A stretch of 64,000 nucleotides of DNA. Origin: Geobacteraceae bacterium GWC2_53_11. Its GTDB lineage: Bacteria > Desulfobacterota > Desulfuromonadia > Geobacterales > Pseudopelobacteraceae. Both the position numbers and the translations under genes were made by a program. Shown here piece after piece: positions 1 through 64,000 of the stretch; the stretch's first letter is position 1, and every line of letters starts with the position of its first letter. The stretch spans positions 83,422-147,421 of the forward strand of contig MGZJ01000041.1 of assembly GCA_001802645.1 (NCBI GenBank). Direction: 5' to 3'. The notes beneath the pieces are model-generated. The model was not told the DNA's origin, did not search any database, and saw only the letters and a program-made list of their open reading frames with translations.

Positions 1-49
1 CGAGGTGACTGATATGACGGCGGGGCGGGCCAAGGCCGCGCCCCTACGA

Positions 50-1483
50 TTATTGATGTTGCCACTCCTGCAAAAAAATCTTCCTGAACTCGCAGCGCCC
101 CTTCAGCTTGTAACAAAAGGCTCTCCCGCCAAAGGTGAACCGGTTCGACCAGATAGTCATGGGTACGCTTCTGGTGTAGCCTTTGCGAGTCGCTTCAATA
201 ACGTTGTTAATGCCACGCAGGAAGAAGTCCCGGTCCCCGAAATCGAATATCCCTTCCTGCTGCCACGGTTCCATGAACCAGTAGAATCCCTGGCGGATAA
301 CGTCCAGATGATCAGGCTCCATGTCGTCGGGGTCATCGAAGCGGCATGCCTTGGCTATTGAGCGATTCAAACCGGGAAGATCGCGGTCGAGTGCCGCCTG
401 GATTGCCTCATTTGAAAAGATCCAATCCTCGTCGCTTAAGGCCAGGGTACAGCCGAAGTCGATTATTCCGAGGCGGCCATCCGCCATGAAGATGAAGTTG
501 CCGGGGTGCGGGTCGGCCGGGAGCCAGTGCAGGCGGTAATAGAGCCGATAAGTAGCCACCGTCAGCAGGTGGGTGAAATGATCACGCTCCGCCTGGGCCG
601 GATTTCCGGCCAGATATTCGTCGAGATGACAACCCTGCAGGTACTCGGTGGTCAGTACCCGTTTGGTGGAGAACTCCACATAGACCTGTGGCACAACCAC
701 CCGATCCGAGGCAGTAAATGTACTCCGCGCCAGCTTACCGAAAACGGCCTCCTGCGCATAATCGGTCTCCATAAGGAGCATGCGCTCGATGTCGGCCAGT
801 TTGGCGAGAGTGTCCTGCCAGTCGATGGCCAGACAAAGCGGCTGGAGCAGGAGGCGGAGGTTGCGCAGGTCGGCTTTTATCGTTCGGGCAATACCGGGAT
901 ACTGTATTTTTACCGCCACCTCCTCACCGCTGTGCAACCGGGCGCGGTGCACCTGCCCCAGTGATGCGGCGGCAAAAGCCTGTTGGTCGAAGGAGGCAAA
1001 CATTTCCTCCGGCTCGCGATCGAATTCATCCAGAAAGACTTCCCGCACCAGTGAATAGTGCATGGGAGGAGCCTCAAAGTGCAGCGCGGAGAGGACCTCT
1101 GCAAACTCCTCCGGCACCACCTCGGGGAGATTGGCCAGCATCTGACCAATCTTCATCACTGCACCGCGCAAATAGCCCATGGTACCAAAGAGCTTCAAGG
1201 CAGCGGCAAGATGGGCCTCTCTCTTGAGACGATCTTTTTCTTCCGCATCGCTGAACCGGCTGCGCAGCCAATACGCGAAATATCCGGCGGTTACCCTGGC
1301 CTGGAGCGAACCAAGGGTCCAGATCCGGGACAATGAACTTACCGGCACTTTATTGTTGGATATGCTGGAAATAAAATGCGCCAGACGCTGCGCAGACGGA
1401 TCGGAGACACTCCCCTTCGGCAAGGCATCCAGCAGCATTTTCATCTCAACGGAATCAACTTTCCCGGCATCCTCAACCTGCAT
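50..1483 (-). CDS. ABC1/UbiB-family atypical protein kinase (AarF-domain protein)
   Basis: ORF 50..1510(-). Motifs AAASLGQVHRARL, VAVKIQYPG and ADPHPGNF are typical of ABC1/UbiB kinases. Start trimmed to ATG 1483, which is preceded by AAGGAG. Overlaps the TetR stop by 11 nt. Confidence 0.8.
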   Translation of the reverse strand: MQVEDAGKVDSVEMKMLLDALPKGSVSDPSAQRLAHFISSISNNKVPVSSLSRIWTLGSLQARVTAGYFAYWLRSRFSDAEEKDRLKREAHLAAALKLFGTMGYLRGAVMKIGQMLANLPEVVPEEFAEVLSALHFEAPPMHYSLVREVFLDEFDREPEEMFASFDQQAFAAASLGQVHRARLHSGEEVAVKIQYPGIARTIKADLRNLRLLLQPLCLAIDWQDTLAKLADIERMLLMETDYAQEAVFGKLARSTFTASDRVVVPQVYVEFSTKRVLTTEYLQGCHLDEYLAGNPAQAERDHFTHLLTVATYRLYYRLHWLPADPHPGNFIFMADGRLGIIDFGCTLALSDEDWIFSNEAIQAALDRDLPGLNRSIAKACRFDDPDDMEPDHLDVIRQGFYWFMEPWQQEGIFDFGDRDFFLRGINNVIEATRKGYTRSVPMTIWSNRFTFGGRAFCYKLKGRCEFRKIFLQEWQHQ

Positions 1484-2099
1484 GAACTTCTCCTTTGTCC
1501 GGTACGTCACCGGAAATTACCTGCACGAACATGCGGATTGAATAGTCGATCAACGACTGGGATTCTTCCTGGTTGGGGGATTCATCGTTGGTCCAGAAGG
1601 CGAGGATACCCAGATACAGGGACCAGTACATGGTCATGGCGACATAATCCGGAGCCTCGGTAAAGCCATGGCCGGCGATGATCTTTTGAACCGCGTCAAG
1701 ATGCCCCAGACGGGCCGTTTCCCCCTCCTGACAAATATTTTTTCTTGGGAACGGACTCAAGGAGCGCTCCAAAACCGGACCGAGAAATGGACGCAGGGGC
1801 CGGAGCCGGCGCAGACCGGAAGCGATAAACAGAAAAAGTTCCTCGGCAAGATCTTCTTTTCCGTTGCGGCGACGCAGGAAATCCGTACTCCCCTCGCGGA
1901 ACGCCTCTGCGATCATGCTCATCGCCAGGGTCTCTTTGCTCGGGAAATAATTGAACAGGGTGCCGGTTGCCAATCCTGCAGCCAGAGCAATGTCACGGGT
2001 CGTGGTGTCCTCGAAACCCTTGAGGGTAAAGATCTCCGCAGCTTTATCCAGGATGCGGGCACGGGTTTCTATCTTGGCTTGTTCGCTGATGCGCATCAA
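1473..2099 (-). CDS. TetR/AcrR-family transcriptional regulator
   Basis: N-terminal HTH TTTRDIALAAGLATGTLFNYFPSKE is the classic TetR signature. 208 aa. Confidence 0.85.
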   Translation of the reverse strand: MMRISEQAKIETRARILDKAAEIFTLKGFEDTTTRDIALAAGLATGTLFNYFPSKETLAMSMIAEAFREGSTDFLRRRNGKEDLAEELFLFIASGLRRLRPLRPFLGPVLERSLSPFPRKNICQEGETARLGHLDAVQKIIAGHGFTEAPDYVAMTMYWSLYLGILAFWTNDESPNQEESQSLIDYSIRMFVQVISGDVPDKGEVHAG

Positions 2100-2113
2100 T
2101 TCCCTCCATTAAT

Positions 2114-2176
2114 ATGAGCATGTTCACTATAACAACCACTCAAAGACAAAGGCAACACAAAAGTGAGCGCGCTCAC
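2114..2176. promoter_or_regulatory. Two operator-like palindromes upstream of the TetR gene
   Basis: ATGAGCATGTTCAC (2114-2127) and the perfect 14-bp palindrome GTGAGCGCGCTCAC (2163-2176). Both fit GTGA(A/G)C-NN-GCTCA(T/C). They lie 15-77 bp upstream of the TetR start. Confidence 0.4.
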
Positions 2177-2292
2177 AAAACAACAACACTCTATTCTTCT
2201 CGAATAGCGCCCTCATGAATAAAAAAAGGCTCACTATCGGATGACAGCAAGCCTTCTGGTACATTCTATGATTGCTCCGTATGGCTGAGCAG

Positions 2293-2895
2293 CTACCCGT
2301 TCAGCAGCTTCACCGTGGCCCGGCCGTCGGCATAATAGTCGATGATATTCAAACAGCCGTAAGTCTGTTCAATATTGAACATCCCCGCCAGCGGCGCACC
2401 GATGGCATTCAGCAGCACGATGCGGTTGACGCCGCCATGCCCGACCACCAGGACTTCCTGCCCCTTGTGACGCTCGACGATCTCGGCGATAACCGGCATG
2501 ACCCGCGCTTCAACGTCCAGCAGGTTTTCCCCTCCCGGCACCCGGTAGTTGACCAGGTCGTTCAGACGTGCCTGCCAGCCTTCCGGCCAGGACGCCTTTA
2601 TTTCCTGCCAGGTCAACCCCTCCCATTCGCCGATGTTCAGCTCGCGCAGTTCACGACGGCGGGTCGGCTCGATGCCGAACGATTCGCAGATAATGCCCGC
2701 GCCTGTCGTGCAGCGGGTCAGGTCGCTCGTATAGCACGCCGATATTTTTGTATCAGCCAGGCGATCTTTCAGCAGATGATACTGTTCAACGCCGTAATCG
2801 GTGAGCGCCACGTCGGTCTGGCCGTTGTAGCGGGGCTGGTCATAACCGGCCACCTGGCCGTGGCGTATGAGGTAAATGCGGGTATGCGGGGTCAT
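2293..2895 (-). CDS. cobC: Histidine-phosphatase family protein, probable alpha-ribazole phosphatase
   Basis: N-terminal RIYLIRHGQ (RHG catalytic motif), 200 aa. Last gene of the cobUTS-bza operon. Confidence 0.7.
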   Translation of the reverse strand: MTPHTRIYLIRHGQVAGYDQPRYNGQTDVALTDYGVEQYHLLKDRLADTKISACYTSDLTRCTTGAGIICESFGIEPTRRRELRELNIGEWEGLTWQEIKASWPEGWQARLNDLVNYRVPGGENLLDVEARVMPVIAEIVERHKGQEVLVVGHGGVNRIVLLNAIGAPLAGMFNIEQTYGCLNIIDYYADGRATVKLLNG

Positions 2896-2924
2896 GGGTT
2901 CAGTTCTCCTGTTGGAATTATATT

Positions 2925-4418
2925 TCAGGCAAGGATGCTTCGCAGCTGCACTATACAGGAGTTTTCCACCACGGCAAACTGTTGAGGAAGCCGATTTTCG
3001 GCTGCAGAGCAGAACGCCATGAAGGCCTCTTTCAGAATAATATTGACCTCTTCCCGGCTGAACAGTTTTGGAGTTCCCGGATTAGCCGGACCGCCTCCGA
3101 TGCCGGAGCCATCCCGCCGGATCGCAGCCATTCGCGTAAAGTATTCGGATGTCAGTCGTCCCATAGCCTTGCAGACCAGCCCTACCCGCTCGTCCCGAAA
3201 CCGGTAACCGGCCTCGAAGGGAAGATGCCCTTCCACCAGCAAGCGTCCCTCCTGCTCGAAGCGTTGCCAAGCCGCCGAACCGTGCAGTACGATCTGATTG
3301 TGATAGAGCAGGTTGGCGGTCAAGTCATGGTCGGTCAGCAGCCCCAGTCCGTCAAGAAAGGAGAAGTTTTCTTTCAGCTCATCAAGGGTGGTATCAGGTT
3401 CGAACATGATGAAGCCGATATTCAGCCTCATCCCGCTTTCCCGGACGATGCGCACCCCACGGCGGATCTGTTCCGTGCTGATCCGTTTGCCGATCCGCTC
3501 AAGCACGCTGCCGGAGCCGGACTCGATGCCGAGAAAAACCGAGGTTGCGCCGTTGCCGGTCAGAGTCGTCATCAGACGTTCATCAAGACTGTCCACCCTT
3601 GTTTCGAAACCGAAGGGAAGCCCGACGCGCGCTGCCATCAGGCCAATGGCCCCGACCCGCTCCCGTTCCTTGTCTCCCTGGCCGATGAAGGTCGGATCGA
3701 TAAAGTAGAGGCTCTTGATGTCGCGTCGCGACAGGCGGGTTTCCAGCTCCCGCTCCAGCGAAACAACATCGCGAGTCCGGCGGCTACTGCAGCCGTAGTA
3801 GCGGTGAATGAAGCAGAAGCTGCACGTGCCGTAGCAGCCGCGGCTGGCGGCAATGTTCAGGGTCGGGTAATCGCAGTTGGCGCCGACATCGTCCGGCACG
3901 GGAAGGCGGGAAAGATCGGCGATCAGCCGGCGGGGCACAAACTTCTCATCACGCAGGGCGACACCCGGCTGCGCCGTAATCGAGCGCCGCGCCACAAACA
4001 GGGTCAATAGCTCCGCCAGCGTGCCCTCAAATTCTCCCGCAAGGATGAAGTCAAGCTGCGGGGCGAACTGCAGGAGGCGATTACGGGAAAGAGTGGGAAA
4101 CAGGCCGAAGGCGCCGAGCGAGGCGGCATTTTCCCGGCGCAGCAGTTCGAGAACCGTGCGGACCCGCTCTTCATGCCCCCAGGAGTAGACCCAGTGGAAC
4201 AGGACGATATCGGCGGCCTCGGACCGGATACGGGCTGCGATGGCAGCTGCGTCATCGCTCCCGGAGCTGAAATCCAGATAAGCCGTGTCCCACCCGGCCC
4301 GGCGGGCAACGGCCAGCGCATAGCCGCTATTCAGGCTGGCCGACAGCGGCGCATTGGCCACGTCGTTGTAATGCTCCACCGTCAGGGGGCGGGGATTTTC
4401 GACAATGACGATTTTCAT
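2925..4418 (-). CDS. B12-binding-domain radical SAM enzyme (BzaD/BzaE-like benzimidazole C-methyltransferase candidate)
   Basis: N-terminal B12-binding-like domain and the radical SAM motif CYGTCSFC (Cx3Cx2C). Its start lies 3 nt downstream of the stop of the BzaC-like gene. Confidence 0.6.
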   Translation of the reverse strand: MKIVIVENPRPLTVEHYNDVANAPLSASLNSGYALAVARRAGWDTAYLDFSSGSDDAAAIAARIRSEAADIVLFHWVYSWGHEERVRTVLELLRRENAASLGAFGLFPTLSRNRLLQFAPQLDFILAGEFEGTLAELLTLFVARRSITAQPGVALRDEKFVPRRLIADLSRLPVPDDVGANCDYPTLNIAASRGCYGTCSFCFIHRYYGCSSRRTRDVVSLERELETRLSRRDIKSLYFIDPTFIGQGDKERERVGAIGLMAARVGLPFGFETRVDSLDERLMTTLTGNGATSVFLGIESGSGSVLERIGKRISTEQIRRGVRIVRESGMRLNIGFIMFEPDTTLDELKENFSFLDGLGLLTDHDLTANLLYHNQIVLHGSAAWQRFEQEGRLLVEGHLPFEAGYRFRDERVGLVCKAMGRLTSEYFTRMAAIRRDGSGIGGGPANPGTPKLFSREEVNIILKEAFMAFCSAAENRLPQQFAVVENSCIVQLRSILA

Positions 4419-4421
4419 GGT

Positions 4422-5942
4422 TTAGTCCACCAGCACCAAGCCGACATACTGCACAAAATCATCGCTGTTACGCAGCGGCGCGAGCGGAATGCCGCAGCTC
4501 TCCGCCAAGGCAAAGACATCGCAACCGCACGACTCAAGTGACGGCCTCCTCTTTTCCGGGAAGCGGCACCGTGTGTCATCACAGCTCTCGCACCAGCTGC
4601 AGGGACCGCCGCTGAAAACCAGCGCCTTCTTGAACCCGCCCAGAAACGCCTCCCGTTCCAACCCCAGCAGATTTTCCTGAAAATCGCGCAGCGGCGGCTG
4701 TCCGGCCACCAGCAACGCCCGTGAGTAACACCCCAACAGCTCCTCGAAACCGCCCTGATCCATCGCGTGGGGGGGACAACTCCAACGCGTGCCGTACTGC
4801 GAACAGCCGTAGGCACATTTGGCCCGAACCCACGCCTCGCTGCGGATGCGGGCCGGGTCCAGCTCGACGGCGGCATAGAAGCCATGGGACAGGGCGTGAC
4901 TTTTCAGGGCAAAGAGTGAAGCCGACTGATAGGGGGTGCTGCGTGTGGCGATGATGGCAAGAGAAGCGGAGGGAAGTTCGATGGCCACATGATGTCCGAA
5001 TCCGGCGCTGTGCAGCATCCCTGCGGTTTCGGCTGTGGTGTAGCTGCGTCCGTTCCAGGTATTGACCAGCATGTGCAGGTCGTACAGTGCGCCGAAACTA
5101 TTGGCATCGCGGAAGAAGTCATGGACAATCAGCAGGCCGTCATCCGCTAGCAGCTCTCCGGCCTGCAGCAGCAAGGCCTCGTTTTCGGCCGTGTCGTAGC
5201 AGTGGCAGATGTTGGAGAACAGCAGGAGATCTGCTTGGGCATGGTAACCGGCTACCAGAGCGGCCAACTCCTGCCGGTCCAGGATGTTGCAGGGATAAAA
5301 GAGCAGGTTATCAGGGATTGCATCAACTGCAACCCGTGAACAGACGTCCGGCAGGTCGCAGGCAATCCCCTGCCAGAGCGGATGCCGCGCCAGAAATTCA
5401 CGCAGATAGGTGCCGTCCCCGGCACCGATGTCGATGATGGTGCCCCGTTCCGGCACCAGGGTGACGGCATCCCACAACTCCAGGCAGCGGACCTGCGCCG
5501 CCTCGGCCATGGCCTGCTGGAAGAGCTGCAACCGCTCCCGGTATTCAGCGGTTGACTGCTCGCGGATCAAGGCCCCCTGCCCTTCATGAAGAACGGTTCC
5601 CAGCTTGCGCCAGTGTTCCATCAGTATCGGTTCGAACTCGATGACATGCCGCTGGCTGGTGGCGCTAGACCGGCCGAGATAGCTCCTGCTGAAGCGCGAG
5701 AGAAAGAGTTGCCCTTCATACCGTTCCAGCAGCCCGGCATTCACCAGCAGGTCGATGAAACGCCCCCCTTCCTCCGTTTTCAGCCCGGTCGCTACCTGCA
5801 GTTCATCAAGAGTGCGCGCTCCTTCATCCAACAGGTCGATGATGCCCGAACTGACTGCCTCAGCAATGACGCAGAACATGCGGTAGCCGCTTGTCAGGTC
5901 ACAGAAGGTGCGGTAGGAATTGTCGGAGGGGAGAATTTTCAT
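4422..5942 (-). CDS. O-methyltransferase (winged-helix + SAM-binding IIDIGAGDGTY) fused to a Cys-rich DUF2284-like metal-binding domain; BzaC-like
   Basis: ORF 4422..5954 starts at TTG; the ATG at 5942 is preferred. C-terminal Cys clusters CAYGCSQYGTRWSCPP and CSWCESCDDTRC. Sits between the ThiC-like gene and the B12-rSAM gene. Confidence 0.6.
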   Translation of the reverse strand: MKILPSDNSYRTFCDLTSGYRMFCVIAEAVSSGIIDLLDEGARTLDELQVATGLKTEEGGRFIDLLVNAGLLERYEGQLFLSRFSRSYLGRSSATSQRHVIEFEPILMEHWRKLGTVLHEGQGALIREQSTAEYRERLQLFQQAMAEAAQVRCLELWDAVTLVPERGTIIDIGAGDGTYLREFLARHPLWQGIACDLPDVCSRVAVDAIPDNLLFYPCNILDRQELAALVAGYHAQADLLLFSNICHCYDTAENEALLLQAGELLADDGLLIVHDFFRDANSFGALYDLHMLVNTWNGRSYTTAETAGMLHSAGFGHHVAIELPSASLAIIATRSTPYQSASLFALKSHALSHGFYAAVELDPARIRSEAWVRAKCAYGCSQYGTRWSCPPHAMDQGGFEELLGCYSRALLVAGQPPLRDFQENLLGLEREAFLGGFKKALVFSGGPCSWCESCDDTRCRFPEKRRPSLESCGCDVFALAESCGIPLAPLRNSDDFVQYVGLVLVD

Positions 5943-5973
5943 GGTGAGTGGCAACTTTCACAAATGAACGGAA

Positions 5974-6081
5974 GTCCCCCCTCCCCTTGCGGGAGGGGGT
6001 CAGGGGGTGGGGGAGTTTGCCACATTCGCTCAATTGCCAGATTCACCCACCCCTTAATCCCCTCCCGTCAAGGGAGGGGAA
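5974..6081. repeat. REP-like composite palindromic element (inverted pair of a CCCCTCC-loop-GGAGGGG + GGGGGTGG unit)
   Basis: Hairpin CCCCCCTCCCC-ttgc-GGGAGGGGG followed by GGGGGTGGGGG, then CCCACCCC followed by hairpin TCCCCTCCC-gtcaa-GGGAGGGGA. The same unit family recurs at 34225-34296. Confidence 0.6.
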
Positions 6082-6087
6082 ATATCA

Positions 6088-7395
6088 CTAAATCTTGTCC
6101 CCTCGTAGATCGCAGGCGAACAGCTTCCCCGCCCCGCGCGATGCGCAGAAGTCGCCGCACATGGTACAGGTAGCCTCGTCCTCCGGGGTGCGGCTGGCGC
6201 GGATGGCACGGGCATCCTCCGGGTAGAGCGCCAGCTGGAACTGTTTCTCCCAGTTCAGGTCGCGGCGGGCCTTTGACATCTCCTTGTCGCGCTGCCGCCC
6301 TTTTTCCGGGTACTTGTTCATGTCGCCGATGTAGGCCGCAATCTTGGCCGCCTTGACTCCCATCCGCACATCTTCCTCGTTGGGGAGTGCCAGATGTTCG
6401 GCCGGAGTGATGTAGCAGATCAGGTCGGCCCCGAAACGGCTCGACTGGGCCGCGCCGATGGCGGCGGTGATATGGTCGAAACCGGGAGCAACGTCGGTGG
6501 CAATAGGCCCGAGCATGTAGTAGGGCGCGCCGCCGCTCATCCGTTTCTGCAATTGAATATTCCCTTCAATCTCGTCCAGCGGCACATGCCCCGGCCCCTC
6601 CACCAGCATCTGGCACCCCATGTCGCGCCCGATCTCGGCCAGTTCGCAGTTAAAGAGAAGCTCCTGGATCTGGGCCCGGTCGGAAGAGTCGTGGATCGCC
6701 CCTGCCCTGAGTCCGTTGCCGAGCGAGAGCACCGTATCGTACTTTTTCAGGATCGAGACCACCCGGTCAAAGTGTTCGTAGAGCGGGTTTTCACGGTTAT
6801 TGGCAATCATCCAGGCGACCATGGATACGCCACCCTTGCTGACCAGCCCGCCGTACCGGTACCCCTGCTTGCGCAACCGCTCGACCGTGCAGAGGTTGAT
6901 GCCGCAATGCACCGCCATGAAGGCCATGCCGTCGGCACACTGCCGTTCGATGATGTCGAACAGCATCTCCTCGTCCAGCTTGTTCGGGTCGCCGTATTTC
7001 CGCGCCGCTTCGCAGAACGCCTGGTAGAGCGGCACGTTGCCGACCGGCAGATCAACGGCGGCAATGACTTCGCGCCGGACCCGGTCCAGATCGCCGCCGA
7101 CGGACAGCTCCATCAGGGTATCGGCCCCCGACTCCTGAGCGATCCGCGCCTTGCGCACTTCGGCATCGTAGTCGATGATGTCCGAGGAGGTGCCGATGGA
7201 GGCGTTGACCTTGGTGGACAGCCCTTTGCCGATACCGACTGCCTGCGGTTTGCGGTTATGGTTCCAGGGAATGACGATTTTCCCTTCGGCAACCATCTGC
7301 ATTACGTATTCCGGGGTCAGTTCTTCCTTGAGGGCAACGGCGGCAATCTGTGGGGTGATGATGCCCTGACGGGCCTGTTCGATCTGGGTTTGCAT
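6088..7395 (-). CDS. bzaF: ThiC-family radical SAM enzyme, probable 5-hydroxybenzimidazole synthase (BzaF-like)
   Basis: 435 aa with ThiC-like sequence throughout and the C-terminal CTMCGDFC Fe-S motif. Embedded between cobS and the BzaC-like gene under a cobalamin (not TPP) riboswitch. ThiC proper cannot be excluded from sequence alone. Confidence 0.6.
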   Translation of the reverse strand: MQTQIEQARQGIITPQIAAVALKEELTPEYVMQMVAEGKIVIPWNHNRKPQAVGIGKGLSTKVNASIGTSSDIIDYDAEVRKARIAQESGADTLMELSVGGDLDRVRREVIAAVDLPVGNVPLYQAFCEAARKYGDPNKLDEEMLFDIIERQCADGMAFMAVHCGINLCTVERLRKQGYRYGGLVSKGGVSMVAWMIANNRENPLYEHFDRVVSILKKYDTVLSLGNGLRAGAIHDSSDRAQIQELLFNCELAEIGRDMGCQMLVEGPGHVPLDEIEGNIQLQKRMSGGAPYYMLGPIATDVAPGFDHITAAIGAAQSSRFGADLICYITPAEHLALPNEEDVRMGVKAAKIAAYIGDMNKYPEKGRQRDKEMSKARRDLNWEKQFQLALYPEDARAIRASRTPEDEATCTMCGDFCASRGAGKLFACDLRGDKI

Positions 7396-7424
7396 GTAAT
7401 GGATTCCTTGTGTGAGATGATGTG

Positions 7425-7505
7425 GCTTCGACTTCGCTCAGCCAACGATTACCGGCTCCGCTCAGCCAGCGGTGATAGCGCCGTTCCCTGAGCGGAGTCG
7501 AAGGG
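7425..7505. repeat. Long intercistronic hairpin / REP-like element between bzaF-like and cobS
   Basis: GCTTCGACTTCGCTCAGCC (7425-7443) pairs with CCTGAGCGGAGTCGAAGGG (7487-7505). There is an internal copy GGCTCCGCTCAGCC (7454-7467). Confidence 0.5.
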
Positions 7506-7507
7506 CA

Positions 7508-8242
7508 CTACGGAAGTGCCGATAAAACGATAAGCACCAGTATTTCGTTAAGTTCGCTGATGCAACCGACCGTATCGCCGGTCAATCCCCCCAGCCGGCG
7601 CTGGAAGAACATCCGCCCCGCGACCGTCAGCAGACAAACCGCGGCAAGGGGGATAAACCCGGCAGCGCCGAAAAGCCAGAAGGCGGCACCGGCAGCAGTC
7701 GCAAGTGCCACCACCAGCGGCACCGTACCCGCTCCCTGAACAAACGCCGCCCCCAAACCATCCTGACGGGCATGACGGGCACCGGTCAGCGTCAGCACCT
7801 GACCGAAACGGGCCAGCGCCGGAAAGAGCAACAGAGCCTGCCACTTGTATTCAAGCGGCACCGCCACCAGCGCCTGCCATTTGAGCAGCAGCCCAAGCAC
7901 CAGCCCGACTGCGCCCACAGCACCTACCTGCGAATCCTTCATGACCGCCAGGAAACGTTCCCGGCCGCCGCGTGCCGCCAATCCGTCGCACACATCGGCC
8001 AGACCATCCAGATGCAGACCGCCGGTCAGCGCGGCCAGCGCGGTAACCAGCAGGGCGTCGCACAGCGGGCGTGCCAGCCACGGGGCAAGCAGCCAGTTCA
8101 TCCCGGCCAGCAGCGCGCCGATCGTTAACCCTGCCAACGGAAAGAGCGCGGTTGACCGGCCCAGATCCTCTTTTTCGCACCGCACGGAAAAAGGGAGCGG
8201 AATGATCGTCAAAAACTGCAATGTGATGATGTAGAATCTCAT
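7508..8242 (-). CDS. cobS: Adenosylcobinamide-GDP ribazoletransferase (cobalamin synthase)
   Basis: 244-aa polytopic membrane protein with the CobS-typical LTGGLHLDGLADVCDG motif. Its start overlaps the cobT stop. Confidence 0.85.
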   Translation of the reverse strand: MRFYIITLQFLTIIPLPFSVRCEKEDLGRSTALFPLAGLTIGALLAGMNWLLAPWLARPLCDALLVTALAALTGGLHLDGLADVCDGLAARGGRERFLAVMKDSQVGAVGAVGLVLGLLLKWQALVAVPLEYKWQALLLFPALARFGQVLTLTGARHARQDGLGAAFVQGAGTVPLVVALATAAGAAFWLFGAAGFIPLAAVCLLTVAGRMFFQRRLGGLTGDTVGCISELNEILVLIVLSALP

Positions 8243-9294
8243 TACCCCTGCGAGACCCCGGCCTGTTCAAAGGTCGCCATCTCTTTCAATATTTTTACGC
8301 CCGCTTCTATCAGCGTCATGGCCAGCGCTGCCCCGGTCCCTTCCCCCAGACGGAATTTGAGATCGAGAATAGGTTCAACACCGATCCGTTCCAGCATGAA
8401 GCTATGACCGATTTCCACGGATTCGTGGGCAGCGAAGATGTAGTCACGCACATTGGGGTGCAGTTCCGAGGCGATCAATGCACCGGCGGTGGAAATGAAA
8501 CCGTCAATCACCACCGGGATCGAATTGGCAGCACAGCCAAGAACCAGGCCGGCGATAGCCGCAATTTCCAGGCCGCCGACTTTGGCCAGCACATCCAGCG
8601 GATCGTTCGGGTCGGGCTTGTTGAGCGCCAGCCCCTGCTCGATGACGCGAACCTTGTTGAGCAGCGCCGCGTCGCCGATGCCGGTGCCGCGATGGGTCAC
8701 TTCGGCCACGGTTTTGCCGGAAAGAGCGGCGATGATGGCCGATGACGGCGTCGTGTTGCCGATCCCCATTTCACCGGTGCCTACCAGACCGATCCCTTCG
8801 GCACGGCACTGCTGCGCCAGCTCGATGCCGACCGTCAAGGCGGCAATCATTTCTTCGCGACTCATGGCAGGGCCTTTGGCAAAGTTTTTCGTGCCCCGGG
8901 CAACCTTCTTTTGTATCAGACCGGGCGTTTCGGCAAAATCGTAATCGACCCCCACGTCAACAACCCGCACATCGGCGCCGACATGGCGGGCCAGCACGTT
9001 GATCCCGGCGCCGCCGGCAAGGAAATTCAGCACCATCTGCGGAGTAACTTCGCGCGGAAACAGGGAGACCCCCTCTTCCGTAACACCGTGGTCACCGGCA
9101 AAGGTGAAGACTACTTTTTTTGAAATATCAGGATTCTGGTTGCCGCTGATGGCAGCAATGCGTCGGGCAAATTCCTCAAGCCGGCCCAGTGAACCAAGCG
9201 GTTTGGTTTTGTTGTCGAGTCTTGTCTGAGCCTGCTGCAGCAGTTCCTGACTGACCGGTTTGATCTGTGCGAGTGTGTTGTTGATGATATCCAC
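8242..9294 (-). CDS. cobT: Nicotinate-nucleotide--dimethylbenzimidazole phosphoribosyltransferase
   Basis: 350 aa with CobT signatures [12 protein letters not shown] and [11 protein letters not shown]. Confidence 0.9.
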
Positions 9295-9323
9295 TGGTAA
9301 TCTCCTTAACTTTTTTTGATACG

Positions 9324-9857
9324 TTATTTCAGTTTTAACGGCATTCCGCTGATAACAACCTGTACCTCGTCTGCCGCAGAAGCCAGAATCTGATTCGTCG
9401 AACCGGCAATATCACGAAACAGCCGCGCAAGGCTGTTATCCGGCACGATCCCCATGCCGACTTCATTGCTGACCAGAACCACCGGCGTGACCATGCCGTG
9501 CAGCGTATTTTTCAGCCGCTGAACATCCTCGGCAATCCGCTGCTCAATCGGCTCTCCGCTCTCTTCGTATTTGAACAGCAGATTTGAAAGCCAGAGCGTC
9601 GCACAGTCCACCAGAATGACCTGAAACTCCCCGTCGCAGCGCGCCAGCGCCTGGGACAGATGAATCGGCTCCTCAACCGTGGTCCAGTCAGCCCCGCGCC
9701 GGTCCCGATGGCGCCGCACACGGTCGGTCATTTCCGCATCCAGCGTCTGGGATGTAGCCAGATAGCCGAGCGGCGATCCGAACTCACGAGCCCTCTTTTC
9801 AGCGTAAACACTTTTACCGCTTCGCGCACCGCCGGTGATGAAAATCGTTTTTGCCAT
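9324..9857 (-). CDS. cobU: Bifunctional adenosylcobinamide kinase / adenosylcobinamide-phosphate guanylyltransferase
   Basis: 177 aa with P-loop [19 protein letters not shown] lies upstream of ATG 9857. Confidence 0.9.
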
Positions 9858-9877
9858 GAATATCCTCCAAATTTTTT

Positions 9878-9917
9878 AAAACAAAAAAGCCCCGGTCCGC
9901 AAAAAGGGACTGGGGCT
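9878..9917 (-). terminator. Intrinsic terminator acting as the riboswitch expression platform
   Basis: Minus strand reads GCCCCAGTCCC-TTTTTGC-GGACCGGGGC followed by TTTTTTGTTTT, about 20 nt before the cobU start. Confidence 0.6.
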
Positions 9918-9964
9918 CGAAAACCGGAAAACAGATACGATCAGGCTTCGGCCCCTCGTTCCAC

Positions 9965-10145
9965 GGAGGTCCCAAAACTTAAACGGAGTGGCAGGTTTCC
10001 TGGCTTCAGGGTCATCTTACTAACCGCGCCTTCCCGGATATTTCCAGTGGCTTACGTAGCGGCGTTCATCACCTGTTACAGTTGCGGGACAGCGAAGGAT
10101 TCTAACCTTCTTCCCTTTTACCTGTGCCTTGCGGGGCACAGCACC
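9965..10145 (-). promoter_or_regulatory. Cobalamin (B12) riboswitch
   Basis: Minus strand contains AAGGGAAGAAGGTTAGAATCCTTCGCTGTCCCGCAACTGTAAC (conserved core) and the B12 box AGCCAGGAAACCTGCCAC (about 9988-10006). Confidence 0.8.
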
Positions 10146-10240
10146 AAAACCGTGTGGTGAAACAATTGTGACGTCGTATGTAGCAGACGGAAGAGATGAA
10201 AGTCAAAAAGAAAATATGCCTATCGAGCCATGGCAAAGTA

Positions 10241-10444
10241 TCAATAATGCGGCGGCGGTTCCTCCTGATCGGGATCGCGCGAAACTGATGGCGACATGGC
10301 CATCAACTGCTCCTTCAGCGTTGATAAATCACGCTTCAGCGATTCAATAGCCACCTCTTGACGGCAGACGATCTCATTCAGTTCCTGAATGGTGTGTTCC
10401 TGCTGCATATAGCGCAACTCAAGTTCATTTATTCTTTCTTCCAT
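10241..10444 (-). CDS. slyX: SlyX-family coiled-coil protein
   Basis: MEERINELELRYMQQEHTIQELNEIV... is SlyX-like. ORF 10241..10543 trimmed to ATG 10444 to match the usual family length of about 70 aa. Confidence 0.65.
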   Translation of the reverse strand: MEERINELELRYMQQEHTIQELNEIVCRQEVAIESLKRDLSTLKEQLMAMSPSVSRDPDQEEPPPHY

Positions 10445-10614
10445 ACCTGCCCCCCTCCTGGCTGAATTGCGCTGTCGTGTAACCAAATATGTCCATCGGT
10501 TCATGTCCCCCATATAAAATACTTGTTTGATTCTTTTTTGCAATTGCGCGAAAGCGTGCTAGCATCTCTCATTAAAACCAACGACTCAGATACTATAGCA
10601 GACTACTTTTCAGG

Positions 10615-13074
10615 ATGGTACCAGTGAAAATTAAAACCAAACTCATTCTCAACATGGTCATCGGTGCGGTCGCCGTCTGGTCAATCGTTATCACCAGCGT
10701 TTTCGGCCTCACCTTTATCAAGAACAAACTTTCCTACCTGACCCAGAAGAGCACCCCTTACCAGATCAGAACGGTGGAACTCCAGAAGGAACTGCAGGGA
10801 GCAATTACCGATCTGGTCAAACTCAATGCCGCCAATACGGCGGAAGAGTACAAACTGTTCAAGGGTGAGGCCGACAAATCGCTGGCCACGGTTAAAACGG
10901 CCCAACAGTCGCTCGAAGAGATGAGCAACAGCAAGATGGGCACCGCCGAAGAACTGTCCCAGATTGCCGAGGAGCTCTTCACTGCCGCTGCGGCGCGCAT
11001 TACCACCGACAAAGCTGCTGCCGAGGCAAACAGCAGGGTTGCCGTGAGAATGAAAGAGTCGTCGGCCCGCCTGAAAGAGTTGGACAAAAGAATCCGCATC
11101 CTCCAGACCGGCCGGGCCAATTCGTTTGCCACGGCGCTCAAGGATACCGGCGGCTACACCTCCCGCCTCCGCAGCGTTGAAGAGCTTCGCAATCTGATCA
11201 AGGATCTGCAGATGATCTTTATCACCGTGCAAAACGCCCAGAAGAGCACCGCCGTACTGATAGCCAAGGGAAAGATCAACTCGGCGCTGGGACGTATCGC
11301 CAAGAATGATTACCATAACGGCAACGAGACCATCGCAAAAGATACCAAGGTTGTCTCGGACAAACTGACGGAGTACATCAAACTGCAGACAGCCGCCCTC
11401 TCAGCCAAGGACGATGAAACAAAGGCAAAAGCATCGGAATCCGGCAAGGATCTTTCTGAAAAGCTGAATGCTCTCTATCTGAACCTCGATCAGGAAGCAA
11501 CCCTTGCGGGTGAAAAAGTGGGCATAGAAACCCAGAAGCAGGGAAGCATCTACGGGCAATCCAATGCCGCCAATTCAATCCTGCTGGACAACTCAGAGCT
11601 GGTGGCACTGGGATTGATGGTTGAAGGACAGACCAACCGGCTGTTCACGCTGGAGTCTACCGCTGAGATTGATAAGATTGACCCGGAAATCCGCACTCTT
11701 TTCGCCAAAATCACCGAACGTGCCGGTGCGGTGGAAAAGGCACTGGGTAAACAGGGCGCCAGGGATGAACTGAGAATCCTCAAGGGTGTGGTGGCGTCTC
11801 TGGGGAGCATTCGTAACGACCTCTACTCCGCCGACGGGATCATGAACACGCTCAAGAAACACCTGGCAGCGACTGACCAGGCCATAAAGGCCGGAGACAA
11901 GCTGCGCGCGGTAGTACTCAAACAGGCGGAAAAAGGCAAAGAAAGCGTCAGCACCGCCAAGGGGGAGCAGGAAAAGGCGATCGGCGCGGTCAATAAAATG
12001 GTACGAAACAGCATCGTCCTGCTGATCGCCATCGGTTCCGTTGCGGCCCTCATCGGCACCTTCTTCGGGGTATGGAGCTTCCGCTCCGTGATCCGGCCGC
12101 TGACTACCCTGGTCGGCGTTGCATCGAGCGTTGCCGATGGCAATCTTCACGTCCGTGATATTCAGAAAAGCAATGACGAGTTTGGCCAGGTACAGGATGC
12201 AATGGACAAGATGGTGCATAACCTTCGTGACATGGTCGGGCGTATCACCGACACCACCGCTACGGTTGCCAGCAGTTCCCAGGAACTTGCCTCAACCGCA
12301 GGCAAACTGGAGCGCAATTCCCAGACCCAGACCAGCGGCATAGAGACCACGGTTACCGCCATGACCGAAATGGTGCAAACCATTCAGGACGTATCCGGCA
12401 ACGCCATTAACACCTCCGATTCTGCCGGGCGAATGAAACAGATCGCACTGGACGGACAAAAATCACTGGACACCACCTCGAAAGAACTCTACGCCTTTGC
12501 CGACATCGTGCGCCAGTCGGCTGAAAAGACCGAAGCGCTTGGAGCCAAGTCCGAGGCAATCAACGAAATCGTTACTATGATCAAGGATATTGCCGACCAG
12601 ACCAACCTGCTGGCGCTGAACGCTTCCATCGAAGCTGCCCGTGCAGGTGATATGGGGCGCGGCTTTGCCGTGGTGGCCGACAGCGTCCGCCAGCTGGCGC
12701 ATCGCACGATCGAATCGTCCGACGAAATCGGACGCACCGTCAAGGATATGCATGACGAGGTCGATGCTTCTGTGTTAATTATGCAGAAAGAGCGCGTAGC
12801 GATCGAAGGAATCATTCGGCACATCGACGGCACGCTCGCTTCAATGGGGGACATCGTAAAGCATGTCGAACAGGTTTTCGGCATGGTCCAAACCATAGCC
12901 ACCGCCACCGAAGAGCAATCGGCAACCGCCGAAGATGTCAACCGCACCATGGTGGGAATCAATGATGTTACCCGCCAGCTGACCGTATCGGTAGAGGAGA
13001 TCAAGGGAACATCCGAGAATTTTGCCCGTCTGGCAGGTGACCTGCAGCAGATGGTCGGCTGGTTCAGACTGTAA
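10615..13074 (+). CDS. Methyl-accepting chemotaxis protein with a large (~450 aa) helical sensor region
   Basis: Two TM segments, a HAMP region, and the conserved signalling hairpin [37 protein letters not shown]. Confidence 0.9.
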   Translation: MVPVKIKTKLILNMVIGAVAVWSIVITSVFGLTFIKNKLSYLTQKSTPYQIRTVELQKELQGAITDLVKLNAANTAEEYKLFKGEADKSLATVKTAQQSLEEMSNSKMGTAEELSQIAEELFTAAAARITTDKAAAEANSRVAVRMKESSARLKELDKRIRILQTGRANSFATALKDTGGYTSRLRSVEELRNLIKDLQMIFITVQNAQKSTAVLIAKGKINSALGRIAKNDYHNGNETIAKDTKVVSDKLTEYIKLQTAALSAKDDETKAKASESGKDLSEKLNALYLNLDQEATLAGEKVGIETQKQGSIYGQSNAANSILLDNSELVALGLMVEGQTNRLFTLESTAEIDKIDPEIRTLFAKITERAGAVEKALGKQGARDELRILKGVVASLGSIRNDLYSADGIMNTLKKHLAATDQAIKAGDKLRAVVLKQAEKGKESVSTAKGEQEKAIGAVNKMVRNSIVLLIAIGSVAALIGTFFGVWSFRSVIRPLTTLVGVASSVADGNLHVRDIQKSNDEFGQVQDAMDKMVHNLRDMVGRITDTTATVASSSQELASTAGKLERNSQTQTSGIETTVTAMTEMVQTIQDVSGNAINTSDSAGRMKQIALDGQKSLDTTSKELYAFADIVRQSAEKTEALGAKSEAINEIVTMIKDIADQTNLLALNASIEAARAGDMGRGFAVVADSVRQLAHRTIESSDEIGRTVKDMHDEVDASVLIMQKERVAIEGIIRHIDGTLASMGDIVKHVEQVFGMVQTIATATEEQSATAEDVNRTMVGINDVTRQLTVSVEEIKGTSENFARLAGDLQQMVGWFRL

Positions 13075-13103
13075 ATGTATTCCATCTTGAAAGGAGTCTC
13101 CCC

Positions 13104-13841
13104 ATGCTGAGAATTATGACATTGTGCGCTGTTTTGGTTTCCCTCCTGGCAACAGAAGTAATGGCTGATGTAGTGAAGATAGGCGCCGGAGCAGCACCAA
13201 CCGAAAATATTTTCAAACCGGCTGAAGCGGCATTTGAAAAGGCATCCGGCCTGGATCTGTCGATAGTTTCCAGCGGCCCCAAACAGGCCTTTATTGACCT
13301 TGAACGAGGCACTGTTGATGCTGCGGCAGCGGGGCTTTCCTTTGACGACTGGATGGCGCTTCTGAAAAAAGAAGGTGTTTCCGTGGCTGATCCCAAAGCA
13401 TACCAGGCGGTTGTCATCGGTAAAGACAAGGTTATTGTCATTGTTCACAAGGACAACCCTGTGTCAAAACTGAGTAGAGAACAATTAACCGGGATTTTTT
13501 CCGGCAAGATTACCAACTGGAAGGATGTGGGCGGCAAGGATGCGCCGATTCTGGTTGTGTGGGGTGCATTAACCCAGGGAACTAATTCGATGTTCGTCAA
13601 ACACATCATGGGCGGAACAAAACCTACTGATGAAGTAATAGCCGCAACCACAGCCGAGGACATTCGCCACAACGTGGCATCCAACCCCGAAGCAATCGGC
13701 ATCGGACCTCAGGCGATCGTTAACAGCACCGTACGCTCGCCGGAAACTCCTGAGGTTGCACGCCCGATCACCCTCATTACCAAAGGCAAGCCGACCGAAA
13801 AAGTCAGAAAGCTTCTGGAGTTTATCTCCACCCGGAAATAG
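13104..13841 (+). CDS. Periplasmic PstS-like (PBP2) substrate-binding protein, paralog 1
   Basis: Signal peptide and the motif LTGIFSGKITNWKDVGGKDAPILVVWG. RBS AAAGGAG. Confidence 0.7.
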   Translation: MLRIMTLCAVLVSLLATEVMADVVKIGAGAAPTENIFKPAEAAFEKASGLDLSIVSSGPKQAFIDLERGTVDAAAAGLSFDDWMALLKKEGVSVADPKAYQAVVIGKDKVIVIVHKDNPVSKLSREQLTGIFSGKITNWKDVGGKDAPILVVWGALTQGTNSMFVKHIMGGTKPTDEVIAATTAEDIRHNVASNPEAIGIGPQAIVNSTVRSPETPEVARPITLITKGKPTEKVRKLLEFISTRK

Positions 13842-13875
13842 ACACAGAGCAATTACCACAGAGGAGGTCACACTG

Positions 13876-14643
13876 ATGAAGAAAGTGATAGCAGCAATCG
13901 GTATTACCGCGGTACTTGCAGCAACGTCTGGCATGGCTCTCGCCGAAAGCATTACCCTGATTGGCGGCTCAACCTCAATATCAACGGTTATCAACCCGGT
14001 GAAGGGGGCCTTTGAAAAGACTACGGGCATCACCCTCAACGCCACTGCCGCCGGCTCAAAAATAGCCCTGCAGAAACTTGACGCCGGTGAAGCAGATGTA
14101 GCAACTGCCGGCCACACATTTGAAGAGCTGCTCGGCAACATCAAGTCATCCAATATTGCCCTGAAAAACCCGGTCGAAAAACTGAACGTCATCCAGCTTG
14201 CCCAGCCGGCATCCTACTCCGTAATCATCAATCCTGCCAATCCGGTGGCGAAGCTCTCCAAAGATCAGCTGGCTGGCATCTTTAGCGGCAAGATCAGCAA
14301 CTGGAACGAAGTGGGCGGCAAGGACGCGCCGATCCTTTGCGTGGTCAGCAACCTGAGCCCCGGCAGCAATGACGTTTTTGCCAAGACGTTCCTCGGCGGG
14401 AAGAAGATCGCCATTGACACGCTGGATGCCTCAAATGCCGCCGACCTGCTCCAGAACATCTCAACAAACTCTGACGCCATCGGCTATCTTCCGGCTGCCA
14501 TGATTGATGCCTCGGTAAAAGCGGTTGAAACTCTCCCGATGAAATCAAGTCCGATTATCATGCTCACCATCGGCAAACCTTTGCCCAAGGTTCAAAAACT
14601 GGCCGATTTCATCCTTGGCGAAGGGGCAAAATACATCAAATAA
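13876..14643 (+). CDS. Periplasmic PstS-like substrate-binding protein, paralog 2
   Basis: ORF 13756..14643 trimmed to ATG 13876 (RBS GAGGAGG). Signal peptide MKKVIAAIGITAVLAATSGMALA. Motif LAGIFSGKISNWNEVGGKDAPILCV. Confidence 0.7.
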   Translation: MKKVIAAIGITAVLAATSGMALAESITLIGGSTSISTVINPVKGAFEKTTGITLNATAAGSKIALQKLDAGEADVATAGHTFEELLGNIKSSNIALKNPVEKLNVIQLAQPASYSVIINPANPVAKLSKDQLAGIFSGKISNWNEVGGKDAPILCVVSNLSPGSNDVFAKTFLGGKKIAIDTLDASNAADLLQNISTNSDAIGYLPAAMIDASVKAVETLPMKSSPIIMLTIGKPLPKVQKLADFILGEGAKYIK

Positions 14644-14709
14644 TCCGAGACTTCAGGAAAGACTCCTGAAGGTTGTTTTGCATCATCCACTCATAAGGAG
14701 GCAATACTC

Positions 14710-15468
14710 ATGTACAAACGCATCACCGTTCTGACAGCAGCAACCCTGGCCCTCTCCACAGTAATGGCCACCGCCGCCGAAATCAAGCTGGGCGGAGGCG
14801 GAGCATCAGTCGCCACGGTATTCAACCCGGTCAAAGCCCCTTTTGAAAAAGCCACCGGCAACAACCTGATCATCCTGCAGAGCACTCCGAAGGATGGTCT
14901 CAAGCAGCTGTGGAAAGGCGATCTGGAAGTTGCCGTAACCGCTGTCGGCCTGGATGGCATGATTGCCGGAGCAGCCAAGGACGGGGTCGTCATCGACAAG
15001 TCCTCCCTGCAGACGCTGGAGATCGGAATCAACAAGACGGTCGTCCTCCTGCACCCCTCCAACCCGGTCACCACACTGACCAAGGACCAGATGAAGGGGC
15101 TCTTCACCGGCAAAATCACCAACTGGAAAGATGTGGGTGGGAAGGATGCACCGGTGCTCGTTGTATGGGGTAAAAATTCCCCCGGCCAGAATGCTCTTTT
15201 CACCAAGTTGATTCTGGACGGTGAGAAGATAGTTGCCGAAAACCTGGAGACAACCGACTACAAGGGCATCAAGGACACGGTGTCAACCAACCCGGAAGCG
15301 ATCGGCATCGATCCACTCGGCATGGTTGACGAGTCCGTCAAAGCGATCAAACCGTCGCCTGAAGCCAACAGCCCGATCCTGCTGATTACCAAGGGAGAAC
15401 CGTCAGCTCCGGTCAAACTTCTGATCAACTTCATCAAGACGGAAGGCAAAAAGCACCTCAAGGAATAA
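14710..15468 (+). CDS. Periplasmic PstS-like substrate-binding protein, paralog 3
   Basis: Signal peptide and the motif MKGLFTGKITNWKDVGGKDAPVLVVWG. RBS AAGGAGG. Confidence 0.7.
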   Translation: MYKRITVLTAATLALSTVMATAAEIKLGGGGASVATVFNPVKAPFEKATGNNLIILQSTPKDGLKQLWKGDLEVAVTAVGLDGMIAGAAKDGVVIDKSSLQTLEIGINKTVVLLHPSNPVTTLTKDQMKGLFTGKITNWKDVGGKDAPVLVVWGKNSPGQNALFTKLILDGEKIVAENLETTDYKGIKDTVSTNPEAIGIDPLGMVDESVKAIKPSPEANSPILLITKGEPSAPVKLLINFIKTEGKKHLKE

Positions 15469-15530
15469 TTACCGCAAGGCCGAATTGAAGATGAAAGAGT
15501 CCGGAACACCCAGGTCCCGGACTGCTAAAA

Positions 15531-15562
15531 GGTCTCCGCACGTATGCGGGGACCTTTTTTAG
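15531..15562 (+). terminator. Intrinsic terminator after the binding-protein genes
   Basis: GGTCTCCGCA-cgta-TGCGGGGACC followed by TTTTTT. Confidence 0.5.
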
Positions 15563-15772
15563 TATGTGAGGTTGCAAAAGCAAAAAACCGATGCCTTGAT
15601 ACATCAAACCATGTTTCCACAGATGGTTTTTTTCTTTCAAATTTGGTTTACCTTACCGCTCATTCCATGTTATCAATTCAATATACATTGATAAATCGGC
15701 ATGTTGCCATATCTCGCGGCAAGCATCCATGTGTTTATTAAAATATATCAACAAGCTTGTTAGGGAGCAGAC

Positions 15773-16951
15773 ATGAATTTATTTATCGATCTTTACATGC
15801 ATCTGAAAATACGGACTCGCATCATTCTGCTTTCCGTTTGCTACAGTTTCTGCATTATTTTTGCGGTTGTGGCAGGCAGAATGCTTTCTTCAACAATATC
15901 AATCATGTCAACGGCCATATTTGTCCTGCTCGGCGGTTTTTTCAGCGGCCTGCTGTTCTGGTCTGTCAATGACGCACTCAAACGCATTATCGGCTATCTC
16001 ACCCTTATGGCCAACGGCGACCTGACACAAAAGATCTCCGCCAAACGTAATAACGAGATCAGCACCATCATTCGTGCTATCGACTCGCTGCAAAATACCA
16101 TTCGCGACATCGTAACCCAGATTTCACAAACATCAAATCAGGTTGCAGTCTCCTCCCGGAACCTTCACAGCAACGCTACCCAGATAGCAACAGGTACCGA
16201 TCACGTGGCGACCCAGACCAATTCGGTCGCGATAGCAAGCGAAGCGATGGCATCAACATCGAGCAGCATTGCCCACAATTGCCTGAGCGCAGCTGATGCA
16301 TCAAACCATGCCAGCGAGACCGCCCGTTCCGGCTCAGACGTTGTCCGGCAGACTATCACAGGAATGGAACGCATTGCAGAGCGGGTAAAACTGGCGTCAT
16401 CTACCGTAGAGGGTTTGGGAGCCCGGTCAGAGCAGATCGGTGAAATCATAGGAACAATTGAGGACATTGCCGACCAGACCAACCTGCTGGCGCTCAATGC
16501 CGCCATTGAAGCTGCCCGAGCGGGAGAACAGGGGCGCGGCTTTGCAGTTGTCGCCGATGAGGTCCGCGCACTGGCAGAGCGAACGACCAGAGCTACCCGG
16601 GAAATCAGCGACATGATCAAGGCTATTCAAAATGAAACCAGGGGAGCGGTTATTGCCATTGAAGAGGGTGTGGCCGAGGTCGCAAAAGGTACCGAATCTT
16701 CCGTGAAGTCCGGACAGGCCCTTGAAGAGATCCTGAGCCAGATAAATGACGTGACCATGCAGGTAAATCAGATTGCCACCGCCGCTGAAGAACAGACGGC
16801 GACAACGGGGGAAATTACCTCAAACATCCAGCAGATAACCACAGTGGTCCGCCAGACGGCTCAGGGCGCAACACAGACGGCAACCGCATCATCGGAACTC
16901 TCAAGGGAAGCAGACATGCTTCAAAGTCTGGTCGGCAAGTTCAAGCTCTAG
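15773..16951 (+). CDS. Methyl-accepting chemotaxis protein (short type: 2 TM + HAMP + signalling domain)
   Basis: 392 aa containing [40 protein letters not shown]. Confidence 0.9.
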
Positions 16952-16982
16952 CCGGAATAAAGGCACATTTTGGCATAATAAA

Positions 16983-17017
16983 ATGAGGGCTACAGCAAAA
17001 GCTGCAGCCCTCATTTT
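16983..17017. terminator. Bidirectional terminator between the convergent MCP genes
   Basis: ATGAGGGCTACAGC-aaaa-GCTGCAGCCCTCAT, flanked by an A-run and a T-run. Confidence 0.6.
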
Positions 17018-17048
17018 TGGTGTACATCCTACGTTCAATTCTGAACGG

Positions 17049-18227
17049 TCACAGTTTGAATTTACTCACCAGATGCTGGAGTTCTCCGGATTGTTGAGAT
17101 AGAACTGCCGCCGCTGAAGCGGTACCTGTTGCTCCATGTGCGGTTTGCTGCACTATGTTGGTAATTTGCTGAATGGTATTGGTAATCTCGCCAGTGGTTG
17201 CGGTCTGTTGCTCTGCGGCAGTAGCGATTTGATTTACCTGCATGGTAACATTTTTAATCTGATCCAGAATTTGTTCCAATGCCTGCCCCGACCTCAACGA
17301 CGATTCCGTTCCCTTTTCCACCTCTGCCACGCCATCTTCGATTGCATCAACAGCCGCTTTAGTTTCGCTTTGTATGGACTTGATCATTACACCAATCTCA
17401 CGGGTTGCGCGCGTTGTGCGCTCGGCCAAAGCCCGCACTTCATCGGCGACGACTGCAAAACCACGGCCTTGCTCACCGGCTCTTGCTGCTTCAATTGCAG
17501 CATTAAGTGCCAGCAGGTTGGTTTGGTCGGCTATATCTTCAATAGTACCAATTATTTGGCCGATCTGGTCAGAACGCACACCTAATTCGAGAATTGTTTT
17601 AGCGGTACCTTTGACGCGTATGGCGATACGTTCCATGCCATCTGTTGTCTGGCGAACGATGTCTGCCCCAATTTGTGCGGCATCGCTGGCGCGACCGGAA
17701 TTTTCAGCTGCACTCAGACAATTATGTGATATTTCGCTGGATGTGGCCGCCATCTCTTCGCTGGCCACCGCAACCGCATTCGTCTGAGAAGCAACATGCT
17801 CGGAGCCGCTTGCTATCTGCTCAGCGTTACTGTGCAGATGTTGTGAAGCCATCGCTACCTGCTCTGATGTCTGGGAAATCTGGGCAATGACATCACGCAT
17901 GGTCGTCTGAAGGCTGTTGATGGCACGAATAATAGCGCTGATTTCATTATTGCGCTTGGCAACAATCGGTTGCGTCAGATCACCGGTGGTCAACATCTCC
18001 AAGTAACCAATGATGCGATCAAGGGCATCCTTGATTGATAAGAACAACAGGGCACTGAACACAATCCCGAGAAGCACGAAAACCGCCGTTGAAACTATGA
18101 CCATCGACATGGGAAGAATGCGACTTGCCACAACCGCAAAAATGATACAAAAACTATAGCAAGCGCTGAGCAGTATTATACGTGTCCGTACTTTCAGGCG
18201 ACGATACGGATCTAATATAAAGTTCAT
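17049..18227 (-). CDS. Methyl-accepting chemotaxis protein, paralog of 15773..16951
   Basis: 392 aa, collinear with the convergent copy (for example RTRIILLS(A/V)[12 protein letters not shown] and an identical signalling hairpin). Confidence 0.9.
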
Positions 18228-18299
18228 AATATTTTCCTCGTTACGTGTTTAATTTTATGCACAAACAGCATGTGACTAACTTATTCATGTATACGCGTT

Positions 18300-19532
18300 T
18301 CAACAAAAGGCATCACGCCAACCGAAAGCCTTGCTCTGGCAACCAAGAACTTTTATGAGTGGGATACCGGCTTGATTGAGAAGTTTCGTTGCTTCATCCA
18401 ACTCAAGACGCTCAATCAGTTCGGCGATAGTAAGCAGCTCTCCCAGAGCGCCTTCACGACGGACCAAAGCGTTTTGGATTTCTTCGGACAGATTGAGCCC
18501 CTCGATCATTTCGTCAATTGTGAAGCCAAAACAATCTCCCAAAAGAGAAAGGGTCCCTACCATAAACGCTTCTGCTGGAGCGTCAGGCAATGTGCAGGTG
18601 CCGGGATGCAGCAGTGCCAGTTTTTCCAAAAAAGCGGCACGTACCGCGACCATATCCATCAACGGGTTATCCAGTTCCTGGCTGTCGTCATTGGCAAAAA
18701 GAGCCAGTTGCACCCAGCGTTTAAGCTGTTCCAGCCCTAAAAGCGTTATGGCGTGAGTAACCGTGCGAATTTTTTCGCGGCGCCCGACGGAAACAGAATT
18801 TACAAGAAGAAGGAGTTTATAGGTCAAAGCTGGACTTAGCTTGAATGTGCGCTCGATTTTGGCAATATCTGAATCGTCAATTAACTGCTGCATTAATTTG
18901 AAAAAGGTATGCGTTGAATCTGAAATCTTTTTTTTCTGTAGCGTTGAAGGACGTGAAAAGAAAAATCCCTGAAACAACTCGAAACCCATGCTGCGGCTCC
19001 GAAGATAGACGTGACGTGTTTCAACATTTTCCGCCAGCAACTTGAGCGGGTAACGCTTCAGACTGTCAACCGTCTGGTATACCCGTTCAAGCGGTGTCTT
19101 GATGAGATCAATCTTGATTATATCTATGATACCTTTATATAACTCCTCATATTCACTCGAATATACATGGTCATCAAGCGCAAGAACGTAACCGAGAGAT
19201 TTTAATTCACGACAACGAGTAATTACTTCAGGTGTAAATTCGATTGAATTAAGTAACTCCAACCCCAATACTCCGGCAGGCAGTAACTCGATCGAATCAC
19301 TCATCAGCATTTCGCCGTCTACATTAATGAGTCCACAATACGTTCCAAGAACATCCTCTATTTTAAACCCGGAGAGCGAATTGACGACTACTTGTGAAGT
19401 GGCCTGGAGAGAACTTTTTATATTGGCGGAACCTGGAGACTCCTGTGACCTGAACAAGAGTTCGTAAAATGTGATTTTTTCAAGCCGGTCCAGAATCGGC
19501 TGTCTACCTATTAAATATGAGCTATCCTTCAT
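18300..19532 (-). CDS. EAL + HDOD domain protein (c-di-GMP phosphodiesterase or sensor type)
   Basis: N-terminal IGRQPILDRLEKITFYELLFRS (ELL variant of the EAL motif), KIDLIK, AENVE and QGFFFSRP. The C-terminal half is HDOD-like. Confidence 0.8.
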   Translation of the reverse strand: MKDSSYLIGRQPILDRLEKITFYELLFRSQESPGSANIKSSLQATSQVVVNSLSGFKIEDVLGTYCGLINVDGEMLMSDSIELLPAGVLGLELLNSIEFTPEVITRCRELKSLGYVLALDDHVYSSEYEELYKGIIDIIKIDLIKTPLERVYQTVDSLKRYPLKLLAENVETRHVYLRSRSMGFELFQGFFFSRPSTLQKKKISDSTHTFFKLMQQLIDDSDIAKIERTFKLSPALTYKLLLLVNSVSVGRREKIRTVTHAITLLGLEQLKRWVQLALFANDDSQELDNPLMDMVAVRAAFLEKLALLHPGTCTLPDAPAEAFMVGTLSLLGDCFGFTIDEMIEGLNLSEEIQNALVRREGALGELLTIAELIERLELDEATKLLNQAGIPLIKVLGCQSKAFGWRDAFC

Positions 19533-19659
19533 GGTATTCCCGTATTCAGTAGGTTACTCTAGCACTAACACTACGAACTCAGGCCGGAAGCCTGTATTAG
19601 TCATTCGAAGTCAAACAGACCTCATTATCGTAACAAACCCGTAGCATTTGGCAATGGGG

Positions 19660-19887
19660 CTAAAACATATTTCCTTCTCCATACAGCAAGAAATCTCTAT
19701 CGATCCTGTGAATATCTATAATCTTATCAAGCGTTTTATCTGAAGGAAAAGAACTGCCCTTTTCCCAGGCGCTGACGGCAGCGGGTGTCATATCGATCTT
19801 TTCGGCAAATTCCCCCTGCGTCTGGCCAAGCATTTCTCTTACAATTTTCAGATTGCGTGAAAATGTTTTTTTCGTGAACCGATCCAT
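19660..19887 (-). CDS. XRE-family helix-turn-helix protein
   Basis: LKIVREMLGQTQGEFAEKIDMTPAAVSAWEKG is a typical HTH_3. ORF trimmed to ATG 19887 (GAGG upstream). Confidence 0.75.
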   Translation of the reverse strand: MDRFTKKTFSRNLKIVREMLGQTQGEFAEKIDMTPAAVSAWEKGSSFPSDKTLDKIIDIHRIDRDFLLYGEGNMF

Positions 19888-19977
19888 CAACACACCTCGT
19901 TATGTAAGTTAGTCTCAGCAAAACGAATTTCACACCGCTCCATATAATTTGAAATAATAAATTACCACCAATTAATC

Positions 19978-20011
19978 ACAAAAAAAGCCCTTCTCTGTTG
20001 AAAGAAGGGCT
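19978..20011 (-). terminator. Intrinsic terminator (expression platform of the GEMM-I riboswitch)
   Basis: Minus strand reads AGCCCTTCTTTC-aaca-GAGAAGGGCT followed by TTTTTTTG, immediately 3' of the aptamer and 5' of the HTH gene. Confidence 0.6.
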
Positions 20012-20020
20012 GACAATCGC

Positions 20021-20105
20021 CCTCTATTTGGTAACCCGACTATCCTTTACAGGACTCGTAGCTTTGCGTCCCCAGGTCACCCTGAGTTTGCCTTTTACAA
20101 AGAGG
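20021..20105 (-). promoter_or_regulatory. GEMM-I cyclic-dinucleotide riboswitch aptamer
   Basis: Minus strand reads CCUCUUUGUAAAAGGCAAACUCAGG-GUGA-CCUGGGGACGCAAAGCUACGAGUCC...GUCGGGUUACCAAAUAGAGG. The hallmark GGCAAAC, GNRA loop, GGGACGCAAAGC, GGGUUACC and a closing CCUCU/AGAGG helix are all present. Confidence 0.75.
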
Positions 20106-20127
20106 TAGTTCTTATTTTTAGGGTTTC

Positions 20128-20156
20128 AAACTATCCTTGCCTATAAACCTTGTCAA
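20128..20156 (-). promoter_or_regulatory. Candidate sigma-70 promoter for the riboswitch-led transcript
   Basis: Minus strand TTGACA, 17 nt, TAGTTT, located about 20 nt upstream of the aptamer. Confidence 0.35.
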
Positions 20157-20171
20157 GAACAAAAGATTATG

Positions 20172-20210
20172 GAAAAATAAAAAAGGACCTACGAATTAAC
20201 GTAAGTCCTT
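20172..20210 (-). terminator. Terminator downstream of tRNA-Arg
   Basis: Minus strand AGGACTTACG-ttaatt-CGTAGGTCCT followed by TTTTTTATTTTT. Confidence 0.5.
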
Positions 20211-20218
20211 GATTTTTT

Positions 20219-20295
20219 TGGTGCGCCTGGAGCGATTCGAACGCCCGACCTACGGATTCGTAGTCCGTTGCTCTATCCAGCTGAGCTACAAGCGC
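20219..20295 (-). tRNA. tRNA-Arg (anticodon ACG)
   Basis: The reverse complement GCGCTTGTAGCTCAGCTGGATAGAGCAACGGACTACGAATCCGTAGGTCGGGCGTTCGAATCGCTCCAGGCGCACCA folds as a cloverleaf. The anticodon loop is CT-ACG-AA and the CCA end is encoded. Confidence 0.95.
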
Positions 20296-20462
20296 GTTAG
20301 GAATTGGCTTTATACCTCACCGGAAATAATATATCAACTATTTTTTTGACCAATAATGCAAATTCAGACATTTCTCAACTAATATCACTACCAAATAGTG
20401 CCGTTTTCAGATATCCTCGCACTCATGTTGAATAGCAACTTATGTTACAAAGGCTTTGATTT

Positions 20463-20780
20463 ATGGATCATTTTATCATTGAAATAAGCGAAGCAGACGT
20501 AAAGCGGGAGCGGGAAAAGTCGCGGGAGCTTCGCAAAAGCCGCTGGTGGAAAAACCGCGTGGCCCTGGGGCGCTGCCACTATTGCGGCGAAATATTTGCT
20601 CCTGAAGAGCTGACCATGGACCATCTGGTCCCGGTTTCACGTGGGGGCAAGGCATCACGTAACAACGTAGTCCCGGCCTGCAAGGAGTGCAACAGCCGAA
20701 AAAAATATCTGCTCCCGATTGAGTGGGAAGAATACCTGGACAAGAACAGCCGTCCGACGCCGGAGCCAACCAGTGAATAA
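20463..20780 (+). CDS. Small HNH endonuclease
   Basis: CHYCG...DHLVPVSRGG...NNVVPACKECNSRK (HNH ββα-metal finger with two CxxC pairs). 105 aa. Confidence 0.8.
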   Translation: MDHFIIEISEADVKREREKSRELRKSRWWKNRVALGRCHYCGEIFAPEELTMDHLVPVSRGGKASRNNVVPACKECNSRKKYLLPIEWEEYLDKNSRPTPEPTSE

Positions 20781-21405
20781 CGTAAAAAGCCGCTATAAAG
20801 TTATCATTTACGATTGTGATGGAGTCATTCTTGATTCAGTCGAATCCAACTACATTTTCTACAACCGGGTCATGGAATTTCTCGGCAGGGACGAGATTAA
20901 CAGAGATAACGAAGATGCCAGAAGAGTTCTTCACACGTATTCGTTTAAGGACGTGATGGAATATTTTTTTGGTGAAGACCCCCAACATGAAGCGGCCCTC
21001 AGTTTTGCCAAGACCATTCACTATCGCGATCTTATGCCTTACATGAAAATGGAGGACGGCTTTGTCAGCACGCTGAATCAATTGAAAGGACATGCATCCC
21101 TGGCAATATGCACCAACCGGGCAACATCAATGGAGATGATTATTGAGGACTTCGGATTGAACGGTTATTTCGAATATGTCATGACGGCGTCGCAGGTAAC
21201 CCACCCCAAACCACACCCGGAACCGCTTTTGAAGGTACTTGACTACTTTAACATCGCTCCGTGGGAAGCCCTCTTTGTAGGCGATGGCGAGGTCGATATG
21301 CTGGCAGCCAAAGAAGCCGGCGTTCCCTTCATCTCCTACAAATCTCAGCTACCGGCACTGGCCCGTATCCAGCATCACTCCGAAATCGTTCAATACATCT
21401 TCTGA
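20773..21405 (+). CDS. HAD-superfamily hydrolase (phosphatase)
   Basis: Motif I YDCDGVILDS and motif IV FVGDGEVD. The longest ORF starts at TTG 20719. GTG 20773 is preferred (GGAG upstream; overlaps the HNH stop). Confidence 0.7.
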   Translation: MNNVKSRYKVIIYDCDGVILDSVESNYIFYNRVMEFLGRDEINRDNEDARRVLHTYSFKDVMEYFFGEDPQHEAALSFAKTIHYRDLMPYMKMEDGFVSTLNQLKGHASLAICTNRATSMEMIIEDFGLNGYFEYVMTASQVTHPKPHPEPLLKVLDYFNIAPWEALFVGDGEVDMLAAKEAGVPFISYKSQLPALARIQHHSEIVQYIF

Positions 21406-21412
21406 AAATTGA

Positions 21413-21444
21413 AAGGCTCCGGGATTATTAGACCTCGGAGCCTT
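21413..21444. terminator. Hairpin between convergent genes (weak terminator candidate)
   Basis: AAGGCTCCG-14 nt-CGGAGCCTT. There is no strong T-run. Confidence 0.3.
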
Positions 21445-21463
21445 AAATACAGAATGCCGCCCT

Positions 21464-22030
21464 TTATCTCACCAGTTTCGACAACTTTTTGAATTCATCC
21501 GTCCCGGCAATTTTCAGCAGCTGAAACAGGACCGACTCCGTGCTGGTTGGCACGGCTCCGGCCAGTGTCATAGCCTGGAGCGCCGTCTGCCAGTTCTGCT
21601 TGCTGCGGCTCATGACAGCATCCTTGACAATGTGAACGTTAAAACCGGCTTCCCGCAGTTCGATCACTGTCTGGAGAACGCATACGTGGGCTTCCATACC
21701 GGTAATGATCACCTGCGTCCTGCCGGTTGCCTTGAGCGCAGCAATAAAATCGGTGCAACCGCAACAACTGAAGGTCATCTTTTCAAAATTTGCCGCTTTG
21801 TCAGCTTTTTCCTGCAATTCCGGCAGAGTCGCACCCAACCCCTTGACATACTGCTCGGTCACCAGCACCGGTACATCCAGTTCGGCAGCGCTTTCCAGCA
21901 GAATGCCGATATTCTTCGTCAGTTTTTTGAGCACATGGTCGTCCATGGCAACACACAACTTCTCCTGCACATCGATCACCACCAGCACCGCCCTGTCCCG
22001 CTCCAGAAAAAAAGTGTCCCTGATTGTCAT
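21464..22030 (-). CDS. Isochorismatase-family cysteine hydrolase
   Basis: VLVVIDVQEK... and VIITGMEAHVCVLQT (catalytic Cys context). 188 aa. Confidence 0.8.
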   Translation of the reverse strand: MTIRDTFFLERDRAVLVVIDVQEKLCVAMDDHVLKKLTKNIGILLESAAELDVPVLVTEQYVKGLGATLPELQEKADKAANFEKMTFSCCGCTDFIAALKATGRTQVIITGMEAHVCVLQTVIELREAGFNVHIVKDAVMSRSKQNWQTALQAMTLAGAVPTSTESVLFQLLKIAGTDEFKKLSKLVR

Positions 22031-22159
22031 GGTTATTTCTCCCGATCATTTATAGTGAAACCGTGACCGGAGTGTAGCGTAGACGCTGACAATAATCAAT
22101 GTTGTCTCACCTGCGGGAACATGCTACATCAATGCAATATTTTTCCATGGAGGTTCACC

Positions 22160-22735
22160 ATGAAAGTTACCGCATTTAACGGTAGCCCGCGCCGCGAAGG
22201 CAACACCTCGCTGCTGATCAAACAGGCGTGCGATGCGCTGAACAGGGAAGGAATCGAAACCGAGGTGGTTCAGGTCGGCGGAGAAAAGCTCAAGGGGTGC
22301 ATCGCCTGCTACCAGTGCTTTTCCCGCAAGGATCACCGCTGCGCCGTCACTGATGACATCGCCAATTCCTGCATTGAAAAGATGCTGGCATCCGACGGCA
22401 TCATCATCGGTTCGCCGACCTATTTTGCCGCACTGACCCCGGAAACCAAGGCGCTGATCGACCGCTGCGGCATGGTATCGCGGGCCAACGGCGACATGCT
22501 CAAACGCAAGGCCGGGGCGGCAGTCGTCGCAGTGCGGCGCGCCGGAGCCATCAACGTATTCGACACCATTAACCACTTTTTCAGCATCGGCCAGATGATC
22601 ATCCCGGCCTCCAATTACTGGAATATCGGTGTGGGGCGCAACATCGGCGATGTGCTTCAGGATGAAGAGGGGATGGGCACCATGAGGGTGCTGGGGGAAA
22701 ACATGGCGTGGCTGCTCAAGAAGATCACCGCTTAG
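22160..22735 (+). CDS. NADPH-dependent FMN reductase / iron-sulfur flavoprotein-like
   Basis: MKVTAFNGSPRREGNTS is typical of the flavodoxin-like FMN_red family. Cys motif CIACYQC. Start trimmed to ATG 22160 (GGAGG upstream). Confidence 0.7.
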   Translation: MKVTAFNGSPRREGNTSLLIKQACDALNREGIETEVVQVGGEKLKGCIACYQCFSRKDHRCAVTDDIANSCIEKMLASDGIIIGSPTYFAALTPETKALIDRCGMVSRANGDMLKRKAGAAVVAVRRAGAINVFDTINHFFSIGQMIIPASNYWNIGVGRNIGDVLQDEEGMGTMRVLGENMAWLLKKITA

Positions 22736-22783
22736 CGGAAACCTCAGGACGCTCCGTTCAGGGGCGCCCTGAGGAGGACAAAA

Positions 22784-23299
22784 CTACAGCAAAGCCTTTG
22801 CCGCAGCGATTGCCGCTGCATAATCAGGCTCGCCGGTCACTTCCGGAACGATCTGGATGTAGCGGATGACATTGGCGGCATCAACGACAAAAACGGCACG
22901 GCTCAGCAGCAGCAGCTCCTTGATCAGCACCCCGTAGCCAAGTCCGAAGGAACGCTCACGGTAATCGGAGAGAGTAACCACCTTGTCGATGCCGGCTGCG
23001 CCGCACCACCGTTTCTGAGCAAAAGGAAGATCAAGGCTGATAGTCAGCACAACGACATTCCCCGGCAATGAAGCCGCTTCCTGATTGAAGCGACGGGTTT
23101 CCGTGTCGCATACGGGAGTATCAAGTGACGGCACCGCACTGATGATCTTGATTTTACCGGCGTAGCTGGCGAGCGACGTAGCCGCCAGGCCGTTGTCAAC
23201 CACGGCAAAGTCCGGTGCCGCATCACCGACCTTGAGTTCGGGCCCCAGCAATGTCATCGGATTCCCTTTAAACGTAATAATTCCTGTTTTTTCACTCAT
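22784..23299 (-). CDS. tpx: Thiol peroxidase
   Basis: ITFKGNPMTLLG...VGDAAPDF...VPSLDTPVCDTE is the canonical Tpx signature. 171 aa. Confidence 0.9.
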   Translation of the reverse strand: MSEKTGIITFKGNPMTLLGPELKVGDAAPDFAVVDNGLAATSLASYAGKIKIISAVPSLDTPVCDTETRRFNQEAASLPGNVVVLTISLDLPFAQKRWCGAAGIDKVVTLSDYRERSFGLGYGVLIKELLLLSRAVFVVDAANVIRYIQIVPEVTGEPDYAAAIAAAKALL

Positions 23300-23964
23300 A
23301 TCTCTACCTCCTCGTCAATTTCTACCATATCAGGTAGTCTGCTGCATTCTGCCCCCGGGGCAGTATCGTTATCCAGAACATCCAGGAACTGCATCACCAG
23401 CCGATAGGTTATCCCCCACAGCACCGGCTTGTCATCGACCGGGAGACGGATGGCCGGCACATCAAAGCGTTTCTCCCCGAAAGCCACCGAAGTCTGCACA
23501 TGCCGCTCCGGATCACGCAGGTCAGAAAGCGTGACCCAGAACAGATCCCGCACCTCGTCATTCAACACCGGCCGATAACCGGTCCGGTCCACGCCGAACA
23601 GACAGCAGGAGACCCTCACCGGCAGGTTGGCCCCGACAATATCGGAAAGCCTCCCCAAATAGTGCGCCTGCTCCAGGTCAACGCCGATTTCCTCCAGGGT
23701 TTCCCGGCACGCCGCCTCACACTCCTGCTCGCCTTCTTCCAGCTTCCCCCCCGGAAAGGCGATGTGGCCGGACCAGGGATCAAGATCATGTGCCGCACGC
23801 TGAATAAACAGGATTTCGTGCCCACGATCAGACTGATGCAGTATCATGGCCACGGCTGCCCGAGTGCGATCAGCACCGGGGAATTCCGTTCCGCTTTCCC
23901 GGCATGCCAGCCGTTCAGAAATATGCTCAAATGTCGGGAAACCGTTCTGTTCTCTATTGTTCAT
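23296..23964 (-). CDS. NUDIX hydrolase (CoA pyrophosphatase-like)
   Basis: Nudix box GGKLEEGEQECEAACRETLEEIGV. Overlaps the tpx start by 4 nt. Confidence 0.8.
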   Translation of the reverse strand: MNNREQNGFPTFEHISERLACRESGTEFPGADRTRAAVAMILHQSDRGHEILFIQRAAHDLDPWSGHIAFPGGKLEEGEQECEAACRETLEEIGVDLEQAHYLGRLSDIVGANLPVRVSCCLFGVDRTGYRPVLNDEVRDLFWVTLSDLRDPERHVQTSVAFGEKRFDVPAIRLPVDDKPVLWGITYRLVMQFLDVLDNDTAPGAECSRLPDMVEIDEEVEI

Positions 23965-24266
23965 GCCGATGTAATCCTTGCTATGTGAATATTGTCACAT
24001 CCTCTTCATAACACCCGTTTCCGTCAAGTACAATTTACTTTTGAACTCACAGTGTCATCGGCATAATTGTTGCTATTTTTATGCGGTTTAACTCCGAGGG
24101 CAGAACTGCATTGCTTCGTGCAGGTCTTCATCCATGCCCATTCCCCTCGAAACCCGAACAGAACGGACATGAGATTGTACGCCATTTAGAGCAGTTATTT
24201 TACCACACTTCAGCTGAAAGACTTTTCCGTACGAAATATTATTTTGAGGCGGACTGACGGATCACC

Positions 24267-25049
24267 ATGGTTTCTTTCAAGACCATTTTTTTACTACTTC
24301 TTGTGATGCTGGGCGGCATCTCCGTCGCAGCGGCGGAGGACACCGGCTTCAGCTGGCCGATTTCCTGTGTCCCGGGAGTTGACTGTGCCGGCACCCACTT
24401 TCGCATCGGCTACCCGGATGTCGGGGGCACCGGCCTTTCTTACGCGTGCAGCAAACCCGGCTATCTTGGCCATCAGGGCACCGATATCGTTGTTTCATCT
24501 GTCGAACAGGGCATACACGCACTGGCAGCAGCAGACGGTGTAGTACGTTGGACCGCTGACGGACGCTTTGATCACTGTCCCAACGATACTGAGCATGATT
24601 GCGATGAGCAGGAAAAGAGTGATTTATCAAATGGTCGCGGCACAGGTGCAACGCTGGGTTTTAATGCCGGAAATTTCGTGGTCGTTGAACACACACTCGG
24701 CTCCATACGCTATCTGACCCTGTACGCCCACCTCCGCAAGGGCTCCCTGACCGTAGCCCAAGGACAGAAAGTTGTACGTGGTCAACACCTCGGCGACGTT
24801 GCCAGTTCCGGAAACTCGCAGATTCCGCACCTCCATTTTGGAGTTTACAAAGCCGAAGGGACCATGTACCGTCCGGTTGATCCTTGGAAAGGGGCCTGCA
24901 ATACCAGCAGCGATGGTTTGTGGGCTTCAACAACACCCTATCGCACCGACGAGCTTCTGATGGCGCATCCGGCCAGCGACCGGAACGATGACTCCCGGGT
25001 ATACTTACAAACCATCCAGCGCAGCTTGCCAAAAAAACTTTATTACTAA
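24267..25049 (+). CDS. Secreted M23-family metallopeptidase
   Basis: Signal peptide, HQGTDI (HxxxD) and PHLHFGV (HxH). Confidence 0.8.
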   Translation: MVSFKTIFLLLLVMLGGISVAAAEDTGFSWPISCVPGVDCAGTHFRIGYPDVGGTGLSYACSKPGYLGHQGTDIVVSSVEQGIHALAAADGVVRWTADGRFDHCPNDTEHDCDEQEKSDLSNGRGTGATLGFNAGNFVVVEHTLGSIRYLTLYAHLRKGSLTVAQGQKVVRGQHLGDVASSGNSQIPHLHFGVYKAEGTMYRPVDPWKGACNTSSDGLWASTTPYRTDELLMAHPASDRNDDSRVYLQTIQRSLPKKLYY

Positions 25050-25077
25050 ATCCTTCATCACCGAATGGGGAGAAACC

Positions 25078-25296
25078 ATGCTTATTCCGATCATAACTTC
25101 CTGCAAAGAACCGGATTCAGTTCCTTCGTACGTATTGGATCGCATGCTCGCCTGCGGCGAGGTCCACGCCTTTGAACGTTCGACAGGATGGGTAGTGGTT
25201 GGCCGCGATCCGATCCGGGCAGCCAGAAGGGGAGCATATCAGGGACACGAACGCCGCCGCTCCGTGTCGTTCCAGATGCAGTCGTTCGCCGCTTAA
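25078..25296 (+). CDS. Small hypothetical protein (72 aa)
   Basis: ATG 25078 preceded by GGGGAG. No recognisable motif. Part of ORF 24988..25296. Confidence 0.3.
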   Translation: MLIPIITSCKEPDSVPSYVLDRMLACGEVHAFERSTGWVVVGRDPIRAARRGAYQGHERRRSVSFQMQSFAA

Positions 25297-25392
25297 GCCG
25301 GGCGCCCGTGACCACAAATATCAAGTTTGGTTTTAAACATTACTATCACCACCTCTTGCCACTAAACCTCATTAAGTGATACATCACTACCC

Positions 25393-26394
25393 ATGCCTTC
25401 CATTTCGATCCTCATGCCGGTCCGCAATGAAGAACGCTACCTTCAGGCGACGCTTGACTCCCTTTATCGCCAGACCTGCAAAGAGTGGGAACTGGTTGCG
25501 GTTGACGACGGTTCCTGCGACCAGACCCCGGCGATCCTTGCCCATGCCGCACAAAAGGACCGCCGCGTAAAGCTCATCCGCCGCGAAGGGGGCGGACTGG
25601 TGGCTGCGCTCAACGCCGGACTGGAACATTGTCGCGCTCCCCTGCTGGCACGGATCGATGGCGATGACATCTGCCACCCCCGGCGCCTGGAACTACAAGC
25701 CGCCTGGCTGGTAGCACATCCTGAAACGGGGCTCATAGCCAGCAATTTCCGTCATTTTCCCCGCACCGGCCTCAAACAGGGAATGATTGATTATGAAGTG
25801 TGGCAAAACGGGCTGACCGAACACGACCTCGTCATCAGGGATCTGTTTGTAGAATCCCCTTTTGTCCACCCCTCCATCATGACACGCCGATCACTCATGA
25901 CTGAAATGGGCGGGTACCAAGACAACAACTGGCCCGAGGACTACGATCTCTGGCTGCGCATGGCAGCTGCGGGTGTACAGTTTTCTCGATTGACGCAGCC
26001 GCTTCTGTTCTGGCGGGACCACCCTGAACGCGCCACCCGCACCATGGATGAGTATGCCACCGACGCCTTCCGTTCCTGCAAGTGCCACTATCTGATACGC
26101 AGTTTTCTGCACTCGTGCTCCGATGTCGTTATTGCCGGTGCCGGGCAGGAAGCCAGGGCATGGCAGCGCCTGCTGACGGCGGCCGACGTCACCGTATCAA
26201 GTTGGCTTGATGTTGATCCGCGCAAGATCGGTCGCATCCTGCACAACGCACCGGTCATATCCCCCGATCAGCTCCGGCTTGACGGCAGAAAAATGCTTGT
26301 TGCCATCGGTGTACGCGGCGCACGTGAACAGTTCAGGAAGGTTGCGGAAAAAAGCGGCTGGCAGGAAGGCGTGGACTTTGTCTGCGTCGCATGA
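25393..26394 (+). CDS. Family-2 glycosyltransferase with a C-terminal Rossmann-like extension
   Basis: ISILMPVRNEERYL...AVDDGSCD...RIDGDD are GT2 motifs. 333 aa. Confidence 0.8.
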   Translation: MPSISILMPVRNEERYLQATLDSLYRQTCKEWELVAVDDGSCDQTPAILAHAAQKDRRVKLIRREGGGLVAALNAGLEHCRAPLLARIDGDDICHPRRLELQAAWLVAHPETGLIASNFRHFPRTGLKQGMIDYEVWQNGLTEHDLVIRDLFVESPFVHPSIMTRRSLMTEMGGYQDNNWPEDYDLWLRMAAAGVQFSRLTQPLLFWRDHPERATRTMDEYATDAFRSCKCHYLIRSFLHSCSDVVIAGAGQEARAWQRLLTAADVTVSSWLDVDPRKIGRILHNAPVISPDQLRLDGRKMLVAIGVRGAREQFRKVAEKSGWQEGVDFVCVA

Positions 26395-26435
26395 TAAAAA
26401 ACGGGTCGATTTCAGTTACCTGTTGAAGGAGATAC

Positions 26436-26741
26436 ATGATGTTACCAAGCAAAGAAGAACTGGCCCTGACCATTGACGAGGCGGACTGGAGCTGCCTGCG
26501 GGCCCACCTGCATCGTGGCGGGCTGATTCTGGTAGATGACTCGCTCGACCTAGCCGATACCGCCTATAAAGTAGCCGCCGACAATGTGGAAATCATCCAG
26601 CAGCTGGTCGAAGACGGGATGATCGGCAAGCCGTCCGACTCGAAAATCCGTACATGGGAGGAGGATCAGCATAAGAAATTCGCCATGCTGATCGTCAGCC
26701 CCTATGTGCTGTTTCAGGAAAAAATGCCGACCTTTCACTAA
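26436..26741 (+). CDS. DUF2288-like small protein
   Basis: 101 aa. The pattern ...HLHRGGLILVDDSLDLADTAYKVAADN...IVSPYVLFQE matches my recollection of DUF2288. Confidence 0.5.
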   Translation: MMLPSKEELALTIDEADWSCLRAHLHRGGLILVDDSLDLADTAYKVAADNVEIIQQLVEDGMIGKPSDSKIRTWEEDQHKKFAMLIVSPYVLFQEKMPTFH

Positions 26742-26747
26742 GCGGAG

Positions 26748-27413
26748 TTGACCGTGGAAATCACTCTTAACGATATTGAAGTACGCGTGCTGGGCAGCCT
26801 GATTGAAAAAGAGCTGACCACGCCGGAATACTACCCGCTGTCACTCAATTCCCTCACCAACGCCTGTAACCAGAAATCCAATCGTGACCCGGTGATGGCC
26901 CTGGCGGAAGAAGACGTGGTGCGGGCTCTTGACTCCCTCCGCTTCAAACAGCTGGCAGTGCTGTCGGCAGATGGGGGACGTGTCCCGAAGTACCGCCATC
27001 TGCTGGCTGAAAAGATGGGGTTGGTTTCTGCTGAGCAGGCCATTCTCTGCGAACTGCTGGTGCGCGGCCCGCAGACCGTTGGTGAGTTGCGGACGCGTGG
27101 CGAGAGAATGCATCCGTTTGGCGACCTGACTGCCGTGGAAGAGGTTTTAAAGGAGCTGATGGAACGCGAGCAACCGTTCGTCGCCCTGCTGCCCCGCCAA
27201 CCGGGCCGCAAAGAGGGGCGCTATGCACAGCTGTTTTCCGGTATTCCTGAAATCACTGAAGAAAGTTCCGAAGCACGCCCCGAGGCGGCCCGGCAAAGGG
27301 TGCTGGCGGAAAATGAGCGTGTGACGAAGCTGGAAGAAGAGGTTGCCGCACTCCGGTCTGAAGTAGCCGTATTACAGCAGCAGATGGCAGAGTTTAAGGC
27401 GCAGTTTGAATAA
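26748..27413 (+). CDS. yceH: YceH/DUF480-family protein
   Basis: LNDIEVRVLGSLIEKELTTPEYYPLSLNSLTNACNQKSNRDP is the UPF0502/YceH signature. TTG start. Confidence 0.75.
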   Translation: MTVEITLNDIEVRVLGSLIEKELTTPEYYPLSLNSLTNACNQKSNRDPVMALAEEDVVRALDSLRFKQLAVLSADGGRVPKYRHLLAEKMGLVSAEQAILCELLVRGPQTVGELRTRGERMHPFGDLTAVEEVLKELMEREQPFVALLPRQPGRKEGRYAQLFSGIPEITEESSEARPEAARQRVLAENERVTKLEEEVAALRSEVAVLQQQMAEFKAQFE

Positions 27414-27484
27414 ACATGGTGCGTAGCAGGTTTTTCCACAGCCCGCTCGCCTGATAGATATCCTTCCACTCGTGCTGCAAAAAT

Positions 27485-27520
27485 GAAGCGGGGCATACCT
27501 CATGGCACGCCCCGCTCCGT
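27485..27520 (-). terminator. Terminator candidate downstream of the hydrogenase operon
   Basis: Minus strand GAGCGGGGCG-loop-TGCCCCGCTTC followed by ATTTTT. Confidence 0.4.
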
Positions 27521-27542
27521 TATTACGATCCCTCCACTACAT

Positions 27543-28208
27543 CTACTTCTCTTTTTTCACCGTAAACTTATACCCGCTGAACATACTGGAAATCTCGCTG
27601 CCATGCTCCTTGATGTCCATCAGCCAGGCGCTGTAGATGTGGTTGATGATGAAGCCGAAGATCAGCCACATGCTGAAATGGTGGGTAAGGCGCATTCCTT
27701 GGTCGGAGAACAGGGCGTACATGAAGCCGAGCGACTTGTGCATGACACCCTGCGGCGCATGCTGCGCATACAGCGAAAAGCCGGTCAGGATCATCAGGAT
27801 ATAGAGCAGAAACAGGGCAAAGTAGGCGGTGGTCGCCAGGGGATTGTGACCGATCGTTTCCGGAACCTCCTTGTCCACGAACATGTAGTAGCGGAGCATC
27901 TTGTTCATTTTTTCCCTGCCCGCCGCCGTCGCATAGGGGAAGAACTCCTTCCAGCCGGCATACTTGTTGCCGATCAGCGACCAGACCATGCGCGACAGCA
28001 CACTGACCGCAAACGCGTAGGCGGCGGTGAAGTGAACGAAGCGTATCCACCCCATGGTGAAATCGGAGGCCGAGCCGGCAAACGACACCGGTGTGCCGAT
28101 AAAGAATCCGGTCACCGCCAGGGTAACGATGGACACCACGTTGATCCAGTGGCACCAGCGTACCGGCAGCTCCCAGATGTAACACTTGAATTTGCAGGAA
28201 TCACTCAT
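27543..28208 (-). CDS. hyaC: [NiFe]-hydrogenase b-type cytochrome subunit
   Basis: 221 aa with 4 TM segments and conserved His residues. N-terminal YIWELPVRWCHWINV is typical of HyaC/CybH. Confidence 0.85.
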   Translation of the reverse strand: MSDSCKFKCYIWELPVRWCHWINVVSIVTLAVTGFFIGTPVSFAGSASDFTMGWIRFVHFTAAYAFAVSVLSRMVWSLIGNKYAGWKEFFPYATAAGREKMNKMLRYYMFVDKEVPETIGHNPLATTAYFALFLLYILMILTGFSLYAQHAPQGVMHKSLGFMYALFSDQGMRLTHHFSMWLIFGFIINHIYSAWLMDIKEHGSEISSMFSGYKFTVKKEK

Positions 28209-28219
28209 GTCTGCCTCCC

Positions 28220-29917
28220 CTAGGATACCTTGACCTTGACCACCTCATTGCCGTTGACATCCATCACGTGGACGGCACAGGCAAGGCAGGGGTCGAAGGA
28301 GTGGATGGTGCGCAGGATTTCCAGCGGCTTGTTGATATCCGCCACCGGCGTACCCACCAGAGCGGCTTCGTACGGGCCGCGCTGCCCCTTGGCGTCGCGG
28401 GGCGAGGCGTTCCAGGTGGACGGCACCACCGCCTGATAGTTGAGGATTTTCTGGTCCTTGATCTTGATCCAGTGCCCGAGCGCACCACGGGGAGCCTCGT
28501 GGAAGCCGTACCCCTTGGCTTCAGCCGGCCAGGTGGACGGATCCCAGCTTTCCCCATTGTGGATGCGGTAATCGCCCTTGGAGATGTTGCCGATCAGTTC
28601 ATCGAGCCACTTTGGCGTCTGTTGGGCCACCAGCAGGCAATCGATCCCTCGGGCCGCAGTGCGGCCAAGTGTGGAGAACAGCGCCGGAGCACCGACCCCC
28701 AGCTTGCCGAGCACCAGATCAACCACCGCCTTGGTTTCCTTGTGGCCCGATGCATAAGCCACCAGAATGCGAGCCAGCGGGCCGACTTCCATGGACTTTT
28801 CTTCGTAGCGCGGCGATTTTACGAATGAATATTTCGCATCGGTGTCGAGATTCTTGTACGGCGGCTTCGGCCCGGTATAACGGACTTCGGTCTCACCTTC
28901 GAACGGATGCAGACCTTTTCCGGCTCCGGCACTATTGTCGAACCAGGAGTGATCGACGTATTCGGCAATTTTGCCCTGATCGACCGGAATAACCTTGGAC
29001 AGATCCTTGTTCAGAATTGCTCCGGCCGGGAACCACTGGTTGCCACCGGCATCCGGGAACTCGCCGTAGGAGAGATAATTGCCGACCCCCTCGCCTATTC
29101 CGGCCCACTCCTTGTAGAACGAGGCAACGGCCAGCAGGTCCGGGATGTAGACCTTCTCCACAAAATCCTGGGCTTTCTTCAGCAGACGCTTTATTTCAAT
29201 CAGCTTGTCAGCGTTGAGGGCGTTCTGGGAATCGGGGTCGATGGGAATCGACATGCCGCCCACCAGGAAGGTCTGGGGATGCGGGTTCTTGCTCCCCAGG
29301 ATGGCGTGAATCTTGATGACGTCCTTCTGCCACTCCAGCGCTTCAAGGTAATGGGCAGTCGCCATCAGGTTGGCTTCGGGGGGCAGCTTGTAGGCGGGAT
29401 GCCCCCAGTAGGCGTTGGCAAAGGGGCCGAGACGGCCGGAGGCGACAAAGGCCTTGACCTTGTCCTGCACACCCTTGAAATAGGTGGCCGAATTGTTCGG
29501 CCAGTCGGACAGCGACGCCGCCAACGCCGCCGTTTTGGCCGGGTCGGCTTTCAGGCCGGAGGTGATGTCAACCCAGTCGAGGGCGTGCAGGTGATAGAAG
29601 TGGATGACGTGATCCTGCACGTTCTGGATGCCCATGATGATGTTGCGGATCAGCTGGGCATTGGGCGGGATTTTAATCTTGAGGGCATCCTCAACGGCCC
29701 GGATGGAAGCAATTGAGTGCACGGTGGTGCAGACGCCGCAGAAGCGCTGCGTCCAGAACCAGGCGTCACGGGGATCTCGCCCCTTGAGGATTTTCTCGAT
29801 GCCGCGAAACATGGTAGCGGAGCTCCAGGCGTCTTTTATCCTGCCCCCCTCGATCTCGGCTTCGATGCGCAGGTGTCCTTCTATGCGGGTAATCGGATCT
29901 ACAACAATCCTGGCCAT
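28220..29917 (-). CDS. hyaB: Group-1 [NiFe]-hydrogenase large subunit
   Basis: RIVVDPITRIEGHLRIE, RFCGVCTTVH (L1) and C-terminal DPCLACAVH, followed by a 15-aa cleavable tail. Confidence 0.95.
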   Translation of the reverse strand: MARIVVDPITRIEGHLRIEAEIEGGRIKDAWSSATMFRGIEKILKGRDPRDAWFWTQRFCGVCTTVHSIASIRAVEDALKIKIPPNAQLIRNIIMGIQNVQDHVIHFYHLHALDWVDITSGLKADPAKTAALAASLSDWPNNSATYFKGVQDKVKAFVASGRLGPFANAYWGHPAYKLPPEANLMATAHYLEALEWQKDVIKIHAILGSKNPHPQTFLVGGMSIPIDPDSQNALNADKLIEIKRLLKKAQDFVEKVYIPDLLAVASFYKEWAGIGEGVGNYLSYGEFPDAGGNQWFPAGAILNKDLSKVIPVDQGKIAEYVDHSWFDNSAGAGKGLHPFEGETEVRYTGPKPPYKNLDTDAKYSFVKSPRYEEKSMEVGPLARILVAYASGHKETKAVVDLVLGKLGVGAPALFSTLGRTAARGIDCLLVAQQTPKWLDELIGNISKGDYRIHNGESWDPSTWPAEAKGYGFHEAPRGALGHWIKIKDQKILNYQAVVPSTWNASPRDAKGQRGPYEAALVGTPVADINKPLEILRTIHSFDPCLACAVHVMDVNGNEVVKVKVS

Positions 29918-29920
29918 ATG

Positions 29921-31075
29921 TTATCCCTCCTTGGGTTCTTGGGGTTCTTTATCCTTGCGCAGCGCATTCAGAGCGCCATGAACAGCGAAGGCCGCAGCGG
30001 CACCAGCCACCAGGCCGAGACCGATCTTGTCGGCGGTAGCCTCGATGCCGAAGCCGGGAACATTGGGCAGACGGTGATACATCGGCCCCATGGTATCCCA
30101 GAAGTCCGGCTCGGAACAACCGGCACAGCCGTGGCCGGATGCCACCGGCCAGCTGGTTTTCTCGTTATAGCGCTGGGTCGGGCAGTTGTGGAACGTAGCC
30201 GGCCCCTTGCACCCCATCTTGTAGAGGCAGAATCCTTTGCGATGGGCGTCGTCGCCCCAGTGCTCCACATACTGGCCGGCATCGAAGTGCGGACGGCGCT
30301 CGCAGTTGTCGTGAATACGCTTGCCGTAGGCGAACAGCGGACGCCCCTTGCTGTCCATGGCCGGAATCTTGCCGAACACCAGGTAATGGACCACCGTGGC
30401 GGTCAGGTTGTCGGCGTTGCACGGACAGCCGGGCAGGTTGATGACCGTAGCCCCCGGCACCGCTTCCATGACGCCGACAGCGCCGGTCGGGTTGGGGGTT
30501 CCGGCGGCAATACCGCCGTACGATGCGCAGGTACCGATGGCAATGGTTGCCAGGGCGCTGCCGCAGACCCGGCGGGCAATTTCCAGATGCGTCTTGCCGC
30601 TGGTGCAGCCGTAAATACCGCCATCCTTCATGGAGATTGAACCTTCGACGACACAGAGGTATTTGCCTTTGTACTTGGTGATGGTGCTTTCCAGCGCCTC
30701 GTCAGCCTGGTGTCCGGCGGCGGCCATAATCGTCTCATGATAATCCACCGACAGGATATCGAGGATGATTTCGCCGACGGTCGGGTTGGCCGCGCGCAGC
30801 AGCGCCTCGCTGTCGCCGGTGCAGTCCTGGAAGTTCAGCCAGACCAGGGTCGGACGCTTGACCTCGTCCAGCGCCTGCGCCACCGAAGGCGCAAACGACG
30901 CCGGCAGCGACATTGCCGCTGTCATGGCGGAACAGAACTTGAGGAAGTCACGCCGGGACACCCCGCGCTGTTTGAGAATTTCTCCGACGGAGTACTCCTG
31001 CTGTTCAGAATCCTGGCTTACGTCGCCGCGTTGCTTGACCGAATCAACTTCGGTGTCCACTTTTTGTTTGCTCAT
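29921..31075 (-). CDS. hyaA: [NiFe]-hydrogenase small subunit (Tat-exported)
   Basis: Twin-arginine signal SRRDFLKFCSAMTAAM and Fe-S Cys patterns. ORF 29921..31153 trimmed to ATG 31075 (AAAGGGAGG upstream). Confidence 0.9.
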   Translation of the reverse strand: MSKQKVDTEVDSVKQRGDVSQDSEQQEYSVGEILKQRGVSRRDFLKFCSAMTAAMSLPASFAPSVAQALDEVKRPTLVWLNFQDCTGDSEALLRAANPTVGEIILDILSVDYHETIMAAAGHQADEALESTITKYKGKYLCVVEGSISMKDGGIYGCTSGKTHLEIARRVCGSALATIAIGTCASYGGIAAGTPNPTGAVGVMEAVPGATVINLPGCPCNADNLTATVVHYLVFGKIPAMDSKGRPLFAYGKRIHDNCERRPHFDAGQYVEHWGDDAHRKGFCLYKMGCKGPATFHNCPTQRYNEKTSWPVASGHGCAGCSEPDFWDTMGPMYHRLPNVPGFGIEATADKIGLGLVAGAAAAFAVHGALNALRKDKEPQEPKEG

Positions 31076-31180
31076 CCAAGACCTCCCTTTCGTATGGGTT
31101 AGCTGCCGTTTGCACCTGATTCCATGACAACCGTCCGGTATCTGCACGTACACATTCGAATACTAAAACGTTTTTATAAA

Positions 31181-31196
31181 AGCACGAAGCATGCCA
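31181..31196 (-). promoter_or_regulatory. Sigma-54 (-24/-12) promoter for the hydrogenase operon
   Basis: Minus strand TGGCATG-CTTC-GTGCT against consensus TGGCACG-N4-TTGCW, with correct GG-N10-GC spacing. Lies about 100 nt upstream of ATG 31075. Confidence 0.55.
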
Positions 31197-31892
31197 ACAC
31201 TACTACAGCCGTAAAGCGTGATCACCCTAATTATAACGCTTTGTATTTGTGATATATTTTATAATAACAAACAAATTTTTAAATATTCTGAAACCACCAC
31301 AGAGTTTCTTTTGAGCCAATACTGACACAAAAATCACGTATTCACACCGGCCAGACACGCGCACCAATAAACGGAACGCCTCCACACTATTCAATTAACA
31401 CTAGTTATTTTGTATAGTTGCATCACATAAACCCCTCAGACACATCACATCCCAGCCACGTCACTACAATTGCTAAATTTCAGTGTACCAATCAGGCAAT
31501 AGCACCATCTTTTCAGAAAAACAGGACAATCTTCACCAGAATATATGTAGACTACCACCAAATCTGTATATCGCAAATTACTTGCAGAAAAAGCGTTCTA
31601 CAACTACTATTATTTCCATAACAGATATCGTACTCAACTGCATTAAAGATTCAATACGTCCGACATGGCGATAAATACAGCTTATAAAATCAGCATATTG
31701 TACAATTTGACAACTTGCCGTTTATTATGTGACATAGTTTTGAACATCGATCTGCAAGCACACTACAGGACAAGGGCGCGGCATCAGCCCTGCCACGTTG
31801 TGCCACATCAGGCGCAATACATGCCGGTTGTGCCACAATATGCACAAACAAGGATATCAGTCCCCATCTGAGGCGAGAACACGTGAGGTGAT

Positions 31893-34211
31893 ATGGCATC
31901 AATAGTGACACTCAAGGATAAATGCCGGAAATGCTACACCTGTGTCCGGAATTGCCCGGTCAAGGCAATCAAGGGAAAGACGACCCATACAGAAGTCATC
32001 TACGAGCGCTGCATCGGCTGCGGCAAGTGTGTTAATAACTGCCCGCAAAAGGCCAAGGTGTTTAACGACAAGGTTGCCTCCATGGAACGCCTGCTGGCAT
32101 CGGGGCAACTGGTTGTGGCCGTGCTGGGGGGTGATTTCCCGGCGTTTTTCCATAATGCTTCTCCGGGACAGCTGGTGGCCGGGCTGAAACAGCTCGGTTT
32201 TGCCGAAGTCCACGAAGGAGCCTACGGTGTCGAACTGGTGGCCGTCGAGTATGCCAGCGCCATCGAGGTTGCCACCACCCCGCTCATCTCATCCCACTGC
32301 CCCGCCATTGTCGATCTCATCGAGCGGCACTACCCGAAACTCATCAACAACCTCATCGAAGTTGTCTCGCCCATGGTAGCCATGGGGCGGTTCCTGAAGG
32401 GAGTTCTGGGCGCCGAAGTGAAGGTGGCCTACATCAGCTCCTGCAACGGCGCAAAGCTGGAGATCGAGTCTGAGGAGGTCCGGGGCGCCATCGACATCGT
32501 ACTGACCTGGCGGGAACTGAGCAGCCTGTTCAAAAGCCGTTCCCTCGACATCGCCACCATGGAAGAAGGTTCCTTCGACGGCATCGAACCCTACCTGGGA
32601 CGCCTCTTCCCGATCACCGAAGGCTCCTTCCGGGTCCTTCCCATCGTCACCGACCTGCTGGACGGCAAGATTGTCACCGCCACGGGAGAAGTCAATGTCA
32701 TGGAGATCATCAGCGACCTGGCACAGGGGCGCATTACGCCGCAGATCGCCGACATCCGCTTCTGCTACAACGGCTGCATCGGCGGTCCCGGCATGAGCCA
32801 GGAACTGACCAGCTTCTTCAAGCGCAATCTGGTCATATCCCATTTCCGGAGCGATGTCCCGTACCAGACCGCTTCCCATTACCTGGACATGAAGATAACC
32901 CCGCACCTGGCGCGCTCTTTTTCCAACCGGTTCGTCAAACTTAATGCTACCAAAGCAGGCGACATCACCAAAATACTCAACGCCACCAGCAAGTACACTC
33001 AGAAGGATGAGTTGAACTGCAGCGCCTGCGGCTACAAAACCTGCCGCGAATACTCGGTGGCAGTGCATCAGGGGCTGGCCAATCTGGAAATGTGCCTGCC
33101 GTACAACCTCCAGCAACTTGAAGAAGACCGGGGACGGCTCATGCAGAAATACGAACTGGCCCAGCGGGAACTGAACCGGGAGTACGGTGACGAGTTCATC
33201 ATCGGCAACGACAAAAAGACCCGGGAAGTGCTCGACCTGATCAAGCAGGTCGGCCCGACGCCGACAACCGTGCTGATTCGCGGCGAATCGGGCACCGGCA
33301 AGGAGCTTATTGCCCGGGCCATCCATCGCTACAGCAAAAAAAATGACAAACCGCTCGTCACGGTCAACTGTACTACCATCACGGATTCCCTGCTGGAAAG
33401 CGAACTGTTCGGCCATCGGAAAGGGGCGTTTACGGGGGCGGACGCCCACAAGATAGGACTGTTCGAGGCGGCGGACGGCGGCACCATTTTCCTCGACGAA
33501 ATCGGCGACATCACCCCGAAGCTCCAGGCGGAACTGCTGCGGGTGCTGGACAGCGGCGAAGTGCGGCCGGTTGGCGGGACAAGTTCAAAAAAAGTGGATG
33601 TACGCCTGATTGCGGCGACCAACAAAAATCTGGAAGAAGGGATTACCCAGGGATGGTTCCGAGAAGACCTTTATTACCGTCTGAACGTCTTTACCATTAC
33701 AACCCCTCCCCTGCGCAGCAGGGTCGAGTCCATTCCACTGCTTGCCCAACATTTCCTGGAAAAGGCCGGCGCCAAGCTTAACAAGAAGATCGTCAGCATA
33801 GAAAAGAGGGCGATCCAGGCCATGTCCCACTACCCCTGGTCCGGCAATATCCGGGAGATGCAGAATGTTATTGAACGGGCTGCGGTACTCACGCTCGACG
33901 ACACCATCCGGCTGGAACACCTGCCCCATTCCTTTTCCGAATATCATCCCGTGGAAAGTGGCGGCACATCCGCGCCCCGGACATCATTCCTGGCTGCTCG
34001 CGAGCGGCATGTGAGCACGGTGGAAAAAGACCTTATCCAACAATATCTGGCCGAAGCGCACGGACACGTGTCGCAGGCGGCCCAGCGGGCGGACATCCCG
34101 CGCAGAACGTTCTACCGTCTGTTGGAGAAATACGGACTTAAAGGAAGGGAGATAAAGGCACGTATCAAGGCTAACAACGTACCGCAGAACAGCAGGAACA
34201 ACCAAACTTAA
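31893..34211 (+). CDS. Sigma-54-dependent transcriptional activator with N-terminal 2x[4Fe-4S] ferredoxin + [FeFe]-hydrogenase-like (HydS-like) sensor domain
   Basis: CRKCYTCVRNCP and CIGCGKCVNNCP. H-cluster-like motifs SSHCP, SSCNGAK and FCYNGCIGGPG. Also CSACGYKTCx16C. AAA+ Walker A GESGTGKE, GAFTGA loop, and C-terminal Fis-type HTH. Confidence 0.85.
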   Translation: MASIVTLKDKCRKCYTCVRNCPVKAIKGKTTHTEVIYERCIGCGKCVNNCPQKAKVFNDKVASMERLLASGQLVVAVLGGDFPAFFHNASPGQLVAGLKQLGFAEVHEGAYGVELVAVEYASAIEVATTPLISSHCPAIVDLIERHYPKLINNLIEVVSPMVAMGRFLKGVLGAEVKVAYISSCNGAKLEIESEEVRGAIDIVLTWRELSSLFKSRSLDIATMEEGSFDGIEPYLGRLFPITEGSFRVLPIVTDLLDGKIVTATGEVNVMEIISDLAQGRITPQIADIRFCYNGCIGGPGMSQELTSFFKRNLVISHFRSDVPYQTASHYLDMKITPHLARSFSNRFVKLNATKAGDITKILNATSKYTQKDELNCSACGYKTCREYSVAVHQGLANLEMCLPYNLQQLEEDRGRLMQKYELAQRELNREYGDEFIIGNDKKTREVLDLIKQVGPTPTTVLIRGESGTGKELIARAIHRYSKKNDKPLVTVNCTTITDSLLESELFGHRKGAFTGADAHKIGLFEAADGGTIFLDEIGDITPKLQAELLRVLDSGEVRPVGGTSSKKVDVRLIAATNKNLEEGITQGWFREDLYYRLNVFTITTPPLRSRVESIPLLAQHFLEKAGAKLNKKIVSIEKRAIQAMSHYPWSGNIREMQNVIERAAVLTLDDTIRLEHLPHSFSEYHPVESGGTSAPRTSFLAARERHVSTVEKDLIQQYLAEAHGHVSQAAQRADIPRRTFYRLLEKYGLKGREIKARIKANNVPQNSRNNQT

Positions 34212-34224
34212 GTACCAAACCTTA

Positions 34225-34296
34225 CCACCCCTAACCCCTCCTAAAATAGGAGGGGGATTTTAGCTCCCCTCCTTACAAAGGAGGGGCTGGGGGTGG
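34225..34296. repeat. REP-like composite palindromic element (same family as 5974-6081)
   Basis: CCACCCC, then hairpin CCCCTCCT-aaaat-AGGAGGGG, then hairpin CTCCCCTCCTT-acaa-AGGAGGGGC, then TGGGGGTGG. Lies between convergent genes. Confidence 0.6.
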
Positions 34297-34313
34297 TTGG
34301 GTTTTGTGTATTC

Positions 34314-36566
34314 CTACTTCTTCTTCGATTTTTTCTTCTGCTTGAGGGATTCCTTCTGGCGCCATTTGGTTCGGGCGATCAGCAGCTGATGACTCCCCTC
34401 CCCCTGCCCGTCGGCCCCGCGCTGAACATAACTGCCGTCCGGCTGCATATCCCAGGCTGAGCGCTGATCGGCCAGATGCGTATCAAAGATCACCTTCAGC
34501 TCCCTGGTCAATTCAGGCAATTCAACCGGACAGAGAATCTCGACCCGCGCCTCCAGGTTGCGTTTCATGGCATCGGCCGAGGCGATGAAATACTCTTCGG
34601 CCCCGCCGTTGTGGAAATAATAGATGCGGGCATGCTCCAGAAACCGCCCCACCACGCTGACCACCCGGATAGTGTCGGACAGCCCCGGAATGCCGGGACG
34701 CAGTCGGCAGGTATCCCGCACAACCAGATCAATCTTCACCCCGGCCATTGAAGCCCGGTACAGCGCCCGCACCACATCGCCATCTTCCAGAGCGTTTACC
34801 TTGAACTGAATCGCTCCGCCGCCGGAGACCTGATGCAGCGCAATCTCCCGCTCAATCTTGTCGAGCAGCGTTTTTTTCAGCATCCGGGGCGCAATGGCCA
34901 GCTTCGAATACTTCCGTTTCAGCATGAAGCCGGTAGTAAGAAAATTGAACAGCTCCGTGACATCCTCCGCAACGACCTGATCACAGGTGAGCATACCGAC
35001 GTCGCTGTACAACCGGGCGGTCTCCGCATGATAATTGCCGGTGCCGATATGAAGATAGCGCCGCAGGCCGTTATAATCCTGGCGCACTACCATGATGACC
35101 TTGCAGTGGGTTTTCAGACCGACAACGCCGTAGGTGACGTGGATACCCGCCTCCTCCATCCGCTCCGCCAGGCTGATGTTGGTCGCCTCGTCAAAACGGG
35201 CCTTCAATTCAACCACAACGGCAACCTGCTTGCCGTTGTGCGCGGCCAGAATCAGGGCGTCGATTATGCGGCTCTGCCGCGAGGTGCGGTAGAGCGTCAT
35301 CTTGATGCCGCGCACCTTGGGGTCGGTCGCCGCCTCGCGCAGAAAACGTTCTACCGATGTGGAAAACGACTCATAGGGGTGCTGCAGCAGGATCGCACCG
35401 GCATCACGGATGATGTGGAAGATATTGCGCTGGGTCTGCAACTGCGGATGATCGACCGGATGATGCGGCGCGTCATGCAGACGGGGAAAGTCCAGCTTCG
35501 TCAACTCAAACAGATCACGCATCGCCAGCAAACCGGGGACTTCAAACACATCGGTCGCTTCATCCAGCTCCAGCTCCGCCGCCAATCGCCCCTTGTGTAA
35601 TGGTTCCATGCCGCCGCCGATCTCAAGACGCACAATCGGGGCAAATTTCCGCTCCTTTAGCTCCGATTCGATCATCTCCATCAGGTCGTCGGCTTCATCT
35701 TCATCCTTTTCCGTATTGGCGTTTCTGGTGACCCGGAACAGCTCGCACGACACGATTTCCATCCCCGGAAACAGCATATCCAGGTTGTTCATCATAACCT
35801 CTTCGAGCCGAATAAAATGCTCCCCCTTGCCGACCCTGATAAAGCGCGGCGTCCCGGCATCTACCGGAACCTTGATCCGTACCAGCGAGCTATGCTTGGT
35901 CTTCGGATAACGCAGTGACACCAGCAGGTTGAGCGACAGGTTGGAGATGAACGGAAAGGGATGGGCAGGGTCGATTGACTGGGGGGTCAGGAGCGGAAAA
36001 ATATTCGTATAGTAGAACTCCCTCAGCAGCTTCTTTTCCTTGGGGGTCAGCTCAACATAGCACTCGATCAGGATATTTTTCTCTTCCAGCAGTGCACAGA
36101 CTTCGTGGAACAGCCGTTCCTTGTCCGCTTCGAGGGCACGAACCTCGGCGTAGCACTCAGTCACCTGCTGACGGGCGGTGCGACCGTCGAGCGTCAGTTC
36201 ACGCATCCCGGCCCCGATCTGCTGTTTCAGGCCGCCGATGCGTTTCATAAAGAATTCGTCCAGATTGCTGCTGACAATGGCAATGAACTTGAGACGTTCC
36301 AGCAGCGGGGTGCGCTCGTCCTCGGCCTCATGCAGCACGCGACGGTTGAACGCCAACCAGGTCAGTTCCCGATTCAGGAACCACTGGCTGTCGTGCAGAT
36401 CGAATGCAGGAGCAACCGGAGGCTGTCCTTGCAGAGGTTCGATACGATCCGCCGATTTGATGTTTTTTGTTTTTTTGGTTTTGGCCGGTTTGCCCGAAAC
36501 AACGGCTTCCGGCTCAACTCTTGTTTTCTTGGATGACTGTTTCTTTTTAGATAGGACTGTTTTCAC
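34314..36566 (-). CDS. ppk: Polyphosphate kinase 1
   Basis: 750 aa, PPK1-like throughout (WLAFNRRVLHEAED, two PLD-like HxK regions). Has a Lys-rich N-terminal extension, so the true start may be internal. Confidence 0.9.
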   Translation of the reverse strand: MKTVLSKKKQSSKKTRVEPEAVVSGKPAKTKKTKNIKSADRIEPLQGQPPVAPAFDLHDSQWFLNRELTWLAFNRRVLHEAEDERTPLLERLKFIAIVSSNLDEFFMKRIGGLKQQIGAGMRELTLDGRTARQQVTECYAEVRALEADKERLFHEVCALLEEKNILIECYVELTPKEKKLLREFYYTNIFPLLTPQSIDPAHPFPFISNLSLNLLVSLRYPKTKHSSLVRIKVPVDAGTPRFIRVGKGEHFIRLEEVMMNNLDMLFPGMEIVSCELFRVTRNANTEKDEDEADDLMEMIESELKERKFAPIVRLEIGGGMEPLHKGRLAAELELDEATDVFEVPGLLAMRDLFELTKLDFPRLHDAPHHPVDHPQLQTQRNIFHIIRDAGAILLQHPYESFSTSVERFLREAATDPKVRGIKMTLYRTSRQSRIIDALILAAHNGKQVAVVVELKARFDEATNISLAERMEEAGIHVTYGVVGLKTHCKVIMVVRQDYNGLRRYLHIGTGNYHAETARLYSDVGMLTCDQVVAEDVTELFNFLTTGFMLKRKYSKLAIAPRMLKKTLLDKIEREIALHQVSGGGAIQFKVNALEDGDVVRALYRASMAGVKIDLVVRDTCRLRPGIPGLSDTIRVVSVVGRFLEHARIYYFHNGGAEEYFIASADAMKRNLEARVEILCPVELPELTRELKVIFDTHLADQRSAWDMQPDGSYVQRGADGQGEGSHQLLIARTKWRQKESLKQKKKSKKK

Positions 36567-36896
36567 ATACTCTCCATGTTCAGCAACATTTTCATATCAT
36601 AGTTTGAATTGTACTTACTTTGAGCCAGCCTGCAACCGGTTTGATGAATCGTGACGTTAAAAAGGTAACATACAGGCCGCACGCGAGCGGTTTCGCCATT
36701 GCCAATCAGCTTCAAGCTGCAACTCCTATTGCATCATATCAATAGTAGTTGCAACCTTTCAGATGAACTCATGCAAGGTTCCGTACCAGTAACACTCTCC
36801 ATCACTGCAAGATATGTTGCTAGCACATCATACGACCTCAATCCTGCCATTTACCATAACTGTCTGTATTTACTTACAAACGTTCAACATCAAATA

Positions 36897-36912
36897 TGGC
36901 ACAAACAGTGCT
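36897..36912 (+). promoter_or_regulatory. Sigma-54 (-24/-12) promoter upstream of the multicopper oxidase gene
   Basis: TGGCACA-AACA-GTGCT with correct GG-N10-GC spacing, about 120 nt upstream of ATG 37032. Confidence 0.5.
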
Positions 36913-37031
36913 CACTGATGTCACGCAGTTCTTCTGTTTTGACATACGGTTTTCACATAAGCCGGGATGATGAACGTGGAACACAACAGAGCCGAGCAGG
37001 ATTCAGTTCACAGGGGAAAAGGAGACATAGT

Positions 37032-40000
37032 ATGCGAATGCGAAACGGAACCATTTCAGCGAGGCTGGGAATATCGTTCGCTATCTTTCTCACGGCAACT
37101 GTTTTGACCGGGAGCGTGGCAAACGCCGCCATCATCCACCCGGAATACTCGAAGCCGATCCTCGACCCGGCCACCCAACCACACTGGGTGACCGGCATAC
37201 CGAACGCCCTGGCCGACTACTTCACCTTTACCCCGTTTGACTCCGACTCCGCTGCCGTTGCGGTCGGCTTCCCGAGCGGGGTGTGCGGTAACGGCACCAT
37301 CCAGTCCGGACCATGGGCAGGGCAACCCCAGGAGGACTGCTACGCGATTTCGGTGCGCCAGTTCCAGCAGGACCTGGGACTTAAGGTTGAGGGAAGTTAT
37401 GTTCCCGGCGTTTCGGCAGGCACTCCCCTGCTCACCTCCGTCTGGGGCTATGGTTCGGCAAGCAACGCTCCCGCCGTCGGCCCATTTACCGCAGGCGTCT
37501 GGAATTTCCCCGCCCCCACGTTCAGAAATACCAGCAACAAACCGGCCCGGATTATCTGGGCCAATGAACTGCCCAACACACAGCCGGCCGGCTTCGACCC
37601 AACATACGACTGCGGCCCCAACGCGCCTGACTGTTACCCCTACAACCGGATAGTGACTCATGTCCACGGGGCGCATGTGGCGGACGACAGTGACGGTAAT
37701 GCCACGGCCTGGTACTCTCCGCTCGATCCCGTCACCAACGTTCCGATAGCGGCGGGTCCCGACTACCAACCGAGCAAATACGGACCTCCGGGCACCTACC
37801 GCTACGAAAACACCCAGGAGGCCGGAACCATCTGGTACCATGATCATGCCATGGGTTCCACCCATCTCAATACGAACCAGGGCATGGCCGGTTTTTTCCC
37901 GATCACCGACGACAACGAAAAGTACCTTCAGGGACTCACCGTTCCCACCACATCATTGCCGACCGGGATTACTGTCAACCCTGGGCCGAAGCTTCTCCCT
38001 ACCGGACAGTACGAATTGGGTTTTGCTCTTCAGGACCGCAACTTCTGGCCCGACGGCTCGTTGGCTATGCCGGACCTGCTGATCTATAACCTGCTGGCCG
38101 ACAGTGTCAACTGTTCGATCAATCCGACGACAAATGTCATCAATCCGGCCTGTCCGGCGGTCCCCTTTTCCAAGGACGCTCTTGGCGCCCTGATCCCCTA
38201 TAACGCAACCATTACCACCCCTGCCCGGCGCGGACCTTTTACCGCCACCGGCCGACCTTTTGCCGCCTGCACTCCGGACCTGGTCAACGGCGGCGTTATT
38301 CCTGACACCTGCCCGGAAGTGCCGTTTTCAAAGGCTGCGGACGGTCACCTGATCGCCTACAGCCCAACTGCACCAGTCCCCGGGCCATTCACCGCTTCGA
38401 GCGGCACACTTGAATATTTCGGCAACATCCCGGTTGTCAACGGCGTCGTGTTCGGCACGTACGCTATCGAACCCCGCGTGTACCGGATGCGTTTCATCGG
38501 CGGCGCCGACTCCCGCGCCTGGATCATGCAGCTTCAGGTACGCGGCACGGGAAATCCCGCAGCCGTTCCCCCGGTGCCGGACACGGTAATCCCGTTCTGG
38601 CAGATCGCTACCGAACAGGGTTTTGTGAAGAATCCGATCATGCGCAACCAGATGGTCCTGATGCCGGGAGAACGGCTCGACGTATTGGTCGATTTCAGCG
38701 CCCTCACAGCCGGACAGAAGGTCGTAATGGCCAATCTCGGTTCCGACATGCCGTACGGCAGTGAATTAATGCTGACCGGACTTCCTCCGGCGTCCCGTTC
38801 AATGGACATCCCGGAAATCATGGAGTTCAGTGTTCCCGCCCCCTTGCCTGCTGCATCCGGTATTCCCGAGATAGCCAAAAAACCGGCCGCACCTGCAGGC
38901 GCACTGGATGGTTACGTAGATACAACCATCAACCTGCGTCCACTTGACGCATCAGCGACATTCCCTCCCGCTCTGCCGCTTACGTCCCAATTGCCGGTGA
39001 GGAACGTTTCCCTGATAGAAATCACCGACCAGTACGGCAGAACCATGCCGACCATCGACAGCCGAGGCTTCATGCCGATGGGGGTGCCGATCACCGAGGT
39101 GATTAAGCTGGGCGACACGGAACAGTGGGACATCATCAACTCTACGGTGGATTCCCATCCGATGCATTTGCATCTGGTTTCATTCCAACTCATCGACAGG
39201 GTGGCGCTGCCGGCAACCCTTGATCCGGTCACCGGGCTGTCAACAGGCTTTACCCCTCCCGCAGACGACCCCATGGCCTATAGCTTTACCCCGCCCTCTT
39301 ACGTTGCGGACCCGGCTATCGCGCCGATCCCTCCTGCCCCCTGGGAACAGGGCTGGAAGGATACCATTGAGTGTCCGCCGGGTTATGTTACCAGGGTCAA
39401 GGCCAAGTTCGACATCCCGGGACTCTACGTATGGCACTGCCACATCCTGTCCCATGAAGAGCACGACATGATGCGTCCGATGGTTGTCACGACTCCGGCC
39501 GGATCGGTCAATCTAACGGCATCCACGGCAACCACATCACAAATGTCCGGATCGGTCGCACCGGTAACCTTCACCGCCTCGGCACTCACCACCATCCCCG
39601 GTTACGCCGAGACCGGCGGCTTTGAGTACCAGTTCACGGTCACTCCACCCTCCGGTGTCTCCGTGACCCAGCCGTCGATACCAGCCAACATGACGCCGAT
39701 GGTCGGCACCACCGCCGGATATTTCATGTCGAGACAAGCTGACTGGACGCCCCCATCCATTCCCGGAACCTATACTGTAAACGTAAACGCCAAGGGTTTG
39801 GGGCCGATTACTTCCAGCAACAAGGTAAAATCGTCCAGTCTCAATTATATAGTTACAGGACCTGAGATCTCTGGGGTCACATCAACCACTGCATCCGGAA
39901 TGTATCGAAGCGGGGCCAAGGTCAACGTGACCCTTATCTTCAATCAGGCTATATCCTCTACCAATGGCCTGACCATTACTCTCAATAGCGGTGCGACTTT

Positions 40001-43000
40001 TTCCACCGGTCGGCTGACCAATGTATCCAGTTTTAAAGGTACCTACACCGTTGCATCCGGTCAAAACACCCTGCCGGGTCAGAATCTTGATATCACCGCC
40101 ATCACCGGCACGGTCACTGATGCGGTCGGCAATCCGGTTTCTGCCCTGTCGGTACCATCCGGGACGAACCTGTCTAACAGCAAGCAGGTAATCATCGACA
40201 CCACACTACCAGTCCTGACCATAACCGACCCCACCAACACCTTGGTAAACGCCGCAACGCAGGCGGTTGCCGGGACCGTCAGCGATCAGAGCGGCATCCA
40301 GTCGCTGACAGTCAACGGTTCTTCTGTGTCAATCGGATCAGAAGGAGCATTCATCACCACCGTTTCGCTCGTTTCCGGAGTTAACACCCTTACGATTGCC
40401 GCCACCGACCAAGCAGGAAACCAGACGGTTGTGGCGCGAAGTATCACCCTCGACACGGTGAAACCGGTCACCACCGCTACTCCTTCAGGCGGAACCTACA
40501 GTGGCAGTGTCTCCGTAACTCTTTCAGCCAATAAAGCGGGAAGCACAATCTACTACACCACCGACGGCTCGTCCCCCACCACCGCTTCGGCTGTCTATTC
40601 GGGGCCTATTGTTCTCGCTGCAACAGCAACCACAACCTACAGTGTGCAGTATTTCGCTATTGATCCGGCGGGTAATAACGAGTCCGTAAAGTCCGTTACC
40701 TTCACCGTTCATGTGTCAGACCTGACCGCCAGCGTCAAGATCAACAACGGTTCAGCGCTGACCAAATCAACCGCAGTAACATTGGCCCTGTCCGCTACCG
40801 ACCCTCTGGGGGTCACAAGTATGCAGATTGCCTGCGACGGCACCAATTTCAGTGCAGTTGAGCCATACGACATAACCCGTGCCTGTACGCTCCCTGGCAG
40901 TGACGGTGTGAAAAACGTAGCAGTCAAATTCATCGACAGCGTCGGCACGGTCTACGCTCCGGTCACGGCCCAGATCACCCTTGACCTCACGGCCCCGGCC
41001 CTGACCGTAGCGACCCCCACCAGTACCCTGGTCAACACTCCCACGGTAACCGTGACCGGAACTGTCAGCGACAAAAACGGCATCCAGTCGGTCACGGTTA
41101 ATGGCACAGCAACTGCGGTCGGAGCGGGAGGTTCATTCAGCCGGGACGTCACCCTCGCCGGCGGAGCAAATACGATCACCGTCATTGCCACTGACAATGC
41201 GGGTAATCAGGTCACCAGAGTCCGCAGCATCACCCTTGATACGGTGCAGCCGGTCACCACGGTATCTCCCGCAGCGGGCACCTTCACCGGGAATGTGACC
41301 GTTTCCCTCACTTCCAACAAAGTTGGCAGCACCATTTACTACACGACCAACGGCACCACACCAACCACGGCGTCGCCGGTGTATACCGGCCCGATCGCTC
41401 TCAGCGCGGCAGCCACAACAACCTATACGCTGCTCTATTTCGCCGCAGACCAGGCCGGAAATAGTGAAGCTGTCAATACCGCCGGCTTCACGGTGCATGT
41501 AGCCGATCTGACTGCCGGAGTGAAAATCAACAACGGTGCTCAGCTCACCAATTCCGCCAACATCACCCTGAATCTTGCCGCCACCGATCCGGCAGGAGTG
41601 CCGAGCATGCAGGTTGCCTGTGACGGCACAACCTTTGGGGCCACAGAGCCCTATGCAACCGGCAAGGCCTGCACCTTGCCCACCGGGGACGGCCTCAAGA
41701 CCGTGGCGGTAAAATTCATCGACGGTGTCGGAACCGTTTATGCACCGGTCACGGCCCAGATCACCCTTGATACGACGCAACCGGTTGTTTCTGCTACGCC
41801 GGGCACTGGTGTTTATGCCGGTGCGGTCAGCGTAGAACTTGCTTCAAATGAATCGGCAACAATCTATTACACCACGAACGGCTCTGCTCCGACCACCGCA
41901 TCATCCGTCTACACTGCGCCGATTCAGCTCGGCTCTCCGGCAACAGCTGTCCTGTCACTTGCGTTCATGGCTGTTGACCCGTCCGGAAACGCCTCGGCGG
42001 TACAAACTGTGAATTACACCATCCATCAACCGGACCTGTCGGCGACCATGACAATCAACGGCGGTGCGTCATTGACCACCTCCCCGAGCGTGACACTATC
42101 GCTCTCCGCCACTGACCCCACCGGCGTAACCGAAATGCAGGTGGCGTGTGACGGAACAAACTATGCGGCAGCCGAGCCGTATGCCGTGACCAGGACGTGC
42201 GCCCTGACAAGCGGAGACGGGCTCAAGACAATACTGGCAAAGTTCAGGGATGGCCTCGGCAACTGGTATCCGTCGATAAATGCCCAGATAACCCTCGACA
42301 CCACCACGCCGGTCACTTCGGTCAGCCCGGCGGCAGGAACCTACAGCAACAGTGTGTCCGTCGTGCTGAATGCCAGTGAAGCGTCAACGATCTACTACAC
42401 GACCGACGGCACCAATCCCGTAGTGGGCGCAACGCCCGGGCCTGCCGTCTACACCGGGCCACTTACCTTTTCTCCGGGCGCGACCACTGACTTTACCGTC
42501 AAATATCTGGCCATTGACCGGGCGGGCAATGCCGAATCCGTCAAGAGCACAACCTACACCGTGCATGTCAATGACCTGGTAGGCAGTATTCTCATCAATG
42601 GCGGTTCGCCCTATACCGCCACTGCATATACGACTCTCACTCTCGGAGCGACTGATCCGGCAACGGTTACCGAAATGCAATTATCCAATGACGGCGTGTC
42701 CTATACGCCTTTCGAACCATATGCCACAACCAGGGCATGGTCCCTGAACGGCGGCGACGGGATAAAAACCGTGTATGTCCGGTTCAAGGACGGTACCGGA
42801 ACGGTGTACGCTCCGTACAGCGCCGAAATCACTCTTTCCGTAGCGGCGGCAACCACGCCGATCGGAGACCTGAACGGCGATACGGTTGTCAGCCTGGCGG
42901 ATGCCCTGCGGGCATTGCAGATCAGCGTCGGACTCTTCCAGCCAAACGTGAGCGAGCGGGTCAGGGGCGACGTTGCCCCATTGGCGGCAGGCAAACCGAG

Positions 43001-43073
43001 CCCTGACGGGGTCATCGACAGCGGGGATGTCCTGATCATTCTTAAACGTGTCCTCGCCCTGACAACGTGGTAA
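37032..43073 (+). CDS. Giant secreted multicopper oxidase (OmpB/OmpC-like) with tandem Ig-like/chitobiase-C-like modules and a C-terminal dockerin
   Basis: Start trimmed to ATG 37032 (GGAG upstream; signal peptide MRMRNGTISARLGISFAIFLTATVLTGSVANA). Four MCO copper motifs: HVHGAH, WYHDHAMG, HPMHLHL and HCHILSHEEHDMM. The C-terminus reads GDLNGDTVVSLADAL...GDVAPL...PDGVIDSGDVLIILK. Confidence 0.85.
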   Translation: MRMRNGTISARLGISFAIFLTATVLTGSVANAAIIHPEYSKPILDPATQPHWVTGIPNALADYFTFTPFDSDSAAVAVGFPSGVCGNGTIQSGPWAGQPQEDCYAISVRQFQQDLGLKVEGSYVPGVSAGTPLLTSVWGYGSASNAPAVGPFTAGVWNFPAPTFRNTSNKPARIIWANELPNTQPAGFDPTYDCGPNAPDCYPYNRIVTHVHGAHVADDSDGNATAWYSPLDPVTNVPIAAGPDYQPSKYGPPGTYRYENTQEAGTIWYHDHAMGSTHLNTNQGMAGFFPITDDNEKYLQGLTVPTTSLPTGITVNPGPKLLPTGQYELGFALQDRNFWPDGSLAMPDLLIYNLLADSVNCSINPTTNVINPACPAVPFSKDALGALIPYNATITTPARRGPFTATGRPFAACTPDLVNGGVIPDTCPEVPFSKAADGHLIAYSPTAPVPGPFTASSGTLEYFGNIPVVNGVVFGTYAIEPRVYRMRFIGGADSRAWIMQLQVRGTGNPAAVPPVPDTVIPFWQIATEQGFVKNPIMRNQMVLMPGERLDVLVDFSALTAGQKVVMANLGSDMPYGSELMLTGLPPASRSMDIPEIMEFSVPAPLPAASGIPEIAKKPAAPAGALDGYVDTTINLRPLDASATFPPALPLTSQLPVRNVSLIEITDQYGRTMPTIDSRGFMPMGVPITEVIKLGDTEQWDIINSTVDSHPMHLHLVSFQLIDRVALPATLDPVTGLSTGFTPPADDPMAYSFTPPSYVADPAIAPIPPAPWEQGWKDTIECPPGYVTRVKAKFDIPGLYVWHCHILSHEEHDMMRPMVVTTPAGSVNLTASTATTSQMSGSVAPVTFTASALTTIPGYAETGGFEYQFTVTPPSGVSVTQPSIPANMTPMVGTTAGYFMSRQADWTPPSIPGTYTVNVNAKGLGPITSSNKVKSSSLNYIVTGPEISGVTSTTASGMYRSGAKVNVTLIFNQAISSTNGLTITLNSGATFSTGRLTNVSSFKGTYTVASGQNTLPGQNLDITAITGTVTDAVGNPVSALSVPSGTNLSNSKQVIIDTTLPVLTITDPTNTLVNAATQAVAGTVSDQSGIQSLTVNGSSVSIGSEGAFITTVSLVSGVNTLTIAATDQAGNQTVVARSITLDTVKPVTTATPSGGTYSGSVSVTLSANKAGSTIYYTTDGSSPTTASAVYSGPIVLAATATTTYSVQYFAIDPAGNNESVKSVTFTVHVSDLTASVKINNGSALTKSTAVTLALSATDPLGVTSMQIACDGTNFSAVEPYDITRACTLPGSDGVKNVAVKFIDSVGTVYAPVTAQITLDLTAPALTVATPTSTLVNTPTVTVTGTVSDKNGIQSVTVNGTATAVGAGGSFSRDVTLAGGANTITVIATDNAGNQVTRVRSITLDTVQPVTTVSPAAGTFTGNVTVSLTSNKVGSTIYYTTNGTTPTTASPVYTGPIALSAAATTTYTLLYFAADQAGNSEAVNTAGFTVHVADLTAGVKINNGAQLTNSANITLNLAATDPAGVPSMQVACDGTTFGATEPYATGKACTLPTGDGLKTVAVKFIDGVGTVYAPVTAQITLDTTQPVVSATPGTGVYAGAVSVELASNESATIYYTTNGSAPTTASSVYTAPIQLGSPATAVLSLAFMAVDPSGNASAVQTVNYTIHQPDLSATMTINGGASLTTSPSVTLSLSATDPTGVTEMQVACDGTNYAAAEPYAVTRTCALTSGDGLKTILAKFRDGLGNWYPSINAQITLDTTTPVTSVSPAAGTYSNSVSVVLNASEASTIYYTTDGTNPVVGATPGPAVYTGPLTFSPGATTDFTVKYLAIDRAGNAESVKSTTYTVHVNDLVGSILINGGSPYTATAYTTLTLGATDPATVTEMQLSNDGVSYTPFEPYATTRAWSLNGGDGIKTVYVRFKDGTGTVYAPYSAEITLSVAAATTPIGDLNGDTVVSLADALRALQISVGLFQPNVSERVRGDVAPLAAGKPSPDGVIDSGDVLIILKRVLALTTW
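40200..42845 (+). repeat. In-frame tandem module repeats inside the MCO gene (order A-B-C-A-B-C-B-C-B-C)
   Basis: Recurring segments: LVN..T..V.GTVSD..GIQS.TVNG (A), STIYYTT(D/N)G..PTTAS.VY.GPI (B) and DLTA.VKINNG..LT......L.L.ATDP.GV..MQ.ACDGT.F...EPY (C). Each is about 85-90 aa. Confidence 0.75.
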
Positions 43074-43101
43074 CGACAACACATCAAAAAGGTGGTGCCC
43101 A

Positions 43102-44310
43102 ATGAACATGAACAGACTGATAATCATACTGACCAACTTACTGATCGCTGCAGGAATGTTGCAGCTCGGGGGGTGTGGCGGAGGTAGCGGAGGCGGCAGC
43201 GCTCCTCCCTCGACGTCGGTGTCCGGCATCGCATCCAAGGGGCCGCTCAAAAACGGCACCGTGATAATCTACGGAGTGGATGCAGCCGGGACAAAGAGTT
43301 CTTCGCCGCTGGCCACGGTGCAGACCGATGCAAACGGCGGGTATAGCGCAAACCTGGGGAGTTACAGCGGGGCGCTGGTTATCGAAGCGTATGGCGACTA
43401 TACCGATGAAGCGACCGGTAATACGGTTGTTATCCCGGCAAACGCACCCCTGCGGACGGCCGTAGTTCTAGTGGACACCAGCGTCAACAACAACCGGAAA
43501 ATCGCCGTCACCCCCCTGACCAGCCTGGCCTGCGGCATAATGGGCACCACCTACACAACAACCGCCATTACCACAGCAAACGGCCGGGTGGGAGATATGT
43601 TCAAGGTGAAGGACATTGTCGGCACCCTGCCGGTACTGCCCGACATGACCGGCATGGGAAAGGGTGACGCCGAGCAGAAAACCTACACCATGGCGCTTGT
43701 CACGCTTTCGCAAATGGCCAAAGATGCAACGGGAGGCATCGGCCCTTCATACAGCCAGATCCAGACAATTATGGATTCATTCAAGGCCGACATGAATACG
43801 TCAAGCACGAGCGGCCTTGGTTCCCAGAACATGGCGGCCTTCAACACCGCTCTTATGACGGTATCAACAGCCATGCTGCCGGGGTTTGATATGGCAGCAG
43901 CCCAACTCCGCAACGCCGGAACAACGTCCTTGAAGCTGGCCGTCGACGCTGCCGGTGTGCCGAACGGATCGCAACTGGGAGCGGTTCATGGAGTGATTAC
44001 CGTTCCGGTTGGCGTCAGCATGCGCACCTATGCCACCGCCCAGGTGCTGGATGGACTGATCTCGACAACTCCAGGCATCTCCGCCGGGTCACCTCAAATC
44101 ATCGGCAAATTCGACAGCACCACCCGTCAGCTGACGTTCGATGTCATCAGCCCTGCCGCCGGTTTTGGCAACGGCGAGTTTGCCGGAATCATCTTTGACG
44201 TTACGACCGGCGTTACGGTGTCGGCCGCAGATTTCGCCATCTCCTCGACCCAGGGCAAGGATTACACCACCGCAGCCACGGTTTCAGGGATCACCATAAG
44301 CTTGAGATAG
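43102..44310 (+). CDS. Lipoprotein of unknown function (Gly-rich linker, Ig/CarboxypepD_reg-like N-domain, possible cohesin-like C-domain)
   Basis: Lipobox LQLGG-C followed by GGGSGGGS. Starts 28 nt downstream of the MCO gene, so probably co-transcribed. Confidence 0.7.
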   Translation: MNMNRLIIILTNLLIAAGMLQLGGCGGGSGGGSAPPSTSVSGIASKGPLKNGTVIIYGVDAAGTKSSSPLATVQTDANGGYSANLGSYSGALVIEAYGDYTDEATGNTVVIPANAPLRTAVVLVDTSVNNNRKIAVTPLTSLACGIMGTTYTTTAITTANGRVGDMFKVKDIVGTLPVLPDMTGMGKGDAEQKTYTMALVTLSQMAKDATGGIGPSYSQIQTIMDSFKADMNTSSTSGLGSQNMAAFNTALMTVSTAMLPGFDMAAAQLRNAGTTSLKLAVDAAGVPNGSQLGAVHGVITVPVGVSMRTYATAQVLDGLISTTPGISAGSPQIIGKFDSTTRQLTFDVISPAAGFGNGEFAGIIFDVTTGVTVSAADFAISSTQGKDYTTAATVSGITISLR

Positions 44311-44350
44311 GTATCGGCCGACATCGCACAGAAATCAGAGTTTCATAGTT

Positions 44351-44398
44351 CCAGAAACAACAAACCCCGCCTGAAAAGGCGGGGTTTGTTGTTTCTGG
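44351..44398. terminator. Strong bidirectional terminator
   Basis: Perfect 21-bp stem CCAGAAACAACAAACCCCGCC-tgaaaa-GGCGGGGTTTGTTGTTTCTGG. Confidence 0.7.
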
Positions 44399-44455
44399 AG
44401 GCAGCACGGCATTGCCGGCCATGCTTATCGCTTATTCAATAATTGCGACCCACAT

Positions 44456-45001
44456 TTAGAAATAGTAGTTTACGCTAACACCAGCAGATGTAGTTCCAAA
44501 GTTTGAGCCATCCTTTTTTACGCCGGCTGTCTTGGTATTTCCGGTAAGGTAACCAAAACCAACACTCCCTTCAATACTGAATTGTTTGAGAAGAAATGCT
44601 TCGGCACCTACTTCGACAGCAACAGTAACGTAACTGATTTCAGTAGTTCCGTCATCTCTCGAATCATACATCAGCTTTGCACCTGCAAAAGGAGCTACAT
44701 CTGCAACTTTTAAATATTTTCTTACACCTACAAGCATCTCTAAATCGGTTCCATCAAGATCACCGCCCTTGGCACCGAAACCCAAACCGGCCAGGAGACC
44801 TAAATCGTTTGCCAACATATACTTTCCTTGAAGGACAGGAACGGCAGAAATAGACGCCGTTATTGAATTTGACACAGGAGCTGCAACAGCAACTCCAAGA
44901 CTCAAAGCCCCCTGTTTCAAACTGTTATCCGCAGATGCATTCTGAATTCCGATGCCCAGAAACAATGTTGCTGCCAGTACTGCCATAACGATTTTTTTCA
45001 C
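44456..45001 (-). CDS. Small outer-membrane beta-barrel protein (OmpW/OmpA-beta-barrel-like)
   Basis: Start trimmed to GTG 45001 (AAGGAG 7 nt upstream). Signal peptide VKKIVMAVLAATLFLGIGIQNASA, alternating hydrophobic beta-strand pattern, and C-terminal ...VSVNYYF. Confidence 0.65.
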   Translation of the reverse strand: MKKIVMAVLAATLFLGIGIQNASADNSLKQGALSLGVAVAAPVSNSITASISAVPVLQGKYMLANDLGLLAGLGFGAKGGDLDGTDLEMLVGVRKYLKVADVAPFAGAKLMYDSRDDGTTEISYVTVAVEVGAEAFLLKQFSIEGSVGFGYLTGNTKTAGVKKDGSNFGTTSAGVSVNYYF

Positions 45002-45116
45002 GATCAATCTCCTTTTGTTTTTAATTTCCGTCCGAGCGGTTGTACACGCAACAGCAAAAAAAATCAATGCGCGCGAATTGCATCACAGCTGTCATCCGTG
45101 GTACACCCTACCTACT

Positions 45117-47123
45117 ATGAAAAAACTGAATCCCCCACAACAACGCGCCGTCAACACCACCGAAGGCGCCCTGCTGCTCCTGGCCGGAGCCGGCTCCGGC
45201 AAGACCCAGGTCATAACCACCCGCATCGTCCACCTGCTCAAAGACCTGCACGTCCCGGCCGACAACATCCTGGCGGTCACCTTTACCAACAAGGCCGCCA
45301 AGGAGATGAACGCACGCGTGCTCGGCATGGCCGGTCAGCTGGCCAAGGGAATCGTCATTTCAACCTTCCACTCCCTCGGCGTCCGCATCCTGCGCCGTGA
45401 CATCCGGGCACTCGGCTTCAAGCCGAATTTTTCCATCTACACGACGTCGGACCAGGCGGGAGTAATCCGCCAGGCGGTGCGCGAGCGGGACATCGACCCG
45501 AAAAAAATCGATCCGGACCAGATCCTCTGGAAAATATCCGGACTGAAAAACCGCCTGATCGGACCGAAAGAGTTCACCCCGGACCGGAACGATCCGCTGG
45601 AGATCGCCGTCGCCGCCGTCTACCCCCGTTACCAGGAGCTGCTGAAGGGATTCAACGCCATCGACTTCGACGACATCATCATGCTCTCGGTGCGAATGCT
45701 CCAGAACACCCCGGCCATCCTGACCCACTGGCAGGAGCAGTTCCGCTACATCATGGTGGACGAATATCAGGATACCAACGCCTCCCAATACCTGATGATT
45801 TCGCTGTTGTCCAAAAAGCACGGCAATATCTGCGTCGTCGGCGACGACGACCAGTCCATCTACGGCTGGCGGGGCGCCGAAGTACAGAACATCCTTAACT
45901 TCGCCCAGGACCATCCCGGCTGTGTCACCATCAAGCTGGAGCAGAACTACCGTTCCACCGGCGCGATCCTGGAAGCCGCCAACAGCGTCATCAGGAACAA
46001 TCCGGTGCGCACTGACAAGGCACTCTGGACCTCCGGCGGCAAGGGGAGGGAAATAGACCTGATCGTGGCAGACAGCGAAGAGGACGAGGCGGCGAAAGTC
46101 GTCGAACAAATGATCATGGAGCAGTACCGCGACAAGTTGAGCTGGTCCGACCTGGCGATCCTGTACCGCTCCAACGCCCAGAGCCGGGCCTTCGAAGAGA
46201 AACTGCGCATGGAGCAGATACCGTACGTGGTAATCGGCGGCCAGCAGTTCTACGAGCGCAAGGAGGTCAAGGACGCCATCGCCTATCTCAAGGTGATCGA
46301 CAACCCGGACGACGAAGCGTCACTGCTGCGCATCATCAACTTTCCCCGCCGGGGGATCGGTGACACGACCCTGATCAAGCTCAACCAGTGGTCGATGAAA
46401 CATAACGTGCCGCTCTTCGAAACGCTTGGCCGGGTGAATGAAATTGAGGAGGTTTCCCCGTCATGCCGGAAAACGGTACTCGGCTTTCATGCCATGATGA
46501 AAGAGGTCATGGCCGGTTTTACCTCCCTCAACATGGGAACTCAGGTCAACACACTGTTTAACAAGCTCCGGATCGAGGACGAATTGTACCGCACCCTGAA
46601 CGATGCCAAACAGGCGCGTAAACGGATCGAGAATATCGAGCAGGTGGTCAACTCGCTGGCCGCCTATGAGGCACAGACTCCCCGCGCCACCCTGTCGGCG
46701 TTCCTTGAACGGTTATCGCTGATGGATGAGGACAAGCCGGCTGAGGACGGCAAGGAACACGGCACCAACGCGGTCACCCTGATGTCGCTCCACTCCAGCA
46801 AAGGGCTGGAATTCAGCCACGTCTGGCTGGTGGGGATGGAGGAAAACCTTCTGCCGCACAAGCGCTCAATCGAGGAAGACCCGACCGTGGCCGAAGAGCG
46901 CCGACTCTGCTACGTCGGCATTACCAGAGCCCGAAGATATCTGACCATCTCCCGCTGCATGACTCGCCGCAAGTACGGCGCGGTGGAGGGGCAGAAACCG
47001 AGCCGCTTTCTGGCTGAAATTCCGGAGCATCTGTTGAATGGCTCTGTCGGCGGCAGCGAGGGAGATGCTGCGGAGCCGGTTGACCTGGCGGCGGATTTCT
47101 TTGCCCGGATGCTGGGGGAGTAG
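45117..47123 (+). CDS. UvrD/PcrA/Rep-family ATP-dependent DNA helicase
   Basis: LNPPQQRAV...LLLAGAGSGKT, IMVDEYQDTN and VVGDDDQSIYGWRGA. ORF 44952.. trimmed to ATG 45117. Confidence 0.9.
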   Translation: MKKLNPPQQRAVNTTEGALLLLAGAGSGKTQVITTRIVHLLKDLHVPADNILAVTFTNKAAKEMNARVLGMAGQLAKGIVISTFHSLGVRILRRDIRALGFKPNFSIYTTSDQAGVIRQAVRERDIDPKKIDPDQILWKISGLKNRLIGPKEFTPDRNDPLEIAVAAVYPRYQELLKGFNAIDFDDIIMLSVRMLQNTPAILTHWQEQFRYIMVDEYQDTNASQYLMISLLSKKHGNICVVGDDDQSIYGWRGAEVQNILNFAQDHPGCVTIKLEQNYRSTGAILEAANSVIRNNPVRTDKALWTSGGKGREIDLIVADSEEDEAAKVVEQMIMEQYRDKLSWSDLAILYRSNAQSRAFEEKLRMEQIPYVVIGGQQFYERKEVKDAIAYLKVIDNPDDEASLLRIINFPRRGIGDTTLIKLNQWSMKHNVPLFETLGRVNEIEEVSPSCRKTVLGFHAMMKEVMAGFTSLNMGTQVNTLFNKLRIEDELYRTLNDAKQARKRIENIEQVVNSLAAYEAQTPRATLSAFLERLSLMDEDKPAEDGKEHGTNAVTLMSLHSSKGLEFSHVWLVGMEENLLPHKRSIEEDPTVAEERRLCYVGITRARRYLTISRCMTRRKYGAVEGQKPSRFLAEIPEHLLNGSVGGSEGDAAEPVDLAADFFARMLGE

Positions 47124-47208
47124 AGGTTCGACATAATCGTAATCTAAATTTTCATTTGGACGCATATAACTCTTTCAATCAGACGACAAATAATTTACAT
47201 TTATCCGC

Positions 47209-48465
47209 ATGATAAACATTCCTTTATATCCCCGCCATATTCAGCCACGGCTACTTGAGGCATTGGCAGACAGCCCGGTTGTACTGGTGCATGGCCCCCG
47301 CCAGTGCGGCAAGAGCACACTGGCACGAACCGTGGGTGATGGCGCCGGGTATACCTATATTACCTTTGATGACGACGTATTGCGTGCTGCTGCCACGGCA
47401 GATCCGGTCGGGTTTACCGGCGATCTTGGCAGCAGGGTTATCCTTGATGAGGTACAGCGTGTTCCCGGGCTGTTTACCTCCATCAAGGCGGCGGTTGACC
47501 GCGACCGCACACCGGGGCGCTTTATCCTTACCGGTTCGGCCAATGTCCTTCTATTGCCCAACCTGGCCGATTCACTGGCCGGTCGAATGGATATTTTACG
47601 CCTGCATCCACTGGCGCAGACGGAACTGGCAGGAAATCTGCCCGGTTTTCTGGATACTTTGTTTCATGGTGGTTTCAAGGCGGCAGCTCATCAACGGCTG
47701 GGCAGAGAGCTTGCTGAGCGGATTGTGGCAGGGGGGTACCCATCAGCATTGACGCGCTCATCATCCCGCCGCAGAACCGCCTGGTATCGCGACTATATCG
47801 AGACCTTGGTGCAGCGGGATGCCCGGCATTTGGCTCGTATCAGCGCTATGGATACGCTGCCCCGCCTACTTACCTTGGCTGCTGGACAGACCGCCAGATT
47901 GCTGAATGTAGCCGATCTGAGCGCACCGTTTCAACTCAGCCGCCCAACCATCCGCGAATATGTTACCCTGCTCTCCCGCCTCTTTCTGCTAGAAGAACTT
48001 CCCCCTTGGCATAGCAACCGCTTGAGCCGTTTGATTAAGACCCCAAAACTACACCTCGGTGACACAGGCGTTGCCTGTGCACTATTGGGCTTGAATGCTG
48101 AAACACTGGCCAGCGACCGGACGCTTTTGGGACAACTTCTGGAAAGCTTTGTCTTTCAGGAACTGCGCCGTCAGGCAAGCTGGCATGAAGAACCGGTGAC
48201 GTTCTATCACTTCCGGGACAAGGACGGTGTTGAGGTTGATATTGTTCTTGAGGGAGATGGGCAGCGTCTGGCCGGGGTAGAGGTAAAAGCTTCGGCCACG
48301 GTCACACCGGCTGATTTCAAGGGACTGCGCAAACTGAAGGAAGCAACTGGAGAGCGTTTTGCCACTGGGGTGGTGCTATACGATGGAGAATCAACCGTAT
48401 CATTTGGTGAAAGTCTGTTTGCCGTACCGATCAGAAGTTTATGGGAAGTTGCAGTAAATTTATAA
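47209..48465 (+). CDS. AAA-type ATPase with DUF4143-like C-terminal domain
   Basis: P-loop HGPRQCGKSTL and Walker B VILDEVQRVP. The overall pattern is that of the AAA_14/DUF4143 family. Confidence 0.7.
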   Translation: MINIPLYPRHIQPRLLEALADSPVVLVHGPRQCGKSTLARTVGDGAGYTYITFDDDVLRAAATADPVGFTGDLGSRVILDEVQRVPGLFTSIKAAVDRDRTPGRFILTGSANVLLLPNLADSLAGRMDILRLHPLAQTELAGNLPGFLDTLFHGGFKAAAHQRLGRELAERIVAGGYPSALTRSSSRRRTAWYRDYIETLVQRDARHLARISAMDTLPRLLTLAAGQTARLLNVADLSAPFQLSRPTIREYVTLLSRLFLLEELPPWHSNRLSRLIKTPKLHLGDTGVACALLGLNAETLASDRTLLGQLLESFVFQELRRQASWHEEPVTFYHFRDKDGVEVDIVLEGDGQRLAGVEVKASATVTPADFKGLRKLKEATGERFATGVVLYDGESTVSFGESLFAVPIRSLWEVAVNL

Positions 48466-48522
48466 TGAGCGTTTGCAAAAACCAGACTAACCAGCCGCAA
48501 ATTCCAACTCAGGAGGTGCCGT

Positions 48523-49617
48523 ATGTCAAAGAGAATGAAGATTTGCATCAATACCGGCGGGGGTGACGCGCCCGGCCTGAATGCCGTCATCGAGGCGGTC
48601 ACCATGGCTGCCTACACCCGTCAATGGGAGGTCTACGGCATCAAATGCGGCTATACCGGCCTCCTGAACACCGACGAGATCATCACCCTGACTCCGGAGA
48701 AAGTCGACGGCATTGCCAGCGTCGGCGGCACTATTCTGGGAACAACCAACAAGGGCAACCCTTTCATGATGCCGGTATGCAATGCGGCGGGCGAATGCGA
48801 ACAGCGGGACGTTTCGGACAGGGTCATGGAAAACTTTAACCGCCTCCGTTTCGATGCCCTCGTCGCGGTCGGCGGAGACGGGAGCCTTGAGATCGCCCAC
48901 CGTTTTGCCGCCAAGGGTATGCCGGTGATCGGGGTTCCCAAGACCATCGACAACGACATGGGGGGCACCGTCATCACCTTCGGTTTCGATACGGCCGTCA
49001 GCATTGCCACCGAGGCGATTGACCGGCTCCACTCAACGGCCAAGTCCCACGACCGCATCATGGTGGTTGAGCTGATGGGGCGCAATGCCGGGTTTATTGC
49101 TCTCAACAGCGGTATTTCCGGCAACGCCGATGTCATTCTTATTCCGGAGATACCGTTCGACATCGACAAGGTCTGCGACAAGCTGATGGACAACGAGCTG
49201 CACGGCCATAAATACGGCATCGTGGTCGTGGCTGAAGGGGCGCTCCCAAAAGGTGGTGACGTCATAACCAAGGGTTCCGGAGAGGCCGGCCGACAGCACG
49301 TGGTTCTGGGCGGCATCGCCGAATATGTTGCCAAGGAGATCACCAAGCGCACCGGCAAGGACACACGCTCCATGGTACTGGGGCACCTGCAGCGCGGCGG
49401 TTCCCCCACGACCTTTGACCGCCTGCTGTCCCTCCGTTTTGGCGCCGCTGCCGTGCGCGCCATCGAACTGGGCAAGTTCGATCACATGGTGGCGCTGCAT
49501 TCGCCGGATATCGCCCTGGTTCCGCTGGAAGAAGCCCTGGGTGTGCAGAAACGTGTCCGGATCGACGGTGACACCGTGTTGACAGCCCGTGATCTCGGGA
49601 TATGTTTCGGAGACTGA
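48523..49617 (+). CDS. pfkA: 6-phosphofructokinase
   Basis: INTGGGDAPGLNAVI, VGGDGSL and PKTIDNDM. The donor-specificity residues are mixed (GGDG with PKTIDND), so ATP versus PPi is not assignable. Confidence 0.85.
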   Translation: MSKRMKICINTGGGDAPGLNAVIEAVTMAAYTRQWEVYGIKCGYTGLLNTDEIITLTPEKVDGIASVGGTILGTTNKGNPFMMPVCNAAGECEQRDVSDRVMENFNRLRFDALVAVGGDGSLEIAHRFAAKGMPVIGVPKTIDNDMGGTVITFGFDTAVSIATEAIDRLHSTAKSHDRIMVVELMGRNAGFIALNSGISGNADVILIPEIPFDIDKVCDKLMDNELHGHKYGIVVVAEGALPKGGDVITKGSGEAGRQHVVLGGIAEYVAKEITKRTGKDTRSMVLGHLQRGGSPTTFDRLLSLRFGAAAVRAIELGKFDHMVALHSPDIALVPLEEALGVQKRVRIDGDTVLTARDLGICFGD

Positions 49618-49641
49618 GCCACCCTCATCAAGGAGAACAGT

Positions 49642-51711
49642 ATGACCTCCTCTCTCGACACCGCCGCGTACGTCGCATCCCTGATGGCCATTGACAAATC
49701 CACCCTCCCCGCCGACGGCGGGGAGCGCTTCAACCGCCTCATCTTCGCCCGCTCCCCCTACCTGCTGCAGCACGCCGAAAACCCGGTCGCCTGGTACGAA
49801 TGGGGCCCGGCCGCCTTTGACAGGGCCCGCATCGAGAGCCTGCCGATCCTGCTCTCCATCGGCTATGCCACCTGCCACTGGTGCCACGTCATGGCCCATG
49901 AATCGTTCGAAGATGCCGAGGTTGCCGCACTGCTCAACCGGCATTTCGTCTGCATCAAGGTTGACCGGGAGGAGCGCCCCGACATCGACGATTTTTACAT
50001 GGCTGTGTCGCAGGCTCTGACCGGAAGCGGCGGCTGGCCGCTCAATATCTTCATGACCCCGGACAAGCGCCCGTTCATGGCCATCACCTACCTCCCCAAG
50101 CGGGGGCGGTCCGGTATGAGCGGCCTGATAGAACTGCTGGCCAACATTGCCACCCTCTGGCGGCAACGGCCGGACATGATCGAGAAAAATTGTCAGGGGA
50201 TCATGGAAGCGCTGGAGGGTTCGCGCAAGCAGCCGGACCGGCAGGAGTCGCTTGATATTGCAGCTTTGACCGACACAGCACTGACCCAGTTGCAGAAAAT
50301 CTACGATCCCAAGTACGGCGGATTCGGCGGGGCACCCCAATTTCCCATGCCGATCTATCTGAGCTGGCTGATTGAACAGGGAGGGGAAGCGGCGTTGGGG
50401 ATGGCGCTGCACACCCTGCGCCGGATGCGCTCCGGCGGCATCTGGGATCAGCTGGGAGGCGGGCTGCACCGCTATTCGGTTGATCAATACTGGCTGGCAC
50501 CCCACTTTGAGAAGATGCTCTATGATCAGGCCATGCTGGCACGGGTGGCGGTTGACGCCTGGCTGGCCACCGGCGACAACTTTTTCCGGGCCATGAGCGA
50601 GGATATCTTCGCGTTTGCCCTGCGGGAGCTTATATCCCCGCAAGGGGCGTTCTGCGCCGCTCTTGATGCGGATTCCGAGGGGGTCGAGGGGACCTTCTAC
50701 CTCTGGACCAAAAAGGAGATTAACGCCTGCCTTGGCCGGGATGCCGGGCTGTTCTGCCGCTTCCATGCCGTAACCGAGGAAGGGAACTTTGAAGAACGCG
50801 CCATCCTGACCGCTCCGGTCGTTCTGGAAGAGTTCTGCCGACTCAATGGGCTGAATTTCGAGGAAACTGCAGAAATCCTCAGCCGATGCCGTTCCCTTCT
50901 TCTGGAGCGGCGCGAAAGGCGCATCCGGCCGCTCAGGGACGACAAGATCATCACCTCGTGGAACGGCCTGATGCTGTCCGCACTTGCCACTGCCGGGATC
51001 GCATTCAACAACCCGGAATACATCTCCGCTGCCGACCGGGCGGCATCGTTCATCCTCGCCAATCTGCGCCGGCCCGACGGCAGGCTGCTGCGCAGCTATC
51101 TGAACGGCGCTTCGGAAATTCCCGCTTTCCTGGAGGATTACGCATTTTTGACCGGAGGTCTGCTGGATCTGTATGAGGCAACGCTTGACGCTCAATGGCT
51201 GAACGAAGCGCGTATTCTTGCGAATGATATGCAGCGCCTTTTCCGCGATTCCGCCTCCGGCGAATTCACTCTGACCGGCCACGACGCCGAGCAGATGCCC
51301 GCACGAGTATCATCCGATCATGACGGCGTGACCCCGTCGGCCCTTTCCCGTGCCGCCCATGCCCTCTATCGACTGGCCTGGATTGACGACACGCCGGAAC
51401 TGCTTGATGCCGCCCGGGCGGCGCTGGGTGGCATTTCTGACGACCTGCAACGTAATCCGCTCGGTCATCTGGGAGCATTGCAGGTACTGGCGCGGATTGA
51501 CTCTGAGCCGGCCATTGCCACTTTCAGTGGCGCGACCGGCACTCCGGCAGCATGTGCGCTCAATACCGCGCTTCACCGTCATTCCATCAACAATATGGTA
51601 ATCCGGTGTGAAGAATCAAGCGGCCTCCCCGTCCTCTCGCTCTGCGTGCCGGGCACCTGCTACCCTGCGATTTCCACGCCGGATGAACTTGAACGGCTTC
51701 TTAAACCATAA
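49642..51711 (+). CDS. Thioredoxin-domain protein of the DUF255/YyaL family (with (alpha/alpha)6-barrel domain)
   Basis: [18 protein letters not shown]...[16 protein letters not shown] is the DUF255 signature. 689 aa. Confidence 0.8.
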
Positions 51712-51849
51712 AAACCAGTGATGGCGCGAATTGCTTGACGGTTTTGGCATATGGCTGACACACTTGGAAATGTAATTTGCCAGCTACTCACCCGATATGA
51801 TATAGCTTTCAACAGCTATTATTTTGCCTCATCAGGAGTTTACACATTT

Positions 51850-52170
51850 ATGCTGACCGGAAAACAGAAACGCCATCTGCGCGCCCTCGGGCACAAGCTG
51901 AAACCACTCATCCAGATCGGCAAAAAAGAGATTGAAGAGGCTTTGATCGCCGAAGTCAATGTTTCACTCGATCACCACGAACTGATCAAGGTCAAGCTCC
52001 TTGAGAGCTGCATGCTGGACAAACACGAGGCGTCCGATGCCCTGGCCGAAGCATGCCAGGCCGAGGTCGCGCAGATTTTGGGCAAGACCTTCCTCCTCTA
52101 CCGTGCCGCCAAAACACCCGTGATCGTTTTCCCCAAACCCGACACCGCCAAAAAATCACCGGCAGCATGA
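51850..52170 (+). CDS. yhbY: YhbY-like CRM-domain RNA-binding protein
   Basis: MLTGKQKRHLRALGHKLKPLIQIGKKE... ORF trimmed to ATG 51850. Confidence 0.75.
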   Translation: MLTGKQKRHLRALGHKLKPLIQIGKKEIEEALIAEVNVSLDHHELIKVKLLESCMLDKHEASDALAEACQAEVAQILGKTFLLYRAAKTPVIVFPKPDTAKKSPAA

Positions 52171-52826
52171 TCATCCGGGCCGCCTTCTTCGATCTTGACG
52201 GCACCCTGGTTGACTCGCTACAGGATCTGACCGATGCCGTCAACCATATCAGGGGCGCCTTTTCCCTGGCACCGCTGAGCGAGGGCGAAGTGCGCCTGAA
52301 AGTCGGCAAAGGGGCCCGCAATCTGATCGAGCAGGTTCTGCCCGGCCATGCCGCCCCTGATATCAGCCGTGCGCTTGACCTGTTTCTGGAGTACAACGGG
52401 CAGCACATTGCCGACAAAAGCCGCCTCTATCCCGGTATTCCGGAAACGCTCCACGAGCTGGCCGCCCGCGACATCAGGATGGTGGTCATCTCCAACAAGC
52501 ATGAAGAGTTGAGCAGGCTGATCCTCCGCGAGCTCGGCATCCATGACCGGTTCGAAAACATCTGCGGCGGCAATACCTACCCGGAGTGCAAACCGTCTCC
52601 CCTCCCCCTGCTCAAAGAAGCGGAAAAACTGGGGTACGCGCCATTCGAGTGCGTCATGGTCGGCGACAGCATCAACGACATCGAAGCCGGCAAGCGGGCC
52701 AACATCACCGCGATCGCCTGCACCTGGGGCTATGGCAACCGGGACGAACTGGCCGGGGCCGACTGCTTTGTCCATACCCCGCTGGAACTGCAGGCAGCAA
52801 TTGCGGCGTGCGGTGTACCGCGATGA
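52167..52826 (+). CDS. HAD-family phosphatase (phosphoglycolate phosphatase-like)
   Basis: AAFFDLDGTLVDS and MVGDSINDIEAG. ATG 52167 overlaps the yhbY stop (ATGA). Confidence 0.75.
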   Translation: MIIRAAFFDLDGTLVDSLQDLTDAVNHIRGAFSLAPLSEGEVRLKVGKGARNLIEQVLPGHAAPDISRALDLFLEYNGQHIADKSRLYPGIPETLHELAARDIRMVVISNKHEELSRLILRELGIHDRFENICGGNTYPECKPSPLPLLKEAEKLGYAPFECVMVGDSINDIEAGKRANITAIACTWGYGNRDELAGADCFVHTPLELQAAIAACGVPR

Positions 52827-54562
52827 ACGGCTGGCACGGCAGAATACTCAAGGTTGACCTGACGACCGGCACCTCGCACATCGAGGAAATCCCCCGCACC
52901 CTGCTGGAAGAATACCTGGGGGGGCGCGGCCTCGGCGTACGGCTGATGCGCGACTACTACCACCTCGACCCGTTCGATCCCGACATGCCGCTGATCTTCG
53001 CCGTCGGACCCTTGTGCGGCACCCCTTCCCCTACCTCAGCCCGTTTGTCCGTTGTCTCCCGTTCACCGCTGACCGGCACCATTTACGACTGTTCCGCCGG
53101 AGGTCGCTTTGCCTGGCGCCTGAAGGCATCCGGCATTGATGCTCTGATGATCACCGGCAGAAGCCCCTGGCCGGTCATGCTCGCCATTGCCCCCGGCAAC
53201 GTCGAGATAATCCCTGCGGTGGCACTGTGGGGATGCGACCTTCCTGACACCTTTGCCGCGCTGAAGGAACGGGGCAGCGTGGCGGCCATCGGCCCGGCCG
53301 GAGAAAACGGCGTCCTCTTTGCCAATATCATGATGGGGGAAGGGAACTCGGTCGGCCGCGGCGGCATGGGCGCGGTCATGGGGATCAAGAACCTGAAGGC
53401 GGTAACGGTAACCGGCGAGCAGAAAACCAACATTGCCGACCCGGTACTGTTTGACAAGGCCCGCCAGGACATCATGCGCCTGTTCAAGGCATCGCCGGTG
53501 ATCTTCGGGCCCCTGGGAATTTCCGAGTTCGGCACTCCGGTGCTGGTCGATCTGATGGCACAGCGCCGCATGGCCCCGACGGCAAACTTCCGCAAGACCT
53601 TCTTCGAAAATTCCGGCAACTATTCCGGCCCGACGATAAAAGAAGCCTGCGGAGCAAAAAAAGACGGCTGCTACGGCTGTCCGATCCAGTGCAAAAAATC
53701 ATCCGGAGCAGGCAAGGCGCTGCCGGAATACGAAACCGTTTCCCATTTCGGCGCGCTGAACAACATTGACGCCCTGCACAGCATTATTAAATCGAATGAC
53801 CTGTGCAACGAACTGGGCATGGACACCATCACGGCAGCAGCCACCCTTTCGGCGTGGGGGGAAATCAGGGGCGTGTTTCCGACCGCCGAAGAGCTGCCGG
53901 GGCTGCTGAACGACATCGCCAACCGGCAGGGAGATGGCGAACTGCTGGCGCTCGGCTCGCGCCGTCTGTCGGAGCAACTGGGGCACCCGGAACTTTCCAT
54001 GAGCGTCAAATCGCTGGAACTGCCGGCCTACGACCCGCGCGGCGCCTACGGCATGGCGCTGGCCTACTGCACCAGCAACCGGGGCGGCTGCCACCTGCGC
54101 GCCTACCCCATCTCCCACGAAATCCTGCGCAAACCGGTGCCGACCGACCGTTTCTCCTTCTCGGGCAAAGCCCGTATCATCAGCATCGCCGAGGACACCA
54201 ACGCCGCCGTTGACAGTCTGGTCGCCTGCAAATTCGCCTTCTTCGGCGCCAGCCTGGAAGAGTACGCCGAGCTGCTGACCGCCGTCACCGGCATCGCCTA
54301 TTCGCCGCAGCGTCTGAAGGAGATCGGCAAACGCATCGTGCTGACCGAGCGCTTTTACAACTGCGCCAACGGTTTCTCGCGCAAAGACGATATGTTGCCG
54401 GAGCGGTTTTTCTCGGAGGCCGGGAGCAGCGGCGACGAGATCGATATCCATCCCATTGACCGGGTGCGTTTCGAGGAAGAGCTGGACAAGTACTATCGCA
54501 TTCGCGGATTGAATGGTGATGGCTGCTTTGATGATGGTGATTTTTTGGCAGGGCAGCCGTGA
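52823..54562 (+). CDS. Aldehyde:ferredoxin oxidoreductase family (tungstopterin) enzyme
   Basis: MNGWHGRILKVDLTTG..., and the sequence is AOR-like through the N and C domains (GCPIQC Fe-S ligand region). ATG 52823 overlaps the upstream stop. Confidence 0.85.
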   Translation: MNGWHGRILKVDLTTGTSHIEEIPRTLLEEYLGGRGLGVRLMRDYYHLDPFDPDMPLIFAVGPLCGTPSPTSARLSVVSRSPLTGTIYDCSAGGRFAWRLKASGIDALMITGRSPWPVMLAIAPGNVEIIPAVALWGCDLPDTFAALKERGSVAAIGPAGENGVLFANIMMGEGNSVGRGGMGAVMGIKNLKAVTVTGEQKTNIADPVLFDKARQDIMRLFKASPVIFGPLGISEFGTPVLVDLMAQRRMAPTANFRKTFFENSGNYSGPTIKEACGAKKDGCYGCPIQCKKSSGAGKALPEYETVSHFGALNNIDALHSIIKSNDLCNELGMDTITAAATLSAWGEIRGVFPTAEELPGLLNDIANRQGDGELLALGSRRLSEQLGHPELSMSVKSLELPAYDPRGAYGMALAYCTSNRGGCHLRAYPISHEILRKPVPTDRFSFSGKARIISIAEDTNAAVDSLVACKFAFFGASLEEYAELLTAVTGIAYSPQRLKEIGKRIVLTERFYNCANGFSRKDDMLPERFFSEAGSSGDEIDIHPIDRVRFEEELDKYYRIRGLNGDGCFDDGDFLAGQP

Positions 54563-54645
54563 ATCTGCTTTGACGCAAAGACGTATTGACTCCCACCTGC
54601 ACATTCTATAAAATATCCTATAATAAATAATAGAAAGGAGCCTAT

Positions 54646-54906
54646 ATGACGGTTTTAGCGCGTCAGGCAAATTTCATGATTCCCGATGACCTTTTGAATG
54701 ATCTAAAACAACTGGTTGGCATGCGTCAGCAAAGCCGGTTTGTTGCGGAGGCAATACGCAAGGAGCTTCAGCGCGAAAAGATGAAGAATGCCTTGAAGAA
54801 TAGTTTTGGCGCATGGAAAGATGAAGACCATCCTGAGCTGAAAGATGGCGTTGACCACTATGTCCGGAGCCAACGCAAATCTACCCGTCTGGATCGTACC
54901 ACATGA
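54646..54906 (+). CDS. vapB: Ribbon-helix-helix (CopG/VapB-type) antitoxin
   Basis: 86 aa containing ANFMIPDDLLNDLKQLV...SRFVAEAIRKEL. Overlaps the PIN gene start by 4 nt. Confidence 0.7.
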   Translation: MTVLARQANFMIPDDLLNDLKQLVGMRQQSRFVAEAIRKELQREKMKNALKNSFGAWKDEDHPELKDGVDHYVRSQRKSTRLDRTT

Positions 54907-55283
54907 GCAGCCTGCTTCTGGATACCGATATCCTTATCAACCTGCTGCGCGGCAATGTGGCGGCTCGGGATTTTCTTGCGGACAGTCTGGAAGAGCATGA
55001 GCTGTGTTGTTCGGTGATTTCCATTGCGGAGATCTGGACCGGTATGCGTCCGCATGAAGAGCAGGCAACGAGGAGGCTGGTGGACTCGCTCAAGATTGTC
55101 GAGATAAACCGGACAATAGCGGAGAAGGCAGGGAGTTTTAAAGGGACAACAAAAAGCCATGCCCTGGAACTGGATGATTGCCTGATTGCGGCAACCGCGT
55201 TTTGTACAGGAGCAACGCTGGCAACAGGTAATGGCAAACATTATCCAATGAAGGAAATACGCAAGGTCGTGGTGAAGATGTAG
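54903..55283 (+). CDS. vapC: PIN-domain toxin
   Basis: LLLDTDILINLL..., with conserved acidic residues (D, E, D) spaced as in VapC. 126 aa. Confidence 0.85.
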   Translation: MSSLLLDTDILINLLRGNVAARDFLADSLEEHELCCSVISIAEIWTGMRPHEEQATRRLVDSLKIVEINRTIAEKAGSFKGTTKSHALELDDCLIAATAFCTGATLATGNGKHYPMKEIRKVVVKM

Positions 55284-55418
55284 CAGATTAGCTGCTCACC
55301 TATCACTGTGTATGAAGACAGTGACCTGCCGTTTCAGGTTGATCTTGTTGAGTGGGCGGGGTCAAGTGAGGAGTTCAGGAAGGTGATTGCTGCGACGGCG
55401 AAGGTGCTTGGAGGCTGA
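55284..55418 (+). pseudogene. Possible remnant of a nucleotidyltransferase-type (MntA-like) gene C-terminus
   Basis: Open frame ...ITVYEDSDLPFQVDLVEWAGSSEEFRKVIAATAKVLGG* with no credible start or RBS. Resembles the C-terminal VDLV...FR..I tail of minimal nucleotidyltransferases. Confidence 0.2.
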
Positions 55419-55504
55419 GCGATAAAGCTATCTGTAGCACAGGTGGCGGCAAACACAGCGCGAATGGCTCATAATAACGAATTTGTCTAGTAGAAGGCTT
55501 TTAC

Positions 55505-58500
55505 ATGGCTGCAGCCGACCTTTTGAAAATCAGAGCATTGAATGGAAGCAAACATTACTCATTCGAGGAGCTATGTTGCCAGTTGGCCTCATTGGAAGCA
55601 AGGCAGCCAGGAACGTCGTTTGTACGTAAAGGTTCTGGTGCCGACGCCGGAGTTGAGTGTTTTCTTCATAACGCAGACAATACCGAGATTGGTTGGCAGG
55701 CAAAGTTTTTCGATGGTTTCACATCAGGACAAGCCTCTCAATTAACGGAATCATTTTCCCACGCCATTGAAAAACATCCAAGATTAATAAGATACATTGT
55801 TTGTTTGCCAATCGATCTCAAAGATGGGCGAACCGGAAAAGAGAAATCGGAAGGACAGCGCTGGGAAGATTGGAAAGCTGCTCGTCTTAAAGAAATAACA
55901 AAGCTAGGTCGCACGGTAGATATTGAGCTTTGGCAAGCAACAAATATCCGGGAGAGACTATACCGTCAAGACCCGTATTATTCTGGAAGAATGCAGTTTT
56001 TCTTTGATGAGTTGCATTTTTCAACTGAATGGTTTCTCAGCAAATTCAGAATTTCCTGTGATGTTCTAGGAGCACGCTATACCCCGCAATTTCATGTTTC
56101 GTTACCGATCAGGCAATCCTTTTTGGGAATTATGCGTGATGTAGCACTTGACGACCAGCGTACAGTGTTAGTTCAACAACTTCACAAGAAGTTTAAGTCG
56201 TTAAAAACGACTCTGATCAGTACACCATTGCCGCAAACAACACTTCAGTCACTGAATGAGCATGGGCAAAAATTTATTGAATCCATGAGGGGACATTTTT
56301 CAGTTGCAGAGGATTTCCCGCTAACAGAGTGGAGGTCATTGGTTGATGATTTGAATAATGTGGTTCGTGAATGTTTCGAGTTCCTATGGCCACTTGACAA
56401 GGAGGATGTTGACGACTCCATAAGGAAAACGAGTCGTACGGCTCTCAACTCGTTATTCGAATTCAAGAATTCAGTTAGTGACCTCAACGAGGTTCTTCAT
56501 AGCAAAGCCTGGAAACTGGCAAACGAGCATGCAGTATTAGTTTTTGGCGATGCCGGAGTTGGGAAGTCGCATCTGTTGGCTGATATAGCTGCCGACACCA
56601 TTAAAAACGGGTGTCCCGCCATTTTGCTGATCAGCAGCCAGTTCTTTCCACAAGACCCCCGTACCCAGATTTTAGAGCATTTGGATATGCGCGGATTGAC
56701 GTTTGATGCTTTTCTTGGTGCCTTGGATGCCGCAGGCCAGGCTGCGGGACAACGTGCTGTGATTATGATTGATGCGTTGAACGAACGATACGGCATTGAA
56801 TTGTGGAGCGAGCATCTTGCGACACTAATTAGTGAAGTGAAGCGGTTCCCACATGTTTCGCTGATCGTTTCATGTCGATCCACCTATCTAAATGCACTGT
56901 TTCCTGCGGATTCTCCACTCTGCGAAAGCCTACCACGCATTGAACATCATGGATTTTCCGACGATGGTGGACGTGCTGCGCGTGCGTATTTGGCCCAACG
57001 GAACGTCGTGCGCCCGAGTGCTCCAAACTTATTACCTGAATTCAATAATCCACTATTTCTCAAAACATGCTGTGACAGCCTGGATAACCAGGGTTTAAAG
57101 GAGTTTCCACGAGGCGTACAAGGGATATCACAGTATTTCAGCTTTTATCTGCAGTCCTTGACCAAGGCAATTGAAACACGGATGAGATTGGATAAGTACC
57201 AGAAAATTGTCCAACGTGCATTGGACGGGCTGACCCAACGCATGCTATCAACATGCTCTTCATATCTCCCTTTAGATGATGCAATCTCCTGTTTGGAAAC
57301 CGTGTTGCCGTCAATGGGGCAACAGGATCGAAGCTTGGTGAGTGAGCTTGAGCATGAAGGCATCATAACGATTGAGCCTGTATATACTGGAACAAATCAG
57401 CTTGAAGAGCAGGTGCGTTTTACCTTTGAACGTTTCAGCGACTTTCAGATTGCCTCATATTTGCTTCAGACCCATCTTCAAAATTGCCATTCTTTGCGAC
57501 CGCTGGAAGCCACCAGCCCGCTACAGCTCTTTTTGGAAAGGGACGATATTTATCGCTTCGCTGGTATTGTTGACGCATTGGCGGTTATCCTGCCAGAACA
57601 AGCGGATATCGAGTTCCCTGAGCTATTTTCGGAAGAAGACTGTAATTGGGTTATTGAAGAAGCTTTTTTGAATAGCCTGCTTTTGCGCCGACAGGATAAG
57701 TTCACGGAGAAAACAAAAAATCTCGTAATACAGTATTCAAATAGACACCAGAACCATTGGCTGACAACGTTAATTGCAGTAACCACAGGACCGGACAACC
57801 CTTTTAACAGCCGTTATCTTCATGACAAACTGGCACCGCTCACTATGCCGGAACGAGATGCCTACTGGTCTGTGCCAATAGCAGAGCTCGGCCTGGAAGA
57901 GGGTTCTCCACTCGACATACTGCTTTGCTGGGCATTGGAATCAGGTTTTGACGATATTGAACCAGTACGCGCTGAGTTATCGGCAATTGCCTTAACATGG
58001 TTGTTCTCAACATCACACCGAACTATTCGGGATCGAGCCACAAAATCACTGTCAGCATTGCTCGCGCCGCGTTTGGCATTGGCATTCACTCTGATTGAGC
58101 GCTTTCGACTTGTTGATGACCTTTACGTCATTGAGCGAATGTTGGCTGCCATTTATGGTGCGGCTCTACAGGCTAAATCTCATGACGGGGTAGCTGTACT
58201 AGCAACGGCGGTTTATGACTGGCAATTTGCAGATGGTAAACCGCCTGCTCATGTACTGTTACGCGACTATGCTCGTGGCATTGCCGAATATGCAAACTAT
58301 TTGGGTGTGTTACCTGCTGGCATTGAACTGGAGCTGATTCGTCCACCATATAGCAGCGATTGGCCAATTGAGTATGTTTCAGAAAAAGAGCTGGAAAAAT
58401 ATACAGATAGTCGTGATGCCTACAGAGATGAAATTGTTCAATCAGCTGGCAGTGAATGGACCGGAGATTTTGCCAAGTATATATTGCCCCGGTTGTCAGC

Positions 58501-58561
58501 CACTGGACGGCAACCCCCCTTGGCAATAGCGCTGCATTGTCCCCGTTCGAGGCTTTCATAA
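55505..58561 (+). CDS. Large NACHT/STAND-like P-loop NTPase with N-terminal Mrr-like PD-(D/E)xK nuclease motif (candidate defence protein, N-terminal part)
   Basis: N-terminus: FEELCCQL...GSGADAGVECFL...EIGWQAKFF (D/E...QxK). Walker A VFGDAGVGKSHLL (about nt 56540-56580) and Walker B AVIMIDALNE. Followed by about 600 aa of helical sequence. The region is AT-richer than its flanks. Confidence 0.6.
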   Translation: MAAADLLKIRALNGSKHYSFEELCCQLASLEARQPGTSFVRKGSGADAGVECFLHNADNTEIGWQAKFFDGFTSGQASQLTESFSHAIEKHPRLIRYIVCLPIDLKDGRTGKEKSEGQRWEDWKAARLKEITKLGRTVDIELWQATNIRERLYRQDPYYSGRMQFFFDELHFSTEWFLSKFRISCDVLGARYTPQFHVSLPIRQSFLGIMRDVALDDQRTVLVQQLHKKFKSLKTTLISTPLPQTTLQSLNEHGQKFIESMRGHFSVAEDFPLTEWRSLVDDLNNVVRECFEFLWPLDKEDVDDSIRKTSRTALNSLFEFKNSVSDLNEVLHSKAWKLANEHAVLVFGDAGVGKSHLLADIAADTIKNGCPAILLISSQFFPQDPRTQILEHLDMRGLTFDAFLGALDAAGQAAGQRAVIMIDALNERYGIELWSEHLATLISEVKRFPHVSLIVSCRSTYLNALFPADSPLCESLPRIEHHGFSDDGGRAARAYLAQRNVVRPSAPNLLPEFNNPLFLKTCCDSLDNQGLKEFPRGVQGISQYFSFYLQSLTKAIETRMRLDKYQKIVQRALDGLTQRMLSTCSSYLPLDDAISCLETVLPSMGQQDRSLVSELEHEGIITIEPVYTGTNQLEEQVRFTFERFSDFQIASYLLQTHLQNCHSLRPLEATSPLQLFLERDDIYRFAGIVDALAVILPEQADIEFPELFSEEDCNWVIEEAFLNSLLLRRQDKFTEKTKNLVIQYSNRHQNHWLTTLIAVTTGPDNPFNSRYLHDKLAPLTMPERDAYWSVPIAELGLEEGSPLDILLCWALESGFDDIEPVRAELSAIALTWLFSTSHRTIRDRATKSLSALLAPRLALAFTLIERFRLVDDLYVIERMLAAIYGAALQAKSHDGVAVLATAVYDWQFADGKPPAHVLLRDYARGIAEYANYLGVLPAGIELELIRPPYSSDWPIEYVSEKELEKYTDSRDAYRDEIVQSAGSEWTGDFAKYILPRLSATGRQPPLAIALHCPRSRLS

Positions 58562-60048
58562 AATTTACAGAATATGTTTCAGAAAATGGGACAGATGCCC
58601 AGCGACAACATCTCTCCGATCTCCTCGAATTTTGTAGGAAGTGTTTTAAAGAAGATCTGAAAGATAATTCTGACGACGAAAGTGATAAGTCGGATATATC
58701 TACTCCCATAAAAATCAGGTTTGTCTCAAAAAGTGACGACTATTGGCAGCGTAGAAAGGAGAATGAAGAGCGGTTCAAAGAGCTTGAAAACGCGCTACTC
58801 GATGTCCTTGATAATAATTTTCAGTACAATTATCAAACGTGCGCACGGCATTATCTATCAGGGTTGATAAACGGTTATACGAGTGATAGACCTGATTCAT
58901 TTGATGTGTTATTGGCACAACGATGGGTATGCAAGCGGGCTCATGAATATGGCTGGTCAAATGAGTTTTTTGGAGAATTTGATAAACGAATTGGCACTGG
59001 GAGAGGCCGCAATGACAAGCATATAGAGCGCATCGGCAAGAAATACCAGTGGCTCGCATTATATGAATTGCTGGCTCGAATGGCTGACAACCTGATCTAC
59101 AAATCCAGTTTCAGTGATGAAGCTGAAGCATATAAAGGATCTTGGCAAATTTCGGAACGAAATATTGACCCCTCTTTATTGATCAAAAAAACTCAAGATG
59201 ATGGTTGGAAGAAGCATCCGGCAGTGTGGTGGTCGCCGGTGTCGCTTCGGTTGAAACACTTGAATAAAAGCGAACAGCAGCTTTGGCTGGACAACGATTC
59301 AGATCAACTCAACTGCGCTTCATTCATTGATGTAACTGAACCATTGAGCGATCAACGCTGGCTGGTGCTGAAAGGATTCAAGCATTATGGTACGCCATAC
59401 GATATGGGCTCGCACATCGACTCTTGGTGTCGTATCTGGTGTATTGTGCTTCCGAAAAATCAAACGAAGCGATTTATTGCTGCAATTGCTAAACAGACTT
59501 TGATTGATACTCATGCATTGCCTACAGCAGTCCACCTGGGAGACTCCTTTGTTGGTGAGTATCCTTGGCATCCAGCGTGCTCAATTGAGGACGAATGGAA
59601 AACCACCGACTGGCACACCGGATATAGTGGCAAAGTATTGCCAACAGTTTCGGAAATTGAGAAGGGGACTGGAGGGTATGACTATTCTCTGGAGCAAAAT
59701 CTAAGTTTTTATCTTCCAGCACCATGGATTATACAAAAGCTCGGCATGCAACTCGTAGATGGGCGGGAATTGTGTTTTGCCAATCATTCAGGCTTGACGC
59801 TATTTAAAGACCCTTCGATTCATGAACTGGGGCCAAGCGCAGCGTTGATAGATAAGGCAGCATTTATTGAACTGTTGGAGAAAGAAAGCTTATCTCCGGT
59901 ATGGATTATCGCCGGTGAAAAAGGAGCTTATGGAGAGCATACCGACGATTTTGTCGGGCGACGAGTGCACTCCTTTGTTTATGAATTGGATGTCACCAAC
60001 ACTGTTGTATGCACAAAGCAGTATGTGACGCATGAAAGACGACACTAA
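58456..60048 (+). CDS. Unknown-function protein: either the C-terminal continuation of 55505..58561 (frame-shifted) or a separate partner gene
   Basis: Overlaps the preceding ORF by 106 nt in the -1 frame and has no RBS before ATG 58456. No recognisable catalytic motif. Contains ERIGKKYQWLALYELLARMADN. Confidence 0.5.
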   Translation: MDRRFCQVYIAPVVSHWTATPLGNSAALSPFEAFIKFTEYVSENGTDAQRQHLSDLLEFCRKCFKEDLKDNSDDESDKSDISTPIKIRFVSKSDDYWQRRKENEERFKELENALLDVLDNNFQYNYQTCARHYLSGLINGYTSDRPDSFDVLLAQRWVCKRAHEYGWSNEFFGEFDKRIGTGRGRNDKHIERIGKKYQWLALYELLARMADNLIYKSSFSDEAEAYKGSWQISERNIDPSLLIKKTQDDGWKKHPAVWWSPVSLRLKHLNKSEQQLWLDNDSDQLNCASFIDVTEPLSDQRWLVLKGFKHYGTPYDMGSHIDSWCRIWCIVLPKNQTKRFIAAIAKQTLIDTHALPTAVHLGDSFVGEYPWHPACSIEDEWKTTDWHTGYSGKVLPTVSEIEKGTGGYDYSLEQNLSFYLPAPWIIQKLGMQLVDGRELCFANHSGLTLFKDPSIHELGPSAALIDKAAFIELLEKESLSPVWIIAGEKGAYGEHTDDFVGRRVHSFVYELDVTNTVVCTKQYVTHERRH

Positions 60049-60080
60049 CGCCAGAAAGAATCTGTGCATAAGGCACCCCA

Positions 60081-60506
60081 GTGAACCCTTTTAAAAACCT
60101 CCTCTCAAAAGCCCCCTCCCCTCCCCCCGCAACCTCTGGCAACAAAGGTACCGGCGAACTGGGCGAAGAGGTTGCGACAAATTTCCTGATCGCGCGCGGC
60201 TACCGGATCGTGGAGCGCAACTTCCGCTGCAAGGGGGGCGAGGTTGACATCATTGCCAGTGATCCGGGGGACAAGAGCCTGGTCTTCGTCGAGGTCAAGG
60301 CCCGCACCGGGCTGTCCTACGGCGTGCCGCAGCTGGCGGTGACCCCGTTCAAACAGCGCCAGATTTCCAAGGCGGCGCTGACCTGGCTCTCGAAAAAGAA
60401 GCTGCATGACACCAACGCACGGTTTGACGTTATCGCTATTCTGTTGCATACTGGCGGCCAGCACGCCATCGACCATATCAAAAACGCTTTTGACTTGGCA
60501 TATTGA
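60081..60506 (+). CDS. yraN: YraN-family (UPF0102) endonuclease-like protein
   Basis: GELGEEVATNFLIARGYRIVERNFRCKGGEVDIIA...LVFVEVKAR. GTG start. Confidence 0.8.
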   Translation: MNPFKNLLSKAPSPPPATSGNKGTGELGEEVATNFLIARGYRIVERNFRCKGGEVDIIASDPGDKSLVFVEVKARTGLSYGVPQLAVTPFKQRQISKAALTWLSKKKLHDTNARFDVIAILLHTGGQHAIDHIKNAFDLAY

Positions 60507-60520
60507 CGAGAGGTTGTTTT

Positions 60521-60697
60521 ATGAAGGCGCAAACCACTCATGTAGTTGTGCTTGATCCCTTGAAACAGATGAACTCATCGATTGTTGCCAAAAGTCGCAG
60601 AAAACTGATCATGGAAATCAGCCAGAAAGTGCGGACTGAAAGCATGAAAGTTAATGCCGAGTTTAGCGTCATTGAGGACACCCAGAACGATAACTAA
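60521..60697 (+). CDS. Small hypothetical protein (58 aa)
   Basis: ATG 60521 preceded by GAGAGG. No recognisable motif. Confidence 0.25.
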   Translation: MKAQTTHVVVLDPLKQMNSSIVAKSRRKLIMEISQKVRTESMKVNAEFSVIEDTQNDN

Positions 60698-60752
60698 GTA
60701 CGAAGAATATGCGATTAGTTTCAGGTAATGTATTACAATTTTAGGAGTTGTC

Positions 60753-61601
60753 ATGGATTTCACCGCCGTTCTGGCGCAAATCAAACCCAAGCTCGGCTGC
60801 GTTGCCGACAATCTGGCGCTCATCGAAGAAGAGATCGCCTCGGCGCAAGCAGCGGGAGCAGACCTGATCGTTTTCCCGGAACTGGCTCTGTCCGGCTATT
60901 TCCTGAAAGACCTGGTACCCGAGGTTGCCCGGCGCATCGATGCCCCCGAAATCCTCCGGCTGATCGAGCTTTCCAAAGACATTTCCATCGCCATCGGTTT
61001 TGTCGAAGAGACCGATGACTATCACTTTTTCAACTCGGCTCTCTACCTGGAAGACGGCGCCATCCGCCACCTGCACCGCAAGGTATACCTGCCAACCTAC
61101 GGGTTGTTCGACGAGCAGCGCTACCTGGCCCGTGGCGAAGCGTTCCGGGCATTTGACACCAAATTCGGCCGTTTCGGCATGCTGATCTGCGAGGACATGT
61201 GGCACCTGTCCGCCTCCTATATCCTGGCCATGGACGGCGCAACGACGCTGCTCTGCCTCTCCAGCAGCCCGGCGCGCGGCATCGAAGGGGACTCGCTCGG
61301 TTCGGCTTCGGCGTGGCAAAAGCTGACCTCGACCACCGCCCTGTTCCTCAACTGCCGGGTGCTCTACTGCAACCGGGTCGGTTTCGAGGATGGCGTCAAT
61401 TTCTGGGGAGGCTCGGAATATATCGCCCCATCGGGAGAATCGGTCGTGCGCGGCGCACTGATGGAAACAGACCAGGTCACTGCATCCGTCAATGAGGGTG
61501 CACTGCGCCGGGAACGGATTTTTTCGCCGATGATGCGGGACGAGAACCTGTTCGTGACGATGCAGGAACTGGGGCGCATCGCCCGTGAAAGGGGGCGCTG
61601 A
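60753..61601 (+). CDS. Carbon-nitrogen hydrolase (nitrilase superfamily), probable glutaminase partner of NadE
   Basis: The Glu, Lys and Cys contexts ([26 protein letters not shown]) match the CN-hydrolase triad. Its stop overlaps the nadE start (TGATG). Confidence 0.8.
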
Positions 61602-62422
61602 TGTCCGCACTGGTTGCCAATACGGATTTACTGAGAAAACTGCTGGTCGGCTTTGTGCGGGATGAAGTGCGCAAAGTCGGCGTCAGCAACGTGGTACTGG
61701 GACTGTCCGGCGGGATTGATTCCGCCCTGGTGGCGTTCATCGCCGCCGAGGCACTGGGGCCGGACAACGTCCATGCCATCTGCATGCCCTACAAGTCCAG
61801 CAACCCGGAGAGCGAGGCGCATGCGCGGCTGGTGGCCAAGGCATGCGGGGTCAATTTTTCGGTAGTGCCGATCACGCCGATGGTGGACGCCTATTTCGAC
61901 CTGTTCTCCGACGCCAACAACATGCGGCGCGGCAACAAGATGGCCCGTGAGCGGATGACGATCCTGTTCGATCATTCGGCGCTGCTGCGCGCCCTGGTGC
62001 TTGGCACCAGCAACAAAACGGAACTGCTGCTGGGCTACGGCACGCTCTATGGCGATATGGCCTCAGCTTTGAACCCGATCGGCGACATCTACAAAAGCCA
62101 GGTTTGGCAGCTTTCGGAAGCCATGGGCGTTCCGCAGGAAGTGATCGACAAGAAGCCCTCCGCCGACCTCTGGGCCGGGCAGACCGACGAAGAAGAGCTT
62201 GGCTTTTCATACCGCCAGGTGGATGAACTGCTCTACCGCATGGTGGATCAACGCTGGACAAAGGCGGAGCTGGTTGCCGGCGGTTTCGAGAGCGAGTTTG
62301 TCGAGTCGATCTACGACAAGATTCAGAATTCACATTTCAAGCGACGCCTGCCGGTCATCGCCAAGGTGTCAAACCGCACGATCGACCGCGATTTCAGATA
62401 TGCGAGGGATTGGGGCAAATGA
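61601..62422 (+). CDS. nadE: NAD+ synthetase (synthetase domain only)
   Basis: [12 protein letters not shown] is the N-type ATP pyrophosphatase SGGxDS motif. 273 aa. Confidence 0.9.
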
Positions 62423-62760
62423 CAAATTGGGCCGACAGCATCCCCGTTTATTCAACAGAATCTGGGCGAATAAAACAGAAACAGAACAGTTCCGCAGCAA
62501 AACCGGCGCCCCAGATAAATGACGGTTTTGTCCGGCTGCGCCGCGAAGTTAAAGGGCGCGGCGGCGGCACCGTAATCGTCATTAACGGCATAATGCTTCC
62601 GGCGCATGAGCTTAAGGAACTTGCAGGAACGCTCAAGAAAAAGTGCGGTTGCGGCGGCACGGTCAAGGACGGCATTATCGAAATCCAGGGCGATCATCGC
62701 GATACGATTGCGGCAGAACTACAGGCGTGCGGTTTCAAGGTAAAGCTGGCAGGCGGATAG
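62410..62760 (+). CDS. yciH: SUI1/YciH translation initiation factor-like protein
   Basis: [20 protein letters not shown]...[24 protein letters not shown] is the SUI1 signature. Confidence 0.8.
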
Positions 62761-62787
62761 GTATACCGCATATTATTTAATAATTCC

Positions 62788-62816
62788 TTGACCTATTAAA
62801 GATTATCACCTATCTT
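62788..62816 (+). promoter_or_regulatory. Candidate sigma-70 promoter upstream of tRNA-Leu
   Basis: TTGACC, 17 nt, TATCTT. Confidence 0.3.
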
Positions 62817-62879
62817 TATAAATCTTTTTATCCAGGCAAGCTAAAACCATGATCAATCGTTTCATGGTTCACGACAGAT

Positions 62880-62964
62880 GCGAGAGTGGCGGAATTGGCA
62901 GACGCACCAGACTTAGGATCTGGCACCTCACGGTATAGGAGTTCAAGTCTCCTCTCTCGCACCA
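62880..62964 (+). tRNA. tRNA-Leu (anticodon TAG)
   Basis: GCGAGAGTGGCGGAATTGGCAGACGCACCAGACTTAGGATCTGG... with a long variable arm, T-arm GGAGTTCAAGTCTCC and an encoded CCA. Confidence 0.95.
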
Positions 62965-63041
62965 TCCAAATTTCCCGATGTTTGTTTCGTAAGTTCTTCA
63001 CATGCAAACATTACATTTCACCATAGAAGAGGATAGCCATC

Positions 63042-64000
63042 ATGCAGGTTCACGTCGAAGACATCAGTTCGGTTCAGAAGAAAGTTACCATCGAAATTCC
63101 CGTTGCACAGGTTAACGAAGAAATTGACAAGGCGTATGCCGCAATCCAGAAAAAAGCCAAGCTCCAGGGTTTCCGCCCCGGCAAGGCACCGATGCAACTC
63201 ATCAAGCGCACCTACGCCGATGCCATGCGTGACGACGTCATGCGCCGCCTCTATCAGCAGACGCTCTACAAGGCGCTTGATGACCACAAGGTAGAGCCGA
63301 TTGATTCTCCCGTTATCGAGAGCGATATCCTTGAACCAGGCGTTCCGTTCAAATACAGCGCTCTGTGCGAAGTCATGCCGCAGATCCTGCTGAATGAATA
63401 TACCGGCCTTGTCGCAAACAAAGAAAAGTTTGCCCCGAAACCGGAAAACGTCGATGCAGAACTGAAACGTATGCAGGAAAATATGGCGCAATTGATTCCG
63501 CTTGATGAAGGCGCCGCTATTGAAAATGGCCACACTGTTTCTGTCGATTATTCTATTACCGTCGAAGGTTCACCTGAAGAAAACAGCGGCAATCAGAGTG
63601 CTGAGGTTGAAGTTGGCTCCAACCGTCTGCTGCCAGGCTTTGAAGAGCAATTGATCGGCCTGAAAGCCGGCGACTCCAAGGAGTTCACCCTCGATCTTCC
63701 GGCAGGAGACGAAGCTTCGGAAGAGGCTGCAAAAAAAGGCATTTTCAGCGTTACCGTTAAAGAGATCAAGCGCAAGGAACTTCCAGAACTGGATAACGAT
63801 TTCGCACAGCAGTTCGGCGAGTACGACACCATCGAAGACCTGCGGGCCAAAATGGTAGAGTATCACGAGAAGCATGAGAAAGATCGCATAGAGAACGAGT
63901 TTAAAGAACGCGTCATCCAGGATCTGATCAAAAGAAATCCGTTAGATGTTCCCGAATCAATGGTAAAGCGTCAATTGGATCACATGTTTGAGAACCTGAA
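63042..64000 (+). CDS. tig: Trigger factor (5' part; continues beyond the window)
   Basis: My own translation from ATG 63042 gives MQVHVEDISSVQKKVTIEIPVAQVNEEIDKAYAAIQKKAKLQGFRPGKAPMQLIKRTY..., which is canonical Tig. It is absent from the ORF track because no stop codon falls within the window. Confidence 0.9.
   Translation, partial: MQVHVEDISSVQKKVTIEIPVAQVNEEIDKAYAAIQKKAKLQGFRPGKAPMQLIKRTYADAMRDDVMRRLYQQTLYKALDDHKVEPIDSPVIESDILEPGVPFKYSALCEVMPQILLNEYTGLVANKEKFAPKPENVDAELKRMQENMAQLIPLDEGAAIENGHTVSVDYSITVEGSPEENSGNQSAEVEVGSNRLLPGFEEQLIGLKAGDSKEFTLDLPAGDEASEEAAKKGIFSVTVKEIKRKELPELDNDFAQQFGEYDTIEDLRAKMVEYHEKHEKDRIENEFKERVIQDLIKRNPLDVPESMVKRQLDHMFENL

Follow-up and report, generated by a model that had tools for sequence, protein, structure and literature searches.

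Described regulators of hydrogenase genes and hydrogenase-derived sensors

Transcription of uptake [NiFe] hydrogenases in response to an H2-related signal is the task of the HoxBC/HupUV sensor together with the HoxJ/HupT kinase and HoxA/HupR, a system that works through an NtrC-family activator and has a genuine H2-binding [NiFe] site as its sensor. Sensory [FeFe] hydrogenases of the HydS type, such as TmHydS (group C/M2f) and TamHydS (group D/M2e), carry two [4Fe-4S] motifs, an H-domain and a Cx2Cx4Cx16C motif ahead of an output that is a PAS domain or a histidine kinase, and TamHydS binds the H-cluster even though it carries the replacement M353S. In eukaryotes without maturases, the H-domain of Nar1/NARFL (IOP1), which has a role in Fe-S protein assembly, retains the Fe-S ligands but not the pocket for the 2Fe subcluster.

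In Geobacter, an activator with a hydrogenase domain was noted upstream of hgtR and proposed to sense H2, in one discussion sentence qualified as 'data not shown' (Ueki and Lovley, 2010; PMC2817479). Both the activator and the idea of an H2 sensor, which the initial annotation of the DNA studied here had put forward as a possibility, are therefore already on record. The G. sulfurreducens protein, GSU3363, was found by name in no paper in our literature search. G. sulfurreducens expresses hgtR more strongly with H2 than with acetate; expression is also raised with formate, in an acetate biofilm at -0.01 V and in a bccR mutant, which the authors of those data read as a thermodynamic response and not as an H2-specific one. 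Co(II) stress raises hgtR as well.

The window (the whole 64-kb stretch of DNA analysed) encodes an activator of this same family, with the domain order of the hgtR-linked Geobacter protein, divergent from a [NiFe] hydrogenase operon, hyaABC. It would do the job of HoxBC/HupUV with one polypeptide in place of three or four components, and its sensor is not homologous to theirs. With moderate confidence, we consider it a one-component sigma-54 activator with an Fe-S redox sensor that descends from HydS, is devoid of the [2Fe] pocket, and switches on hyaABC.

The activator and its hydrogenase-derived sensor

The activator gene and the parts of its product are as follows:
31893..34211, plus strand: gene for a sigma-54 enhancer-binding protein with a hydrogenase-derived sensor (772 aa)
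31905..32054, plus strand: N-terminal ferredoxin-like domain, aa 5-54, with two Fer4 Cx2Cx2Cx3CP motifs (Pfam)
32148..32789, plus strand: H-domain homologue, Fe_hyd_lg_C, aa 86-299 (E 2e-43)
33012..33101, plus strand: C-terminal accessory cluster motif, FeS PF04060, aa 374-403 (Pfam; invariant in the family)
33096..33185, plus strand: predicted long helix or coiled-coil linker, aa ~402-431 (low-confidence model; sequence conserved)
33198..33698, plus strand: sigma-54 interaction AAA+ domain, Sigma54_activat PF00158, aa 436-602 (E 1e-69)
34017..34133, plus strand: Fis-type helix-turn-helix (HTH), HTH_8, aa 709-747 (Pfam; E 9e-10)

The open reading frame is genuine, with an ATG start and the ribosome-binding site GAGGTG 5 nt upstream, and OGU16029.1 from a Geobacteraceae MAG is the exact protein that it encodes; ppk lies downstream in convergent orientation. 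The domain order given by the initial annotation was borne out by the profile searches. The two ferredoxin-type motifs at the N-terminus are C11x2C14x2C17x3C21P and C40x2C43x2C46x3C50P, all eight cysteines of which are invariant across the family, and this domain is presumed to serve as an electron-entry relay. The Fe_hyd_lg_C match scores 149 bits against a cutoff of 22.1, and the best matches among solved structures are true hydrogenases (E 2e-26). The motif that had been named as typical of HydS, here C376-x2-C379-x4-C384-x16-C401, is indeed that described for M2e/M2f sensory hydrogenases (Land et al., 2020). One residue past its last cysteine begins the linker, which runs into the AAA+ domain and is presumed to be the signal-transmitting element; in the structure model its helix spans residues 406-431, at low confidence. 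The direct fusion to the sigma-54 AAA+ module and the Fis-type HTH likewise holds, with Walker A (GESGTGKE), GAFTGA (aa 511-516) and AAA_lid_14 all present.

The first 430 residues accordingly have the full HydS-type order of TmHydS and TamHydS (two [4Fe-4S] motifs, H-domain, Cx2Cx4Cx16C), whereas the output is AAA+/HTH, and no PAS domain was matched in the protein by Pfam. Among NCBIfam models none claims the activator, the best match of the sensor being TIGR04105 (165 bits against a cutoff of 450). The full-length model, built from a 28-sequence family alignment, has a mean pLDDT of 54 and a pTM of 0.42, with only parts of the H-domain core above 80 pLDDT.

Outside the Geobacterales, the nearest sequence relatives of the sensor are HydS-like sensors (35-43% identity), so that the proposed homology to HydS-type (group C/D) sensory [FeFe] hydrogenases stands, down to the exact module order. 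A grouping with Nar1/NARF, which had been named as a finding that would speak against a hydrogenase-type sensor, does not apply by descent: Nar1/NARFL belongs to a different branch of the superfamily and does not act in transcription, although the domain in the window resembles it in that the 2Fe pocket is lost and the [4Fe-4S] site kept. Within the order, the activator is 68% identical overall to a protein (P0071) encoded upstream of an hgtR that matches, at both ends, the primers published for GSU3364, and its sensor is 62-70% identical to those of hgtR-linked Geobacter, Geotalea and Geomonas proteins. It shares with the hgtR-type activators the pocket signature S-H-C-P, S-S-C-x-x-[AG]-K and D-x-R-F-C, and with its hgtR-linked relatives an identical HTH recognition helix (IPRRTFYRLL). 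An hgtR is present at 37 of 58 related loci, and tblastn found none in the 64-kb window. The activator is a paralogue, not an orthologue, of the hgtR-linked Geobacter activator, re-targeted to an uptake [NiFe] hydrogenase.

The H-cluster site and the signal

Alignment to solved [FeFe] hydrogenases, with H-cluster residues numbered after CpI, equates SSHCP of the activator with TSCCP, SSCNGAKLE with MPCTAKKFE, and DIRFCYNGCIGGPG with ExMxCxxGCxxGGG. All four cysteine ligands of the H-cluster [4Fe-4S] are present, as the initial annotation had stated: C136, C184, C291 and C295 correspond to CpI C300, C355, C499 and C503. The four, including the bridging cysteine (the C503 equivalent), are invariant in the 58 Geobacterales members, as are the twelve cluster cysteines counted over the H-domain and the C-terminal motif. 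Four sets of [4Fe-4S] ligands are recognizable by sequence, namely two ferredoxin-like sets, that of the former [4Fe-4S]H, and Cx2Cx4Cx16C, and the sensor is predicted to carry four [4Fe-4S] clusters without a [2Fe] subcluster.

The surroundings of the former [2Fe] site are altered. G79-G80-D81 occupies the positions of A230-P231-S232, S182-S183 replaces M353-P354, A187 replaces K358, R289 replaces M497, and H135 stands in place of C299. Across the 58 Geobacterales sequences, position 353 is always Ser, 497 always Arg and 358 always Ala, Gly, Ser or Cys; Pro occurs at neither 231 nor 354 in any of them, and 57 have His at 299. In [FeFe] hydrogenases K358 contacts the distal CN ligand, and A230, P231, S232 and P354 line the cavity. 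Among 143 related HydS-like representatives, P231 (134), P354 (135) and K358 (127) are each retained in 89-94%, and all three are kept in 30/30 distant HydS-like sensors beside hydA or hydEFG. The replacement of C299 by His, which had been likened to the deviations of group C, is real but not typical of that group, since this position in the 143 relatives is mostly Ala, Pro, Ser or Thr, and His in only four. By this alignment, the pocket in which the catalytic [2Fe] subcluster would bind is gone from the Geobacterales sensor. The replacement residues are themselves invariant or nearly so across the Geobacterales, which suggests a functional site and not decay.

The gene neighbourhoods differ from those of HydS. 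Catalytic hydA adjoins 27/27 loci of histidine-kinase-type sensors with canonical motifs, and a maturase gene lies within 10 kb at 16 of the 27; a scan within 10 kb of the gene found hydA or hydEFG at 0/59 Geobacterales loci, and the 64-kb window holds no hydEFG. Our literature search found no explicit statement on hydEFG in Geobacter genomes. The fusion of a HydS module to Sigma54_activat and an HTH, seen in 16 of 66 longer relatives, also occurs with an intact site: canonical HydS–sigma-54 fusions from other phyla (P0128, P0147, P0167, which lies next to hydGEF, and roughly twelve further clusters at 50% identity) retain APS and GPCxAKK, with K358 in 14/15, all lost in the window protein. 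Unlike the latter, they adjoin bifurcating-type hydA operons or directly follow hydG-hydE-hydF; in the three loci in question, hydA is adjacent in two (L086 and L087) and the third (L089) directly follows hydG-hydE-hydF. No description of these canonical fusions was found in the literature search, and they are better candidates for true one-component H2 sensors.

The direct sensing of H2 that had been proposed from a count of the four cysteines is therefore doubtful, because K358, P231/S232 and P354, which would hold [2Fe], are absent in 58/58 sequences and no locus has hydA or hydEFG within 10 kb. Such a sensor would hold the H-cluster in full, within an unusual second sphere of His135, Arg289 and Ser182; H2 would reduce it, and the C-terminal cluster would pass the signal on to the AAA+ domain. 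The invariant cysteines, the HydS module order, the conserved replacement residues and the precedent of TamHydS are all in keeping with this. The changes at M353, M497 and C299 occur also in HydS enzymes that bind the H-cluster, which weakens the argument from loss of the pocket, and the invariant Arg289 might conceivably stand in for K358; moreover, assembly of active [FeFe] hydrogenase independent of the known maturases has been proposed in some organisms. H2 induces hgtR, an observation equally compatible with direct sensing, and the link to H2 physiology holds family-wide through the hgtR and hya contexts. However, the response of hgtR extends to formate, electrode potential and Co(II), and the residues missing here are retained in every sensor found beside hydA or hydEFG. 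To our knowledge, G. sulfurreducens has been described as having [NiFe] hydrogenases only. We regard a direct H2 sensor as unlikely, and see a similarly small chance that His135, Arg289 and Ser182 hold a diiron H-cluster or some variant of one in bacteria without a catalytic [FeFe] hydrogenase.

An equally improbable reading is that the sensor reports cluster damage by O2, reactive oxygen species, NO or Co, tuning the Hya-type hydrogenase in stress defence, with oxidation or degradation of the exposed former [4Fe-4S]H as the switch instead of its reversible reduction. Without [2Fe], the site above the cubane would be exposed, with His and Arg around it. Induction of hgtR by Co(II), a metal that attacks Fe-S clusters, agrees with this reading, and the Hya hydrogenase of G. 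sulfurreducens has been linked to oxidative-stress defence. Against this, induction of hgtR by the reductants H2 and formate better matches a reduction signal, and a relay of four clusters with a ferredoxin-like entry is more typical of electron transfer than of a sensor that sacrifices its cluster. With the residues to hold a hydrogen-splitting metal centre gone, the Fe-S redox sensor that we favour more likely reads the redox state of the cell than H2 itself.

The hyaABC operon and its control region

The genes divergent from the activator, and the elements between them, are the following:
29921..31075, minus strand: hyaA, [NiFe] hydrogenase small subunit, with TAT motif SRRDFLK
28220..29917, minus strand: hyaB, group 1 [NiFe] hydrogenase large subunit (E 4e-239)
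27543..28208, minus strand: hyaC, b-type cytochrome subunit (profile matches)
31181..31196, minus strand: hya sigma-54 (-24/-12) promoter, TGGCATGCTTCGTGCT, conserved across loci
31312..31329, no strand assigned: enhancer palindrome 1, TGAGCCAATACTGACACA, conserved in L003, L006 and L007
31799..31816, no strand assigned: enhancer palindrome 2, TGTGCCACATCAGGCGCA, ~85 bp upstream of the activator start codon
31829..31846, no strand assigned: enhancer palindrome 3, TGTGCCACAATATGCACA, 30 bp from palindrome 2

The neighbours are hyaABC, as first read, and encode a [NiFe] small subunit exported through TAT, a large subunit (best solved match 3myr_B) and a cytochrome b; the true start of hyaA is the ATG at 31075, with the ribosome-binding site GGGAGG ahead of it. 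The sigma-54 promoter that had been called good holds up with a reservation. It is two mismatches from the consensus, and a scan of the window with TGGCACG-N4-TTGCW gave six matches where 13.3 were expected, so that the match is not above chance as a pattern. The claim rests instead on conservation, the promoter being retained at L003, L006 and L007, whose orthologous intergenic regions are otherwise divergent.

Three copies of a palindrome with the consensus TGTGCCA-N4-TGGCACA lie between the activator and hyaABC. Four matches with at most two mismatches occur in the 64 kb, three of them inside this 740-bp intergenic region. The fourth (10123-10140), upstream of a chemoreceptor gene, was considered as a further target and rejected as an RNA stem, because it lies within a cobalamin riboswitch (9973-10163, minus strand). 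Palindrome 1 is about 115-130 bp upstream of the hya promoter, the classical enhancer distance, and is conserved together with that promoter at four hya-linked loci; palindromes 2 and 3 are more than 600 bp away from it, and palindrome 3 is possibly an autoregulatory or distal enhancer site. The sites themselves are established by conservation, and the activator is predicted to bind them. Most of the 37 hgtR-linked loci have the same palindrome and a sigma-54 promoter upstream of hgtR, so the logic is shared and the target differs: there the downstream gene for a 62-aa repressor, here the divergent hyaABC.

In view of the conserved sigma-54 promoter and the three enhancer palindromes, the activator very probably drives the divergent hyaABC operon. 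That the adjacency is a coincidence, with the activator serving another target such as hgtR and a different sigma-54 activator controlling hya, is very unlikely: the chance-level promoter pattern, the position of palindromes 2 and 3 beside the activator start (which could be purely autoregulatory) and a related MAG that has an hgtR-linked (L032) and a hya-linked (L007) paralogue recognizing the same motif would all allow it, but the window has no hgtR, all members of the clade (window, L003/L004, L006 and L007) have the activator and hya in divergent orientation, and palindrome 1 persists with the promoter at enhancer distance in a spacer that has otherwise diverged. As read from the DNA, the predicted regulon logic combines one palindrome and sigma-54 promoters with a choice of three targets, hgtR, hyaABC and a small RNA. 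No Rfam family matched the transcript that is conserved downstream of the activator at Desulfuromonadales loci.

Proposed circuit and its meaning for Geobacterales

Under the favoured reading of a redox-sensing activator, a cytoplasmic electron carrier or partner would reduce the cluster chain of the sensor, which would therefore report how reduced the cell is; the underlying signal may be, for example, the oxidation of H2 or formate, or thermodynamically limited respiration. The redox state of the last cluster, adjacent to the linker helix, would govern assembly of the AAA+ ring or its ATPase activity. The active protein would then occupy the TGTGCCA-N4-TGGCACA palindromes and open the sigma-54 promoter of hyaABC, turning on the periplasmic uptake [NiFe] hydrogenase.

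If a diiron H-cluster were kept after all, the protein would be a single-polypeptide H2 sensor that directly switches a [NiFe] uptake hydrogenase, HgtR and a small RNA throughout the Geobacterales. It would be the first transcription factor to respond to H2 as one component, and its second sphere would be a new way to hold the H-cluster. The family is also a natural experiment, a HydS-type sensor in which the Fe-S ligands are kept and the 2Fe pocket has given way to a conserved set of His, Arg and Ser. Sister proteins with an intact pocket, found beside hydGEF, thus offer a direct comparison, and this brings within experimental reach the question of what in the H-domain is required to insert the cofactor and what is required to signal. 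For Geobacter and its relatives, with HgtR as the known effector, this activator family is the obvious candidate for the sensor still missing from the response to H2 or reducing power, and bears on how these bacteria switch between the oxidation of acetate and the use of H2 or formate.

Domain architecture and ancestry of the activator

The sigma-54 activator encoded beside hyaABC, whose exact protein entry is OGU16029.1 (Geobacteraceae MAG), was resolved by Pfam into the following modules, the profile search proposed in the initial annotation returning the H-domain.

31893-34211, + strand: activator gene (772 aa)
aa 5-54: two 4Fe-4S ferredoxin motifs
aa 86-299: iron-hydrogenase large-subunit H-domain (E 2e-43)
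aa 374-403: small FeS domain PF04060, exactly C376x2C379x4C384x16C401
aa 436-602: sigma-54 interaction AAA+ domain (E 1e-69), GAFTGA present
AAA_lid_14: lid of the AAA+ domain
aa 709-747: Fis-type HTH

Residue-level alignment with solved [FeFe] hydrogenases places C136, C184, C291, and C295 at the [4Fe-4S]H ligands of CpI (C300, C355, C499, and C503), and H135 at the proton-relay C299. M2e and M2f, subclasses with a putative sensory role, have in common two N-terminal clusters and a C-terminal Cx2Cx4Cx16C cluster, and both have lost C299 (Land et al., 2020). Because Pfam, the alignment, and this study agree, the sequence statements of the initial annotation are all correct (domains, four H-cluster cysteines, His at C299, and the Cx2Cx4Cx16C motif). 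By sequence, the protein has four cubane-binding sites in the arrangement of the sensory hydrogenase HydS, C401, the last ligand of the last cluster, directly adjoins a predicted long helix running into the AAA+ domain, and the sigma-54 activation module is intact.

Geobacteraceae and Desulfuromonadales commonly encode relatives that align over the full length at 66-93% identity, and databases already label some of these [quoted passage not shown] The novelty earlier ascribed to an H2-sensing activator with a hydrogenase domain does not stand: the domain fusion and its proposed role in sensing H2 were both published in 2010, when the gene upstream of hgtR (GSU3364) was described as coding for an enhancer-binding protein that contains a domain like that of iron-only hydrogenases, the -24/-12 promoter of hgtR was mapped, hgtR expression was found to be higher with H2 than with acetate, and HgtR was described as a 62-aa repressor (Ueki and Lovley, 2010). 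At one related locus (L001), the activator is followed by a small gene whose product begins MGRMRENP and ends SGDQKAA, nearly exact matches to the published cloning primers. Because its adjoining small gene matches these primers, related protein P0071, which shares 68% identity with the window protein, is effectively the GSU3363 orthologue. The literature searched contained no mention of GSU3363 by name and no experimental follow-up of the hgtR-upstream activator.

Among 58 related loci surveyed for context, hgtR lies ~200-250 bp downstream of the activator at 37; hyaABC is divergent in the window’s clade of at least 87% identity (the window, L003/L004, L006, and L007); and a conserved non-coding transcript replaces hgtR at 12 Desulfuromonadales loci. 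A single MAG (AlinenLipids_bin-4284) has both L007, divergent from hyaABC, and L032, upstream of hgtR, and in a quick neighbour-joining distance tree the hya-linked clade nests beside hgtR-linked proteins of Geobacter, Geotalea, and Geomonas. Based on this coexistence and nesting, the window’s activator gene is a re-targeted paralogue of the hgtR-linked activators.

The H-domain pocket and the sensed signal

An exhaustive representative search returned ~590 proteins (E < 1e-30) sharing the whole 410-aa sensor module. In 66 longer representatives the output domain is a histidine kinase (37-39), sigma-54 AAA+ (16), or, in a few, GGDEF. The pocket of the 143 non-Geobacterales representatives resembles that of TmHydS. 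In CpI numbering, K358 contacts the distal CN ligand, and A230, P231, S232, and P354 line the cavity.

Pocket residues (CpI numbering)
P231 (within A-P-S): Pro kept in 134/143 non-Geobacterales representatives
M353: Gly in 137/143 non-Geobacterales
P354: Pro kept in 135/143 non-Geobacterales
K358: Lys kept in 127/143 non-Geobacterales; A/G/S/C in 58/58 Geobacterales sequences
A-P-S: G-[CSGT]-[SDE] in 58/58 Geobacterales
G-P-C: S-[STAG]-C in 58/58 Geobacterales
M497: Arg in 58/58 Geobacterales
C299: His in 57/58 Geobacterales

The Fe-S cysteines are all invariant in the 58 Geobacterales sequences, and these patterns indicate that the pocket is rebuilt, with the replacement residues under purifying selection. 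A sister-lineage protein (P0123; L088:2168-4435) keeps A-P-S, yet K358 is already gone, C299 is replaced by His and M497 by Arg, and the S-S-C motif is present; this putative intermediate state may record the order of remodelling. The AlphaFold model of the activator was too poor for pocket inspection.

Gene neighbourhoods split in perfect coincidence with the pocket residues. All 27 distant sensor loci keep APS and GPCxAK and have hydA adjacent, and 16 of them also carry one or more of hydG/E/F no further than 10 kb away, whereas at the 59 Geobacterales loci both counts are zero. The 64-kb window itself contains neither hydEFG nor hyp genes. A survey in Cell (2024) cautions that maturase absence is not decisive in every lineage. 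The three canonical sigma-54 fusions examined, which come from other bacteria and keep APS and GPCxAKK, lie beside bifurcating-type hydA operons (L086, 367-8410; L087, 1266-10253) or directly after hydG-hydE-hydF (L089, 4520-10268). These canonical fusions, of which we found no description in the literature searched, look like the real candidates for transcription factors that sense H2 as a single component.

For the Geobacterales protein, the direct H2 sensing first proposed retains module order and the four cysteines in its favour, and has against it the replaced pocket residues and the 0/59 neighbourhoods; direct sensing through an H-cluster in an unorthodox pocket is improbable. hgtR, the main target of the family, responds to H2, formate, a -0.01 V acetate biofilm, a bccR mutant background (a thermodynamic response according to the authors of that work), and Co(II) stress. 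Because this range is wide, a protein that monitors redox or Fe-S status inside the cell is a better fit than a dedicated H2 receptor. Read from the Co(II) response, the protein could be an oxidant or metal-damage sensor, which we consider similarly improbable beside the responses to H2 and formate. For the favoured redox-gated Fe-S chain, a cytoplasmic donor would pass electrons to the ferredoxin-like domain, and this donor would become more reduced during oxidation of H2 or formate or under limited respiration; how reduced or oxidised the cluster chain is would gate oligomerisation or ATPase activity, and the active AAA+ ring would open the hya promoter. As a whole, this mechanism has about an even chance of being correct.

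Regulatory DNA and regulon

Start ATG at 31075 (true start), divergent from the activator: hyaA, TAT motif SRRDFLK
Divergent, with hyaA and hyaC: hyaB
Divergent: hyaC, cytochrome b
31312-31329: palindrome 1, within the 740-bp hya-activator spacer
31799-31816: palindrome 2, same spacer
31829-31846: palindrome 3, same spacer
9973-10163, - strand: cobalamin riboswitch (110 bits), upstream of a cobU-cobT-cobS-thiC cluster
20026-20101, - strand: variant c-di-GMP-I-GGC riboswitch (62.7 bits, narrowly over the gathering score of 59), close to a tRNA gene, with a small ORF downstream
36699-43073, + strand: secreted-type protein (2124 aa), multicopper-oxidase domain and repeated CHB_HEX_C / Fn3-associated modules; the 402-aa protein that follows has no family match
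10615-18227: three chemoreceptor genes (one 819 aa with HAMP, two 392 aa) alternating with three PBP_like_2 periplasmic binding-protein genes, followed by an EAL-HDOD protein gene

The hyaABC products together form a periplasmic uptake [NiFe] hydrogenase of group 1. The operon stops at hyaC. In L003/L004 that gene is followed by one for a HycI/HyaD-type maturation protease; the window has no such protease gene anywhere, and its position (26748-27543) is taken by a DUF480 gene on the opposite strand.

Nearly every hgtR-linked locus has a TGGCAC-N5-TGGCA/TAGCA promoter upstream of hgtR and, ~100-130 bp further upstream, the palindrome TGTGCCA-N4-TGGCACA. The HTH recognition helix (IPRRTFYRLL) is unchanged throughout the family. 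The window has four palindrome matches (≤2 mismatches), three of them in the spacer; the fourth (10123-10140) was rejected as a target site, being a stem of the cobalamin riboswitch that mimics the palindrome. Aligned with L003, L006, and L007, the spacer is poorly conserved overall; preserved in all four are the minus-strand promoter TTGGCATGCTTCGTGCT and its equivalents, palindrome 1 (~115-130 bp upstream of the hya promoter), and the palindrome pair by the activator start. As a bare pattern match the hya promoter is not above chance, and it is credited because it is conserved and spaced from a family-specific enhancer. This agrees with the earlier proposal of a sigma-54 circuit, and the activator very likely drives hyaABC; adjacency without regulation, which the chance-level match alone would allow, is highly improbable given the conserved promoter and palindromes.

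The element replacing hgtR in Desulfuromonadales (L056:12470-12620; also L033, L037, L039, L044, L045, L047, L048, L049, L050, L053, and L058) comprises, in this order, two enhancer palindromes, a near-perfect sigma-54 promoter (TTGGCAC-N5-TTGCT), and a conserved ~90-nt non-coding transcript. The transcript ends in a terminator hairpin with an invariant loop, CUCUCUCCCCC, that looks like an anti-Shine-Dalgarno sequence; no Rfam family matched it, and it shows modest covariation. It is a candidate new small RNA under activator-family control.

As far as the literature searched shows, the hya-linked paralogue, the common enhancer motif, the systematic loss of 2Fe-pocket residues across the Geobacterales clade, and the contrast with canonical HydS-sigma-54 fusions beside hydGEF or hydA are new. 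Since the L007 and L032 activators seem to recognise one and the same palindrome, cross-talk between these paralogues or a common regulon is implied.

Follow-up and report, generated by a model that had tools for sequence, protein, structure and literature searches.

A multicopper oxidase with a dockerin-like tail and an adjacent lipoprotein with a predicted cohesin-type domain: a candidate cargo-and-anchor cassette in a Geobacteraceae bacterium

The oxidase and lipoprotein genes

The window, that is, the whole stretch of 64,000 nucleotides from Geobacteraceae bacterium GWC2_53_11 that was analysed, contains on its + strand a multicopper oxidase (MCO) gene followed directly by a lipoprotein gene. 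The genes flanking the pair are ppk and a UvrD helicase gene. The features of the pair are the following:

37032-43073, + strand: MCO gene, 2013 aa, putative secreted cargo (translation)
37032-37127, + strand: putative Sec-type signal peptide of the MCO, MRMRNGTISARLGISFAIFLTATVLTGSVANA (inferred from reading the translation)
37128-39521, + strand: catalytic MCO region (four copper-ligand motifs; Pfam and NCBIfam matches)
39522-42854, + strand: Ig-like repeat extension of the MCO (Pfam)
42855-43070, + strand: dockerin-like C-terminal module, MCO aa 1942-2013, 72 aa (Pfam Dockerin_1, family profile)
43074-43101, + strand: intergenic spacer, 28 nt (sequence)
43102-44310, + strand: lipoprotein (anchor) gene, 402 aa (translation)
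43102-43206, + strand: putative signal peptide, lipobox LGG-C and Gly/Ser tether GGGSGGGSAP (translation, alignment)
43207-43512, + strand: predicted transthyretin-like beta-sandwich, lipoprotein aa 36-137 (AF2 model, Foldseek, alignment)
43513-43911, + strand: predicted helical domain, lipoprotein aa 138-270 (AF2 secondary structure)
43912-44307, + strand: Cdom, lipoprotein aa 271-402, the proposed socket (AF2 model, Foldseek, locus coupling)

The MCO reading frame runs from a start codon at 37032 to a stop at 43071-43073 and is exactly 2013 aa long, the length given in the initial annotation. By inspection, its N-terminus (MRMRNG...SVANA) appears to be a Sec-type signal peptide, and all four copper-ligand motifs, HVHGAH, WYHDH, HPMHLH and HCHILSHEEHDMM, are found in the translation. 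Pfam matched Cu-oxidase_3 at aa 238-295 (3.1e-5) and Cu-oxidase_2 at aa 688-820 (2.6e-21); the copper motifs together with the cupredoxin domains mark the protein as a three-domain multicopper oxidase of the CotA/CueO type. Among the matches listed, the nearest relatives, with identities of up to 54 %, are MCOs of the CotA-like type, and the source names of the homologs are CotA-like or spore coat protein A. The extension holds, according to Pfam, four CHB_HEX_C_1/Fn3_assoc, two Glucodextran_B and Big-type domains, and its role is probably that of a stalk or adhesive arm.

The lipoprotein gene starts at 43102, exactly 28 nt past the oxidase stop, as had been noted initially, and the spacer carries a ribosome-binding site (AGGTGG, 43090-43095), an arrangement that implies co-transcription of both genes. 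No terminator-like site was found in the spacer; the one + strand match nearby, at 43022-43034, falls within the coding part of the oxidase gene, and matches of this kind are no commoner than in shuffled sequence. The encoded protein matches hypothetical protein A2076_05185 (Geobacteraceae bacterium GWC2_53_11) at 100 % identity, and neither Pfam nor NCBIfam gave a match on its 402 aa. The lipobox and the Gly/Ser linker pointed out in the initial annotation are both in the translation, in the context MNMNRLIIILTNLLIAAGMLQ-LGG-C25, with the Cys25 codon at 43174-43176 and Gly at +2, a sequence that agrees with the pattern [LVI][ASTVIG][GAS]-C expected of bacterial lipoproteins of the Lgt/LspA/Lnt pathway. 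Cys25 is invariant in an alignment of 44 lipoprotein homologs, and xGCGG is found in most complete Cdom representatives. With Gly at +2, the protein would lack an Asp retention signal by the E. coli rule, whose use for Geobacter we assume. Within the transthyretin-like domain the motif GxYTDEATG is invariant in the homolog alignment, and transthyretins were the second group of Foldseek matches to the AF2 model of the full-length lipoprotein.

The dockerin-like tail and its proposed socket

The MCO ends in ...IGDLNGDTVVSLADALRALQISVGLFQPNVSERVRGDVAPLAAGKPSPDGVIDSGDVLIILKRVLALTTW, directly before the stop codon, with Trp as the terminal residue. The two segments read initially as a dockerin signature, the first of the form DxNxDxxxxxxD, are present in the sequence: loop 1 is the canonical DLNGDTVVSLAD (D-L-N-G-D-T-V-V-S-L-A-D), and loop 2 reads DVA-[PLAAGKPS]-PDGVIDSGD, with an 8-residue insertion inside. 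The Dockerin_1 (PF00404) search that had been proposed as a check was borderline for the window tail and positive for its family. The tail scored 21.2 bits (E = 3.4e-4, 83-aa query) and 21.9 bits (E = 2.1e-4, 77-aa query), about 1 bit under the Pfam gathering threshold of 22.9 bits, and the model was not listed at E <= 1 in the Pfam scan of the whole MCO. Among 38 related tails, 22 were matched by Dockerin_1 at E <= 0.01 (best E = 3.4e-9), and a profile of the 38 had dockerins as all 13 of its best matches in the PDB (5m2o_B 2.3e-4, 2y3n_B 6.4e-4, 2ccl_B 7.8e-4, 1ohz_B 1.3e-3); the alignments to 2y3n_B, 2ccl_B and 1ohz_B cover both segments, the sole gap being the loop 2 insertion. These profile matches place the tail family within the dockerin sequence family.

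Across the 38 tails, loop 1 keeps D at position 1 (32/38), N/D at position 3 (31/38), D at position 5 (26/38) and D at position 12 (38/38), and loop 2 keeps ligand positions 1, 5, 9 and 12 (D44, D56, D60 and D63); D21 and D63 are invariant. The same alignment has Ala/Gly at ligand position 3 of loop 2, plus the insertion P-L-x-x-G-K-P-x, and for this reason a second Ca site is doubtful. The chain closes with a conserved motif, VGxxxW/F, which canonical dockerins do not have. Of 120 CotA-like MCO homologs among the matches listed, 21 carry the tail; the module is portable between proteins. In the window, an HMM of related tails run on all ORFs gave exactly one tail and one Cdom.

The C-terminal sequence of the lipoprotein quoted in the initial annotation is present in the translation, and its description as cohesin-like is borne out by confident models. 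For the full-length lipoprotein (pLDDT 89.8, pTM 0.83), the top Foldseek matches were type II cohesins; the Cdom modelled alone (pLDDT 92.3, pTM 0.85) has 8 DSSP strands of at least 3 residues plus short bridges. Ranks 1-33 of the Foldseek search of the PDB with the Cdom model were all cohesin modules: those of types I, II and III, and non-cellulosomal ones like those from C. perfringens and A. fulgidus (probability 0.99-1.00, identity 7-17 %), and the first non-cohesin match, YcnI, came at rank 34 with a TMq of 0.37. The E-values were modest (1.7e-3 to 5e-2), and the TMq values against cohesins, 0.50-0.65 except for 4iu2_A (rank 29, 0.45), lie in a range (TM ~0.5-0.65) that is the lower end for the 'same fold'. 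By these models, the Cdom is predicted to be a cohesin-type beta-sandwich superimposable on solved cohesins.

Sequence methods alone do not link the Cdom to cohesins. The Pfam Cohesin check suggested for lipoprotein aa ~270-402 was negative: the window Cdom had no Pfam match at E <= 10, and Cohesin (PF00963) matched 0/33 members of the Cdom family at E <= 1; a Cdom profile searched against the PDB at E <= 10 retrieved no cohesin, and hhalign of the Cdom with the CipA cohesin (sequence confirmed as 1aoh_A) returned a probability of 0.4 %. The family comprises 1363 representative clusters, mostly lipoproteins of ~170 aa, with one Cdom in 107 of 140 representatives and two in only 7; the many-repeat protein P0149 matches the Cdom only via a 30-column local motif.

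Tail and Cdom genes are coupled as neighbours

The dockerin-cohesin reading of the oxidase-lipoprotein pair is supported, and the coupling of tail and Cdom genes across loci is the strongest evidence for it. At 37 of 40 distinct Cdom loci, the ORF that ends immediately upstream, in the same orientation, carries the tail, against 0 of 43 loci whose lipoprotein relative has no Cdom (Fisher p = 1.9e-20). At three loci (L020, L031 and L037) a tail adjoining the Cdom was not found. The gaps between cargo and anchor genes are 28-69 nt, and in an independent sample of small Cdom lipoproteins (P0130, P0121, P0140 and P0220) the upstream gene bore a tail in 4/4. In L017, L018 and L027, a minimal lipoprotein that consists of just signal, lipobox and Cdom follows a second tail-bearing gene; in L003, one lipoprotein is common to two tail-bearing proteins; and in P0200, a dockerin-like module and a Cdom are fused in a single chain, the dockerin-like part being N-terminal to the Cdom. 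Tail and Cdom are thus coupled as neighbour genes far beyond chance, whatever the cargo type, and on this genomic basis the Cdom is partnered with a dockerin-bearing protein. The mirror-tree correlation of tail with Cdom (r = 0.46) is not above that of tail with helical domain (r = 0.50), so that this comparison shows no domain-specific co-evolution.

The initial annotation had envisaged a tether for a redox enzyme; this was too narrow, as the cassette serves many kinds of exoproteins. The enzyme cargos with a tail are MCOs and a CCP_MauG di-haem peroxidase, and the repeat-protein cargos are of Fn3, Big_5, Big_13, MBG, cadherin/Big_9, RCC1/WD40 and Glucodextran_B kinds, with cargo sizes from 500 to > 3300 aa. 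The two-gene cassette of a cargo plus a private anchor recurs in many related bacteria, among them Geomonas silvestris Red330, which can be cultured. That the loci are copies of one recently spread element was rejected, the pairwise identity between Cdom sequences being 18-35 % and the cargos differing; a copper-loading-specific chaperone role of the lipoprotein is ruled out by the non-metal cargos.

A candidate tether, its alternatives and known systems

We propose that the two genes at 37032-44310 form a cassette of a cargo and its private anchor and encode a non-cellulosomal tether of the cohesin-dockerin type, a reading to which we assign a probability of about 0.7. The oxidase would be exported with its C-terminal dockerin-like module, made of two putative EF-hand-type segments with a helix after each, and the co-transcribed downstream gene would provide a lipoprotein lipidated at Cys25, for which the Gly at +2 predicts outer-membrane sorting. 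The Cdom would form a nine-stranded cohesin-type socket into which the tail plugs non-covalently, in a contact that is probably Ca2+-dependent at least through loop 1, and the lipid of the anchor would keep the large oxidase on the cell envelope, such that it does not diffuse away. We infer the physical binding of tail and Cdom, its Ca2+ dependence and its 1:1 stoichiometry; by analogy with the surface-located OmpB and OmpC of Geobacter, the complex may face the cell outside. A type II secretion system might carry the folded pair out. A wider proposal, which we put forward tentatively and hold to be conceivable rather than probable, is that the Cdom lipoproteins form a large branch of the cohesin fold that has so far escaped annotation and, with the dockerin-like tails, the standard outer-membrane mount for large exoproteins (oxidases, haem peroxidases, adhesins) of Geobacterales and other diderm anaerobes. 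Every cargo would have a lipid-anchored cognate socket encoded in its own operon, and the pair might come together in the periplasm before its export in folded form. If true, Gram-negative bacteria would have here their first natural display system built on a lipoprotein-anchored cohesin-dockerin pair, and there would be a physical basis for Geobacter-type multicopper proteins staying on the cell surface during metal-oxide respiration.

The same binding of tail to Cdom would be needed if the pair served sorting or export, with the tail as a recognition tag comparable to other C-terminal sorting domains and the lipoprotein as a dedicated export, piloting or maturation factor that binds transiently and, for instance, hands the cargo to a type II secretion system or keeps hold of it until its folding or metal loading has finished. 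The strict one-cargo-one-partner operons resemble chaperone-substrate or pilotin pairs more than cellulosomes, and such 1:1 pairing, unusual for classical cohesin-dockerin systems, also weighs against the tether; moreover, the position of the tail is invariably the very end of the chain, and it carries the VGxxxW/F motif foreign to canonical dockerins, and the co-evolution signals are not Cdom-specific. We nevertheless regard this explanation as unlikely: the tail retains EF-hand ligand positions and the two-helix layout of dockerins, the partner has the predicted fold of cohesins, a known stable socket, the dockerin-like module of P0200 lies N-terminal to the Cdom and away from the chain end, and the two tail-bearing proteins of L003 share a single lipoprotein.

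Retention on the periplasmic side, by which the lipoprotein, seated in the periplasm-facing leaflet of the outer membrane, would hold the cargo through the same plug and socket with no surface display, appears still less likely to us, even though lipoproteins sorted by the Lol pathway in diderms face the periplasm by default, no surface-export signal is readable in the lipoprotein sequence, and neither neighbour of the pair (ppk, UvrD helicase) is a secretion-system gene. The cargos reach > 3300 aa from 500 aa and have adhesin-like repeats (cadherin, Big, Fn3, MBG) typical of extracellular proteins, and the Geobacter oxidases OmpB and OmpC were reported at the outer surface (PMC5566968). Finally, the tail could be a generic calcium-binding or EF-hand-like end placed by coincidence beside an unrelated Ig-like sandwich, with no functional link; beta-sandwich folds can cross-match in fold searches, and the Cdom has no sequence similarity to cohesins. 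To this we give hardly any credence in view of the coupling (37/40 vs 0/43, plus 4/4 in the independent sample), the minimal Cdom-only partners, the fusion of both modules in one protein, and the occurrence of only cohesins in Foldseek ranks 1-33.

The 'cellulosome-style' arrangement suggested initially does not hold in the sense of a scaffold with several cohesins: the window pair has one Cdom, one tail and no glycoside hydrolase or carbohydrate-binding module. Cellulosomal pairs (C. thermocellum CipA cohesin/Xyn10B dockerin, 1OHZ/2CCL; type II SdbA/ScaA, 2B59, 1TYJ, 1QZN) were matched by the tail profile and the Cdom model. The window pair has in common with the cellulosomes of Clostridia a module of ~70 aa with a putative EF-hand/helix duplication, located C-terminally on a secreted enzyme, and a predicted nine-stranded beta-sandwich of ~130-150 aa on a partner anchored to the cell. 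Unlike them, it lacks a tandem-cohesin scaffoldin, it belongs to a diderm and is anchored by an N-terminal lipid instead of SLH domains or sortase, and cargo and socket are 1:1 neighbour genes; the tail departs from cellulosomal dockerins by the loop 2 insertion and the conserved terminal Trp, and the Cdom from cellulosomal cohesins by being invisible to Pfam Cohesin. Non-cellulosomal cohesins (Archaeoglobus fulgidus 2XDH; Clostridium perfringens glycosidase/toxin 2VO8, 2JH2) are fold matches with TMq 0.53-0.58 and share the plug-and-socket use outside cellulose degradation and the single-copy architectures; they are recognisable by sequence models, whereas the Cdom family is not. Peer et al. 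are said to have surveyed such non-cellulosomal modules in 2009; neither a lipoprotein context nor obligatory gene pairing was described for them in the literature examined.

Cohesin/dockerin adhesin proteins were described in ANME archaea and their syntrophic sulfate-reducing partners, and 'adjacent cohesin/dockerin domains' were noted in Desulfobacterota (PMC9012536, PMC10553843). These organisms are likewise anaerobes with extracellular electron transfer, with the modules on envelope proteins having Ig-like or adhesin domains; however, those modules came from standard domain annotation and were discussed as adhesins or in partner recognition, and the descriptions include no socket family of lipoproteins and no oxidase as cargo (PMC9012536, PMC10553843). 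[quoted passage not shown] No G. sulfurreducens protein, OmpB and OmpC included, was among the 120 matches listed in either MCO homolog search, and the published description of the ompB cluster names a MofC-like cytochrome and an SCO1 chaperone but no lipoprotein partner (PMC5566968). A soil metatranscriptome study has a passing remark on Fn3 genes of Geobacter in which dockerin and laccase domains are encoded as well (PMC6199725).

The oxidase-lipoprotein gene pair and the dockerin-like tail

Elements of the gene pair and domains of the lipoprotein in the window
37032-43073: multicopper oxidase gene, 2013-aa product (ORF translation)
Start at 43102: lipoprotein gene, 402 aa, with lipobox LGG-C25 and a Gly/Ser linker (translation)
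Lipoprotein aa 36-137: transthyretin-like sandwich (AF2)
Lipoprotein aa 138-270: helical domain (AF2)
Lipoprotein aa 271-402: beta-sandwich, here called Cdom (AF2)

The N-terminus of the oxidase reads as a Sec-type signal peptide, and it is followed by a CotA-like three-domain multicopper oxidase core (Pfam Cu-oxidase_3 and Cu-oxidase_2) whose four copper motifs, HVHGAH, WYHDH, HPMHLH and HCHILSHEEHDMM, are all intact. An extension of about 1100 aa made of Ig-like repeats comes next (by Pfam, four CHB_HEX_C_1/Fn3_assoc and two Glucodextran_B), and the final 72 residues, ...GDLNGDTVVSLADALRALQISVGLFQPNVSERVRGDVAPLAAGKPSPDGVIDSGDVLIILKRVLALTTW*, constitute the dockerin-like tail. Between the oxidase stop and the lipoprotein start there are 28 nt containing an AGGTGG ribosome-binding site. 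The lipoprotein is 100 % identical to the hypothetical protein A2076_05185 of Geobacteraceae bacterium GWC2_53_11. Upstream of the pair, in the opposite orientation, is a polyphosphate kinase gene, and 640 nt downstream a UvrD helicase gene; as these neighbours are unrelated to the pair, the two genes form a self-contained unit. Promoter and terminator matches in 36400-45100 were no commoner than in shuffled sequence. The initial annotation had proposed that a dockerin on the oxidase pairs with a cohesin-like lipoprotein, and the sequence features it relied on (ORFs, tail, lipobox and linker) were all found.

We treated the tail as a divergent dockerin on the basis of its Dockerin_1 scores, its matches to dockerins in the PDB, its canonical first loop and its odd second one. 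Scanned alone, the window tail had Dockerin_1 as its sole Pfam match (E = 2-3e-4, 21.2-21.9 bits), about 1 bit below the curated cut-off, and the match was lost when the whole oxidase was scanned. Among 38 related tails from homologous loci, 22 matched Dockerin_1 (best E = 3.4e-9), such that the Pfam assignment expected for the oxidase tail held for the family but fell marginally short for the window member. When a profile of the 38 tails was searched against the PDB, the top matches were all solved dockerins, with both segments aligned. Loop 1 is canonical; loop 2 keeps the acids at positions 1, 5, 9 and 12, has Ala/Gly at position 3 and carries an 8-residue insertion (P-L-x-x-G-K-P-x), and VGxxxW is the usual chain end. 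Position 12 of loops 1 and 2, D1962 and D2004 in the window oxidase, is an invariant Asp. Whether site 2 binds calcium is uncertain.

Fold and family of the lipoprotein C-terminal domain

The AF2 model of the whole lipoprotein, built on 44 homologs, showed three confidently predicted domains (pLDDT 89.8, pTM 0.83), and its best Foldseek matches were type II cohesins, followed by transthyretins. For Cdom modelled alone (pLDDT 92.3), ranks 1-33 of the Foldseek search against the PDB were occupied exclusively by cohesin modules, with TMq of 0.50-0.65 except for 4iu2_A (0.45); they included type II, type I OlpC and type III cohesins and the non-cellulosomal ones of C. perfringens and A. fulgidus, and the top non-cohesin match appeared at rank 34 with a TMq of 0.37. 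However, every sequence method was negative. The Pfam Cohesin model, suggested earlier for the lipoprotein C-terminus, matched neither the window Cdom nor any of 33 family members, NCBIfam found nothing on the lipoprotein, and the Cdom profile retrieved no cohesin from the PDB, its best matches being flocculins at E = 0.01-0.1, which we took as noise. In hhalign, Cdom and a validated CipA cohesin gave a probability of 0.4 %; the sole stretch aligned (GEFAGIIFDV / GVFATIVAKV) contains the motif that the initial annotation had found reminiscent of cohesins, and the alignment is not significant. The case for counting Cdom among the cohesins is therefore one of predicted fold only: the cohesin-like shape proposed for the C-terminus stood, and the cohesin sequence signal did not.

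An exhaustive search of 1.84 billion representative proteins with the Cdom profile retrieved 1363 proteins at E <= 1e-3, of which 630 reached E <= 1e-10. Neither Pfam nor NCBIfam has a model for this family of 1363 representative clusters, and eight Cdom lipoproteins scanned with Pfam gave no match at E <= 0.01. Most new representatives (107 of 140) were single-Cdom proteins with a median length of 171 aa, and the xGCGG lipobox was present in nearly all of the complete ones; a further 24 of the 140 carried the N-terminal unit and 7 had two Cdoms.

One profile representative, P0149, is a secreted protein of 2325 aa in which about 17 repeats of 132 aa stand in tandem and a canonical-looking dockerin (DVDGNG...DVDGSG) forms the C-terminus. 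Its architecture is scaffoldin-like, and a 30-column motif, IANCNFQLxLPEGV, recalls GIANCDF of the CipA cohesins. We rejected it as a scaffoldin-like bridge: the repeats are not Pfam cohesins, they retrieved no PDB cohesin, and their alignment with Cdom spans 30 columns at a probability of 67 %.

Relatives of the lipoprotein that lack Cdom occur in Nitrospirota, Betaproteobacteria and Anaeromyxobacter, and keep the transthyretin-like and helical unit, often duplicated. Of four loci inspected, two, L038 (9869-11497) and L052 (9917-11029), have relatives that end in Met/Gly-rich tails, and at locus L049 (9938-16601) the relative adjoins an HMA-type P-type ATPase and a CopA-type multicopper oxidase, which suggests that this N-terminal unit belongs to copper-handling envelope clusters.

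Gene coupling and the proposed anchoring cassette

Gene coupling is the strongest evidence for the pairing of the tail with Cdom. Three distant lipoprotein homologs were each encoded 45-69 nt downstream of a secreted protein ending in the tail (an 811-aa oxidase, a 2997-aa cadherin/Big_9 protein and a 498-aa Glucodextran_B protein), and a scan of GTDB species genomes with a 13-sequence lipoprotein alignment yielded 79 further loci. All ORFs of 86 sources were then searched with a tail HMM and one HMM per lipoprotein domain; 43 of the sources had Cdom and 40 the tail. All tails were C-terminal and lay on the ORF directly upstream of the Cdom gene, in the same strand, whereas no tail was present in any of the 43 sources whose lipoprotein relative lacks Cdom. 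After removal of three duplicate loci, the tail accompanied Cdom in 37 of 40 cases against 0 of 43 for the Cdom-less relatives (p = 1.9e-20). The tail tracks Cdom and not the N-terminal domains of the lipoprotein. L017, L018 and L027 each contain a second tail-bearing gene, and the lipoprotein encoded after it, 186-190 aa long, consists of signal, lipobox and Cdom only. Three loci were exceptions: in L020 (8211-11155) and L037 (8419-11134) the gene upstream encodes a tailless protein of about 500 aa with an Fn3-like domain at its end, and in L031 the lipoprotein stands alone. L020 and L037 are from related genomes and have PEP-CTERM-like proteins near the Cdom lipoprotein.

In an independent sample of Cdom representatives (P0130, P0121, P0140 and P0220), the upstream gene ended in the tail in all four, one of them encoding a 3155-aa RCC1/WD40 protein. 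Another representative, P0200 (252 aa), joins a Sec signal, a dockerin-like module and Cdom in a single secreted chain; the fusion is a Rosetta-stone-type hint that both modules work together, and the protein resembles an adaptor or one that pairs with itself. The mirror-tree analysis did not discriminate between the domains (r = 0.46 for tail and Cdom versus r = 0.50 for tail and helical domain, with about equal partial correlations). At L003 (957-12735), one Cdom lipoprotein lies between two tailed proteins, the 2997-aa cadherin/Big_9 protein upstream and a 466-aa Glucodextran_B protein downstream, an arrangement of two cargos and one socket.

As the most likely mechanism (probability about 0.7), we propose that the dockerin-like tail would bind the cohesin-fold Cdom non-covalently, and that the lipid of the Cdom lipoprotein would then hold the cargo on the envelope. 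The Ca2+ dependence, stoichiometry and orientation of such a complex we only infer. By analogy, an outward-facing complex is favoured, given the adhesin-like cargos and the reported location of Geobacter OmpB and OmpC on the cell surface (PMC5566968), and one facing the periplasm seems improbable; G. sulfurreducens, sought for a link to OmpB/OmpC, had no entry among the matches listed in homology searches with the oxidase. A transient sorting or piloting interaction between tail and lipoprotein is somewhat less improbable, though still unlikely, and would require the same tail-Cdom contact. That the tail and Cdom genes are adjacent by coincidence is hardly credible, and the co-occurrence statistics exclude it. 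The tether of the initial annotation, with its putative binding and surface exposure, is thus supported at the level of fold and genomic association but not by sequence-level cohesin membership, and it has to be broadened to a general cassette.

Besides the window oxidase, the tail ends the oxidases of L001, L009 and L010, the last being that of the culturable Geomonas silvestris Red330, in which oxidase GMST_18920 has an adjacent lipoprotein; Geomesophilobacter sediminis Red875 is a further culturable carrier. It also ends a CCP_MauG di-haem peroxidase (L032) and proteins of Fn3, Big_5, Big_13, MBG and cadherin repeats. Among the matches listed, 21 of 120 CotA-like homologs of the window oxidase carried the tail and the rest ended in other domains. 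From this variety of cargos and the share of tailed homologs we conclude that the tail is portable and that the cassette is a general anchoring device, not specific for oxidases or for redox enzymes. A role of the lipoprotein as copper chaperone for the oxidase was ruled out, since the same cassette serves non-metal cargos. A precomputed Dockerin_1 annotation was present on only 1 of the 21 tail-bearing homologs; the annotation gap covers the Cdom family, devoid of models, and most matching tails.

Non-cellulosomal cohesin-dockerin pairs are known from Archaeoglobus, C. perfringens, ANME archaea and syntrophic sulfate reducers (for the last two, PMC9012536, PMC10553843), and one paper (PMC6199725) mentions in passing dockerin and laccase domains in Geobacter Fn3 genes. 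In the literature searched, we found no description of a lipoprotein-borne, sequence-cryptic cohesin-fold family, of an obligatory pairing of this family, within operons of diderm bacteria, with cargos that end in a dockerin, or of the use of this family on oxidases. Unlike a cellulosome, the cassette has one socket and neither CBM nor glycoside hydrolase; it is therefore not one, and the label "cellulosome-style" was dropped.

How very large extracellular redox enzymes and adhesins are retained on Geobacter-type cells is poorly understood, and a compact plug-and-socket gene pair offers a concrete hypothesis, testable by gene deletion. Cohesin-dockerin display in Gram-negative hosts is at present hand-built; many orthogonal natural pairs with lipoprotein anchors of about 170 aa could serve for surface display in such hosts.

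Other features in the window

Additional genes in the window
10615-13074, 15773-16951 and 17049-18227: three methyl-accepting chemotaxis protein genes, in a stretch reaching to 19532
18300-19532: EAL/HDOD gene
28220-29917 (-): NiFe hydrogenase, large subunit
29921-31153 (-): NiFe hydrogenase, small subunit
31893-34211: sigma-54 activator
47209-48465 (+): AAA_14 + DUF4143 ATPase, 418 aa
55505-58561 (+): ORF of 1018 aa
58456-60048 (+): ORF of 530 aa, overlapping the former

The two overlapping ORFs, in a low-GC stretch (GC 0.45-0.46), jointly cover one Avs2 antiviral STAND NTPase: of the 1504 positions of PADLOC model PDLC02164, 4-997 align with the 1018-aa ORF (E = 0) and 991-1498 with the 530-aa ORF (E = 1.8e-134), and Pfam had no match to either. 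Either a frameshift near 58456-58561 or an assembly error appears to have split the Avs2 gene. PDC-S01, a candidate defence family of PADLOC, has a match (E = 1.1e-171) in the AAA_14 + DUF4143 ATPase, which is encoded just 3' of the UvrD helicase gene. The EAL/HDOD gene, next to the chemotaxis genes, lies in the part of the window with the lowest GC (0.435). The unusual sigma-54 activator adjoins the NiFe hydrogenase genes and carries Fe-only-hydrogenase-like and 4Fe-4S domains at its N-terminus; it may regulate in response to redox state or H2.

Follow-up and report, generated by a model that had tools for sequence, protein, structure and literature searches.

The window analysed here is a stretch of 64,000 nucleotides from Geobacteraceae bacterium GWC2_53_11. 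In this stretch, the gene aor (AFOR_N and AFOR_C domains) ends at position 54562 and yraN (UPF0102) occupies positions 60081-60506. Between both genes lie a toxin-antitoxin pair, a gene remnant and about 4.5 kb of AT-rich DNA, with a GC content of 0.41-0.50 versus 0.60-0.64 in the flanks, an arrangement already described in a previous sequence-only reading and confirmed. The features preceding the AT-rich part are the following:

54586..54614, forward strand: sigma-70-like promoter match 5' of the toxin-antitoxin pair (TTGACT, 17 nt spacer, TAAAAT)
54646..54906, forward strand: putative VapB-like antitoxin ORF, 86 aa; hotspot cargo, not part of Avs2
54903..55283, forward strand: VapC PIN-domain toxin, 126 aa; hotspot cargo, not part of Avs2
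55313..55419, forward strand: remnant of a nucleotidyltransferase (MNT-type antitoxin) gene, 3' end only, from a DNA match to locus L012

The promoter-like element agrees with 10 of 12 consensus positions and is a pattern match only; over the whole region the same consensus scan returned fewer matches than in shuffled sequence. The 86-aa ORF overlaps the PIN gene by 4 nt and has no Pfam match above noise. Its homologs (79-80% identity) adjoin PIN genes in the same slot of two other loci, L026 and L057, and this gene arrangement suggests a role as antitoxin. The toxin gene (Pfam PIN, E=1.6e-13) has homologs of 82-85% identity in the same two loci and is missing from the loci bearing the closest Avs2 relatives. 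As for the remnant, it shares 91.6% DNA identity (blastn) with positions 12721-12827 of L012, where an intact NTP_transf_2 gene of 107 aa, partnered by a HEPN-like NTase_sub_bind gene, reaches its end; taken alone, it has no Pfam match.

The aor-yraN slot is a variable hotspot, as had been proposed. Both genes were located in 37 relatives, and in most of these they are directly adjacent; in eight relatives 1.3-9.1 kb of other cargo lies between them, with a Type III R-M system and a reverse transcriptase as examples; Avs2 is not among the cargo of these eight occupied slots. None of 80 aor-syntenic loci matched positions 55420-60048 (blastn), and the closest relatives of the Avs2 gene (L003-L008) have DNA in common with the window only from 55491 to 60048. 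The Avs2 copy would have been acquired horizontally, as a bare ORF-sized unit, and would have landed in this recombination hotspot beside the vapBC pair and a decayed HEPN/MNT module. The unit and its parts are as follows:

55491..60048, forward strand: Avs2 gene unit, delimited by blastn boundaries and GC contrast with the flanks
55505..58561, forward strand: Avs2 ORF1, 1018 aa, native to Ile993 (58483), then 25 out-of-frame residues and a stop
55505..56044, forward strand: predicted N-terminal Mrr-like PD-(D/E)xK nuclease effector, aa 1-180 (profile, AlphaFold2/Foldseek)
56513..56896, forward strand: STAND NTPase nucleotide-binding core, aa 337-464 (weak Pfam matches, 9o4e alignment)
56897..58483, forward strand: remainder of the ATPase module plus the helical TPR sensor domain, aa ~465-993 (9o4e_A alignment; limits approximate)
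58475..58488, forward strand: frameshift site, AAGTATAT·ATTGCC, one T absent from the Ile993/Ile994 codons
58483..60048, forward strand: Avs2 C-terminal part, read in the second frame, aa 994-1514 and stop, including the beta-rich C-terminal sensor

A protein of ~1,500 aa had been announced for this DNA, and this holds for the repaired gene (1514 aa) but not for the native sequence, which contains no single ORF of that size. Instead, two overlapping ORFs in different frames are found, 55505-58561 (1018 aa) and 58456-60048 (530 aa), and the full protein requires one deleted base to be put back at 58483. ORF1, 100% identical to the GenBank hypothetical protein A2076_05240, matches the PADLOC Avs2 model PDLC02164 (E=0, aa 4-995 on profile positions 4-997) and the NCBIfam Avs2 model (692 bits). 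ORF2, whose start at 58456 is mechanical and for which GenBank annotates a 503-aa hypothetical product (A2076_05245), matches PADLOC Avs2 over profile positions 991-1498 (E=1.8e-134) and EcAvs2 9o4e_A with E=7.6e-34. Profile matches of E=0 and E=1.8e-134 exclude chance as an explanation of the locus. With NCBIfam Avs2 the repaired protein reaches 982.6 bits (aa 188-1496), just below the equivalog cut-off of 1000 bits, and aligns to the EcAvs2 structure (PDB 9O4E) over aa 170-1479 with E=6.3e-146; moreover, homologs of 60% identity carry the NCBI name Avs2. Judged by these comparisons, the AT-rich ~4.5 kb encodes Avs2 (AVAST type 2), an already characterised family, in its commonest form; most Avs2 homologs have been reported to use Mrr-like dsDNA nucleases. 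From the N- to the C-terminus, the predicted domains are a Mrr-like PD-(D/E)xK DNA nuclease, a helical extension, the STAND ATPase, the TPR domain and a beta-rich sensor.

The nuclease and Walker motifs recognised earlier from the letters alone are all in place. The nuclease motifs FEELCCQL (aa 20), GSGADAGVEC (aa 43) and EIGWQAKFF (aa 61) accompany the core residues E21/E22, D47, E51, E61 and Q65-A-K67, which are invariant in 106 sequences. The best PDB match of the nuclease profile is EcAvs4 (8dgf, aa 18-111, E=9.7e-4), and with the AlphaFold2 model of aa 1-180 (pLDDT 89.9) Foldseek also places 8dgf first (prob 1.00, TMq 0.53), ahead of other PD-(D/E)xK nucleases; Pfam Mrr_cat gives no match to the Avs2 N-terminus. 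According to this model, aa 1-180 are predicted to fold as a PD-(D/E)xK nuclease nearest to the EcAvs4 Mrr domain. Walker A (GDAGVGKSH, aa 348, 56546-56572, with K354) and Walker B (VIMIDALNE, aa 419, 56759-56785, with D423 and E427) are 100% conserved. The proposed STAND P-loop core aligns to the EcAvs2 ATPase in 9o4e, its Pfam matches to NACHT (22.4 bits versus a cut-off of 26.7), AAA_16 and nSTAND3 being weak and below cut-off. The TPR domain ends with the GDFAKY motif, in which D988, 100% conserved, is the counterpart of EcAvs2 D981, a residue that helps to hold a bridging ATP (bioRxiv 10.64898/2026.04.30.721860). Further downstream, the IGTGRGR motif (58990-59010) is identical to EcAvs2 1126-1132, with R1169 as the counterpart of R1132, and GEK (aa 1471-1473) contains E1472, corresponding to EcAvs2 E1444. 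The nuclease, Walker A/B, D988 and R1169 positions show 99-100% conservation, and this copy keeps them all intact. Pfam alone returns sub-threshold NTPase matches only, leaving the N- and C-terminal parts of Avs2 without any match. The long C-terminal sensor and anti-phage role suggested before match the Avs2 family, and the last 530 aa, once described as lacking a recognisable motif, correspond to the Avs2 C-terminal terminase sensor.

Compared with L003 and L008, the gene lacks a single nucleotide; in the intact relative L003 the site reads AAG TAT ATT ATT GCC, and homologs have KYII. The identical 4544-bp sequence with the deletion is present in the NCBI MAG, in L001 (SRR1658466, ENA assembly) and in L002 (SRR3309152, Logan assembly), three assemblies deriving from at least two sequencing runs. 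By this break the C-terminal terminase sensor is cut off from the parts encoded before it, namely nuclease, ATPase and TPR. The first product would stop after GDFAKY and 25 out-of-frame residues, without the ~520-aa C-terminal sensor, so that the gene is most likely a very recent pseudogene unable to sense phage and this Avs2 copy probably inactive. The sequence-only reading had touched on the frameshift with the word "repaired" alone. Apart from the deletion there are no further stops and every key residue is conserved. On this lineage dN/dS is 0.14 (0.11 upstream versus 0.18 downstream of the break, Fisher p=0.35), and this value, together with the intact catalytic and ligand-binding residues, suggests that the break is recent; the absence of decay downstream is consistent with a recent lesion, but equally with continued function. 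Unrelated lesions have been found in other homologs (two in-frame stops, more frameshifts and one truncation). We favour, with a probability of about 0.8, a horizontally acquired Avs2 of the Mrr-like nuclease form, located in the aor-yraN hotspot and recently disabled by a frameshift.

Alternatively, the frameshift might be an error of sequencing or consensus calling, or else an allele carried by a minority and fixed by the assembler, the living population carrying an intact, functional 1514-aa Avs2. The MAG origin of the genome, the otherwise intact gene and the lack of relaxation downstream of the break would fit this explanation, which is nevertheless unlikely: the same deletion appears in the three assemblies, the site (TATATAT) is not a homopolymer, no intact allele of ~100% identity was found among 5.8 billion protein clusters, and disabling lesions in other Avs2 homologs indicate that decay is common in the family. 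Appreciably less probable is a functional split Avs2, in which a nuclease-ATPase-TPR polypeptide would assemble in trans with a separately translated C-terminal sensor. In its favour, the break lies at the boundary between TPR and C-terminal sensor, ORF2 has an in-frame ATG at 58456 and shows no decay, homologs in L090, L093, L095 and L092 are also broken within the 950-1062 aa stretch, and the literature mentions an Avs1 variant with a split TPR. However, the choice of queries biases where the breaks seem to cluster, and the lesions vary (1-nt deletion, G-run frameshift, two in-frame TAA codons, frameshift plus extra sequence), which is a pattern of independent decay. Besides, the ORFs, which lie in different frames, share 106 nt, no Shine-Dalgarno-like sequence was seen 5' of the ATG at 58456, and D988 ends up on another polypeptide than the TGRGR residues, its partners in holding the bridging ATP. 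A search with ORF2 yielded just 63 fragments (313-908 aa), almost all of them in singleton clusters, and brought up no conserved family of sensors standing alone.

Restoration of full-length Avs2 in some cells by programmed ribosomal frameshifting or a phase-variable switch is very improbable. After ATA (Ile993), a slip of -1 would continue with ATT GCC CCG and yield the exact KYIIAPVV of homologs, but the site lacks an X XXY YYZ slippery heptamer, Rfam detects no RNA family in the region and the residue is encoded directly in intact relatives; the tract is (TA)3T rather than a mononucleotide run, and dinucleotide slippage would shift the length by 2 nt. Finally, there is the sequence-only reading of the protein as a candidate for an undescribed sensor-effector family outside named defence systems, to which the poor Pfam coverage and the hypothetical status of both ORFs in GenBank could lend themselves, but the end-to-end matches to the PADLOC and NCBIfam Avs2 models and to the EcAvs2 structure, and the homologs already named Avs2, refute it.

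Under the favoured reading of a recently disabled Avs2, the activity of an intact copy can be outlined from what is published for homologs. There, TPR domain and C-terminal sensor bind the ATPase domain of a phage large terminase subunit, with a bridging ATP; this binding drives ATP-dependent tetramerisation of the STAND domains, which brings the nuclease domains together, and the activated nucleases degrade DNA without sequence specificity, aborting infection. By analogy, terminase sensing and nuclease activity would be expected of the present protein.

Among known systems, EcAvs2 of E. coli (PDB 9O4E; Evans et al., 2026; bioRxiv 10.64898/2026.04.30.721860) is homologous across helical extension, STAND ATPase, TPR and C-terminal sensor, and the Walker A lysine, GDF aspartate and GEK glutamate are conserved. 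EcAvs2 differs in its rarer, uncharacterised N-terminal effector, the first ~170 aa of the present protein being unalignable, and in not being frameshifted. In addition, its terminase-contact residues W1266, E1362 and E1364 are not conserved here, and therefore ligand specificity may differ from that of EcAvs2, as that of KpAvs2 does. KpAvs2 from Klebsiella pneumoniae also senses Ksap1 and Ksap2, and its K71A and K337A mutations abolish defence (Béchon et al., 2024; PMC11564622). Compared by published description, it has the same architecture (Mrr-family endonuclease, STAND NTPase, Avs2 C-terminal domain), its essential K71 (nuclease) and K337 (Walker A) being comparable in position to K67 and K354; on the other hand, the operon of KpAvs2 supplies two accessory genes with which it works, for a radical-SAM protein and Avap2, and no such genes flank the present copy. 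EcAvs4 (PDB 8DGF), whose GWQ-x-KF motif aligns, is related in the effector domain only (18-19% identity, TMq 0.48-0.53); Avs4 senses the phage portal protein and has an ATPase and sensor of another kind. VcAvs2-trypsin-MBL shares the Avs2-type sensor and ATPase, and terminase triggers a flat tetramer in this system (bioRxiv 10.64898/2026.08.25.746987). Its trypsin-like protease effector activates a separate MBL nuclease, whereas the present Avs2 has no partner gene and carries its nuclease fused.

The gene at 55505–60048 of the window is a further copy of the well-described Avs2 family, split in two by a frameshift. The region had been read from sequence alone as a single gene of about 1,500 aa, and no such ORF exists in the DNA as found, which holds two overlapping ORFs in different frames; the flanking genes and the vapBC pair lie as that reading described them.

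Features of the aor–yraN interval (window positions)
End at 54562: aldehyde:ferredoxin oxidoreductase gene (aor)
54903–55283: PIN-domain (VapC) gene, overlapping an 86-aa ORF upstream of it
55505–58561: ORF1, first piece of the Avs2 gene, 1018 aa
58456–60048: ORF2, second piece of the Avs2 gene, 530 aa
60081–60506: UPF0102/YraN gene (yraN)

The AT-rich island that had been proposed here is evident, GC being 0.41–0.50 within 55505–60048 vs 0.60–0.64 in the flanking aor and downstream genes, and all the motifs quoted for the protein are in place: FEELCCQL at aa 20, GSGADAGVEC at aa 43, EIGWQAKFF at aa 61, the Walker A GDAGVGKSH at aa 348 and the Walker B VIMIDALNE at aa 419. An Rfam scan of 54000–61000 returned no RNA family. 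A scan for promoters, which picked up nothing upstream of Avs2 and produced more matches in shuffled DNA than in the region, is uninformative. As regards the upstream flank, the mechanical aor ORF (52586–54562) begins at GTG 52586 (658 aa), while gene calls in the matching contig and orthologs indicate 52823 as the real start (579 aa).

Membership in Avs2 is clear-cut in the defence-specific profile libraries. The PADLOC Avs2 model PDLC02164 matches both pieces, ORF1 with E=0 (aa 4–995 on profile positions 4–997) and ORF2 with E=1.8e-134 (profile positions 991–1498), and five more Avs2 models also match both. The NCBIfam Avs2 equivalog NF041813 scores 692 and 275 bits on the pieces as found and 982.6 bits on the repaired protein (1514 aa, one T restored at 58483; profile positions 4–1311 of 1317), which is 17 bits below a 1000-bit equivalog cut-off that is an annotation threshold and no biological feature. 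The repaired protein also aligns with E. coli Avs2 (EcAvs2; PDB 9o4e_A, E=6.3e-146, query aa 170–1479 on chain residues 163–1451) in a match that takes in the ATPase, the TPR domain and the C-terminal sensor of an experimentally validated Avs2. A search of 5.8 billion protein clusters returned 562 relatives, most of those among the matches listed being 1,500–1,550 aa long, and relatives at about 60% identity bear the NCBI name 'AVAST type 2 anti-phage system protein Avs2'. By homology to EcAvs2, the window protein is a STAND NTPase, with invariant residues in Walker A (K354) and Walker B (D423/E427). The proposed order of effector, STAND NTPase and long sensor corresponds to what is found, with a nuclease at aa 1–180, a central STAND ATPase and a C-terminal sensor that aligns to that of EcAvs2. 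The suggestion of an undescribed family, by contrast, does not survive the PADLOC, NCBIfam and EcAvs2 matches. The protein could not be named by the sequence-only reading because Pfam alone yields only sub-threshold P-loop matches in the two ORFs (NACHT at 22.4 bits vs a cut-off of 26.7, E=1.2e-4, aa 343–464; AAA_16 and nSTAND3 likewise below their cut-offs) and none for the protein ends or the C-terminal ORF.

Since the effector of EcAvs2 itself does not align with aa 1–170 of the window protein, the N-terminus was examined separately. An alignment of 35 N-termini shows nine unvarying residues (E21, E22, Q26, D47, E51, E61, W64, Q65, and K67), and the same nine are invariant across 106 full-length sequences. 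Against PDB, the N-terminal profile matches the EcAvs4 nuclease domain best (8dgf aa 18–111, E=9.7e-4), with GWQ-x-KF aligned. An AlphaFold2 model of aa 1–180 (pLDDT 89.9, pTM 0.85) has a restriction-endonuclease-like PD-(D/E)xK fold bearing the conserved acidic residues and the (D/E/Q)xK motif; its top Foldseek match is the EcAvs4 Mrr domain (E=4.4e-4, prob 1.00, TMq 0.53), and weaker matches (E=0.03–0.3) are to the PD-(D/E)xK nucleases SfsA, EcoO109I, LlaBIII, NucS/EndoMS, LmuA, McrC and Cap4. These results bear out the Mrr-type nuclease that had been recognized from the motifs. Pfam Mrr_cat (PF04471) has no match in ORF1 at E≤0.1, and the Mrr link therefore rests on the EcAvs4 domain, the effector of 8DGF being named 'Mrr' in the literature (bioRxiv 10.64898/2026.08.25.746987). 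The Mrr-like effector is the commonest Avs2 design. It is shared by Klebsiella Avs2 (KpAvs2), in which defence is lost in the nuclease mutant K71A and in the Walker A mutant K337A (PMC11564622), whereas EcAvs2 carries a rarer, uncharacterised effector domain.

The frame is broken by the loss of one T at 58483, in the codons of Ile993/Ile994. Where intact relatives have GDFAKYIIAP, the window gives GDFAKYI from one frame and IAPVVSHWTATPLGNSA from the second; in the DNA, the intact close relative L003 has AAG TAT ATT ATT GCC and the window has AAGTATAT-ATTGCC. An uninterrupted frame, absent here, is needed for function and not for Avs2 membership. The break falls six residues past D988, the counterpart of EcAvs2 D981, which, at the interface with the terminase, helps to keep the bridging ATP in place (bioRxiv 10.64898/2026.04.30.721860). 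From this position, ORF1 retains the nuclease, the ATPase and the TPR domain but lacks the C-terminal sensor, and the remaining bridging-ATP residues (IGTGRGR, corresponding to EcAvs2 T1128/R1130/R1132) are encoded by ORF2. The mapped functional residues are all intact in the window copy; among the bridging-ATP and terminase residues of EcAvs2, E1444 (E1472) is kept as well, whereas W1266, E1362, and E1364 are not conserved.

Substitutions of the window lineage show a dN/dS of 0.14 (0.11 upstream of the break and 0.18 downstream, Fisher p=0.35), and those of the intact L003 lineage one of 0.10. There is no sign of relaxed constraint on the window lineage on either side of the break, so the deletion appears to be recent. 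The same absence of relaxed constraint would fit an assembly artefact, in which case reads would be expected to carry TATATTATT at 58460–58500. This explanation is improbable, however, as the identical 4544-bp sequence, deletion included, is present in the NCBI MAG, in the ENA assembly of SRR1658466 and in the Logan assembly of SRR3309152. No intact allele at about 100% identity was found in the search of 5.8 billion protein clusters.

Broken Avs2 homologs, several of which have been inspected, are by default read as products of decay.

Lesions in Avs2 homologs at other loci (window aa numbering)
L095: in-frame TAA, ~aa 957
L090: frameshift, stop and extra sequence, ~aa 950–975
L093: frameshift in a G5 run, ~aa 984
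L092: in-frame TAA, aa 1062
L008: frameshift, ~aa 1402
L094: gene in three pieces, several positions
L089: truncation, homology ending ~aa 1000; called product of 1139 aa

In five independent loci (L090, L092, L093, L095, and the window, at aa 993) the break lies where the TPR domain meets the C-terminal sensor, a cluster at aa ~950–1062 that may stem from query bias. It would be a long shot to see in these recurring breaks a tolerated or selected two-piece Avs2 with its sensor in trans, or a dangerous abortive-infection gene kept off yet easily revertible; plain decay is the alternative. Equally, it is very improbable that ORF2 is still in use as the downstream part of a split gene. Such use would agree with the constraint kept downstream of the break and with the loose clustering of breaks in homologs, confounded as this is by the queries used, but the window ORFs overlap out of frame, no Shine-Dalgarno-like sequence is seen before ATG 58456, and the split-gene hypothesis was rejected because the lesions at the junctions differ in kind and the ORF2 search gave only 63 heterogeneous fragments (313–908 aa), nearly all of them singleton clusters. 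Programmed frameshifting is unlikely, with no slippery heptamer at the break and nothing from Rfam in the region.

The window copy is probably inactive. By analogy with published work on EcAvs2, KpAvs2, and VcAvs2, the intact protein would bind the ATPase domain of the phage large terminase, with a bridging ATP, in a pocket made by the helical extension, the TPR domain and the C-terminal sensor; tetramerisation via the ATP-bound STAND domains would follow, and the Mrr-like nuclease would then be activated, degrading DNA and aborting the infection. The window copy most likely cannot sense or abort infection in this way, because its first product lacks the C-terminal sensor. The finding is of little weight beyond annotation: the GenBank 'hypothetical proteins' A2076_05240 and A2076_05245 of this Geobacteraceae MAG from groundwater are best joined into one entry, annotated as Avs2 with a frameshift. 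Predicted terminase-sensing STAND immunity extends to metal-reducing Desulfuromonadales, where it is missed by Pfam alone, and a PADLOC, DefenseFinder or NCBIfam scan is advisable before a STAND protein is named as novel. Avs2 genes are often found disabled, as expected of costly abortive-infection genes.

The genomic slot of the gene has been compared across 80 loci that carry an aor ortholog in related Geobacteraceae and Desulfuromonadales, in 37 of which both aor and yraN were found. Most of the 37 have nothing between the two genes (gap about 0), and eight hold 1.3–9.1 kb of other cargo, for example a Type III R-M system with HEC-01/DUF4276 (L015), a reverse transcriptase with vapBC (L026), vapBC with a TPR protein (L057), a TPR protein (L033) or a multihaem cytochrome (L053); none of these eight carries Avs2 in the slot. 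In this clade, defence and toxin-antitoxin cargo has repeatedly been inserted at the aor–yraN junction (window 54563–60080 compared with loci L009–L059), in line with the variable hotspot that had been anticipated.

DNA homology of the aor-syntenic loci to the window extends up to 55283 (vapBC) and again over 55313–55419; they have no match to 55420–60048, and homology resumes at 60049. The stretch 55313–55419, rightly taken for a gene remnant, gives no Pfam match as a 38-aa peptide and corresponds by DNA similarity to the final ~35 codons of a gene for a nucleotidyltransferase (MNT-type antitoxin). Locus L012 (12126–12826) has this gene in intact form, together with a HEPN-like NTase_sub_bind partner, and a HEPN/MNT module has thus decayed in the window's slot before or when Avs2 arrived. 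The closest Avs2 relatives lie in unrelated genomic contexts, and the DNA that they have in common with the window begins at 55491 and ends with the stop codon (60048). The transferred unit is essentially the bare Avs2 gene. Co-transfer of vapBC was considered and rejected, these relatives sharing 55491–60048 only and having no vapBC homolog. At the borders of the island there are only short direct and inverted repeats at chance level and no adjacent tRNA, the nearest tRNAs being at 20219 and 62880. A plasmid search turned up none but distant homologs (≤38.5% identity), on 57 plasmids, which fits the extensive horizontal transfer reported for Avs2 in published work.

Two neighbourhoods of broken homologs may be described in addition. 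The Methylococcales element L090, which has an integrase and TraG, carries a FitA-RHH/PIN pair (3304–3940) immediately upstream of its broken Avs2; this order mirrors that of vapBC (54646–55283) and Avs2 in the window. The two PIN genes are not detectably related, and no pair of this kind accompanies the closest Avs2 relatives. The nearest relative (L008, 3274–8991; 93% identity), itself frameshifted at about codon 1402, lies next to argG and adjoins a DUF1016/YhcG nuclease-like gene and a HEPN/nucleotidyltransferase pair; these genes seem to make up a further small cluster of the defence or toxin-antitoxin kind, set in other genomic surroundings.

GC is lowered at two other places in the window. 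The stretch 15773–22030 (0.44–0.48 at 18–22 kb), beside tRNA-Arg (20219–20295), has no defence or mobile-element domain by Pfam and contains ordinary genes, namely two methyl-accepting chemotaxis proteins, an EAL/HDOD protein, a HAD hydrolase and an isochorismatase. Finally, within 62000–64000, past nadE, GC falls again to about 0.47–0.50 around tRNA-Leu (62880–62964), downstream of which the matching contig carries genes for SUI1, trigger factor and ClpP.
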